A stretch of DNA of 64,000 nucleotides from Eledone cirrhosa (lineage: Eukaryota). The stretch covers positions 44,516,001 to 44,580,000 of the forward strand of contig OZ024743.1 of assembly GCA_964016885.1 (NCBI GenBank). The letters are read 5' to 3'. This document shows positions 1-64,000 of the stretch, in pieces. Each line of letters opens with the position of its first letter. Position 1 is the first letter of the stretch. A model generated the notes under the pieces. That model saw only the letters and a program-made list of their open reading frames with translations, was not told the origin of the DNA and made no database searches. Position numbers and translations under genes: made by a program.

Positions 1-780
1 GATACAAATGTCGAGAGATGGTTGGCTGTAGCATGTAGCACTACGAAATGCGTACAGAAGCTTTGGCATGGTGGGCCAGTTCGTTAACAGGAAGAAGGCT
101 TGATACGCGGCAATCAGGCCCAGTCTGGTCGCGGCCAACCGCTATAGAATATTAAGCCAACATTTCAACAGCAGGTGGAAATTGATTAAATATATGGTGA
201 ACCATACACAATTAGGTATAAAATTAAAGTTAGAAATGCTTATATACATACCAGGATTAAATCCCTAAATGACGACCCATGGGTTTCGCTCTCATTTTGA
301 GATATCCTATTAAGGATAAATCTCGAGTTTAGAGCTTTATCAGGGGACAAAATCGCTAGGACAAATTATTTTCTGAAGTGGCCCCCGCCAAACACGAATT
401 CAAAATGGCTGAGAACTGTGACTTGGCAGTGATCAAGTCAGAAAGAGTGTGATTCGTTGCTCAGGGCGAGAGGGTTGGTTGCTAGAAAGCGCAGCCCAAT
501 ATCGCCCAAATTGTATCTCAACCTTACGGGAGATTAAATATATAAAAAGATAAATAAATGCCATTGTTAAATAATAAATAAATCGACTAATCCCTTAACA
601 CTTCACACAAAGTAAGACATTTCGTTTTAATCATTTTCTAACCCAGAAAAAAGAGAGAGATAGACAAGAAAAGGAAAAAAATATATTTTTCTTCCTCATA
701 ATCGTCTCTTTCTCCCTGTTTTAATATATATATATATATATATATCCTAACTCGTGTGCCTCCTCTCCACATTTTATTAT

Positions 781-834
<54 letters not shown>

Positions 835-863
835 GTATATACATACATATATATGTATATGCA

Positions 864-906
<43 letters not shown>

Positions 907-1238
907 CCGACCTCATTTCGCGGGCGCGCGAATACCTCAGATATTCAAAACAACGAACAGCAGAGGACACGTATCGATCCTATCCATCAGATAACCTTCC
1001 CGCTTCCCCGGTAAACCCCCCAGTTGATGGATGTGAATCCGAAATATAGGGACAATTAAATCTCTCCCAAGGTAACTCTATCTCGTGTTATTATTTTTAT
1101 TTTTTACGCTTTTTCTTATGTTCTTCTACACACTATACATCTCATTCTACATTCACTTACATCTCTCTCTCCACCACCGGATCTTTTTATCCGGAGAATT
1201 ACCCATCTGCATTGTTGAGGCTTCCAAAACGACCTAAA

Positions 1239-1276
<38 letters not shown>

Positions 1277-1292
1277 TATATATAGAGTTATA

Positions 1293-1505
1293 GTGAAGGC
1301 GGGTGGCTGAGTGGTTAGGGAATTGGATTCGCAATCGTAAGGTTGTGAGTTCGATTCCTGGACCAGGCGATGCGTTATGTCCTTGAGCAAGACACTTTAT
1401 TTCACGTTGCTCCTTCTACCTGGAGTTGCGACCGATAGATAGTATTAGCAATTGGAAAGACCAACGGAAACATTGTTCCGTCGGTCCGATTTGACGAAAG
1501 AATTA
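1293..1505 (+). mobile_element. tRNA-derived SINE, family A (CORE-like central domain)
   Basis: A box TGGCTGAGTGG and B box GAGTTCGATTC, followed by TCCTTGAGCAAGACACTTTA, which resembles the CORE-SINE domain. Near-identical copies at 12893-13100 and 14723-14870. Confidence 0.8.
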
Positions 1506-1832
1506 TAAACTCAAACAGTCTTTTACAATTAAATAGCTCAAAGAAAGAGATATTTCTGAGCCGTGAAATACAAATTAATATAAATTGATATATGATAAAC
1601 ACTAATACAATTATATAAGTGCTTGTATTGAAAATTACCAAGTTAGCTAGATTGAAAAATATTAATTAAAATTAATACAGTTTGCCTGTCTCGATTTAAA
1701 ATAATAAATCAATAAAAACAAACCCATATTGGCAATAGCCGAGATGCCTGGACAAATTTAAATTTCAAAACCCAAATCTGTTCCGCAGACAAATCTAAAT
1801 TTCAAAACTCAAATTCGTTTCGCAACGTAATT

Positions 1833-1895
<63 letters not shown>

Positions 1896-1897
1896 GA

Positions 1898-1988
1898 ATA
1901 AACTATTTTTCACTGGGAAAAATTTGTTAGCATTTTCTTTTTCTTGTTTACTAATATTTAACAACTCGTGTGTCACACCTCTATTTTT

Positions 1989-1992
<4 letters not shown>
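1898..1992 (+). mobile_element. Extremely 5'-truncated PLE 3' terminus in (TA)n
   Basis: Matches the terminus seen at 9463-9516 (+) and 6657-6743 (-); flanked by TA repeats on both sides. Confidence 0.7.
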
Positions 1993-2047
<55 letters not shown>

Positions 2048-2050
<3 letters not shown>

Positions 2051-3310
2051 AAGGCTTCAACCTCTCTATACAGGTTGAGGCCAATCTCTCGTCGTTAATT
2101 ACCTCGACGTTACCCTCAATTTATTGAATGGGTTGTATTACCCGCATAGAAAGCCGAATGATACGCTTAATTACATAAGTAAGCATTCCAACCATCCTGC
2201 CAGCATAACCAAGAACCTGGTAAGAAACGTTTCGTTGAGGCTTTCCCGTCTTTCCACCAACGAGCGTATTTTCAACGACCATTCCACTTATTACAATGAA
2301 GCTCTTGCTCGAAGTGGATTTGTCGATAAGGTAGCATATACAGAGTACGAAAATAGACCTAGAAGAAATAGATCCCGTCGCATTTGTTGGTATAACACAC
2401 CATATAATATGGAGGTGGCCACACCATTAGCTAAGATCTTTCTTTCCCTTATTACGAAGCATTTTCCCCCTACACATAAATATAGTAACATTTTTAATAG
2501 AAATACTATTAAATGTCTCACTCTACGTCTCCTAACCTTGCACATAACATCACAGCTTCAAATTTAGCTAAACTACCTAGCCGTAGGAACACGTGCAACC
2601 ATGTAGTTAGTACTAACTGTAATTGTAGGAATCGGGTTGATTGCCCCCTATCCGGGAAATGCCTCTCTAGTAACATTGTCTACAAATGTAAGGTTGTAAC
2701 ACCCACGTCCCGTAGGGCCTACATAGGGTTAACCGCCAATAGATTCAAGCAGCGTCTCTACATGCATACCCATTCTTTTCGTTACCCTCTAAGAAGGAAT
2801 ATGACGTCACTTTCAGCTTATATCTGGAGCCTAAAAGACAACCACACCCAATATAAGTTACACTGGGAGATCCTAGCTAGTGCTAGATCGTATAACGGAA
2901 ATAAAAGACCATGTGACCTCTGCGCCGCTGAGGCCCTGGAAATACTCTACGCCACAGACCACATCTTAAACAAAAAATCTGAGGCAATTTCGGCTTGTAA
3001 ACATAAATTGCACAAAACTTTCCTGTATTACAGCCCCACGTTATACCCTAACGGATAGTACGATCTATACGTGCATATTGTACGTCTCGATGTGGGAGCT
3101 AAGTATATGTTTGTTTATACCATTACTTATTTGCATAGCGAACGTTTCCACGAACCAAAGTATCGTCTTCCTGCCTTCCTCCGGTTGCAACGTATTTTTT
3201 AAATCTCCACTTCTGCGTTTACAGATTGACTTTGTTAGTTTCAGAAGATCCCGTTAAGGGTGAAAGCAGCGATTCTTTGCTTAAACTTTAATCTGTTATT
3301 TTAATAAATA
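2048..3310 (+). mobile_element. 5'-truncated Penelope-like element (Hydra-clade-like): RT thumb plus GIY-YIG endonuclease, frameshifted
   Basis: ORFs 2124-2567 (SNHP..I, WYNTPY, HFPPTHKY..IFNRNTIK) and 2513-3058 (CNCRNRVDCPL..C, IVY..YIG, FKQR..H, CDLC..E, LN...CKH). Bounded by (TA)n. Confidence 0.9.
3237..3287 (+). ncRNA. Degenerate type I hammerhead ribozyme
   Basis: Stem I AGUUU/AAACU; core CAGAAGA (U4>A); U-[CCC GUUAA GGG]-U; GAAA; stem III AGCAG/UUGCU; cleavage site UU. Lies near the PLE 3' end. Confidence 0.55.
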
Positions 3311-3324
3311 TATATATATATCCA

Positions 3325-3412
3325 TAAATAGAGGTGTTACACACGAGTTGTGATATATTAAAAATAGGAAAAGAAAATGCTGACAAATCTTTCCCAATGA
3401 AAAATAGTTTAT
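3325..3412 (-). mobile_element. Truncated PLE 3' terminus, same family as 1898-1992
   Basis: Reverse complement of the 1898-1992 motif; lies within TA repeats. Confidence 0.7.
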
Positions 3413-3414
3413 AC

Positions 3415-3541
<127 letters not shown>

Positions 3542-3570
3542 ACAACTCGTGTGTCACACTTCTATTTCTT

Positions 3571-3611
<41 letters not shown>

Positions 3612-3773
3612 GTGTGTGTGTGTGTGTGTTTGTGTGTGTGTGAGTGTAAAAGTTCTATTTAAATGTTTGGGATACAACAAGCAAATATGTTTATAACTGA
3701 TATAAAGCACTCAACAATATTTGGAGTAAAAATACGATATTAACAAATGAAGACTATATTTATAAACCATATT

Positions 3774-3838
3774 TATTTCATTATACATATTTCAAGGACA
3801 CCAAGTTAAATTATGGTGTGCTTTCATCGGATAAAATA
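3774..3838 (-). ncRNA. Hammerhead ribozyme, inverted copy with a CCGAUGA core
   Basis: Reverse complement of 6405-6469 with U4>C. Confidence 0.65.
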
Positions 3839-6404
3839 TAATATAGATCAGTTTTATAAATAAATATTGACATACCCTTAAAGAATGCAACTATTACTGT
3901 TGGAAGCTCCCGGATAGTGGAGTTGTAGCTTTAATTATATTATTATTAGTATTGGATATTTTTTTAAAACTACGTCAATTTTAGCTCTAATCACCGCAGA
4001 TCCGTTAAAAATGCTATAGTGAATTCTGTACAGGAACGAATTTCGAGAATTTCAGCTAATAAGAATATATTTGATGAAAAAGCACATTATTACAACAAAG
4101 CGTTAGGTAGAGCTGGGTATAGAAATAAAATTAAATACATTGATAATCATAATAATATAACAACTAACCATAATCGTAACATTTTTAACTATGCAAACAA
4201 TTTTAACAACTATAATAGAAAACCTTACATTAATTCCGAAATCGGAAAAAGAAATAGAACTAGAAACATATTATGGTTCGCTCCATCCTTTCTCATTACA
4301 TATTAAAACCCGTATTGCTAAACTATTTTTTAAAGCTCTTGACAAATGCTTCCCTAGAACACATAGATATTACTCAATTTTTAATAGACATACTATAAAA
4401 TTAACTTATTCTTCCACCAAATATTTAGCACAAAATATTAATAGAATTAATAATAGAAATTTAAAACCTAACCAAAATACCACTAATAACGCAAGCAATA
4501 TCCAATTTGATAAATGTAACTGTAGAAATAAATCTAACTGTCCGTTAAATAACAAATGCTTAGCTAAAAATATAGTATATAATTGTAATGTAAAAACTAA
4601 TTTAAATTCATTTAATTATGTGGGATCCAATTCCACAGAGTTTAAATCCCGCTTCAATAATCATAAAAATTATTTTACAGATTCAAACAAAAAATCTTCA
4701 ACTTCTCTATCTAGCCTATTATGGGACCTCAAACTAAAGAACGTTGAATATTCGTTGATTTGGAATATGATTTCAAAAGCTACTCCTTTTAACTCCTCTT
4801 CAGAAAATTGTGATCTTTGTATAGAGGAAATATTCTTTATATTAAAGACCAAAAATTCCCTGAACTTAAGGAATAATTTATTCAGTTGCTGTAGACATAG
4901 ATTAAACTGAATGTTTAAATATAAATATAAATTTAAAATGTAATATATAATTAATTAATTAATTTTATTAATATATTGAACCTGTCGATAAATCATTCGA
5001 TTCCTTCATCTTTTTTGACTGATTATACACTCAAGTAAAATTAACTTTTCTTCCTAAATATAAATAAATATAATAAACTATTCTAGAGAAATATACTGAG
5101 AGCTCTTGAAAGGAGAAAATATTTTTTATATTTTTTATTTTTTATTGTTTGATAGCTTCTCCTATTTTCGAAAGTTTATCCTTTCAAAGTTTCTGTTTAT
5201 TTCTCTTATGGATATAAAATTAAGTTAAATATACGTAGAAAATGTCTATACTAAATCTATTAAACATACTATTATTTTGAAATTATAACTTGAAATATTC
5301 TTTAATAATTTAAAGTTATATTGTTTTTAAAGTTATATTGCTTATAATTATATATCCAAATCGTAATATAATTCTTTTGTATTTTATGTACTCAATTATA
5401 CTATGTACTGTATTTATATATACTTCTATCTATATGTGTGTATATATGTATATGTGTGTATTGACATACATGTACATATGTTTTATGAGTGTATGTCTAT
5501 CTGTATGTATATATATACGTGATGCGTATCTACCTATTTGTGAGGGTACATATATGTATGTATATGTGGGAATTGTGTATGTACAAGTCCGTGTATATCC
5601 ATACAATTCGATTGCACACTTGTATAGTGTTTATCCCAAGATTCGTGACAAATAGACATATAATAACAGCCATAAATACATAACAGGTAATCTTATAAAA
5701 CTTATATAAAAAATGTTGTTTAATAACATAAAGTGTGTATAACATAAAATGTCCTTTAATATCTTAACAATTGTAACATTTTATAAGATTCCTATATCTT
5801 AAATTAAATTAAAGAATCCTTTATATTTTGTATGTATGTATTATATACGTAGTTAGATATGTATATGTATTTTTATAAGTGTGTATATATATTTATATGT
5901 ATGTATTTTTGCGTGTGTATACGTGTTATATGATATATAGATCTTTAATAATATATGGATTTCTTAATATATAGATCCCAAATTTTTAATATATTGATCT
6001 CAATATTTAACTGATTAACTAAACATCTAATCATATTTAAAGAATGGTTAAATTTCTCATATTATATATGTATATTCCATTCATGATTATTAACATTTCT
6101 AATTTTATTTATTCATTTCATCTCAATTGTTAAGTTAGCTCAACAAGATATAACTTAGATTTTTTCGTTCTCTCTCCTTTCTCTCTGTCTCCTCTCTCTC
6201 TCTATTTCTCTCTCTCTGTTGTTCTGATCTTTCTCTCTCTTTCCTTCTCTATCTTTCTCTTTCTCCGTAACCCAACGGCTTATTTTAAAAATATCTAATA
6301 CTAATAATATAATTAAAGCTACAACTCCACTATCCGGGAGCTTCCAACAGTTATGGTTGCATTCTTTAAGGGTATGTCAATATTTATTTATAAAACTGAT
6401 CTTA

Positions 6405-6469
6405 TATTTTATCTGATGAAAGCACACCATAATTTAACTTGGTGTCCTTGAAATATGCATAATGAAATA
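6405..6469 (+). ncRNA. Type I hammerhead ribozyme
   Basis: Stem I UAUUUUAU/AUGAAAUA; CUGAUGA at 6413; stem II AAG-C-ACACCA/UGGUGU-C-CUU; GAAA at 6450; short stem III AU[AUGC]AU. Predicted cleavage after A6461. Confidence 0.85.
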
Positions 6470-6512
6470 AATATGGTTTTATAAATATAGTTTCCATTTG
6501 TTAATATCGTTT

Positions 6513-6592
<80 letters not shown>

Positions 6593-6621
6593 ACAACTGG
6601 TGTGTCACACCTCTATTATTT

Positions 6622-9516
<2,895 letters not shown>

Positions 9517-9798
9517 TATATATATACATACATATACATGTGTATGTATAGAAATTGATTGACATATATCTGTATATATAAAATAAGCATATGAAACAAT
9601 CACCGAATAATTTGTAAAAGTGTGTAAGCACACATAGCTATGTAGATAACTAATTAAAGTTTAACTAGAACTGTAAAAATAGATACCTTATAAATGGATT
9701 AATCTACCTTGTATATATTTCATTAAAGAAATATATTTCACCATCAATATGGCGCATGTCTCCCTGACATGACCCCCTTAAATTAATTTAATTTAATT

Positions 9799-9834
<36 letters not shown>

Positions 9835-9845
9835 CGTTTCTGAAT

Positions 9846-11582
9846 TTGTTTAGCAAGATTCTTTATCTGAAATCGTGTGTTGAAACCGATATTGTTATAC
9901 TTTGGGAGGGTCATGTTGCCAATAAGAATGGCAACACTAACGAGGCAATTAAATGGTTCAATAAAATACAAAATAGGGAGACGTGTAACTTCATACAATT
10001 TGATATAGACGACTATTATGCATCCATATCCCCAGCTACCCTAGATAAGGCGCTTATATTTGCCCAAAATAACTCTGATCTTAACCATGATGAAATTGAA
10101 ATAATAATAGCGGCTAGAAGGACTATCGTAAAATTTGAAAATAACTACTGGGTAAGAAAGGATAGAATAAATAGCTTCGATATTACAATGGGATCAAATG
10201 ATTCTGCGCAAATTACAGATATCGTGGGGCTATTCATAGCACACAACCTACATAAGGAATTCAGTAACCTCCAAGGAGGAATTTATAGAGACGACACGTT
10301 ACTTATAGCTAGGAACCTAAACAACCAGAGCATGGAAAGACTAAGGAAAAATATTAGAATATTCTTCAAAAAACTAGGCCTAAGTATTACCTACGAACTA
10401 AACCATAAGAAGGTAAATTTTCTAGATGTAACTCTAAATCTAAATACTGGATTAATAGAACCTTTCCACAAAAATAATGAAAATCTTGCCTACATTAGTT
10501 ACAACTCAAATCACCCCAAATCCATAATTAAATCCATAGCACGTAGTATATCCCTCCGAATATCCCGCTTATCCTCAAACCTAGAAAGCTTTAACGAGCA
10601 TGCTGACTATTATAATGCAGCATTAAATAGGGCCGGTCATAAAGATAAACTACAGTATATAGTGAATAAGGACAACATAAACAATCCTAGTAATTTCTAC
10701 TCCAACCGCTCACATAATAATAGGAATAGCTTGACTAGACATAGGGTTAGACATGTAACACCTAGAGTAAACGGCCAAAACACTAATAACGTAAACCCTA
10801 GAAACAATAGAAGAAACAGACAAAGAAAATACCTATGGTTCAACCCAATATTCAACTCCTCTATAAAAACTAGACTGCCCTCTACATTCTTTAAACTAAT
10901 AGATAAACACTTCCCTATCTCGCATAGATATCACAAAATACTCAATAGATCTACTATAAAACTCTCTTTCTCAACAGCAGCTAACATAGAATCACACATA
11001 CGCAAGATCAACCACAGAAATATCTCAAGTAAATCAATTGCACCTATACATAAGCACAAACTCATCACAACATCACAACCACAAGCGCATACAAACGCGC
11101 AGCAGCAAAACCCCATTGGGCATATATCACAACCCACTTATAACAGGGTACTAAATAGGAATGTAAAAGCTGCACAAAATAGCGCCTCAAACTGCAACTG
11201 TCACCTCCCAGATAGGTGCCCATTGGCGAATAGATGTCTCGATTCGAGCCTGGTGTACATGTGCACTGTCATCTCGGGTAACTCCACCTGGAATTACATA
11301 GGATCCACCGCGGGTTCTTTTAAGAAAAGATGGTATGTGCACAGGCACTCAATGAAAAACCGTGCACTTATGGGTTCCACCACCCTCGCCAGAAAAATAT
11401 GGGAATTGAAGGACAGCAACACTAACTACACTATCAACTGATCGAAGTTGTCGGCTGCTAAAACCTATAGTACAGGGATGTCCTATTGCGGGCTGTGTGA
11501 TCTTGAGCTATTGTATATCCTTAGAAATGTTAAAAGGCTACTTAATAATAAGTTAGAAAGATCTAATTTTTTTCAGACATAG
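9846..11582 (+). pseudogene. PLE RT/GIY-YIG ORF with a premature TGA at 11439-11441
   Basis: The frame continues past the TGA (a conserved Trp position) into SKLSAAKTY...CGLCDLELLYIL...LLNNKLE. Confidence 0.85.
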
Positions 11583-12363
11583 AATAGCCACTAAATTCAT
11601 AAGATTCAAACCACCGTGAATCGAACCAACATAACATAGCTTTAAATTAGGATACCTACTACCCACAGAAATATATTCATTAAGTATACTATTTCCTTCA
11701 CAAGTCTATACTACACAATTGTCTGTAAGTACCTCATCTACCAACAATTTTACTCCTTCTCAGCTGCTGCAATCATTTGATCCTAGATCCTAGTTTTTCT
11801 CATTTCACTACTACAATGTTACTTTACCTTCTTTTTGCCATAATTACAATTAGCACGCTTTTCTCTTTGCATGTATGTATATTTTTGTACAAGTGTATAT
11901 TGATGTGTATGTATGTGTCTATGTACACATGCATGTGTATATATGTGTATATATATTTATAAATATATATATGTGTGTGTGTATGTGTGTGTGTGTGTGC
12001 GTGGATATATGCGTATATTAATTCGTTAACCTCTGTATTAACTCTACAACTATTGAGCTTTGACAGTGGTCCCACTCATGTTTATTGTTGAAGATGAAGA
12101 GAAAGACTGTAAAAACTAGCTTATCTTTATAATTTAAAATTGATACACACTACGATACTTTTTGCCTTATGACAGCTGGTTTTCACGCCGTAACATTAGA
12201 TACATTATATACCCCCCACCTATGTAATGTCAGGGTCTCCTTAAATAGTTTATTGATAGCATTGTTGTAATTGTTGTTATTGTTCTAATTGAATGCCATA
12301 ACTACTCCATATAGTAGCCGTATTTTCTTTTCTTTTCTTGCCTGTGTATTTTCTTCATTCTCG

Positions 12364-12476
12364 CATGCTCCGAAGATCTGACTGGTTATAATTCTGTATT
12401 GGCGATCGAGTAACGCAAAATTAAGCGGATAGCGATCTCCAGACATACCAGCTGAGTGAAACAAATGTAAGCTATG
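12364..12476 (+). ncRNA. Degenerate type I hammerhead ribozyme with an approximately 80-nt stem II
   Basis: Stem I CAUGCU/AGC(U)AUG; CCGAAGA at 12370; long imperfect hairpin (CUGGU/ACCAG, GAUCG/CGAUC, CGC/GCG); U-GAAA at 12457; stem III ACA/UGU; cleavage site UA. Confidence 0.55.
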
Positions 12477-12682
12477 TGATTAAAAACTTTTTTGTATAGC
12501 AAACCATGTAAACCTTCTTTCATGATTTATTATTACTCCAAGTGTTTACAACATAGGAATTACACCATACCCGCAGCATCACTATGAAAACGCCTTGTTG
12601 AGTCAAACCAAGCCATGCGTTAATATCATCCACTACCTGGAATTCCATAACTGGACTTCACTTAACTATTATTTATTAATCC

Positions 12683-13100
<418 letters not shown>

Positions 13101-13419
13101 TCGATCGATATATCGATCGATATACATATATATATATGTACACATATATATATGTATATATATAGGTATATATGTATATATATATATATACATATATATA
13201 TATTGTATATACAACCATACATATATATACACAAAGTGAAAAGCCAATATATGTATATAGGTGTATATGTATATGTGTGTGTGTGTGTGTATGTGTGCGT
13301 GCATTATTATCTTAACATACAGTGAAGGACAGTAAACGAAAAGAAACATTTTATCATCCGTTCTTATAATTATTATAACTAGATTTTATACAAACATAAA
13401 AACATTCCCACACTAGGAT

Positions 13420-13632
13420 TGTTTCTAATTTACGAATAAGGCTAATCATTTAGCGGGGGGACCAGAAAGTTGATTAAATCGACTCCAGTACATTACTGGT
13501 ACTTTATTTTATCGACCCCATATGGATGAAAAGTAAAGTTAACCTCGGAAGCATTTGAACTCAGTACGTAAAAGGTCATAACTCTATGTCACAAAGCATG
13601 TTGTCCGACGCTCTACCAATAATGCCTATCCA
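13420..13632 (-). mobile_element. tRNA-derived SINE, family B (Meta-like domain)
   Basis: Reverse complement contains GAGTTCAAATG and TTTCATCC..GGGGTCGATAAAATAAAGTACCAGT. Confidence 0.75.
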
Positions 13633-13752
13633 TTACTGTATTTGATATATATGCATATATTTCGTCACATTATAATCACATAATACAATATAAACGTGTA
13701 TATATGTAGATATATCTTTATGTACATGACACACATATATATATTTATAATG

Positions 13753-13801
<49 letters not shown>

Positions 13802-14027
13802 GAGGGGTTGTATATATCTACATTTTCGTACAGTGCTCTTTGGTTAAACAAATTAGAATATAAAAGCCTAAATACCAAATTCTAGTTAAAGGGTCTTCAT
13901 ATCAATCAAAGATACCAGGACATGACTTACTTCACACTTTACAACTTAAAAGAATTATCATTTATTTTGTCAAGATATTTGCCAACTGTTACATTGGCAA
14001 ATCGTATCTCAATATCTAGTATTGCAC

Positions 14028-14207
14028 TTGGCAGTATCGGTAGAGGGTCGGACGCCATGCTTTGCAGCAAAGAGTTACAGCCCTTTATGATCCGAATTCA
14101 AATCCCGCTGAGGTTAATTTTGCCTTTCAACCTTACGGGGTCGATAAAATAAAGTACCAGTAATGTACTGGGCAATTGCTGGACTTGTGCCAAAAGTAGA
14201 AACAAAT
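14028..14207 (+). mobile_element. tRNA-derived SINE, family B
   Basis: TGGCAGTATCGGTAG A box, B-box-like GAATTCAAATCC, and GCCTTTC..CCTTACGGGGTCGATAAAATAAAGTACCAG. Confidence 0.8.
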
Positions 14208-14544
14208 ATCTAGTATTGCACATTCCACCACGATGTGCTGGTTCTATAATCGTTACTTACAAAAATTAATTTATAATTAAGAAACTATTTTATTCAGACA
14301 AATATAATTTGTATAAAAAATATTGAAAAGATGTTTCTTAATGCCCAATATAAATTTAGATTTCACAAGAAGTCGCTTAATATTCAGTGTATAACTGATT
14401 ACATGGTCTGAAGTAGATAAGAAGGAAAGCTCCACTTTAGAGTATAGCACAGAGCTTCTCAAACCTTTTCCACCAGGCCCCCTCACAGCCATGCTCAGCT
14501 CCCGCCGACCCTATTTCCAGAGAGTCCTACCTATACGCAAATTA

Positions 14545-14721
14545 TAAATAATTGTTTCTACGTTAGGCACAAGGCCAGCAATAACCCAAGGCATTACTGG
14601 TACTTTATTTTATCGACCCCCGTAAGGATGAAAGGAAAAGTTAACCTCGGCGGGATTTGAACTCAGATCGTAAAGGGACGTAACTATGCTGGAAAGCATG
14701 GCGTCCGACCCTCTACCGATA
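14545..14721 (-). mobile_element. SINE family B nested in the hAT MITE
   Basis: Reverse complement of the family B consensus. Confidence 0.8.
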
Positions 14722-14722
14722 G

Positions 14723-14870
14723 AGGCGATACGTTATGTCCTTGAGCCAGATATTTTATTTCACGTTGCTCCCTTCTACCTGTAGTTGCGACCGATAGATT
14801 GTATTAGCAACTGGAAAGACCGACGAAAACATTGTTTCCTCAGTCCGATTTGACGAAAGTCGATCGATAA
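14723..14870 (+). mobile_element. SINE family A, 5'-truncated, nested in the hAT MITE
   Basis: Matches 1365-1500. Confidence 0.8.
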
Positions 14871-16448
14871 AAAAAAAAATATATATATATATAACATGTA
14901 CCGCCAGTTGAACCTTCTCCACGCCATAACTCCCCCTCCCTCGGGCGTGGTACCGCCCAATTTGAAAACTTCTGGTATAGCAGATAGCATACTTTGATTA
15001 ATTTGTTTCAGTTCACTTTACTTTGCAAATATATAATAGTCATTAGATTCTACGTTCCGTGAGCTAAATATCATTCGATTGTTCGATCAGATGATAATCC
15101 AACACGAGAATTACACAGATATGTTTACCTTTCCTGTAATTCCCAACATGAATCTGTTAGACCTGTGCATTTCGATTAAAACCTATCGGGTTGTCTTCCG
15201 TACAGTTTTAGTCCACCCAACGTGATAAACATATTTGTTTTAGATGCTACTCCATAAAATCGAGCCTGAAATCTCGTGATTTCGGAACCAATTTCCTAGT
15301 CATTCGTCCATTTCGAAATCATTGATAATCGATATATATGAATTCTTTAATTAGTCACAAAATCAATGATTGGAAATTGGACTCACCTTTGAGTACTATA
15401 ATTGAATTTAAATTATAAAAATAGATTCTTAGCTCAGGTGATAGATGTCAGAAACCCACTTATGTAAAGCACGTGGATTATTCAAAAAAGAATAAATTCT
15501 ACTAATGAAGCCAATATTTACTGGACAAGTGACAAAGGAGAAAACATTCCAGCCTCAGTTTTACTATGATAATAGACGTGAGTTTTTATGGATCCCTTAT
15601 CTGATGATCTGATTGAAAATATGAACGCAGAACAGGGTGTGATTTCGCCACAGAAAAATATGGAATAGAGTATTAGTTGCTTGGAGTGACAACATTAACA
15701 CCAGAATGGGTTAAATGAAACCCCTACTAATATATGTAGATTATTAATGAACTTACTCCGCCAGCTCACCACTTTTAGTAACAATTTAAACGTGGCTCAC
15801 TAAGAAACATCTGCATTAGGTACAAAGGAATATTATTATAGATATAATATTTCTTATTCTGAGAATTGGCATCGCATATATCAAATAAATAAAATTACTT
15901 CTTTGTAAAATCAACGCAAAGTTAAAAATATATAAAAGATAAACATGATTTGTAAATATATTTACTGAGATAAATAATTTTGTATATATATTTTACTCGT
16001 TTTTTGTTTCGTTTCTGGCAGTTCAAATAATAAAATTATTTACTATGGAACTAAGATACTCTTCAATCGATCAAAATACCAGAAATGTTTTCTAGTGCAA
16101 ATAAAAGGTTGAATGTTTTGGCAAAGTTTAAGAGAAGCAGTTGTTGTTAGAGCTTAGATATAATCATCTAAAACAAAAATGAAATTGACTAATTCATATT
16201 TTAAAATAGATAACCAAGATATTTTATATTGTAAAGATATGCTATGTTTGAAACAAATATATGTACATAATTACGAACATACGTGCACAATTACGCACAA
16301 GCTGTCAGACATACACATATATATATATCATAAAGGAATATGTTCAAATCCAAAACAAATTGTGATATGTAAATCTTGCGATCGTCTTATCTCTCTCTCT
16401 CATCTCTCTCTCTCTCTCGCTTTCGCTTTCTCTCTCTCTCTCTCTCTC

Positions 16449-16504
<56 letters not shown>

Positions 16505-18926
16505 ATATATATGCATGTGTCTGTGCTCTTTCTACTGATAATATATTCATATATATCCACACCAGCTCGCACCTTGGCAAATATTAGGCAAGAGTTAGTA
16601 GCTACTGCATTTGCAAGGCCAATGCTAGAACAAACACACTATATTTCAGAAGGAGTTTCATGTTTTTTCCTAGGTACAAACCAAATAACGTTGATTTTCT
16701 CATTTATTTACCTTTTCCCGGTGAGTCGAACAAACTCTAGTTATACCTACATGCAATGATCTTACGTTATTTAATATACGCTGTGCTGATTAAAAATATT
16801 TAGAATTTAATGAATTACACCCTATGTGAATGAACATCATCCAAATTCAACAATTTCATCTCCGATGTTAATTTGAACATAAGTTTTCTCCTTATGTGGA
16901 ATAATACTAATTTTAATCTTCTGATGATAGACTAACTAGCTGTGAAAAATATAAACCTAATCTCTTATATTTTCTGTGTGTAAAGAAAATGTTTTCGATT
17001 TCTGTTTTCATTTTCACAGACAGTCTTATAACGTATTGCTATACTTACGTTAAAATCACTTTCACATTTCGTTTTTTTTTTTTCATCCTGAACTTTTACA
17101 GATAAAAGATAGGTGTTTAATAGCAACTTCCAACTCTTTAAACTTCAGGTTCTCGCGTGTACCGAGAAATCGTGATGATAATGATTTCGGTTTGACGAAG
17201 ATCATTATAAAATATCTACACACTTATTTATACAATCGATGAAAGATTTTCATACCATTTCTGACAGGATAAGTAGCCTCAACACATTGTTTTTAGAAAG
17301 AAGTAATAAATATTATTCAATTTATTTTTTCCTACATAAATGCTTAAATCCCGCTCAGATCTCCGCCGGAATAGCAAGAGCAGCCGAAATTCTAAAAATA
17401 GAATAATGAAGAATGATATTGTTAAGTGGGCAAAAACCTTTCGAAATACTGCTTTCTTCAAGAACAATGTTAATGTGTGAAGATATTTGTGATATGAGCA
17501 CTAAATTGAACTTTCTAGCAAAGATTGTTAGATCAGATACGTGATATTAAGAGTTTTTCAGCAAGATTCGTGACTAATATTGCACAAAATATTTTTTCCT
17601 AATGGCAGATCAATGTATGTAGACTAAATAAATCAAATTCTATGTGAGAATATTAATCATTACTACAGCTGTTTTTGTGTGTACATTTAGTGTAAGTGAA
17701 GTAAATATCTTCTGAAAGAAGTGGTTCTATCGAAAGAAAAAAATTATTTTTACATGCTCAGCTCCCAAATGTTATAAAAAGGAATGAATTATCTAAATAT
17801 ATATCTAACCGAAGACGAAGAAAATGTGTATTTTCCCCTGATCTCGAGAACTATATTGCACAAGAGAAGAAAAGCAATTCTCTCTTTAGTATATCACAAT
17901 ATCAAATCAGTAAGTATATTCTTATTTCACCTGTTTTTATATTACCATGCTTCGCAATAGCAAACTCCCATTTCGAACTGATATAAATGTGTTAATACCA
18001 TAATTCCCTTCATTCTATTAGAAAATATTCTATTGTGAACCTGAGAATTATTTGAGAAACGGAGCAAAATCCTAAAAAAAAAATGATATTTAAAGAATTT
18101 TTCTACACACATACATACATTATCTAAACTAGTTTGAAATTCCCGCCATGTACTTAACGCACCAACTACAACCATATCATTCTATTAACAATTTACTCAT
18201 CTCGCTATTGTTTGAAGTATTTTACTTTCTTATTCAATTTCAAATTTATTTATCTGTAATAATTTTGATTTTCTTTTACTCTAGAAAAGTATATATTTAC
18301 AAACCGATATTAATATTCTCAAACTGGCAAGGTTTCAATAAAATAGAATAGGTAGACAAATTGAGCACCTATGCTTTCCTTTGAACAGTATTATGCGTGC
18401 ATAATTACTTATATCGAAATGGCCTCAGCAGAAAACAAACTTCCGTGAAGATTTTAATTCAGTTGTGAGCCATACAGCAAGAAAGAGATATGATTGCCAC
18501 ATCCAATATATCTATCTTAATAGATACATTTATTATTTATTTACCGAATTGATAGAGTAACTTGGTGCTTGATTAAATGTCCCAGTAATTTTTCCGGCTT
18601 GCTGCGCCGCCCTGAATTCAAATGCCACAGAGTTCTACATTGTCTCACATTCATTTGAAATCGATATATAAAGTATTTGTCCAGAGGCGGTGAATTGGTC
18701 CAACTGGTAAATTGTCAGACGTGTTTTGGAGTATCACATCTGGCTCAGTGCATTCTGATTTATATGACAAGAGTTGCAACTGATAAATATTATCAGCAAA
18801 TGTAAAAGCAATGTAAAAGCTGCTTTGTTCGATCTAATTTCCTTTCATATATAAAAAAAATAAACACCGAAAACATCAGAGAAATCAGAAACATTCGCTT
18901 TTCTCTTCTAGTAGTACCTGCTCCAA

Positions 18927-19410
18927 GCGGTTGGTGGATTGGCAGTATCGGTAGAGGGTCAGACACCATGCTTTGACGCATAGAGTTATGCCCCTTGCCA
19001 TTCTGAGTTCAAATCCCGCTGGTGTTAACTTTGCCTTTCATCCTTACGGGGTCGTTAAAATAAAGTTCCAGTAATGGCACTGGGTAATTGCTGGTCTTGT
19101 GCCAAAACTAGAAACAATTATTACCTCTCTCCATCATTATTGGCAGTATCGGTAGAGGGACGGACGCCATGCTTTGCAGCAAAGAGTTACGCCTCATTAC
19201 GGTCTGAGTTCAAATCCCGCCGAGGTTTACTTTGCCTTTCATCCTTATGGGGTCGATAAAATAAAGTACCAGTAACGCACTGAGATAATTGCTGGCCTTG
19301 TACCAAACGTAGAAACAATTATTATCTCTAGGGCGGTGGATTGGCAGTATCGGTAGAGAGTCGGACGCCATGCTCTCCAGCATAGTTATTTCCCTTTACG
19401 GTCTTTGTTC
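18927..19410 (+). mobile_element. Tandem array of about 2.4 family B SINEs
   Basis: TTGGCAGTATCGGTAGAG recurs at about 18939, 19140 and 19341 (period about 201 bp); the two complete units end in GAAACAATTATTA. Confidence 0.85.
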
Positions 19411-20352
19411 CCACAAACTTCACTGTCTACATTGATTCTAAGAATTTCTCTTTTATTAAAGATATAAGTCAAGTAGATACTATTCATCTATGATTTACTG
19501 TTGTTGTCGGAGTCGTTGTCATCACTTGTTTCTTTTTACTGAATACTGTACTGACGTCCCTCCCTCCCCTGTTATTCTTTTTTTGTTTGGACCAACCAAA
19601 CGTCAGTTTTGTTATTAATATTTATATATAAAACCTTGTTGCCATATTTGCATTTGCCCGTCCAAGAGACAGACGTAAAATGGAAATGCCAGGTATAAAA
19701 CTGTGATCACAGCATCAGCAACTAGGTTGTAAAGTTCAGCGTATCTTGTTAACTGTTTGCTATCAGCTGGATAAATCAGAACAATGTTATCAATACGTAT
19801 ATTTTTTTCTATTATTCCAGTCAATTGTTTTTAGAAAGAGCCACACTACAGAAGTTGAATTGACTTTTGTCTCTTCGCCAGAATATTGGAAATATAGTTT
19901 TAATTTCTAAACAAAATGACTATATCAATAAACTAAGAACTGAATCAGTGTTTTATATTATGGTTCCCAGTAAAAACACACTCTCAGATAAAATGTATAT
20001 CCATATCTCTTTTAAGTTGGTCTCATAGCTTAACAACTTACAATAATTATGGCTCCAGGGGGAACATTTTAAAATATTATATATCAGAATGTTACCAAGA
20101 TATGGAATAGAATGGAGATCCAGCGGAATCGATGATGAGGGCTCCTATTTTTCCATCAATGGAACAACCTACTCGTGAAATTATTTGGAAGTAACTAGGC
20201 ATTCAACACAGACGTGCATATTTAACATGATTTACCAGAAGATTCACTGTAACACAGTATGTAACATGGCGCCCTCTTCGAATAAGAGGCACAGTCCATT
20301 CGACGGGCTTCCAAATATTGTCCTCCTACCCTTGTTCACAGACGAAGCTTAG

Positions 20353-20440
20353 GCTAAGAAGTTTGCTAAGCACTCATGTCAATTAATCATGATATCAAAT
20401 AGTAGTATTGATGTCATGAGTGCTTAGCAAACTTCTTAGC
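20353..20440. repeat. Perfect 26-bp inverted repeat
   Basis: GCTAAGAAGTTTGCTAAGCACTCATG ... CATGAGTGCTTAGCAAACTTCTTAGC. Confidence 0.9.
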
Positions 20441-20503
20441 ACTTTATCTATGCTGCGCCCATTAACATAAAATAATAAGGGAAGTATGGTGAGTAATCTT
20501 TGA

Positions 20504-20830
20504 TCATGAAAGACCACACAATTCTTTAATCATTACATGGTAGCATTGGCCTTGGATTTTAAATGTTGTGAAATAAACATAGTCAGTATCATTTTTTTCA
20601 GCTCCAAAAGACATCATCTGAAATGCAGTAATATACTGCATAACATTGCTTCTGAAGTGTTTAGCTTCTTTAGTACGGTCTGTAATCAGTATATGGATAA
20701 AAGCTGGAGGGTCCTCTATCAGTGGAAGTCTGACCTTTCCTCCTACGCAACACATGCCAAGTGTAATATCCATGCTACCAATCGTGACTTTAGGTTCATT
20801 TCTATAATTCTTCGATGATCATTTGAAAAC
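20504..20830 (-). mobile_element. Helitron RepHel N-terminal remnant
   Basis: MCCVGGKVRLP..EDPP....L......KHFRSN..QY..AFQMMSFGA...TFKIQGQCYH matches the Helitron Rep N-terminal signature. Confidence 0.85.
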
Positions 20831-21225
20831 GCAGTTCTTAGTCAGTTTATTCTGCCTTGAAGAGTCGTTTGTGCTCGTCCAGTGAGCATCGTAAATGCCA
20901 TTGATTTTTGATGATTTTCATACTGAACCTCTGTTTGATACGATAGTCTTTCTTCTTGCCTTAATATTTCTGTTTCCTGTCTCAGGTTATGTACACTTTC
21001 AGAAAGTTGCGATCGTCTTTCTTGTTGTCTTACCCTTTATGTTTCTCGTCTCATATAGTGAATTAGGTCAATTATATCATGACACTATCCGCAAAAAGCT
21101 AAATTAATATACACCATAGATTAATTTAAAATAGCAATTTTCTCCGTGTTCTGTAAAATCAAATCTGGTGTTAAACATTCAACTGATAATTATAGTTTAA
21201 GCCGATTCTAGACTTTTGTGGGACG

Positions 21226-21280
<55 letters not shown>

Positions 21281-21424
21281 AGATGTGTGTGTGCGTGTGT
21301 GTCTGTGTGTCTGTGTGTATGTATGTTCGTTATGTTAGTCATCACAGAAATGTATGTATACTCACACAAACATACACTCTCACATACCACATACGCTCAT
21401 AAACATATACTTGTCAATAAACAC

Positions 21425-21492
<68 letters not shown>

Positions 21493-21903
21493 ATGTGTGT
21501 GTGTGGGGGGGGGGGTGTAAATGTATGTGTGTGTATTTGTTTCTCTGTGTATCTGATTATATATTTACGGGAAGATATGTGTGTATGCAACTTACTAAGG
21601 CCTAATGTACGTAACGAACGCGCATATACAGACACAATCACAGACACATACAACTCATATAATATGTGAGGCCGTCGTCGTCTTGTTCTAAGATATCCGA
21701 TGACTATAGTAGATTATTTAAGATAGAATGTTATATTGTTTTAATCCAAATGACAATAAAATGGCATGTTGTTAATCCCCGGGTCGAATGGTATTACCTT
21801 GTAAAATTTGATTTGATTTATCAAGCGGTTTGAGTGCATAAGGAAAATACAGACAGAGTGAGAGACGAAGAATTATGTATATATATATATATATATATAT
21901 ATG

Positions 21904-24503
21904 TTTGAAAAAAAGGAAAAATTGACTTCACTTGTAGTGTTAAATAATTTGATTTAATTTTATAATATTATAATATTATGAGTTGGTAGATCTAGTAAGT
22001 TCTTTCTTAACTTCGGTGGGAAGAATTTAAAAAATTCCTGGTTAACTTTGTTGGAGAACTTTCTCGCATTCGTCTGTGGCGATTGCCAAGCTGAGATCAA
22101 GTTGCGTTTAGATGTATGACTATATATAAGAGAGATTTGGATGTGCCTGGGTGTGGGGTGTGGTGTTAATTAGTGTTGATGAAGATTTGAAGGAATTAAA
22201 GCATACACATATACACGCACGCACACGCACACGCACACACACAAACATATATACACTCAGAAAATAGTGAGGTTGACATCAAGATAAGGGCGTTTGGGAA
22301 GGTGGTTGTAAACATTAGTTGACCTTTGATGAGTATATAATGGCAGGGTGTTTTTCAAATTCGTTTCTAATAGCTGAATCAACTCTCTTAAATTTATAAA
22401 GAATATCTTCTACAAATTTCTATATCAAAGATGAATTTAGGTGGCGTTGGGTTTTAATGAGGTGTAACATACACGTCTTTTGATAAGAATGGGATGACAG
22501 TAAAAGACGCACAAATTATATATAGTAGACGCCAAGCACCCAATGTAAAGAAACTACTTACCAAGACAAAATATACGTCTAATAATGAAGCAAGGAAAGT
22601 CAAGAAATGCGGAGATCCTCGTTGCGGGACTTGCGAACACATTGAAAAGGGTGGACAAATCTCATTTAAAAACAACCAGTCTTTCACAGTTAATTCAAAC
22701 ATGAATTGCAAATCCCAAAACTTGATTTACTGTGCAACCTGCCCACAATGTAAAGAATACTACATTGGTGAAACCGGAACGGGTCTACATAGAGTTCGAG
22801 TACATAAACAACAAATTAGAGACCCTTCTGTCAGAAACGCCACATGCAGTGGATACTTCGCAACATGCGGAAAGGGAAATTTCACAATGTTCCCCTTCTG
22901 TAAGATATGGTCGGACAACGAACATTTCCGAAAATATAAAGAAGAATTCTTTATTAGAAAAATACAAACGACTACTGAACACAACACAGTGATATTCCAT
23001 CTTCAAGTAACGGGATTCTGCCTCTCTTTTCTTTAAAATAATCTCATATAAAAAAAATCTCATATTGAAAAAGAAAAATAGTTGATGGCACCCGTACTTT
23101 CAAACAATCGATGGCTGAAGAGAAGAAAAACCCTCAGAGGTACAATAACATTTCATTAATTCCGCCTTCCCCACACCAATGTATTTGTGAATTTAAACAC
23201 TTGAGTAGATGTGTGTACATATATGTATGTATAGATGTGTTTTTTATATATATATGTCTGTAGGTATACAGATATGTGTGTACATGTTTATATACATGTG
23301 TGCATATGTGTGTGTGTATATATGTGTATGTATACACGTGCGTATGTGTGATATATATATATGTGTGTGCGTGTATATGTGTGTATATATGTGTATGTAT
23401 ATATATATATATATGTGGTTGTATATATATGTGTTTATGTATATATGTATATATATATATATGTATGTACATGTCTGTGTCGGTGTATGCATGTGTGTGT
23501 GTGTATATATATATATATGTGTGTGGGGGTGTATATATATGTGTGTGCGTATGTGTATATATATGCGTATGCATGTGTGCGTATATATGTGTATGTGTGT
23601 GGGTATATATATATGCGTATGTATGTGTGTGTGAGTATGCGTGTGTGTATATATATATGTGGCGGGGGGCTTGATATGTGTGTGTATGTGTGTGTGTATG
23701 TAATATATATGGACTGTAAATATATTTACATATAGGGAAGTGAATATTTGAGCTAGAATGCCCCACCCCTCCCTCCCACCCACAATTCCTCTCCAAAACC
23801 AATATCAACAACACATCTTTGACAAATGTTCCAAAACTATCCTTGTTTTCTCTTTTTACTGTCATCCCATTCTTATCAAAAGACATGTATCTTACACCTC
23901 ATTAAAACTCCGACACGCACTTAAATTCATCTTTGATATAGAAATCTGTAAAAGACATTGTTTATAAATTTAAGAAAGTTGATTCAGCTATAAGAAACGA
24001 ATTTGAAAAACACCCTGCCATTATATACTCATCAAAGGTCAACTAATGAAATAAAACCAGCATGAGGAGATATTTACAACCACCTTCCCAAACGCCCTTA
24101 TCTTGATGTCAACCTCACCATTTTCTGAGTGTATATATATGTGTATGTGTGTGTGTGTGTGTATGCTTTAATTCCTTCAAATCATCCTCAACACTCATTA
24201 AAATCACACCCACACCGCAGAGATATCCAAATCTCTCTTATATACAGTCACACAGCTCAACACAACCTGATCTCAATTTGACAATATCCACCGATGAATG
24301 CGAGAAAGTTCTCCTACAGAGTTAACCAGGAATCTTTAAAATTCTTCCCACTGAAGTTAAGAAAGAACTTACTAGATCTACCAACTCATAATATTATAAT
24401 ATTATAAAATTAAATCAAATTATTTAACACTACAACTGAAGTCATTCTTTTCCTTTTTTTTCAAATATAACTAACTGAAGCAAGGATCTCACACATTTTC
24501 CAA
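21904..24503 (+). mobile_element. Neptune-like PLE 3' fragment (GIY-YIG) with a 600-bp inverted 5' copy
   Basis: ORF 22494-23036: RRQAPNVKKLL, CGDPRCGTC, MNCKSQNLIYCATCPQCKEYYIGETG..R..VH. Segment 21904-22507 is an inverted copy of about 23852-24465. Confidence 0.88.
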
Positions 24504-24525
24504 TATATATATATATATATATATA

Positions 24526-24708
24526 ACGAAGGAAATGTGGTAAGGAACCAGGTGCACCATAACGCACCAAAGTACTCAATACTTAGGGTAGTAGAGTGGG
24601 TAATAGGAACAAGTAAGACCCCGACGGCTGAGCTCAAGCCGTTTCGACGGCTAATTCTGAATTAGCCGTCGAAACGGCTTGAGCTCAGCCGTCGGGGTCT
24701 TACTTGTT

Positions 24709-24713
<5 letters not shown>
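24526..24713 (-). mobile_element. PLE 3'-end fragment with a perfect fold-back containing the 3' half of a hammerhead
   Basis: Palindrome 24603-24713 (55-bp arms, 1-nt spacer). GAAACGGCT-TGAGCTC-AGCCGTC forms stem III plus a GUC site. The terminal motif is shared with 40421-40465 and 40530-40576. Confidence 0.7.
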
Positions 24714-24761
<48 letters not shown>

Positions 24762-25140
24762 AAAGTTAGAATTTGGTTTTCATACAGACTTAAGACACCT
24801 AATTAAAATCAGTCGCCTATGAAACCCTCGTACACAAACAATCATACACAAACAATCTCGTATTATACACAAGTAAACTAGTTCTACCATTACTACCTTG
24901 ACCTATATAAAGCTACAGATGAACAGCTGAATCCACCATCAAATGAAGCAACGAAGCTGTATCTTGTGACTGCAATTTTCTAGCTGGAAAATTAAATTTA
25001 CACTCTACCTACCAATATTGAACGTTCGATCAATCAATATTTTAATTTTTTTTTAATACTATGTTGGTTTAAACGCACATTCTAATATCAATATTAATAT
25101 AGATATACATATATATATGTATTCTTGAGTTTTATATTGA

Positions 25141-25415
25141 ATAATAATAATTGTTTCTACTTTTGGCATAGGGCCAGCAATTATCCCAGTGCATTACTGG
25201 TACTTTATTTTATCGACCCCGTAAGGATGAAAAGCAAAGTTAACCTCGATGGGATTTGAACTCAGACCGTAAAGGGACGTAACTATGCTGGAAAGCACGG
25301 CGACCGACCCTCTACCGATACTGCCAATTCACCGAATAATAATAATTGTTTCTACTTTTGGCACAAGGCCAGCAATTACCAAGTACATTATGGTACTTTA
25401 TTTTATCGACCCCGT
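25141..25415 (-). mobile_element. Tandem family B SINEs (one full, one 3' half)
   Basis: Reverse complement of family B; both copies have (TTA)n tails. Confidence 0.8.
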
Positions 25416-26602
25416 AATCCTTTTGTTCTCGCGGTGACAGAGAGACAACCAACAGCGTTGTTTCTTGGTCACTGTCCTTTATGTAATTCTTTCTGTCACT
25501 CACTAGAACTCTAGCATGCTGATTAGCGTTAATTGCATACTGAGCAAATATACGGCGAATTATTGAAAGAAGCTTCATCACAGGTCTAAAGCAGATTCAG
25601 AAAATTTTGTTTATTTTCCATATTCCGCAACATTTTTATAGTCATACCATTTCACTTGATCTTAAAAGCTACAGTAAGCTATTGTTTAGTATGAATTCTC
25701 TACGGATAGCAATATTTCTTCAGGTTCTCTTTGACGACTCTTCTGTGAGTTTCTGTAAAGAGACCCACGGATTGTCTTCTCTTGAGCAGCTCTATTCAAC
25801 AGACTCTCGAAACATATCAATAATTTCCTGTGTATGTTTTCTTGTAAGTCCAGAATGTGTAGGACGTTCCTCAAACATTGTTCTCCATACAGTAACGGTT
25901 AAACTCACTTGTAATAATTATTTACACATATCTCATGTGTAACAGACTTCTCTTTGTGTAATATATTTGTATTTCAGCTCAGAAGAAAATTCTCTATTCT
26001 TCTTTGAGCTAATATTATTATTATTATTACTGTGAACTGCGGAATACTCTTAATTCCGATCCTCGTATACTTAACGAGCTCCAAATTGTTGAGCCAATAA
26101 ATTCGAATGGTTGGGCTGGTCTCTCTAGCATTTTCCCCAATCCATGAGAGCCGTTATTTGATGCAAATAACACGTGATTTCGCCCTACTCTGGGCAGCGT
26201 GTATATTAGCTTTCTCTCTATCCATGAGGTTAGATGTGTCGTGAACAGAATCCACATTTGCTGAATGAGGAACCTGTCGGCTGTTAAACTGCACATTTCT
26301 GAGGCGAAACGAACTAGATTCGTATCAGCAAACTTATAGTTATAAGGTTGGTAATTTAAAACTCTACTTCACAGATTTGATTCTGACTTAGTTTTTTTCT
26401 ATTTAATTGGTAACCTGTGGGTATTGTTCTCCATACAGTATCGGTTAAACTCACTTTTTGAGTATATGTTGGTTGTATACCAACACCTCAGTATGCAGGC
26501 TGGAGCACTCAACGAAGTGCGCAGGTTGGTTTGGTTACTCCGGATTAATGTAACATAAAGTTAAATAAAAAGTCAAATGTTTAAAATTTAGCTTCGTTTA
26601 TT

Positions 26603-26657
26603 ACTGCTATATATATTTCAGTGACAGCCATCTTTGGCTGTGACCTCTTCAGGCAGT
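26603..26657 (-). ncRNA. Type I hammerhead ribozyme, intact core
   Basis: ACUGC CUGAAGA GGU-C-ACAGCCA AAGA UGGCUGU-C-ACU GAAA U[AUAU]A UA GCAGU. Confidence 0.88.
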
Positions 26658-29600
26658 CCGAATTAGTGTGGTATAGACAAGTACATATGTTGTTGAGGTG
26701 CATAATTTTGTCAATACTCTGATATGTCCAGTTCCTGGTTAGGTTGTTATTTCTCTGAGGAACTGGAATCATATGAATTCAAACAAACGAATTTCAGTGT
26801 CAAAGGGCCACTTCTCCTCTCATTGGTCAATTGTTAGAACATTCCTCATTCTAAGTGTTGTATTTGTTGTAGTTAGCTTAAAAAATTGATAAAGTGGTAG
26901 AAGGAACAAGGTGGTAAAGGAACAAAATAACAAAAAAAAGTGTCAAACTTCCCATTGGTCAGTTTTGAGAGCATTCCTCAGTCAGAAGTCTATAGAATTC
27001 TTTCTGGGGTGAGGCTCCCTGTAGTGTTTGTATTTGCTATTGTTAAGTACATTTGCCCTCTACCATTATTTCGGTAGTGTTGTTGGTGTTGTGGTCAGCT
27101 TATGTCTTGCTGCTGCTGACAATTTAGAAGTATCTGTGTGTGTTTTTTCTTCATCCCTCCTGCCACCATCTCTCATAGTGGTGGTGGTTTCTTCCATGTA
27201 TATGAAGAAATATAAGGCAATGAATGAAGAAAACAGAAAATAAATAATATATAGGGAATAAAGAATAAAGAATAAAGAATAAATGAAAAATTGGTGAAAA
27301 AGTAATGAAAATGAATATGGAGAAGTGAAAAGTAAAATGAAGATTCAAATAAAGTAGGATAAAGTGTGTGTGCTATAACCAATCTCAAAGTCAGAAATAA
27401 GTTGAATAGATTGGTAAGATGTTAAAATAAGATAATCAAACAAAATGTGTTTGTGTTATAATCAATCTCAACTTAAAAATAAATATAAGGTGATACAGTG
27501 AAGAGGGCAGAAAACAAATAACAAATTAATAAAGAGAAATCAAGATTTAAAATTGGAACTTGAAAATCAGAAATCAAGTAAATTAAAATGTGTTTGTGTT
27601 ATATAGATGTTGGCCAAATTATAATGGCTGTGTCCGATTCAATCTCTAGGCTATCATGGTGTCTGCTAAGCCTGGGTTGTTCCCTATGGCTTGAGGGGTA
27701 TTCACAACCTAGGATGTTGTTACTGCCCATATAGCTTGAGGGAGGACTGGCCGAGAGGTATTTACATGTTCTGTCGAAGTCCCTATAGCTTGAGGGGAGT
27801 TCACATCTTCTTGTATTGCTACTGTCCATATATCTTGAGGAAGGTCCCGGCTCTAAGTATCCACCTCTTAGTATCTCGAGGGTCTCGTTCAGGCATAGTT
27901 TGCATATGCAATATCCCCGTTTATCGCGTGGTACTTTCCTGATTATGTACCAGGCCAGAGAGTACGGGGTCCTGTCCAGCTTAACCTTCCAGATCAGGTC
28001 GGAGAGAGTCGTGCTCTTCCTTTTGGCCTCCTTATTGAATGAATGGCGATGGTTGTACCAGTGGTCTTTAAAGCTCGTTGATGTGGCTCCTATGTAGAGG
28101 TGTTCGGAGTTGGGGGTTTTAACCCTACAACCGTATACTAGGTTCTTCTTTAGGTATTCATTACCAAGGGGGCATGATTCGGGGTTTCTGCAGTTGCAGA
28201 GGGTGGTCGACCTCTGCCTGCCTAGATTAGGGTTCCCGTTATGTGTTATATGTTGGTCTTCCCCCAGGCACGGTGGGGGCTCCCCGGGTCTGTTTGGGTT
28301 TCTTGGGTGGGCTTTGGGTGCCCCCTTCCCCCCTTTCATATGGTTCTGCTGAGTGCTTGTATTGCCATCTTCTGGTTGTGTGTGGTTTTTAAGCCTACTC
28401 CTGTTGATGCTAGCTATGTGTTGGGCCAGATTTCTCGTGGTGGAATACGAGAGCTTCACAGTGTGTCTGTTGAAGATCCAGTGGTCCCTTGGGAAGCATT
28501 TATATTGTCATGCAATGGTCATGCACGGGAGAAGTAATAGAATGGTTTAAGATACTGCATGAGAAAAGTAGGACCAACTTTATACAACTGGACATCGCAA
28601 GCTACTACTCCTCAATCTCACCCATAGTACTTAATAAGGCCCTATTTTTAGCGATGGCCAATACGGATCTAAACCGAGAGGAGGTGAGCATCATCCACGC
28701 CGCAAGAAAGACTTAATCCGTTTCGATGGAGACATTTGGAGCAGGAGTGATTGGCCAAATAACTTTAACATCACGATGGGCTCCAGCGACTCAGCACAGG
28801 TAACGGACCTGTTTGGGCTCTACGTGCTGAAGCAGATAAAAGATGAAATCCCCTGCCTGGGCGGCGGATTATATCGTGACGATGCTCTATTCACAGTATA
28901 TGACCACAGCACCAATATGTTGGAGGGAATGAGGAGGTGTATTCGCCATTTCTTTAAGAACCAGGGGCTAAGTATAGAAATAGACCCAAATAGGAAGGTA
29001 GTTATCTTCCTAGACACCACCCTAAACCTGAACACCAAACAATACTACCCCTACCACAAGCCCAACGAGAAACTCGTATATGTTAACGCCAAATCAAACC
29101 ACCCTAGATCCATAACCAAGGCAGTGGTGAAGAGTGTCTCCGACAGGATCTCCAGCCTGTCCGCAAGTAAGGAAATATTCAATAACCACGCGGAATATTA
29201 CAACGCAGCTCTAAATTAGGCGGCACATGGCCAAAATATAACGTATAGTCTGAAACGCCGGGATGGGGATAGCCCAACATACACCCACACCAGCGTTTCC
29301 CGGGGGGGGGACCCTAACAATGCAAGCAGAGCAAAAACAAATAGGCACCATGTGCCCTACACCACCACACGGGCGGTGGTGACTAGTAAGCTTAACCACG
29401 AGATGAAACACAATATGCGTAACAGTCTCAGGGGTGACGCTAACCACCCCAGGACCGACGACCCCACCCGGAAGACACGTAGGGGGGCCACCCCACGATA
29501 GATCTCCCAGCGCGGGCAACGACCACCCCACAGATTCGAGCCGTGAAGATAACAAAAAGCATAGCGCCCAAAGGGGAAGCAACAGTGCGGGAACCACCAG

Positions 29601-31657
29601 CAATCCAACAAATCTCCAACAAATCACTACGCTCCCGACCCGCACATATAGGAGGAGACACCGAAAAATCACGCGGTACAACCCACCCTACTCAGCGGAC
29701 CTAAAGAGCAGCGTGGCCCGATCATTCTTTGGAGCACTTGATAAATGCTTCCCGAGGGACCATAGATACCACAGGATCTTCAACAGACACACTGTGAAGC
29801 TCTCGTATTCCACCACGAGAAATCTAGCCCAACACATAGCTAGCATCAACAGGAGTAGGCTTAAAAACCACACACAACCAGAAGATGCCAATACAAGCAT
29901 TCAGCAGAACCATGTGAAAGGAGGGAAGGGGGAACCCGGAGCCCACCCAAGAAACCCAAACAGACCCGGGGCCCCCACCGTGCCTGGGGGAAGACCAACA
30001 TATAACACATAACGGGAATCCTAATCTAGGCACGGAGAGGTCGACCAACCTCTGCAACTACAGAAACCCAAATAATGCCCCCTTGGTAATGAATGCCTCA
30101 AGAAGAACTTAGTATACGGTTGTAGGGTTAAAACCCCCAACTCCGAACACCTCTACATAGGAGCCACATCAACGAGCTTTAAAGACCGCTGGTACAACCA
30201 TCGCCATTCATTCAATAAGGAGGCCAAAAGGAAAAGCACGGCTCTCTCCGACCTGATCTGGAAGCTTAAGCTGGACAGGACCCCGTACTCTCTGACCTGG
30301 TACATAATCAGGAAAGTACCACCCGATAAAGGGGGATGTTGCATATGCAAACTATGCCTGAACGAGACACTCGAGATAATAAGAGGTGGAAACGGCCTGA
30401 GAAACCTCAGAACCGACTTCTTCGGGACATGCAGACACCTTAGAGCCGGGACCTTCCACAAGATATATGGACAGTAGCAACACAAGAAGATGTGAAGTCC
30501 CCTCAAGCTATAGGGACTTCTACAGAACATGTAAATACCTCTCGGCCAGACCTCCCTCAAGCTATATGGGCAGTAACAACACCCTAGATTGTGAACTCCC
30601 CTTAAGCCATAGGGATCAACCCAGGCTGAGCAGACACCATGATAGCCTAGAGATTGAATCGGACACAGCCATTATAATTTGGCCAACATCTATATAACAC
30701 AAACACATTTTAATTTACTTGATTTCTGATTTTCAAGTTCCAATTTTAAATCTTGATTTCTCTTTAATTTGTTATTTGTTTTCTGCCCTCTTCACTGTAT
30801 CACCTTATATTTATTTTTAAGTTGAGATTGATTATAACACAAACACATTTTGTTTGATTATCTTATTTTAACATCTTGTTCCTCATACCATTCTATCCAA
30901 CATATTTCTGACCTTGAGATTGGTTATAGCACACACACACACTTTATCCTACTTTATTTGAACCTTCATTTTATTTTTCACTTCTCCATATTCATTTTCA
31001 TTACTTTTTCACCAATTTTTCATTTATTCTTTATTCTTTATTCTCTATTTATTATTTATTTTCTGTTTTCTTCATGTATTGCCTTATATTTCTTCATATA
31101 CATGGAATAAGCCCCCTCCTCCCACCACCACCACCACTATGAGAGATGGTGGCAGGATGGATGGAGAAAAAACACACACAGATACTTCTAAATTGTCAGC
31201 AGCAGCAAGACATAAGCTGACCACAACACCAACAACACTACTGAAATAATGGTAGAGGTCAAATGTAGTTAACAATAGCAAACACAAACACTACAGGGAG
31301 CCTCACCCCAGAAAGTATTCTATAGACTTCTGACTGAGGAATGCTCTCAAAACTGACCAATGGGAAGTTTGACACTTTTTTTTGTTATTTTGTTCCTTTA
31401 CCACCTTGTTCCTTCTACCACTTTATCAATTTTTTAAGCTAACTCGAACAATAACAACACTTAGAATGAGGAATGTTCTAACAACTGACCAATGAGAGGA
31501 GAAGTGGCCCTTTGACACTGAAATTCGTTTGTTTAAATTCATATGATTCCAGTTCCTCAGAGAAATAACAACCTAACCAGGAACAGGACATATCAGAGTA
31601 TTGACAAAATTATACACCTCAACAACATATGTACTTGTCTATACTACACTAATCCGG

Positions 31658-31712
31658 ACTGCCTGAAAAGGTCACAGCCAAAGATGGCTGTCACTGAAAT
31701 ATATATAGCAGT
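31658..31712 (+). ncRNA. Type I hammerhead ribozyme, G8>A mutant copy
   Basis: Same as 26603-26657 except that the core reads CUGAAAA. Confidence 0.75.
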
Positions 31713-31757
31713 AATAAACGAAGCTAAATTTTAAACATTTGACTTTTTATTTAACTT

Positions 31758-31817
<60 letters not shown>

Positions 31818-31974
31818 GTGTGTGTGGGGGGGGGGGGGGGTAATCTGAGTTTTTCGAATATCAATAATAACATTCGATTCGTTTGCAATCATGCAAACAA
31901 GCTAGCGAAAATATATGCTATTTTCAAAAATACACAGTGATACAAAGTCGACCTTAACTAGTAGCAATAACATT

Positions 31975-32352
31975 AAGAAAGACACGAATGACACCACAAA
32001 ACTTTGTTTTGAAAACTTTGAAAGTATGAATTTTCATAAGATGCTTTTAGTTGTCTCTGTGGCCTAGCGGTAGGTACAAGAGACGCTGGAGATCCTGATC
32101 TTGAGTTCAATCCTAGCCAAGGGGTACATGTAACCTTTTTCAGTTTTTATTTTATAGCCAATAGAAAAACTGAAAAGGTTTACCGGAAACCCTTCTCCCG
32201 ACCAGGAACCAACTTGAGACCAGGATCACCACTGTCAATGATTCCATCAACTAGGCCCCCGAGACAGCTACAAAAGTATAATGATAATTGATAATTATAA
32301 ACCTACTTTCAAAATCAAAGTTTAAAAGATATGGTGTCGTGCAATGTCTTTC
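31975..32352. repeat. Diverged palindrome with a tRNA-like unit in each arm
   Basis: Left arm has A box TGGCCTAGCGG, B box GAGTTCAATCC, then CTTTTTCAGTTTTT. The right arm is a diverged reverse complement (AAAAACTGAAAAGG ... CTAGGCC..GAGACA ... TGGTGTC). Confidence 0.65.
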
Positions 32353-32613
32353 CTAGAGCTATTAGTAATATTTAGGATCAAAATCTGGTCTTTGTTGAAA
32401 GTCTCTTGATTTCACAAAATAAATAATATTTTTTATTGGAGAAGATAAGATATTTCTCCGCAAAAATTTGATTGCACTGTTTTGTTTCCACTTGTGTAGT
32501 TTTCGAAAATTAAATGATAACATCCTATATGTAGGTGGGGCCCCATCATCTCCTGGCAACCAATATTTTTAGAGCCAGTCCGCCACTGTATATATATATA
32601 TACATATGTAAAT

Positions 32614-32646
<33 letters not shown>

Positions 32647-32730
32647 TCTTGTGTGTGGGTTCAATCTGGGGTAACCACATTAAGTAAGGTACTTAATACA
32701 TAGCAGAGTATAGATAGTTAATATATAAAT

Positions 32731-32782
32731 GGCTTCTACAGGACTATAACTGTTTCATTCGAAGGAAATCATCACGAAAGCC
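32731..32782 (-). ncRNA. Degenerate type I hammerhead ribozyme in a short fold-back
   Basis: GGCUUU C(G)UGAUGA U[UUC CUUC GAA]U GAAA CAG..CUG UA GAAGCC. A partial inverted copy lies at 32802-32844. Confidence 0.65.
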
Positions 32783-32841
32783 CTTCATCAAGGCATACCT
32801 CATGATTTCCTTCGAATGAAACAGTTCTAGTCCTGTAGAAT

Positions 32842-32898
<57 letters not shown>

Positions 32899-33870
32899 GT
32901 GTGTGTGTGTGTGTGTGTAGTGCTGTTTGCATACTATTTTAAAGATCGCTTAAAGTTGCAAGGCAGTGAATAAAGAAATCCCTATTTGATTATACAGACT
33001 GGAAAGCAAGAAGAATCTAGTGGCAAACAAGAAGACATATTAGAATTAATGCAAAAATAAAATAGACACACAAACAAGGACAAGAGAAAACATACGCTTG
33101 TGTCTACAAGTGAATGATATCGTAGAAATGAGCCAAACCAAATTTTGCGAGTATATTCTGACAAATACAAGCGTCAAAATAGTAGCAAATTACACACATA
33201 CATGAACACTAGCATAACACACACCCATTCACACACATGTACACATACATATATATAAGTGTGTGTATGTAAGTGTGTGTGTGTATATATATATATATTG
33301 ATAAGCTATATATATATATATATATATATATATAGATTTATGTATGCGAAATATAAACGGGAAACCACACAGTATACGATACAGTACAGAGCTGATATAT
33401 ATATATCAAGATGGGTAATGGCGACAAGGAAGGTCTTGACCAAACAAAATATAATATTTTCACCAAAAACTGCCCTTTAAACACATGTCAGATGGATTAC
33501 AATATTCATTATTACAATTACTTTGACTGTCCCCTGACAACTAGTACCAGTTTCAAGATAGAATTATCTTAACGAAGTATATATAATTTGACTTGATTTT
33601 CGCCAACAAACCACGTGTGGACATGGACGGGGAAAAAGGAAAAAAACAAAACAAATCACCACATCCCTTAAGGATCGCAGTAAGTACTCCACAAAACATA
33701 TAAACAACAATATACACACATATTTATATACAGATATATACCATATGCATATACACACACATGAAAAGAAACCACACTATTTCGTGTGAGACACTATACC
33801 GGCCAATTTTACCAATTTACATTGGTAAAATATTTCTTAACATTGACTTCGCTTCTAACCCACATACACC

Positions 33871-33961
<91 letters not shown>

Positions 33962-34244
33962 CAGCTGAAAGTTAATAATTTGAAAAGAATATTATTGAAA
34001 GTTTATTATAAAGAAGCAGTATCAGGAAAAAAAAAACGTTATTTCGCTGTTAATAAACAACTGCCTTCTACAGTACGTTTCATTTAACTTACGCAGCATA
34101 TTTATTTGTTTACATGCACAGACTTCTACACACACACAACACTTAGGAAAACGGAAACAAAATACACAAAAAAACAGACATTTTATTTCTATCGTAATCA
34201 AGTGCGCTAAACCTATATTGTTTACATTCTGTGTTTTTCTACGG

Positions 34245-35459
34245 ATGGCTAGAAATAACAAAATTGCCATGGTGATATCCATCGATGAAATATGCGACAA
34301 AACTGGCCGATGTTCCAAAATAGAACATTGCCCAGAAGATCACACCTGCCATATCTGTACGGAACCCGAAAACTCGTTCCGTAATCGTTGGATCGAATGT
34401 GGAACCTGTCGCATCTCTGTCTGCCTTCAATGCGCCACGGGCTTCCGGAAGATCCCAGGCCAAAATAAGAAACATCATATTGCTACGATGGATAGACTCT
34501 GGGAGATGGTCCAGCTAACAAACTAGTCCTTTCAGTGCCTGGACTGTATGCCTGCTTCTCCCATTGCTGCGGAACAACAACAACAACAAAGACCGAAGAT
34601 CGTGTCTTCTACCATTGTTCCCGAACAACAACAACAAAAACCGAGGATCGTGTCTTCCTTTACCATTGTTCCTGAACAACAGCAAAAACCAACGACCGTA
34701 GCTTCTGCTACTACCCCCGTTGAAGGACTTCATCAACAACAGCAACCCATGTCTTCCTCACCCGTTACTTTTCAACAACAACCGACGACTGTTGAAGGAG
34801 AAGAACAACAACAAAAACCGACCGTCAATACGGAGTTTGAGAAAATACGGCAAATGATTTCCGCTTTAAGTCAAGAAATAGCAGAAATAAAATCAAGCGT
34901 TCGTGTAGAACCCCACAATGAGGGATCTTACCGGAGTGCCTTGTTAAAAAATCTCCGCGTACCTCATGTTGAACCTAGACGCATTGAGAATGCCACTGAA
35001 TCTGCAAACCACGAAGTGATTGCCATTGGTGTGCCGGAAGACATAGTTGATCTTCAGGCATTTGCTGCCAGTTCATCCAAAGACCTGGGCTGTGCTCCCA
35101 CAAAGGGTGCTATACGCCTTGGCCGACCAGGCCCGAAACCCAAGTTAATTAGACTGTCGTTTTCAAACTCAACTGAGGCACGTTCATACCTTGTAGCCTC
35201 TGATAAAGCTAGGCGTGAAAGTCGGATTGCTTTCCGAACACGTCCTGGTCTTCCACCTGATGTCCGCCCAAAGTTGCGTGCTGCAGCTTCCCTAAGCCGC
35301 AGCTCGGCAGGACATGAAAGCTTCAGCCTACGAGATGATGGGCAGATATGGACGTTTGTTAAGGCTGGCGAATCATGGAAAAGAGACACCGGCTGGTCTG
35401 AAAACACTGTACCCACAACAACTGACAATAAAGAAACTGAAAAAACTCTGGGAAACTAA
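34245..35459 (+). pseudogene. CR1-like ORF1 (PHD finger, Q-rich repeats, coiled coil, RRM-like), one frameshift near 34515
   Basis: CHIC...WIECGTC....C..C, completed by FQCLDC in the next frame; RLGRPGPKPKLIRLSF; ends LGN-stop. Confidence 0.8.
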
Positions 35460-37833
35460 ATCAGAAGAGAGCCACTTATGTTTTCATTGCAGGTGACTTC
35501 AATCACCCTGAGATTGACTGGGAGACCTTTCGTTGGCCGCCAAGTGCAAATGACTTCCTTGAGCTGGTGCTGGACTCGAGTTGGTCCCAGGTGGTCACCT
35601 CCCCAACGAGAGGTGACAACACTTTGGACCTACTCTTCACCACTACTCCTGAAACGGTCATTAGTGTTACTGCTGAGGAACCTTTAGGTGACTCTGATCA
35701 TGCTATGATCATTGCCAATCTATCCCTCATGGGAAGTAACAAGAACCACAACCATCTCCAAACTGCTCAGTTTGACTGGAATAAAGCAGACTGGAACTGT
35801 TACTGCACCGAGTTGCAACGGCCAAACTGGCTTGAGTTCTACGACTCTGGAGATGTCAACACTGTACTCCAGAACATCCTGAGCTCAATATGGACAGCAT
35901 GTGCAGCATCGGTGCCACGTAAGCAGAAAAAAACATCCCAAAAGCGCAATTTGGGAGACTGCAGCAGTCCGTCTTGCCAGAAAAGAACGGCGCAATGCTC
36001 AACGTGAGTACAAACTTCACAAATCAGACATTAATAGGAAGAGGCGAAATAGATCGTCCAACCACCTCAAACAGGTGACAAAAAAGGCAGTGCTTCAATT
36101 TGAGCAGCGCATAGCAACCAGCCCTGACAGTAAGGTGTTCTGGAAGTATGTTCACTCAAAGCAGAGGCCTCACTCTCCAGTTGGTCCTCTTCGCAATCCC
36201 CACACCAGCCAGGTTACTGACGACCCCAAGGAATGCGCAGAGCTCATTGCTGATTGCTATACAGGCATTTTCACTATTGAAGACCAGAGTGTGCCATCTC
36301 CACCACCTATGACACCGGACTCTATTACAACTATGGAATTTACACCTGCAATGCTGCGACGTCACCTAAAAAATAAACGCAACCATGCCTCTCCTGGTAT
36401 TGATGGTGTTACGTACCTGCTTCTTAAACGTGGTGGGTACTTCCTTCTACACCAGTTATCACGCTTCTTCCAATTCTGAACAACAGTGCTACTCCAGAAC
36501 AGTGGAAAACTGCCAGTGTCATTCCTCTGTTCAAAAAGGGTGACCGCACATCACCTGTGAACTATCGTCCAGTCAGTCTTACTAGTTGCATCGCCAAACT
36601 GATGGAATCCTGTGTCAGGGAAACACTTTGGAACTTCTGGAGCTCTCAGTCTTATCCGGCCCTCGCAATTTGGATTTATCCCCAACTCCAGCTGCTGTGA
36701 TCAACTTATAGAGTTTCTTGAGGACATCACCCGGATCACTGATGGCGGCTCATGGGTGGATGTTGTTTACCTTGACTTTGCGAAGGCCTTGAATTCTGTG
36801 CCACACAAAAGGCTTATGGCAAAACTCTCTGCAATGGGTGTGAAGGATGATCTTTTTAACTGGTTGAAGTCCTTCATTCTCAGTCGAATAGAGGTAGTTA
36901 CGGTTCTGGGACAGCATTCCTCACCATATGAGATGTCATCTGGTGTACCACAGGGACCTGTTCTTGGCCCCCTTTTGTTTGTGGCATATATTGATGACAT
37001 AGATGCCAACTTAAGGAATGCCACAGTACTAAAGTACGCAGACGACATCAAGCTGTACCTTGAGATAAAAAGGACAGATCCTGAACACTATAGATCTTGC
37101 TTGCGGTCTGACCTGGACACAATGCAACAATGGATCTCAGACTGGCAAATCAAGCTAGCTGTGGACAAGTGCACCACCATGGATTTTGGGAGTAAAAACC
37201 CAGCGTCCACATACTCCCTCCACAGCACTAATATCAAGAAGTCTTCCTGTGAACGTGACCTGAGCATTACGGTCAGCAGCGATTTGCGTTGGACGAGGTA
37301 CGTCTCTAAATTTGTCAAGAGGGCCGAGGGTGTCTTAGCATCACTCAGCAAGACCTTTGTCAGCCGCTCTCCAGATATCTATTTAAGGCTGTATACAGCT
37401 ATGGTGCGACCACACTTAGAATTTTCATCACCAGTCTGGAACCCCTATCTTGCTCAGGACATTGACCGCCTGGAAACTGTTCAGAGACGTGCAACCAAGC
37501 GAATACCCTCCATCAGGCATCTACCATACTCTGAGCGCCTTGCTTCCCTGGGCATGGATTCATTGAAGCTCCGACTTGGTAAACACCCACAAAATTGTTA
37601 ACCATGTTGCCAACAACAACCCTGAGTACCTTTTTGATTTCCATGTGTCTAACACACGTGGACATGTCCACAAAGTAAGAAAAGAGCACAGTTCCCATGA
37701 CTTTCGGAATCATTTTTTCACGCTCAGAGTTGCTGAAGCATGGAACAAACTACCTGCATCAGTTGTTAGCAGTCGAGACACTGCATCCTTTAAGGCCTCC
37801 ATGCTTCCCGAGATCCACCAACACTACAGCTAA
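35460..37833 (+). pseudogene. CR1-like ORF2 (partial APE endonuclease plus RT), several frameshifts
   Basis: ORF pieces 35567-36007, 35901-36479, 36612-37601 and 37576-37833. Confidence 0.9.
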
Positions 37834-38012
37834 CACATACACACATGTACTTCCCTGACATTTGTGTATTATTATGTGTACTATATTGACGAGTTGTGGT
37901 GCACCTGAGCACTTTACACAATAATTTCATTATTATTATTATTCATATATTAGTTTAACTCTGGATGTTGCAGGAAAAGGGCCTTAATGTCTGTTTTATA
38001 TATATAAATAAA

Positions 38013-38057
<45 letters not shown>

Positions 38058-38079
38058 CCAGCCTCCTGTCATTTCATTG

Positions 38080-38139
<60 letters not shown>

Positions 38140-38533
38140 ATACATATACATATAAAAACAAATAACGAAACGAAATTAAATTTCGTTTCGTTTGTAACTC
38201 ACTTTTGTATGACTGACGCTTAAACAATTAAGTCAAAAATGTACATCCACATATGTATACTGAAATACTAGTATGCATATGAATACACACACGTATACAT
38301 ATGTAGATGTACCGAGTTTTTCACTGGTCACTTTACCGTGAGTGTCCAGCTATTCTGTATGTAAACACACAGACAAACCGGTTTTTAGAGTCATACTGGT
38401 TTTTGAGGAAACACCTTTCCTCTATTCTGCAGAAAGCCAAATGCAAATTTGTCTGCCCACTACTAATTTTCATAGAAAAAGCATATAACGATATGTGCTT
38501 TTACGATTCTCTAGAAAGGCCGGAAGATAGGTA

Positions 38534-38578
38534 AATGTTGCTGATGAGTTGTAACAACAACGAAACTAGTTCAATATT
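38534..38578 (+). ncRNA. Minimal type I hammerhead ribozyme, copy 1
   Basis: AAUGUUG CUGAUGA GUUGU AACA ACAAC GAA A[CUAG]U U CAAUAUU. Complete core; predicted cleavage after U38571. Confidence 0.92.
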
Positions 38579-38999
38579 CCTTGTCTGGCTTTCTGGAGAA
38601 TAGAGGAAAGGTGTTTCCTCAAAAACCAGTATGACTCTAAAAACCGGTTTGTCTGTGTGTTTACATACAGAATAGCTGGACACTCACGGTAAAGTGACCA
38701 GTGAAAAGCTCGGTACATCTACATATGTATACGTGTGTGTATTCATATGCATACTAGTATTTCAGTATACATATGTGGATGTACATTTTTGACTTAATTG
38801 TTTAAGCGTCAGTCATACAAAAGTGAGTTACAAACGAAACTAAATTTAATTTCGTTTCGTTATTTGTTTTTATCGTCTCCGTTGAACCGGTACGTACTCA
38901 CGCTCTATGCAAATTAGTATGCCCACTACTAATTTTCATAGAAAAAGCATATAACGATATGTGCTTTTACGATTCTCTAGAAAGGCCGGAAGATAGGTA

Positions 39000-39044
39000 A
39001 ATGTTGCTGATGAGTTGTAACAACAACGAAACTAGTTCAATATT
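39000..39044 (+). ncRNA. Minimal type I hammerhead ribozyme, copy 2
   Basis: Identical to copy 1 and 466 nt downstream; predicted cleavage after U39037. Confidence 0.92.
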
Positions 39045-39273
39045 CCTTGTCTCGCTTTCTGGAGAATAGAGGAAAGGTGTTTCCTCAAAAACCAGTATGA
39101 CTCTAAAAACCGGTTTGTCTGTGTGTTTACATACAGAATAGCTGGACACTCACGGTAAAGTGACCATTGAAAAACTCGGTACATCTATATATGTATACGT
39201 GTGTGTATTCATATGCATACTAGTATTTCAGTATACATATGTGGTTGTACATTTTTGACTTAATTGCATATAC

Positions 39274-39523
<250 letters not shown>

Positions 39524-39525
39524 TA

Positions 39526-40190
39526 TAATGAAATGACAGGAGGCTGGATTTGTGTAAATCCTTGAAAGGTTTATTATACTATGATCATTTCAACGACCGG
39601 GTTCCGTATGAATCCGATGATATCATCAGGTATTCGAAATATAATACGTGAATGTAATAGATAAAATCCATGGGGCTGAAAATCGAGGACCCGAGGGCGA
39701 CCGCTATGTTGTTCCTTCAACCTCACCCGGACGCCCTCGAGTGACGTGGCTAAAGTTTATAGTATGCTACTACCGGTCAGATAAACGAAAACAGAAAGAG
39801 ATGGGAACATAAGTTAGCGTCAATCTCATGACACAAGGTAAAAGAAAGGAAGGAAGGAAGGAGAGCGAAGAAGGGGGAAGAAAGAATGAGAGAAGCCAGG
39901 GTTAATGTCAGCTAAAGGAAGAAAGCCAACTACTACCGGTCAGATATAGGCAAGCAAGAGGGGGAAGTAAGATAAGTCTGCGGGAGGAAGACAGGAAGAG
40001 GGGAGAAGAGAAGGAAGAGAGACGTAGAAAAGTAAGGGTTGATGGCTACAAGAAGGAAGATAGAAAGAAAGAGGAAGAAAGGTCGATATTAATGTCAGAC
40101 CACCGTCAGGCCTGGAGTGGAGCGAGAACATTTTCACAGGGACCCGGATCTTAGCAGAGGTGATATATTGGGAGTCAGTGTGTTGCAATG
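39526..40190 (-). mobile_element. PLE-type 3' UTR remnant
   Basis: Ends in AATCCAGCCTCCTGTCATTTCATT before (TA)n, a terminus that also occurs alone at 38055-38080. Carries an HHR. The distal boundary is approximate. Confidence 0.55.
39576..39633 (-). ncRNA. Type I hammerhead ribozyme
   Basis: AUAC CUGAUGA U[AUCAUCGGAUUC AUACG GAACCCGGUCGU]U GAA AU[GAUC]AU A GUAU. Confidence 0.8.
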
Positions 40191-40464
40191 TTTAGACTTA
40201 TAGGATGAAGTTCAAAAATTAATAATCAATATTCAATATTAAAAAGGTTAGAAAATTTAAAGTTCAACGGTTTAACATTTTCAGGTTGATATATCTAATA
40301 GTTCCGATTTGTTCTGTAATTTAAAGCTACTATGTGGCGGTTCAAACACCGGCCGCGCCCCGGGCCCCACGGCGAATTAAGCTACGCCGAGTATTTTCAT
40401 TTCCTTTTATCCACTCTAACTGGTGCGTAATGGTCCAACTGGTCCCTTACCACACGTTCTTCGT

Positions 40465-40517
<53 letters not shown>

Positions 40518-40573
40518 TATATATATATAAGGAAGAACGTGTGGTAAGCGACCACGTAGACCATAACGCACCA

Positions 40574-40756
<183 letters not shown>

Positions 40757-40837
40757 TATACATATATGTATATACATATATGTATATGTATATATATATA
40801 TGTATATACATATGTGTATATACATATATGTATCTAC

Positions 40838-40887
<50 letters not shown>

Positions 40888-40948
40888 ATAGAAGTTAGTT
40901 CCATAACAGTTAATAAAACATTAATATATATATTTTGTTTGTATGTAT

Positions 40949-41530
40949 GTTATGTCAGGTAACCAGTTGGTGCTACTGGTAACATGTATCCCAGTACAAC
41001 CTGTCTCATAGTCGGGACGTTGGCGACTAAACTGGCAGCCCCACCAAGGTTTCTTGGTGAGGAGGGTGACTTTGGACTTCCTGCAGGACTAAAAACAAAA
41101 CCTGTCAAAGGGCAAAGGAGCTCTTAAGAGTCAATGGCCATCCAGAATCAGCGGGAGAGATGACCCCTTAGCCTTTGTCAAGGCAGAATTCTAGGACAAG
41201 GAAAACTCTGATATAACACCTGCAACCCTGATGCTATCCAACGATGTTGACTTGTTCTTCTTTTTGGTAAATATCATTCTTGTTTAAGAGAGTAGGACTG
41301 GCTTTGTGCAATGCCTTTGCTTACTATAAAAGCTTCACGGCACAGGCACTTCTTTATATCTGGAGATCTCTCTGCACTTGTCGTCACGTGGTACCATGGG
41401 CCCAGCACTATGTGTCAATAATTGTCACAAGTGTAGTGTTTGTACCAGAGTTTTCAAATCGCTGGCGGGACTAAAATGTCTCACTTGTTCAGCGCATCAG
41501 TAGGGGTTCTCCTACATGGATATAAAGTAG
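40949..41530 (+). mobile_element. Probable RTE-type LINE 5' region with an HDV-like ribozyme remnant
   Basis: Nested pairings GTTATG/CATAGT and CCAGT/ACTGG with CTAA as J4/2. No ORF support; the family assignment is inference. Confidence 0.35.
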
Positions 41531-42583
41531 TGGATGTCCGTATGTATTTATGTATGTATGTACGTATGTATGCGTCTGATTATACAGGTATGTATGTTTC
41601 TATTTGTTAAATATTCACCTTACTAACACGCACAGAAAACAGTATATCTAAGTATTTTATTTTGAAGACAAGAAAGTCTTTTCGTTTTATTTTTACAAAG
41701 CCGTTAATAGACATTTACAATGAAAATGTAAAGTAAAATGATGGTATAAATTTCTTAGTAATGGATGTTGTAAAACTTAAAACGTTGAATACGAGGTGGG
41801 GGTGCAGCTATACATTTCAACACAATTGCCAATGAGTTAAATCGAGGCATTTTTTGATAGCTGTTAATACAATATAAGAACTATTGTATAACTAATTATG
41901 GTCAATGAATATAGGTACTTCATACGAAAATAACTCTGATCGTTCCTCATCAACTCAGTATTTTCAATGGCGTGCATTTTAGCATTGTCGTAAATAACAT
42001 TCTGTCTTTTTCAAACGTGAATGTCTCCCGTCAGTTCAATCTGCTTTTGTTTTTAAATAAATTCATAACATCAACAACAATATATTTTTTTAGTTTTGTT
42101 CTTAAAAATAGAGTGAATTTTTTAAACTAAAATTAGTTCTAAGAATCGAAGTATGTGTTAATTGAGTGAAGATTGTTATTAGCATCGAGTCTATTTCAGT
42201 TTTAATGAGTTAAAAAAACAGAAGATGGTAATTACACTACTTCGACGGAAGTAAAATCATACGGACACTTGCGCGAGTTTCGGTTTTCTCAATTATGTTT
42301 GTGTTGTTATGCGTGTGAGTTTTACAGCTTTTATAATAGGAATTTATAGCCGAATCTTCTTTTTTTGTCTTTTCTGACGACTATTTTTATTCTAAAGATG
42401 AGTGTATAACACTTCACCAACTTTTTCAAATATAAAATAAAATTCTATGTTATTCTGCTCACTCAAAATATGTCTACATATGTCTACGTAAAGTTTTCTT
42501 CTGTTTGAAAGGATAATTTTAATACATGGTAAATTTGTTATAGTCTTACTGAGTATAATATTAATTTCCAACATTAAATATGT

Positions 42584-42625
<42 letters not shown>

Positions 42626-42629
<4 letters not shown>

Positions 42630-43135
42630 CCGCCGTTTTTGGTTTGTTTGGCCTCTATAACCTATGTTTATTGCTATGGTCTTGTTTTAGTCCATTGAGC
42701 TGTTGCCGCATGTCTCGAAAATTGCGTTTCGTAATCACTACAACACATTATTACTTCCGGGATCCCGCTCGCTGGCTGAGAACAAAATACCTGTTGACGA
42801 AGTGGCACCCTTGTTCGACCATTATACGAAAAGCTTAATATGGAAGCAGGTAGTATAATTGATTTAGGTGTCGCAGAAACGTTTCACTGGGTTATACCAT
42901 CAATTCCAGGGGTCCAGGTAAATCTTTTAGTTTGATCTGTTTAGCTTGCTTCGTTTTTTGGGGCTTCGGTGGCCGATGGATCTATGACCGCCGTTTTCAG
43001 TTCGTTTGGCCTCTATAACCTATGTTTATTGCTCTGGTCTTCTTTTAGTCCATTGTGCGATTGCCGCATGTCTCGAAAATTGCGTTTGGCTTTTTGTTTT
43101 CCCACTGCCGAAATTCGATCTCGCTGAAATTACAT
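42626..43135 (+). repeat. Non-coding element with a 104-bp direct repeat (period 358 bp) between (TA)n tracts
   Basis: 42626-42729 is repeated at 42984-43087; a degenerate HHR-like motif lies at 42791-42843. Confidence 0.7.
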
Positions 43136-43425
43136 TTATATTTATATATATATATATATATATATACATACATACATGTATAAATATATATATACATATA
43201 TATATATATAAGGGATAAGAAAATATCGTTATAGGTAATCCAGTTAGAGGTTAAGACTGTAAATAAAACCCCCTTTTTGTACTGTTGACCATATTATTCT
43301 TCACTCTTTCAATACACACACATATATATATATATGCATGTGGGGGTGTATGTATGTTTGTGTGTGTGCGTGCGTATTAAGAAAAGGAGGAGTGTCGGTA
43401 TCACACATTCAATACATCAAGTCAT

Positions 43426-43498
43426 CCTGTTATGTACATTTCGAATGTGAAGAAAGGTCATTATTCAACGATTATTGAAGACATTTTCATCAGATAAG
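43426..43498 (-). ncRNA. Slightly degenerate type I hammerhead ribozyme near the end of a non-coding remnant (about 43376-44100)
   Basis: CUUAU CUGAUGA A[AAUGU...ACAUU]C GAA AU[GUAC]AU A ACAGG. Confidence 0.7.
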
Positions 43499-44097
43499 CT
43501 GTTCCAAAATAAATAAAAAGCAAATTAGATTTTTATTTACATTCTATCTGACGAAATCTTATTAAATGAACGTTGAATCACGACATTTCTGTACATTCGA
43601 TATGTACATAACAGGACGGCGTCATGGAATAAAAACGATGTTGAATATGTGATGCCGTCTTTCTTCTTTTTCCTAATGTTGATACTCCGTCTGATACTAT
43701 ACATATAATACGTTGTGGTGTCCGTGAAATCGAATGCTTCCACCTGATTACACCATTGTTGTTCGATTGATTCGATCAGCCTACACTGATTATCATAATA
43801 TACATATATTGGTGTATTAGTGTATACATTCATTTCCTGATGGTTCACCAGTCTCAGCGCTGAATATTAATACGTGAATCCAACTACCGATGTGGGATTC
43901 GTCCTTTGCATTCTACCAGTTTTGGTATCCATAACAAGCAAAGGTTTAAAAATAAGAAGCGGGAATTAAGTATCAACATAGCATCAATTTATTCACACTT
44001 GACACGTGTTAGCAATCGATTAGATCAAGGTAGGATTCGTCGTGATCGGGCCTATCTCTGGAATCAATATGTCATTCAAGAATCAAGACGTTTGATG

Positions 44098-44159
<62 letters not shown>

Positions 44160-44399
44160 CCGAGAACAATTTGTTAAACCTCAAACGGATCATCAGCTCG
44201 AGTTAAATGAGATAATACGGAAAAGGAAAACGATGGCACAAATAGAAATGTGCAGAAGATATTCTCAAAGGGGGGATAACTCACGTTAGATGGATAATGG
44301 GAGGCATATACGAAAGATCAGAATACAATAGATTATTCATGATGCTTGGTCTAGGGTTGTTACGTCCGATAGTCAGTTGGGGAGTCTAAAATTAAATTA

Positions 44400-44800
44400 C
44401 ACAATAAATGTTTCGAAACGAGGGGACAACGTGCGTAGAAATCGGATCTCGTGTTTAGACAAGTGCTACTACGTAATCTCCTCGGGATATTGAGGCCCAC
44501 ATCACCAACAACCCTAAGGGTACAACCCCCACCAGGAAGCTCTTGTCGAAGGCCCGAAGCTTGTCCCCTTCAACAATGCAACACAACCGCTGTAATTTAT
44601 GAAACTGTAATCACTTCTAACCGACCTAATTAACAACAAGAGGTCAAATCCTATGTAAGTATGGCGGGGGGCCGGTTTAAAGAACGCTTCCTGAATCATC
44701 GGTCGATATTTAGGCACCCGGAGAAACGATCGTCCAAGAAGCTCGCAAGCCACATATGGTCCCACAAGAAAAATGAGTGCGCAGTGGAACATCAGCATAA
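44400..44800 (+). mobile_element. Hydra-clade-like PLE GIY-YIG remnant
   Basis: SCRRPEACPL..CNTTAVIY ... SYVSMAGGRFKERFLNHRSIFRHPEKR....LASHIW. Confidence 0.8.
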
Positions 44801-45044
44801 AAGGTCATCATGTAACATCTCTTAGGAGATATTTGCGAAAGGAGAAATGTGGATTCATTTTATGCATATAAACGTTACTGGGTGTATAAAAACAAACTCT
44901 AAGCAATTTAATTCATAATGCGTCTTATCTCACGATGGTTTTCAAAGTTAAATATTATCTAAGACTTTAAAGGTCTATAAGGAAACAAACGGAAACAAAC
45001 GATAGAAACATAAATAAGAGAAAACATATAAAACTGCTAAAGAA

Positions 45045-46815
45045 GTGATTTTTAGTCGGCACCTCTCAGACAGTTGGAACTGGCTGATCAGGTAATTGAG
45101 GCTTTTGCACCCCCGGCCCTATCGGCTGTTCCCACACAATCCCAGTGTGCGTTTAAAATATTGTTCCAGACCCCCGCTAACAGCAAAGTGCGAAACGTAC
45201 AGAGAAAGGCTTCCAGACGTCTAAAAAAATCCGGTCGTCCGGCCCCAGTAGGGGCGTAGGCAACTACCAGTCTAATCTTAATATGACCATCTTGGCAGGT
45301 TAAAGAGAGAGAGCAAAGGTTTACTTACCTCCCGGGGTCTTGTGAAGGTCGGGTAGTTCGACATCTATAGTTAGTAGGGTTTCTTTTGAGAACCCCTTTA
45401 AAATTCTCGATGTTGGTTTTGCTTTCGGGGTTCCCGTGTTCTGATAAAGCTCTGTCGAATTCCTTTGTAGGAATCGAGTGACATTCACTCCAGAAACAAA
45501 TATTCTGGCATGCGAAATGTGCTCAATTAAAAAATCTCCCTCTCTGTTTGAATTTCTTCGCTTCGTGCTACGAGGGCCATCAATTTCGTGTTAGCCCTTC
45601 TGACAAGCATGACGTTTTTTATATTTTGTTGGTGCAGTTTTATTGGTTTTCGTTTGGGTGACTGTGTCGGTGATGGTTTTGTTGGCGTTGTTTCGGGTAT
45701 GTCTGTGTTTGTTGTAGGTGTGGTGTCTGGAATTTCAGGTGTCTGTGTTTATTTGTTCTTGTGTCTGTTTAGGTTTTTTGAGTTTGGGCGATTGTGGTAG
45801 GGTGGTGGGGAATGGGAGAGATTTCCTCGTTTTACCCTGGGTTAGTTCTGGTGGTGGTGGTGGTTCGACTTATTTTCTGTTGTTGGGACTGCGGATGTCA
45901 GTGTTGGTGGAGCTTCCCGTCTCTGCATTGGCGTTGGCAGCAAAGGAGATTTTGGGCCCCTGCATTTTTGAGCTGAGGGCAGAAGGGGCGCAGATGTATT
46001 GTTTCACCGCAGACGAAACAGTGTGGCCCTCTTCCCTCAGTAATCAACTGAATCATTGACCCATTTTGTAGGCGGATGAAGTCTGGGATATTATTTAGCT
46101 CTTCTGGTTTTATTTGGAGAGAATCTTCAAATCCACCCCAGACCAGTCCTCTCTGTCAGTCTTTTTGATAACTACGAAGATAGTGTGTGTACACTAGGTT
46201 CATTTCTGGTTGGATCCTAGGAATGCAGACCTTCGCTGTTATTTTGCCCATTTAGGACTGGTACATAATCATGCGTTCCTTTCTACAAGGGAACACGAAA
46301 TGCTTAATGGTAAGTGCCTCGGTTTTGGACAGCACCGAGCTGGTACCGAACTGCCTGGCCATTGCTTTGTATTCAATATCCTCTTTGATGCATTCCAAAG
46401 CAGCCTCGACTTCTGCCTGGCTGACGAGTTCCACCTTGCGAGTCTGCACTGAAATACATCGACAAATGTAAAGTCCTCCTCTGCATTGCCGCCATTGCTT
46501 CGTCCCTGATATTTAGGTTGGCCCAGGGTTTCTTGCGTTTAATTAATTTTCATGCCTGGGCCACTTGTTGCTACTTGTGTGTAATATCGACGTTAAAATA
46601 AAACCTTTGTTTTCGCAGCAGCCGCCGCCGCGATTGTGCTGTTGTTGTTTAGTTTGTTGCTGCTCTCCCTGTTGCTCTTGTTGTTGTTGTTGGTGGTGTT
46701 GGTGTTGTCATTATTGCAGTTTTTGTTGGTGTTGTTGTTGTTTAGTTTGTTGTTGTTGCTGCTATCGTTATTAATGTTTACATTGAGGCTGTTAATGTTG
46801 TCGTTGTTGTTTTTC
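45045..46815 (-). mobile_element. Tx1/L1-like LINE remnant, copy 3 (ORF1 plus APE fragment)
   Basis: QTRKVELVSQAEVEAALE matches copy 2 ORF1; YAPTGAGRPDFFRRLE matches ORF2 of 60118-61767. Confidence 0.85.
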
Positions 46816-49800
46816 TTACTTGTTGTTGTTGTAGTGGTAGGGGTTGTGGTGTTGACAGTGGTTGGTAGTGGTGGTGACGGTGGTTGGTAGTGGTGGTAGG
46901 GGTAGCGTTGGTGACAGTGGTTGGTAGTGGTGGTAAGGGTGGTTGAAAGGGGTGGTAGGGGTAGCGGTGGTGAAGATGGCTGGTTGTGGTGGTAGGGTAG
47001 TGGTGGTGAAGGTGGTTGGTAGTGGTGGTGACGGTGGTTGAAAGTGGTGGTAGGGGTAGCGTTGGGGACAGTTGTTGGTAGTGGTGGTGACGGTGGTTGT
47101 TAGTGCTGGTAGTGGTAGCGGTGGTGAAAATGGCATGATGTGGTGGTAGTGGTAGTGGTGGTGACGGTGGTTGGTAGTGGTAGCGGTGGTGACGGTGGTT
47201 GGTAGTGGTGGTAGTGGTAGCGGTGGTGAAGATGGCTGGTTGTCGTGGTAGGGGTAGTGGTGGTGACGGTGGTGGGTAGTGGTGGTAGTGGTAGTGGTGT
47301 TGACGGTGGTGTTGACGGTGGTGGGTAGTGGTGGTAGTGGTAGTGGTGTTGACGGTGGTGGGTAGTGGTGGTAGGGATAGTGGTGGTGAAGGTGGTTGGT
47401 AGTGGTGGTAGAGGTAGTGGTGGTGACGTTGTTTGCTAGTGGTGGTAGGGGTAGTGGTGGTGACGGTGATTAGTAGTGGTGGTAGTGGTAGTGGTGGTGA
47501 CGGTGGTTGTTAGTGCTGGTAGTGGTAGCGGTGGTGAAGATGGCTGGTTGTGGTGATAGTGGTAGTGGTGTTGACGGTGGTGGGTAGTGGTGGTAGGGGT
47601 AGTGGTGGTGAAGGTGGTTGGTAGTGGTGGTAGAGGTAGTGGTGGTGACGGTGCTTGGGAGTGGTGGTAGGGGTAGTTCTGGTGAAGGTGGTTGGTAGTG
47701 GTGGTAGGGGTAGTGGTGGTGACGGTGGTTGGTAGTGGTGGTAGTGGTAGTGGTGGTAGGGTTAGTGGTGGATGCGTGGTTGGTAGTGGTAGTAGTGGTA
47801 GTGGTGGTGACGGTGGTTGATAGTTGTGGTAGCGGTGGTGAAGAAGGCTGGTTGTAGTGGTAGGGGTAGTGGTGGTGGCGGTGGTTGGTTGTGGTGGTAG
47901 TGGTAGTGGTGGTGACGGTGGTTGGTTGTAGTGGTAGTGGTGGTGACGGTGGTAGTGGTAGTGGTGGTAAGGGTAGTGGTGGTGACGGTGGTTGGTAGTG
48001 GTGGTAGGGGTAGTGGTGGTGATGGTGGTTGGTAGTGGTGGTAGTGGTAGTGGTGGTGACGGTGCTTGGTAGTGGTGGTGGCGGTGGTTGGTAGTGGTGG
48101 CAGGGGTAGTGTTGGTGACGGTGGTTGGTAGTGGTGGTAGTGGTAGTGGTGGTGACGGTGGTTGGCAGTGGTGGCAGGGGTAGTGGTGGTGACGGTGGTT
48201 GGTAGTGGTGGTAGTGGTAGTGGTGGTGACGGTGGTTGGTAGTGGTGGCAGGGGTAGTGGTGGTGACGGTGGTTGGTAGTGGTGGTAGTGGTAGTGGTGG
48301 TGACGGTGGCTGGTAGTGGTGGTAGGGGTAGTGTTGGTGACGGTGGTTGGTAGTAGTGGTAGAGGTAGTGGCGGTGACGTTGGTTGGTAATGGTGGTAGA
48401 GGTAGTGGTGGTGACGGTGGTTGCTAGTGGTGGTAGGGGTAGTGGTGGTAGTGGTGGTGACGGTGGTTCGTAGTGCTGGTAGTGGTGTGGTGGTGGCGGT
48501 GCTTTGTAGTGGTGGTAGTGGGGTGGTGGCGGTGGTTGGTAGTGGTGGTAGTGGTGTGGTGGTGGCGGTGGTTGGTTGTAGTGGTAGTGGTAGTGGTGGT
48601 GACGGTGGTTGGTAGTGGTGGTAGAGGTAGTAGTGGTGACGGTGGATGGTATTGTGGTAGTGGTGTGGTGGTGGCGGTGGTTGGTAGTGGTGGTAGTGGT
48701 AGTGGTGGTACGGTGGTTGGTAGTGGTGGTAGTGGTGTGGTGGTGGCGGTGGTTGGTTGTAGTGGTAGTGGTAGTAGTGGTGGCGGTGGTTGGTTGAAGT
48801 GGTAGTGGTGGTGACGGTGGTTGGTAGTGGTGGTAGTGGTAGTGTTGGTGGCGGTGGTTGGTAGCGGTGGTAGTGGTGTGGTGTTGGCGGTGGTTGGTTG
48901 TAGTGGTAGTGGTAGTGGTGGTGGCCGTGGTTGGTTGTAGTGGTAGTGGTAGTGGTGGTACGGTGGTTGGTAGTGGTGGTAGTGGTGTGGTGGTGGCGGT
49001 GGTTGGTTGTAGTGGTAGTGGTAGTGGTGGTGACGGTGGTTGGTAATGGTGGTAGTGGTGTGGTGGTGGCGGTGGTTGATTGTAGTGGTAGTGGTAGTGT
49101 TGGTGACGGTGGTTGGTCGTGGTGGTAGGGGTAGTGGTGGTGGCGGTGGTTGGTAGTGGTAGTGGTGGTGACGGTGGTTGGTTGTAGTGGTAGTGGTAGT
49201 GGTGGTGACGGTGGTTGTTTGTAGTGGTAGTGGTAGTGGTGGTACGGTGGTTGGTAGTGGTGGTAGTGGTGTGGTGGTGGCGGTGGTTGGTTGTAGTGGT
49301 AGTGGTAGTGGTGGTGACGGTGGTTGGTAATGGTGGTAGTGGTGTGGTGGTGGCGGTGGTTGATTGTAGTGGTAGTGGTAGTGGTGGTGACGGTGGTTGG
49401 TCGTGGTGGTAGGGGTAGTGGTGGTGGCGGTGGTTGGTAGTGGTAGTGGTGGTGACGGTGGTTGGTTGTAGTGGTAGTGGTAGTGGTGGTGACGGTGGTT
49501 GTTTGTAGTGATAGTGGTAGTGGTGTTGACGGTGGTGGGTAGTGGTGGTAGGGGTAGTGGTGGTGAAGGTGGTTGGTAGTGGTGGTAGAGGTAGTGGTGG
49601 TGACGGTGCTTGGGAGTGGTGGTAGGGGTAGTTCTGGTGAAGGTGGTTGGTAGTGGTGGTAGGGGTAGTGGTGGTGACGGTGGTTGGTAGTGGTGGTAGT
49701 GGTAGTGGTGGTAGGGTTAGTGGTGGATGCGTGGTTGGTAGTGGTAGTAGTGGTAGTGGTGGTGACGGTGGTTGATAGTTGTGGTAGCGGTGGTGAAGAA

Positions 49801-52800
49801 GGCTGGTTGTAGTGGTAGGGGTAGTGGTGGTGGCGGTGGTTGGTTGTGGTGGTAGTGGTAGTGGTGGTGACGGTGGTTGGTTGTAGTGGTAGTGGTGGTG
49901 ACGGTGGTAGTGGTAGTGGTGGTAAGGGTAGTGGTGGTGACGGTGGTTGGTAGTGGTGGTAGGGGCAGTGGTGGTGACGGTGGTTGGTAGGGGTGGTAGG
50001 GGTAGTGGTGGTGATGGTGGTTGGTAGTGGTGGTAGTGGTAGTGGTGGTGACGGTGCTTGGTAGTGGTGGTAAGGGTCAGTGGTGGTGGCGGTGGTTGGT
50101 AGTGGTGGCAGGGGTAGTGTTGGTGACGGTGGTTGGTAGTGGTGGTAGTGGTAGTGGTGGTGACGGTGGTTGGCAGTGGTGGCAGGGGTAGTGGTGGTGA
50201 CGGTGGTTGGTAGTGGTGGTAGTGGTAGTGGTGGTGACGGTGGTTGGTAGTGGTGGCAGGGGTAGTGGTGGTGACGGTGGTTGGTAGTGGTGGTAGTGGT
50301 AGTGGTGGTGACGGTGGCTGGTAGTGGTGGTAGGGGTAGTGTTGGTGACGGTGGTTGGTAGTAGTGGTAGAGGTAGTGGCGGTGACGTTGGTTGGTAATG
50401 GTGGTAGAGGTAGTGGTGGTGACGGTGGTTGCTAGTGGTGGTAGGGGTAGTGGTGGTAGTGGTGGTGACGGTGGTTCGTAGTGCTGGTAGTGGTGTGGTG
50501 GTGGCGGTGCTTTGTAGTGGTGGTAGTGGGGTGGTGGCGGTGGTTGGTAGTGGTGGTAGTGGTGTGGTGATGGCGGTGGTTGGTTGTAGTGGTAGTGGTA
50601 GTGGTGGTGACGGTGGTTGGTAGTGGTGGTAGAGGTAGTAGTGGTGACGGTGGATGGTATTGTGGTAGTGGTGTGGTGGTGGCGGTGGTTGGTAGTGGTG
50701 GTAGTGGTAGTGGTGATACGGTGGTTGGTAGTGGTGGTAGTGGTGTGGTGGTGGCGGTGGTTGGTTGTAGTGGTAGTGGTAGTAGTGGTGGCGGTGGTTG
50801 GTTGAAGTGGTAGTGGTGGTGACGGTGGTTGGTAGTGGTGGTAGTGGTAGTGTTGGTGGCGGTGGTTGGTAGCGGTGGTAGTGGTGTGGTGTTGGCGGTG
50901 GTTGGTTGTAGTGGTAGTGGTAGTGGTGGTGGCGGTGGTTGGTTGTAGTGGTAGTGGTAGTGGTGGTACGGTGGTTGGTAGTGGTGGTAGTGGTGTGGTG
51001 GTGGCGGTGGTTGGTTGTAGTGGTAGTGGTAGTGGTGGTGACGGTGGTTGGTAATGGTGGTAGTGGTGTGGTGGTGGCGGTGGTTGATTGTAGTGGTAGT
51101 GGTAGTGTTGGTGACGGTGGTTGGTCGTGGTGGTAGGGGTAGTGGTGGTGGCGGTGGTTGGTAGTGGTAGTGGTGGTGACGGTGGTTGGTTGTAGTGGTA
51201 GTGGTAGTGGTGGTGACGGTGGTTGTTTGTAGTGGTAGTGGTAGTGGTGGTGACGGTGGTTGGTAGTGGTGGTAGGGGCAGTGGTGGTGGCGGTGGTTGG
51301 TAGTGGTGGTACGGATAGTGGTGGTGACGGTGGTTGGTAGTGGTGGTAGTGGTAGTGGTGGTGACGGTGGTTGGCAGTGGTGGTAGGGGCAGTGGTGGTA
51401 GCGGTGGTTCGTAGTGGTGGTAGTGGTAGTGGTGGTAACGGTGGTTGGTAGTGATAGTAGGGGTAGTGGTGGTGAAGATAGCTGGTAGTGGTGGTAGTGG
51501 TAGTGGTGGTGAAGATAGCTGGTAGTGGTGGTAGTGGTAGTGGTGGTGAAGATAGCTGGTAGTGGTGGTTGGTAGTGGTGGTGGTGGTAGTGGTGGTGAC
51601 GGTGATTGGTAGTGGTGGTAGTGGTAATGGTGGTGACAGTGGTTGGTAGTGGTGGTAGTGGTAGTGGTGGTGACGGTGGTAGTGGTAGTGGTGGTGACGG
51701 TGGTTGGTAGTGGTGGTAGCGCTGTGATGGTGGCGGTGGTTGGTTGTGGTGGTAGTGGTGTGGTGGTGGCGGTGGTTGGTAGTTGTGGTAGAGGTAGTGG
51801 TGGTGGCGGTGGTTGGTTGTAGTGGTAGTGGTAGTGGTGGTGACGGTGGTTGGTAGTGGTGGCAGTGGTAGTGGCGGTGACGGTGGTTGGTAGTGGTGGT
51901 AGTGGTAGTGGTGGTGGCGGTGGTTTGTAGTGGTGGTAGGGATAGTGGTGGTGACGGTGGTTGGTAGTGGTGGTAGGGGTAGTGGTGGTGACGGTGGTTG
52001 GTAGTGGTGGTGACGGTGGTTGGTAGTGGTGGCAGTGGTAGTGGCGGTGACGGTGGTTGGTAGTGGTGGTAGTGGTAGTGGTGGTGGCGGTGGTTGGTAG
52101 TGGTGGCAGTGGTAGTGGCGGTGACGGTGGTTGGTAGTGGTGGTAGTGGTAGTGGTGGTGGCGGTGGTTTGTAGTGGTGGTAGGGGTAGTGGTGGTGACG
52201 GTGGTTGGTAGTGGTGGCAGTGGTAGTGGCGGTGACGGTGGTTGGTAGTGGTGGTAGTGGTAGTGGTGGTGGCGGTGGTTTGTAGTGGTGGTAGGGATAG
52301 TGGTGGTGACGGTGGTTGGTAGTAGTGGTAGGGGTAGTGGTGGTGACGGTGGTTGGTAGTGGTGGCAGTGGTAGTGGCGGTGACGGTGGTTGGTAGTGGT
52401 GGTAATGGTAGTGGTGGTGGCGGTGGTTTGTAGTGGTGGTAGGGATAGTGGTGGTGACGGTGGTTGGTAGTGGTGGTAGGGGTAGTGGTGGTGACGGTGG
52501 TTTGTAGTGGTGGTGACGGTGGTTGATAGTGGTGTTAGTGGTAGTGGTGGTGACGGTGGTTGGTAGTGGTGGTAGTGGTAGTGGTGGTGGCGGTGGTTTG
52601 TAGTGGTGGTAGGGATAGTGGTGGTGACGGTGGTTGGTAGTGGTGGTAGGGGTAGTGGTGGTGACGGTGGTTGGTAGTGGTGGTGACGGTGGTTGGTAGT
52701 GGTGGTAGTGGTAGTGGTGGTGACGGTGGTTGGTAGTGGTGGTAGTGGTAGTGGTGGTGGCGGTGGTTTGTAGTGGTGGTAGGGATAGTGGTGGTGACGG

Positions 52801-54495
52801 TGGTTGGTAGTGGTGGTAGGGGTAGTGGTGGTGACGGTGGTTGGTAGTGGTGGTGACGGTGGTTGGTAGTAGTGGTAGTGGTAGTGGTGGTGACGGTGGT
52901 TGGTAGTGGTGGTGACGGTGGTTGGTAGTGGTGGTAGTGGTAGTGGTGGTGGCGGTGGTTTGTAGTGGTGGTAGGGATAGTGGTGGTGACGGTGGTTGGT
53001 AGTGGTGGTAGGGGTAGTGGTGGTGACGGTGGTTGGTAGTGGTGGTGACGGTGGTTGGTAGTGGTGGTAGTGGTAGTGGTGGTGACGGTGGTTGGTAGTG
53101 GTGGTGACGGTGGTTGGTAGTGGTGGTAGTGGTAGTGGTGGTGGAGGTGGTTTGTAGTGGTGGTAGGGATAGTGGTGGTGACGGTGGTTGGTAGTGGTGG
53201 TACTGGTAGTTGTGGTGACGTCAGTTGGTAGTGGTGGTATGAGCAGTGGTGGTGACGGTGGTTGGTAGTGGTGGTAGTGGTAGTGGTGGTGACGGTGGTT
53301 GGTAGTGGTGGTGACGGTGGTTGGTAGTGGTGGTAGTGGTAGTGGTGGTGGTGGTGGTTGGTAGTTGTGGTAGGGGTTGTGGTTGGTAGTGGTGGTAGGG
53401 GTAGTGGTGGTAGGGGTAGTGGTGGTGGCGGTGATTGGTGGTGGTGGTAGAGGTAGTGGTGGTGACAGTGGTTGGTAGTGGTGGTAGGGGTAGCGGTGGT
53501 GAAGAAGGCTGGTTGTAGTGGTAGGGGCAGTGGTGGTGGCGGTGGTTGGTAGTGGTGATAGTGGTAGTGGTGGTGGCGGTGGTAGGTAGGGGTGGTAGTG
53601 GTAGTGGTGGTGGCGGTGGTTGGTAGTGGTGGTAGGGGCAGTGGTGGTGATGGTGTTTGGTTGTAGTGGTAGTGTTAGCAGTGGTGGCGGTGATTGGTAG
53701 TGGTGGTAGTGGTAGTGGTGTTGACGGTGGTTGGTAGGGGTGGTAGTGGTAGTGTTGGTGACGTTGGTTGGTAGCGGTGGTAGGGGTAGTGGTGGTGACG
53801 GTGGTTGGTAGTGGTGGTAGGGGTAGTGGTGGTGACGGTGGTTGGTAGTGGTGGTAGGGGTCTTGGTGGTGGCGGTGGTTGGTAGTGGTGGTAGGGGTCT
53901 TGGTGGTGACGCTGGTTGGTAGTGGTGGTAGGGGTAGTGGTGGTGACGGTGGTTGGTAGTGGTGGTAGGGGTAGTGGTGGTGACGGTGGTTGGTAGTGGT
54001 GGTAGGGGTCTTGGTGGTGGCGGTGGTTTGTAGTGGTGGTAGTGGTAGTGGTGGTTGGTAATGGTGGTAGCGGTATTGGTGGTAGTGGTAGTGGTGGTAG
54101 GGGTAGTGGTGGTGACGGTGGTTGGTAATGGGGGTAGTGGTGTGGTGGTGGCGGTTGTTGGTAGTGGTGGTAGTGGTGTGGTGGTGGCGGTGGTTGGTAG
54201 TGGTGGTAGTCGTTGGTAGTGGTGGTAGTGGTGTGGTGGTGGCGGTGGTTGGTTGTAGTGGTAGTGGTAGTGGTGGTGACGGTGGTTGGTAGTGGTGGTA
54301 GTGGTGGTGACGGTGGATGGTAGTGGAGGTAGTGGTAATGGTGGTGACGGTGGTTGGTAGTGGTGGTAGTGGTGGTGACGGTGGTTGGTAGTGGTGGTAG
54401 TAGTAGTGGTGGTGACGGTGGTTTGTAGTGGCGGTGACGGTGGTTGGTAGTGGTGGTAGGGGTAGTGGTGGTGACGTCGGTTGGTTGTGGTGATA
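46816..54495. repeat. 7.7-kb GGT/AGT-rich minisatellite with an approximately 37-bp unit and a 2-kb higher-order duplication
   Basis: Recurrent unit GGTAGTGGTGGTGACGGTGGTTGGTAGTGGTGGTAG(T/G). Rare variants recur at offsets of 1955-2008 bp. Confidence 0.95.
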
Positions 54496-57400
54496 ACACC
54501 TTGGCCAAAATCTTAAACTCTGTTATTAGCAGAGTTATGGGCCTAAAGTTGTCTAATGTATCCCTCCTGTGCTCGTCTTTCTTTATCAGCCTCACCTCTC
54601 CCCTGCTCACAGAACTGGGAATACTCTCATTCTGCTTCCAGTTGCAGTATAGTGATTTGAGGAGATCGGAGAACAAGTGTGGCATATTTACGTAAAGCAT
54701 GTAGGGCAGGACATCCAAACCGGCTGATTTGCGCCTCATGCAGCCGACCAGGGCGTCCTGAATTTCGGCTGAGGTAATCGGCCTTTCGCAGCGTTGACCG
54801 TTGACCCTCGAGCTGCGCGGCAAGCCGTCAAGGTAGGGACTGAAATCCGCTACTCTCTCTGACTCACCACTCTCCCCGAACAACCGAGCAAAGTGCTGGC
54901 GAAAGGCCTCACACACCGCTTGGAATCGCTTATCTCGTGTCCGTCTCGGTCCGCCAAATACTGAATTGTGGTTTTATACCACGTTGCGCCTCCGCCACGC
55001 AGCCCCATCGAACAGCTTTGGTTCCCTCGTTTCTCAGCGCACGCGCCTTAGCTCTGACAATGCAACCTTCGTGTTTCGCATTGAAGAAATGGTCTAATGC
55101 CATTCTCGCCGCTCACACGTCAGTTGCAATGCCACTACAAATAGCCTCGTCTAACTTATCTACCAGATCCCCCTCCTTTCGATTTTTCTCTAACGCTAGT
55201 TCTTTTTTGAACTCTATCGAAGTTACTCTAATCTCTCTTTTCAGAGACCCCCCCCCCCCCCCCCCAACCATCTGTTGTTGATGATCCCCCTGTCAACTTT
55301 TGCTTAACTAAATTGTTGATTCCGTCCCTGTAAGCCTTGCGTGTCGGAAATGATATGTTCAGCTTCCAGTCACCCGGTCCCAAACTACGCGTCTTTTTCT
55401 AGATCGACCATACAGATCACAAATTTGTGATCTGAATAGGCGGCCGTTTTAAAAAGTGGGCAGCCTACACTATTTATATCTATTTTATTAATGAAGATCC
55501 TGTCTATATACGATCTAGATGACCCCATGCGTTTGATCCATTTCCATACTGGCGCATTGGGGAAATCTAGTCGATACCTGTCAGACAGTTAAATCTGGCT
55601 GATTAGGTGCTTGAGGCTTTTGCACCCCCCGCGCTCCTATCAGCTACTCCCACACAATCCCAGCGTGCGTCTAAGATGCCGTTCCAGTCCCCCGCTAGCA
55701 GTAAAGGGCGTGACGTACCGAGAAAGGTCTCCAGGCGCCTAAAGAAGTCAGGTCGTCCGACCGCTGTAGGGGAGTACGGCCAGCAGTCTAAAGGCACCAC
55801 CTTCGCTTCTGCTCACATCCAAGACCATTAACTTACCGTCCGGGTCCCGGAAGATCGACCTTATCTCGAGATCCAGTCATTTCCTAAACAGCACTGCCAC
55901 CCCACCTCCCATATCAGGCCTGCTAACAGATGCGCTAGATCTGATAGTCGTCGAAAATGGTGACTAGGGCGCGCCTGTCGGAAATTCCGAACTCACTGTC
56001 GGCAATGTCATCCATTTCCAGCGACCTGAGGTCTTAGCAGGTGAGCCTGCTTCCAGGGTGACACCAGGCCGCGAACATTTAAAATTCCTACTCTTAATAT
56101 GGCCATGTTGGCAAGCTAAAAGAGAGAGGGAAGGTTTACCTACCTCCCGGGCTCTTGTGAAGGTTGGGTTGTTCGACCTCCATGGTTGGTGTGGTTTCAT
56201 TGGGAACCCCTTTAAAAGTCTCGATGTGGGTTTCAGATTCGGGGTTCCCATGTCTTGAAAGCTTTCCCGAATTTCTTTGAAGGAATCGATTGACATTCGG
56301 ACCAGAAGCAAATATTTTGGCACGCAAAATGTGCTCATTTCAAAGATCTCCCCCTCAGTTTGAATGTCCTCGCTTCGTGCAAAGAGGGCCATCAGTTTAT
56401 CGTTGGCCCTTCTGACAAGCACGAAGTTTTTAACATTTTGTTGGTGTGGTTTTATTTGTTTTCGTTTTGGTGACTGTGGTGGTGATGGTTTTGGTGGTGT
56501 TGTTTCGGGTATGTCTCTGTTGTTCTAGGTGTGGTGTCTGCAATTTCAGGTATTTGTGTGTTTATTTGTACTTGTGTTTGTTTAGGTTGTTTGCGTTTCT
56601 AGGATTGTGGGGGGGGGGGTGTCGATTTTGCTTTTAGGGCTGATGTTATTGGGGAAGTGTTTGCGTTAGTGGTGTCTGTATTTATTGTTGTGTATGTTTT
56701 TGTGTTTTGTTGGAGATTTTTTTTTTGTGTGTGCGTTTTCTCTGTTTTTTGGCACTTTGGGCTTTTCCTTCATCTTCGCTGCTGGAAGACAAAGAGTCTG
56801 TGGCTGTGAGTGTCTCTGTGTCTGTGTGTACGATTATTGTTTTGTCTATGTGTATAATTGGAGGGGTAGGCGGAGTGGGAGAGCTTTCCTCGTTTTCCCC
56901 TTGGATTGGTTTCGGTGTTGGTGGTGGTCCGGCTGTTTTTGATGTTTGTGTCCGTGTCTTTGTTGGTTTTGTTTTTGGTGGTGGTGGTGCAGATTTCCGT
57001 GCTGACACTGGCGTTGGCAACAAAGGAGGTTTGTGATCCCCTGCATGTTTGCGCTGTGGGCAAAAGGCTCGCAGACGCGTTGCTTCTCCGCAGACGAAGC
57101 AGTGCGGCCGTCATCCCTCAGTGACCAGTTGGATTGTTGTCCCGTCCTGGAGGCGGGCAATATCCGGGATGTTGATCATGTCCTCTCGTTTCATTTGGAG
57201 AAGAATCTCCAAATCCATTCCGGACCGGTCTTCTCTCTGTGTCCTTTTGATATCCAGGAGGGTAATGTCTGGCCCCTCCTCGATTACGCATCTCAGGAGC
57301 CACGATATGTACATTCCTGGTGGGATCCTGGGAATGCAGACCTTTACTGTCCTTGTGCCCATTTAGACGGGTGCCTGATAATGCGTTCCGTTCTGCAGGG

Positions 57401-58068
57401 GGTCACAGAGTGCTTACTAGCAAGGGCCTCGATTTTGAACAGTACCGAGATTGTACCGAACTGTTTGGCCCTTGCTTTTTACTCTATGTGACTTCCGATG
57501 TTCTCCAAAGCATCCTCGACCTCTGCTAGGCTGGCAAGTTCCACTTTGCGTGTCTGCACTGAAATGCATCGAAAGTACACCGTCCTCCTTTGCATGGCTG
57601 CTATTGCCCCGTTCCGGATGGTCTGGTTTGTCCAACACTTCTCCCGTTTAATTAACATCCACGCCTGGGCCAACTGTTCGTCTTTATCGCTAATATCAAT
57701 ATTCAATAAGCGCTTTGTTTTTGCTGCTGTAGCAAAGGTGGTGCCTCTGTTGCTCTTGTTGTTGGTGTTATCGTTCTTGCTGTTGTTGTTGGTGTTATTG
57801 TTGTTCTGTTTGTTGTTGATGTTGCCACCGCCATCCGTGTTTACATTGAAGCTGTCGGTCATATTGTCGTAGTTGTTCTGCGTTGTTGTTGTGTTGGTGG
57901 TGGTGGTGGTGGTGATGTCGTTTTGAGATGATATTGCTCCTAACACAGAATGGAGCGGTTGTGATGGTAGCTTTTGTGTTTTGCATTCATAGTCAGTGGA
58001 ATGGTTGATTGACATGTCTGTAGTAGTCGTAGTTGTGGTGAGATCTACAGTGGCTACTTTTGAACATT
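54496..58068 (-). mobile_element. Tx1/L1-like LINE, copy 2 (degenerate; breaks off early in RT)
   Basis: ORF1 pieces 57479-58068 and 57111-57362. ORF2 starts near 56106 (MAILRVGILNVRGL) and runs through GDWNGILD to NFRPITLL.TEFKILAKVL, where the satellite begins. Confidence 0.88.
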
Positions 58069-58348
58069 TTATAATAATAAAAATAAAAATAATAATAGTA
58101 ATAATGTTTTCTTTATTAACCACAAGGGTTCACGTTAAGTAGACATTAAGGACAGTACAGGACAATACAGGACGGTACAAATGGGCATTTCTGCGTGTAA
58201 AAAAACAGAGGTTGAAATAAAATAACAAAGAAAAATTCCCCAATAGGGGGGAGACTTCCAAGGGACATTTGTGGAGAAAGCCCATTAAAAGACCACAGTG
58301 GCCCTGACCACCAGGGCAAGTGCCCTCTCCCAGTTTTCCACCTTTAAT

Positions 58349-61300
58349 TTACAGACACATACTCAGAGAAGGTCCATTCATTCGGGCCATACTTGCTTCT
58401 CTCACCCATCTTTCAACAAAATGCTGGGAAGAGAGCACTTCCCTCTCTACCCTGATTTTCCTTTTCAAATGAAATTTGAAAAAGTTAATCAGGGCATCAC
58501 CGAAGAGGTAAGTGCTCGTCTTCAGCCCTTTCAAACGTGTCCACCATACTATCTCTTTCGCCATGGCCACCAGACAGATAAAAACTGCCTGCCCTTCCAG
58601 GCTAAAGGAAGGGGGCGGGGCAATCCTCACGATGGACTCAGCTGATAGCTGGATAGGTCCTACACGTGACAGCAGGTGTTCGACATAAACCCACAAGTCA
58701 GCAATGCTCGGACACTGGACGAGTGCGTGCAGGACGGTTTCGTCGCCCTGCGCGCATCTCGGACATGCCCGGCTGACGGCACCTCCATGCCTGTAGAGTT
58801 TATCCCGAACTGGCAAAGCTCCTCGGTAGCACTGCCAGGCCAGGATTTCTGGAAGTTGTCCATAGGCCCCGGCCCGAAAGTCCTTCCGAAGAGATTGGCT
58901 AGTTGATTTTCGTCGACGCCTAGAGTTTCTCCAAGTACGTCGTCGCTCTTCCCCTCCACTAATCCCCTATAGAACGCCAAGGTGGAGTTTCCACCGATCA
59001 CATTGCCCGATTGGCCGAGGGCTGTGAGCGCCTGAAGACATTCCAGTCTCCAAGCGCTCCCTCTCGGTCTTCGCTTGACCCAGGACTGCAGCTCCGTCAA
59101 GGAGACGAGCTGGGGAAAAACGTGTCTTGCAAACGGCGACCACACCTGATCACCGTCGAGGAAGAGGTGGAGATGTCGTAGCCTGAGCGCGTGTCTGCGC
59201 ATCATCAGCCACGGCATGCCCAGCCCTCCACGTAGCGGGTGTTGACAGCAGATGGACCGCCTGACCATCGGAGCGCGTCCCTTCCACAAGAAGCGAAAGA
59301 GCAAACGCTCCAGCGCAGTCAGGCGGGGCTTAGGACAAGGTACGACGGTCAGGCGGTAGTAGATGACGGATGCGATGTACGCATTCGCCACCTCCGCTCG
59401 ACCTTTCAGGGATAGCTTCCTCTCGGCCCATTTCTGGGTGAGAGAAGCCACCCTGCTCGTCACCTCGTCCCAGTTTTTGTCCGTCTGGAGGTCTGGACCG
59501 AACCAGACCCCTAGCAATTTAACCGGTCCTTCCGTCCAGCGCCCGACGACGCTGTTGGACGGCATGGACCTGCCTCTCCAGGTGCCGAGCTGCAGGCCCA
59601 CTGACTTTTCCTGGTTGATCATTGCTCCTGTCACCGCTTCGTATTCTCTTAGTGTAGTGCCGATCGCTTCGATGTGTTTGGCGTTCGACACCACTACGGT
59701 GACATCGTCGGCATATGCTGACACGGATCTTCCGCATCCTAGTTCGCGCGGGACCCCCCTCAACGTCTCCAGTTTGTGCAGTAATGGCTCGAGAGTCAAT
59801 ACGTACAATAGGGACGAGAGGGGACATCCTTGGCGGACCGAGCGCATGATGTTGAACGGTTCCGAAAGGTGACCGTTCACTCTCACTACAGAGCAGATGT
59901 CGCTGTGCATGGCAGCGATCCAGCCTCTGAAGACGGGCCCAAAGCCAGCCGCCCTCAGGACTGCCGCTAGGTAACGATGGTCGACCCTATCGAAGGCTTT
60001 CGACTGATCTAAATTGATCAAAGACCCACCCGTGCCAGGTTCCCTAGCTACCCTCTCTACGATGTATCGCATGAGGTGGAGGTTGTCGTGGATGGATCTG
60101 TCCGGAATGGTGCATGTCTATGCCCCTCCCACCAGACCACCAACGACAAGCGCCAACCTCTTTGCTAGCACCTTGGCCAAAATCTTGAACTCTGTGTTTA
60201 GCAGAGTTATGGGCCTAAAATTATCTATGTTATCCCCCTTGTTCGGATCCTTTCTCAGCAGCGCCACCGCTCCTCGGCTCACAGAGCTGGGAATTCTCCC
60301 GTTCTGTTGCCAGTTGCAGTAGACGTCCGCCAAGAGGCCTCCGAACAAGTTTGGCATTTGTACGTAAAGTTCATAGGGCAGACCATCCAAACCAGGCGAT
60401 TTACCCCTTGTGCAACTAGTCATTGCATCCCGTACTTCAGCGGTTGTTATCGGCTTTTCGCAACACTCCGCCTCAGTGGCCGAAAGCCGCGGCAGTCCGT
60501 CGAGGTAGACACTAAAGTCCATCCCTCGATCCGGCCCGCCACTGCCCCCGAACAGTTGAGCGAAGTGTCGCTGAAAAGCTTCACACATTTGCCCGGGATC
60601 GAGTAGCATGCGCCCGTCGTGGTCCACCAAAGACCGGATCGTGGCTTTGTTGCCAGGACGCGCCTCCGCCACTCGGGCCCATTGAACGGCTTTCGTCCCC
60701 TCGTGTCTGAGAACACGCACCCTAGCTCTGACAACGCAGCCTTCGTGCTTTGCATTGAAGAATTGGTCAAGGGCCAATTTCGCCGCAAGTACGTCGGTCG
60801 CGATGCCTTTGCTAAGCGCCTCATCTAATTTTCTAACTAATTCTCCCTCTGCTCTATTTTTCTCTATTGCTAAAGTCTTACTAAACCTAATGGACTCTAT
60901 TCTAATTGCTCTTTTCAGAGCAAACCACCACTTGTTGTTGACGATGGCCCCCGTCAACGCCCGCTTAACTAGTTCGCTAATCAGGTCTCTGTAGGCCTTG
61001 CGCGCTGGTAAGGACGCGTTTAGCTTCCAGTAGCCGGGTCCTCGTCTATGAAGCCTATCTAAGTCAAGCACACAGATCACGAATTTGTGGTCCGTGTAGC
61101 TGACTATCTTGAATTGTGGACAGCCTATGCTAGACCTATCTATTTCCCTACAAAATACTCTATCTAGATATGATCTGGATGACCCTATGCGATTTGTCCA
61201 AGTCCACATTGGTACATTCGGGAAATCCATTCGGTACCTGTCAGACAGTTCAAAACGTCTGAGCAGGTTGGTGAGACTCTTGCACCCTCCTTCCCTATCC

Positions 61301-61767
61301 ACTAATCCCACACAATCCCAGCGTGCATCTAAGATCCCGTTCCAGTCGCCCACTAACACTAAAGAGCGGGACGTTCCAAGAAAGGTCTCCAGACGCCGGA
61401 AGAAATCAGGCCGCCCTGCTCCTGTCGGGGCATAGACGGCCACTAACCTGAAAGCTTGCCCGTCTCCGCTGGTCACGTCCAGCACCACCAACTTACCTTC
61501 TGGGTCCAGGAAGATGGCCCGTATGGCAAGATCCAAACCTCTCCGAAAAAGCACAGCAACTCCTCCCCCCGATCCCGGACGGCTGGGAGATGCGTACACA
61601 TCGTAGCCGCCGAAGATCGGTGCGAAAGCCTGTGCTTCGGAGATTCTGGTCTCGCTGATGGCCACTACATCTATGTTTAGTGACCTGAGGTCGTTGAGCA
61701 GGTGGCCCTGCTTCCATGACGACCCCAAGACACGCGCATTTATGCTGCCTATTCTGAGTGAGGTCAT
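58349..61767 (-). pseudogene. Tx1/L1-like ORF2 (APE, RT, CCHC) with one nonsense codon (60118-60120) and one frameshift (about 58840)
   Basis: SINAR, VAISETR, GDWN, TDH, GYWKLN, SPGLDGLPYE, LDQSKAFDRVDH, VRQGCPLS, AYADD, CPRC...ETVLHALVQC. Confidence 0.92.
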
Positions 61768-61801
61768 GTTGAAAAGGAGTGGAAAAGATGGGAAAGACCA
61801 C

Positions 61802-63784
61802 TTACCTTACTTCTCGTAGGGGAAGGACGGCTTTTCCATCCTTTTCACTGTTTGTGGCCTCCTCAGGAAGGATGTCCTTATAAATCCTCCTGGAGAGTGC
61901 TTGTCGGAAGTCTCCGATGTCTTTGGGGAATTTTTGTTTTAGTGTCATGTACGTTTTCTGTGTGATGCGAGTGATTTGTATGTGTGGAGGTGGTGTGAAT
62001 TTTGGGGTTGTTGTGTAGTCTTTTTCTGTGATGCTGGTGTTGTGTTGGATGTAGTGTAATAATTGCTTGTTGTTCAAATTTAATGCTGTGTAGTGTGTAT
62101 GGTTTTGGTTGTTTTGTTTTGTTTGCGTTTGTTGTGGGTTTGTTTCTGTTTCGCATTTTGGTGACTTTTGTGGTGTAGGTGATGGTGGTGTTGGGGTTAA
62201 TGATGTTGATGGTGTTGGTGTTTGGGTTGATGGGGTTGGTGATGCTGGTGTGGATGGTGGCATATCTGTCCTAACTTTTTTGTTTCTTAGTTTATTTGTT
62301 TCCCTCTGTATTTTGTTTTTGGAGGGGGAAGGAAGAGAATTTTTTCTTTTTTGGTTTCTTTTTTTTTTTCCGGATATCGTTTCCCACTCCTCGTCGTCAC
62401 AATCTGTCTCCAGTTGTGATAGGCCGGGGAGTGGAAAATCCTCCACAGCCGTTAGTTTTGGTTGTGGTGTGGTGGATGGTGTAGGCGCTGGTGCTAGTTC
62501 TGAAGCGTTGGGTGGTGGTGGTGTTGGTTTTGCTGGTGGTGGTAGTGGTGTTGGTTTTGCTACTGTTGCTGGGGTTGTTGCTGTTATAGTTGCTTCTGTT
62601 GTTGCTGCTACAGTTGTTGCTGCCATCTCTGCTACTGGTGGTGTTGATGGTTGTGTCACTGGGGTGGGTAGGAGAGGTGGCCTCAACCTTTTAGCCTGAG
62701 GGCAGAAAGCCCTTAGGTGGGTTCCTTCACCACAAACGACACACCTAGGTCTTCTGCCCTCGACAATTACCGTGAGGTGGCTGCCGTCAGTGAGGTCTAT
62801 TACCTCTGGGATCTCCTCAATGCTTTTTTGGTCCGCTTGGATCAGGAGCTCCATCCCAGATCCGGACCAGTTTTCCTGCTTTTCTTTTGCTACTGCTATT
62901 ATTTTCGTGTTGGCTTCGATGCCGGCGAGGACAGCCGCTATTAGCCAGGGAATTTCGATGGCCGGTGGAACGTGGGTCACCCTGATCTTTACGAGTCTCT
63001 GGCCACAATAGCTTGGGACGAGTGTGAGGTCGTCACTTTTTAATGGGGCCATGGAGTGTTCTCTAGCCTCCTCTGGTGTTTCAAAGAACACATCCACGGT
63101 TCCATACTTTTGCCCACGTCTGATGTGGGTTTTTCTTGCCCACACATGTCCCAAAGCTTTTTGGATTTGGGACTCGGATGCCCGTTCCACTCGGCGCGAT
63201 TTTACATTTATTGTTCTATACGACACGGTGCACAGGCGCCGATGCTCCATTTTATTAGGTGGGAGGGTGAAGCTGACCCTGTACCCATCTTTCTTTACCA
63301 TTTGTTTGGCATTTTCTAAATCTTCTTGAGTTACCGTGAACGCTTCGAATTGTTTTGCTACGATGGTGAAACTGAGGGTCGGTTTTATAATGTCATTGTT
63401 GTTGTTGCTATCGTTAATATTAATTTTATTTTCAGTTGTGGTGGTGGTGACGTCAGTCGTCTTTGGTGGGGAAGAGTCCATTTTGCTTGATTTCATTTCG
63501 ACGTCACGAGTTAATTTATTTTTTTCTTCTTTTGTTTCTGTTGTCGCGGTGGTGGTGGTGGTGGTGGTTGTCGCGGTGGTGGTGGTGGTGGAGGGTTTAA
63601 CACCTGCAGTCATTGGTAATGGCGGGAAATGAATGTCTGCCTGAGACAAATTTAAAATATTGCTACTGCTTATATTTTTTTTTGTGTTGGCAAACGTAGT
63701 AACATTTACAATGGTGGTGTCGGTGTGAGGTGTTATTTTGTGAGGAAGGCTTTCAGCTGCTTCGTGCACAGGGGAATTAGCCAT
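61802..63784 (-). CDS. Tx1/L1-like ORF1 (660 aa, zinc knuckle, Thr/Pro-rich)
   Basis: Open 660-aa frame with CVVCGEGTHLRAFC knuckle and WETISGKKKR; lies immediately upstream of ORF2. Confidence 0.85.
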   Translation of the reverse strand: MANSPVHEAAESLPHKITPHTDTTIVNVTTFANTKKNISSSNILNLSQADIHFPPLPMTAGVKPSTTTTTATTTTTTTTATTETKEEKNKLTRDVEMKSSKMDSSPPKTTDVTTTTTENKININDSNNNNDIIKPTLSFTIVAKQFEAFTVTQEDLENAKQMVKKDGYRVSFTLPPNKMEHRRLCTVSYRTINVKSRRVERASESQIQKALGHVWARKTHIRRGQKYGTVDVFFETPEEAREHSMAPLKSDDLTLVPSYCGQRLVKIRVTHVPPAIEIPWLIAAVLAGIEANTKIIAVAKEKQENWSGSGMELLIQADQKSIEEIPEVIDLTDGSHLTVIVEGRRPRCVVCGEGTHLRAFCPQAKRLRPPLLPTPVTQPSTPPVAEMAATTVAATTEATITATTPATVAKPTPLPPPAKPTPPPPNASELAPAPTPSTTPQPKLTAVEDFPLPGLSQLETDCDDEEWETISGKKKRNQKRKNSLPSPSKNKIQRETNKLRNKKVRTDMPPSTPASPTPSTQTPTPSTSLTPTPPSPTPQKSPKCETETNPQQTQTKQNNQNHTHYTALNLNNKQLLHYIQHNTSITEKDYTTTPKFTPPPHIQITRITQKTYMTLKQKFPKDIGDFRQALSRRIYKDILPEEATNSEKDGKAVLPLREVR

Positions 63785-64000
63785 TTTTTTTCAAAGAAAT
63801 TTTTGGATAATAATAAAAGTTAAAATTTTGGGCACAAGGCCCCAATCTTTTTGGGTGTCCTTTTCGGAAAACAATGTATGTGTGCTTATAAACAGTTTAC
63901 AATAAAATTTTCCATAAATGGCAATTTTTAAACAAACGGAAATAACAAACCTTTGCGGAGCTCACGATAATACGATTTCCTACGTAGGTCGCCAATAATA

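Follow-up and report, generated by a model that had tools for sequence, protein, structure and literature searches.

Non-LTR retrozymes of metazoans, known from coral, mussel and axolotl (PMC7229834, in the part of that paper available to us), are short, non-coding, low-GC units that occur in tandem, each with one type I hammerhead ribozyme (HHR) and a strongly base-paired monomer. The axolotl HHR_Amex1 has a helix III of one pair closed by a palindromic tetraloop, and needs dimers (PMC7229834). Penelope-like elements (PLEs) have been proposed as the likely mobilisers of such retrozymes (Cervera & de la Pena 2020, PMC7229834), and a preprint on vertebrate retrozymes, with units of 51-972 bp, proposes both PLE origin and PLE mobilisation on the evidence of co-occurrence and pLTR similarity, explaining arrays by local amplification (bioRxiv 10.64898/2026.07.22.740005, in its available text). 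For PLEs themselves, the available sections of recent work describe a PLE protein that cleaves both strands, extends each of them and initiates reverse transcription (RT) at two internal RNA sites, the PLE tail being the sequence between them (Frangieh 2024, PMC11167929), and an inverted copy with a one-sided tail is general to PLEs (Craig 2021, PMC8557442). Non-autonomous Chlamys elements such as MRC1 form head-to-tail copies, with canonical HHRs in only two Chlamys subclades (PMC8557442). A third point of reference is newt satellite 2, a tandem HHR unit with an internal small-RNA-gene promoter of snRNA type and a dimer-type HHR, cited in the part of PMC2220036 available to us as transcribed by Pol II; the same source cites a Pol III promoter for the schistosome satellite.

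Here we describe an HHR-bearing repeat family of Eledone cirrhosa, starting from one copy in a 64,000-nt stretch of contig OZ024743.1 (positions 44,516,001 to 44,580,000; hereafter the window). The family resembles the metazoan retrozymes in all the features listed above, including the helix III type, with a longer unit (466 nt vs 170-400 nt in PMC7229834); cleavage and circles, which are experimental in PMC7229834, are here predicted from sequence. Its insertions carry the two-site tail and tail-out inversion of PLEs, an analysis that does not appear in the available text of PMC7229834 (where 'inverted' has no match). Compared with the vertebrate preprint, no pLTR similarity was found and the integration signature is explicit, whereas neither 'tail' nor 'promoter' occurs in the main text of the preprint as available. 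With the anole Poseidon and other PLEs (PMC11167929, PMC8557442) the family shares two internal RT starts, a tail at one end, an inverted 5'-truncated copy, an AT-rich or microsatellite target and an HHR, but it has no ORF, its tail measures about 70 nt vs 30-40, and its arms reach up to ~30 identical units. It is built like newt satellite 2 in its tandem HHR unit, internal promoter-like module and dimer-type HHR, differing in that its match is to the PSE+TATA of host U6 and U6atac genes, not U1.

Results

The element in the window

In the window copy, (TA)n tracts enclose an inverted arm of 288 nt, a complete unit of 466 nt and the first 360 nt of another. A preliminary description had reported a non-coding 466-bp head-to-tail unit preceded by an inverted partial unit and set in (TA)n, and this layout is borne out. 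The tandem content amounts to 1.77 units, with no long array; the inverted arm (38152-38439) is the reverse complement of 38586-38873 with 3 mismatches in 288, the partial second unit (38907-39266) differs from the first at 7 of 360 positions, and (TA)n tracts lie on both sides. The termini of the element fall away from the predicted cleavage site. The features, in window coordinates, are as follows.

37997..38151, no strand: left (TA)n target tract, interrupted at 38054-38085 by one arm of an unrelated short inverted repeat
38152..38439, minus strand: inverted arm covering unit positions 433 to 146, with the 'long' reverse-transcription start site at its outer end
38440..38457, plus strand: U6-type proximal element (PSE) of unit 1, disrupted by the inversion junction (10.6 bits; the intact copy has 19.1)
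38441..38906, plus strand: full 466-nt unit, 35% GC, non-coding
38484..38489, plus strand: TATA-like box of unit 1, recognised by its sequence; predicted start ~38514, with spacing taken from host U6 genes
38523..38586, plus strand: type I hammerhead 1, predicted cut after 38571 (GUU)
38534-40/38572-78, plus strand: hammerhead 1 stem I
38541-47, plus strand: hammerhead 1 core
38548-52/38557-61, plus strand: hammerhead 1 stem II
38562-65, plus strand: hammerhead 1 GAAA
38565-70, plus strand: hammerhead 1 palindrome
38572..39037, plus strand: predicted cut-to-cut monomer or circle, 466 nt, with a highly base-paired fold prediction
38713..38784, plus strand: long TA-rich hairpin with a 20-bp basal stem, kept in sister family B
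38800..38873, plus strand: 'tail' of ~70 nt, bounded by the short (unit 359-364) and the long (unit 433) start sites
38906..38923, plus strand: intact U6-type proximal element of unit 2 (matrix match; shuffles 0/1000)
38907..39266, plus strand: partial unit 2, positions 1-360, stopping at the 'short' start site
38950..38955, plus strand: TATA-like box of unit 2, from sequence comparison with host U6 genes
38989..39052, plus strand: type I hammerhead 2, identical to hammerhead 1, predicted cut after 39037
39268..39527, no strand: right (TA)n target tract

The whole element sits inside the (TA)n loop of another, 32-nt inverted repeat (38054-38085 and 39520-39551, 97% complementary), apparently the end of a different element, and similar TA-looped inverted repeats are present at 40438-40556 and 32723-32851. 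A decayed LINE with endonuclease and RVT_1 (34527-37830) lies just to the left, and a GGT-rich tandem array of 7.5 kb (46863-54435) further to the right.

The hammerhead and the predicted monomer

Each hammerhead in the window is composed of stem I (AAUGUUG/CAAUAUU), CUGAUGA, stem II (GUUGU/ACAAC with an AACA loop), GAAA and the palindrome ACUAGU, and the two copies are identical, as first reported, with a stem III of 1 bp around the palindrome. Their predicted cuts are 466 nt apart and follow GUU, not GUC; GUU is a weaker cleavage triplet of the NUH class. Rfam Hammerhead_HH9 (RF02275) matches them at 36.1 and 35.1 bits (E 2e-5 and 4e-5), below its gathering score of 52. Helix III, a single pair closed by CUAG, has a computed cost of +0.8 kcal/mol in the monomer vs -5.3 kcal/mol without helix III, and pairing of ACUAGU with ACUAGU between two copies is computed at -4.8 kcal/mol. 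By analogy with the newt and axolotl HHRs (PMC7229834, as available), the predicted architecture is of the dimer type. The label 'minimal' given to these hammerheads in the preliminary description has to be replaced: the min-HHRs of PLEs lack helix III and loop 3, whereas a palindromic helix III and an extended stem I are present here, which assigns the motif to the canonical short-helix-III type of metazoans. 'Canonical' is also the term applied to such HHRs in the accessible part of Cervera 2014 (PMC4209133).

The predicted monomer fold has an energy of -160.6 kcal/mol (z = -9.9; as good in 0 of 100 shuffles) and contains the 20-bp stem at 38713-38784 noted earlier. On the circularised monomer the longest ATG-initiated ORF is 50 aa. 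Rfam microRNA matches in the window were discarded as TA-repeat artefacts.

Abundance and conservation

At least 7,894 HHR cores of this family are present in the 3.0-Gb genome, 5,251 and 2,643 being exact copies of two stem II variants, while the reversed pattern, used as a control, gave 0 matches. This supplies the copy number that the preliminary description had proposed as a check, and no linked RT ORF was seen among the flanks and ORFs listed. We mapped 82 loci, comprising the window, the 32 best DNA matches and the 49 first listed pattern matches on one contig (C1). The family is a young, very abundant non-coding repeat and, with its tandem type I HHRs, low-GC non-coding unit and dispersed multimers, is by its sequence a non-LTR retrozyme.

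The hammerhead core has been kept during this expansion. CUGAUGA is invariant at the locus level in 53 loci: 0 of its 7 columns vary, against an overall figure of 108 in 464. Of 81 loci, 50 have U-A and 31 have A-U at the stem II pair 109/120, and at H17 the same 81 have U or C, never G, with L046 as a natural GUC copy (L050, a two-haplotype array, was omitted from both counts); H17 is A in a sister family. Conservation with a compensatory stem II pair points to selection on the HHR core, the predicted function of which is cleavage. For the predicted fold outside the HHR the support is mixed: pairing is lost in 17 of 43 recurrent changes at paired positions and retained in 22, the remaining 4 being compensatory.

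Ends of the insertions

Tail-out inverted arrays, in which two arms point outward, were found at 60 of the 82 loci. In 54 of these 60, the end of one arm lies at unit 428-435 and that of its partner at 352-369 (a count that takes in L102); the remaining six combine one canonical end with one shortened or cut-off end, and two like ends occur in none of the 60. All 22 single-armed loci likewise end at one of the two sites. At two-armed loci each outer end is a 3' end of the HHR-sense strand, with one end at each of the two fixed sites, and 85 of 92 outer ends tested lie in TA. Inner junctions are spread along the whole unit, with an overlap of 1-9 nt in 35 of 59. The copy in the window is small but typical, with its long end on the left and its short end on the right.

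Two fixed 3' ends, a one-sided tail, an inverted 5'-truncated copy and a microsatellite target are the hallmarks by which a non-autonomous PLE would be recognised, and all four were found. Because this insertion pattern closely matches that of PLEs, PLE mobilisation of the family is the best-supported step in what we propose below, with a PLE protein as the presumed enzyme. Tandem homogeneous arrays are also generated at the DNA level, as a satellite spreading through eccDNA or a Helitron-like rolling circle, in which case the ribozyme-like motif would be incidental. Such a process is hard to credit here, given outer ends that are always HHR-sense 3' ends at two fixed sites, one each, in the manner of PLEs, and a core conserved with a compensatory pair.

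We also considered that the two start sites might be Pol III terminators and rejected this, because the ends of sister family B are not at T-runs. In addition, two U6atac pseudogenes (L247, L248) begin directly after (TA)n and were possibly retroposed by the same TA-targeting machinery.

Template of the arrays

Copying begins at two positions inside the unit, ~230 and ~300 nt downstream of the cut, and passes the cut many times, so that the template must be a circle or an uncleaved multimer, not a cleaved linear monomer. From the long start, no more than 302 nt could be copied off a cut linear monomer. This length is exceeded by 125 of 141 arms, 59 of the 141 run beyond two units, and the longest reaches 14.3 kb. 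Reading across the cut site is clean: in 426 units there are 3 indels and no junction scars. The preliminary description had an excised monomer being moved by a PLE RT: the PLE machinery stands, given the end pattern (54/60), and the cleaved linear monomer as template does not.

Multimers could in principle also be made by an RT that jumps end-to-end between cleaved linear monomers. This would fit an enrichment of inner ends just 3' of the cut (unit 132-160) in our first set (13/76, P 0.0008), but the second set gave 3/42 (P 0.49) with no end at 132, and the clean crossing of the cut and the near-identity of units within a locus both speak against it, making such jumping very improbable. RT stopping at the cut site was rejected, the first-set enrichment being unreplicated in the second.

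Variation within and between arrays bears on the choice between a circle and an uncleaved multimer. Across 33 loci, the median distance between units is 0.43% in the same arm, 0.22% in opposite arms and 3.6% between loci. In nine of 18 long arrays, changes are absent or confined to single units: L095, with 7+13 pieces, has 0 variable columns, L061 (8+9) has 1, and L053, L054, L058 and L097 have singletons only. Variants that are private to one locus and array-wide number 24 in 17 loci, and 18 of the 24 are found in both arms ('private' meaning private among 81 sampled loci of probably thousands; the divergent L219 was set aside). Near-identical units in two arms together with private array-wide variants are best explained by rolling-circle copying of an RNA circle, which we regard as the probable origin of the arrays. 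L056, which alternates two haplotypes in both arms, shows the pattern that a dimeric template may give. At another locus (L050), two different haplotype blocks are joined in one arm.

Shared or periodic variants characterise the other 9 of 18 long arrays and are the product of later block duplication, as seen in L040, L047, L102, L214 and L232; local amplification is therefore real and could inflate arm length. These block duplications also fit a reading in which the PLE copies an uncleaved linear multimer, long arrays form later through local unequal exchange, and the HHR is a passenger or serves another step. The clean read-through of the cut site fits it equally, and in the available text on the anole PLE, HHR cleavage is dispensable and uncleaved RNA is the main template in vitro (PMC11167929). 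However, a linear multimer calls for an additional reduction to one unit, with renewed expansion in both arms, before mutations build up; it sits uneasily with the homogeneous arrays of L095, L061, L053, L054, L058 and L097, and leaves the selection on the HHR core unexplained. We therefore consider it unlikely, and retain rolling-circle copying. Weighing against self-cleavage, the vertebrate (Xenopus) preprint, in its accessible part, reports that 8 of 9 retrozyme dimers tested failed to cleave in vitro (bioRxiv 10.64898/2026.07.22.740005).

Array-wide variants were also examined for a signature of A-to-I editing. The first set held 28 A>G vs 11 T>C changes (P 0.004), an imbalance that did not recur in 29 new loci, which held 18 vs 16 (7 vs 8 when counting new-only variants); the pooled count is 35 vs 19 (P 0.017). 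A>G plus T>C changes make up 54 of 108 array-wide vs 72 of 384 single-unit variants, an excess that may be due to mis-polarisation. Each of the four private array-wide changes in L061 is A>G, and two are adjacent, a pattern resembling ADAR editing.

Sequencing runs under other organism labels, both of unspecified type, contain the unit as well. One (X4) has a single 496-nt contig corresponding to window 38738-39233, which exceeds a full unit by 30 nt, the assembly expected from a closed loop of a single variant; as the kind of run is unspecified, we give this no evidential weight. In the other (X5, a third label) three contigs span the whole unit.

A candidate promoter in the unit

The promoter of newt satellite 2, which is said to be of snRNA-gene type, prompted a comparison of the unit with host snRNA genes. 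TATGC(A/T)AAT(T/G)AG..CC at -77 to -79 with a TATA at -30 is found at 7 of 15 host U6 loci; six others have an insertion between motif and TATA, one has the motif far upstream and one is without it. A PSE matrix built from three host U6 promoters scores 38906-38923 in the window at 19.1 bits, which none of 1000 shuffles reached. As a held-out case, the best of six U6atac loci scores 13.0 bits at -78 on the U6 matrix, the other five being pseudogene-like and without the motif. A Pol II promoter of U1 type was rejected: on the U6 matrix, none of six host U1 upstream regions exceeds 4.6 bits, and the octamer is absent from 11 distinct U1 upstream regions.

The TATA-like box would place the transcription start ~57 nt before the cut. 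PSE-TATA spacing, counted from the PSE start, is 44 nt in the window family (family A), 43-44 in families B and D, 48 in E and 47-49 in host U6 genes, so that the unit has the PSE sequence of a host U6-type (type 3) promoter with a spacing 4-5 nt shorter than in host U6. In families B, D and E, HHRs or their decayed remnants are likewise preceded by the PSE+TATA module. The PSE overlaps a predicted RNA hairpin, which could conserve it for a reason other than promoter function, and each unit has four T4-T5 runs, at which Pol III would be expected to stop before completing a monomer. On balance, the match to host elements makes the module rather more plausible than not as the promoter of the unit. 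Since the inversion junction disrupts the first PSE in the window (10.6 bits), this copy may yield monomers poorly.

Sister families and the search for a PLE partner

The genome contains several related or parallel families. A pattern dominated by family B has 14,082 matches, with units of about 430-540 nt; B is homologous to the window family along its full length and has the same two ends. It is a larger sister retrozyme family (L063-L082) with the same helix III palindrome, a GUA/GUU triplet and a length-variable TA hairpin, and one of its arrays, on contig C3 near 12.27-12.31 Mb, exceeds 40 kb. Family C (310 nt, ACGCGU palindrome, tail of about 30 nt) is unrelated in sequence to the window family; it is an HHR retrozyme with tail-out arrays (L042, L051, L076, L081), and its sequence just past the cut site matches a distal element ~260 nt upstream of host U1 and U6 genes. 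Families D and E (L173-L179) are older repeats in which a PSE+TATA module lies ahead of a decayed hammerhead, E having U6-like spacing (48 nt).

Young, abundant PLEs with long open frames are present in three groups, which we take from their motifs to be Poseidon-like, Neptune-like and Hydra-like; Pfam finds RVT_1 in their ORFs and, in L190, also GIY-YIG. All three were considered as partners and rejected, having tails of 39, 37 and 89 nt, respectively, vs about 70 nt and no common 3' end. The window itself carries Hydra-like PLE fragments with inverted ends in TA (2079-3420, 3720-6511, 9792-11560 and 27599-30477), an HHR-like motif at 6413 among them, and a young Hydra-like family at 2513-3058 with the core variant CAGAAGA and an 89-nt tail.

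The abundance of young PLE families, three of which we followed to their ends, raises the question of whether the unit is the detached pseudo-LTR of an unsampled autonomous PLE, as proposed for Xenopus retrozymes, of which 24 of 57 families matched Repbase TEs, nearly all PLEs (bioRxiv 10.64898/2026.07.22.740005, as available). This concerns the origin of the unit and is compatible with the same mechanism. Among the flanks and ORFs listed, however, no PLE ORF is joined to the unit, and nearby PLE ORFs are separated from it by TA tracts; thus the pLTR attached to an ORF, which the preliminary description had named as the case against its reading, was not seen. The unit follows a GIY-YIG end in 0 of 28 cases (L031-L102 plus the window), the 40 Poseidon- and Neptune-like loci compared resemble it only in the TA-rich hairpin, and a search for other ACUAGU-type cores returned no ORF-linked HHR in 7 loci, only family variants or non-HHR sequence. 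The PSE motif is absent near the autonomous PLEs listed, and no LTR-type layout was seen in the mapped loci. On this sampling, a pseudo-LTR origin appears improbable.

Discussion

With a probability of about 0.7, we regard the family as a protein-free HHR element with an internal U6-type promoter, whose RNA is predicted to cut itself into 466-nt circles that are copied into (TA)n by a borrowed PLE RT/endonuclease. From the sequence match to host genes we infer a first step in which the PSE+TATA of one unit would start an RNA ~57 nt before the cut that continues into the next unit. Two HHRs would then pair through ACUAGU into a 6-bp helix III, cleave, and release an exact monomer that carries the next promoter; the core is conserved, and cleavage is expected from the newt and axolotl precedent. 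A host ligase would close the circle, as suggested by the available text of PMC7229834. The PLE protein would cut both strands of TA-rich DNA and prime two cDNAs, at unit ~433 and ~360, a step read from the observed end pattern, with the enzyme proposed on the model of PMC11167929 (as available). Each cDNA would roll for 0.1 to more than 10 turns, and joining of the inner ends by short microhomology would yield the tail-out inverted, near-identical array that is the structure observed. Some arrays would later grow by local block duplication, of which L040, L047, L102 and L214 are examples.

A stronger version of this proposal, which we put forward tentatively and at somewhat less than even odds, is that the element is a self-contained viroid-like RNA circle with a genomic phase, rather than one derived from a PLE end. 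It would supply its own promoter of snRNA-gene type, a ribozyme and an RT entry signal with two sites, and be written into the genome by a PLE protein through rolling-circle, twin-primed RT, each insertion being a clonal record of one circle. Several such families (A-E) would coexist in the genome and probably use different PLE clades.

The class to which the family belongs, the non-LTR retrozymes, is known, and the link to PLEs was proposed in 2020 and 2026 (PMC7229834; bioRxiv 10.64898/2026.07.22.740005; in the parts available). The suggestion in the preliminary description that the family is undescribed therefore holds for the family and not for the class or its PLE link. In the literature covered, we did not find in print the family, its integration signature of PLE tails on retrozymes, or its promoter module, a U6-type element in retrozymes; the family may be annotated in Repbase, Dfam or the preprint supplements.

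That a PLE enzyme moves animal retrozymes and that a circle is the template has been a proposal since 2020. The insertions described here carry the tail signature recently traced to internal initiation by PLEs, and their arrays look clonal. The signature names an enzyme class, two start positions and a polarity, so that a single RNA and a single protein would suffice to test the circle model directly, and the family provides unusually direct genomic evidence for the retrozyme mechanism. Developers of RNA-templated insertion tools would also take an interest in a PLE protein that rolls on a circle of 466 nt with a portable entry signal of 70 nt. If the U6-type module works, it would explain how a retrozyme can be expressed without a host gene, and would extend the design of newt satellite 2 to a distant invertebrate lineage.
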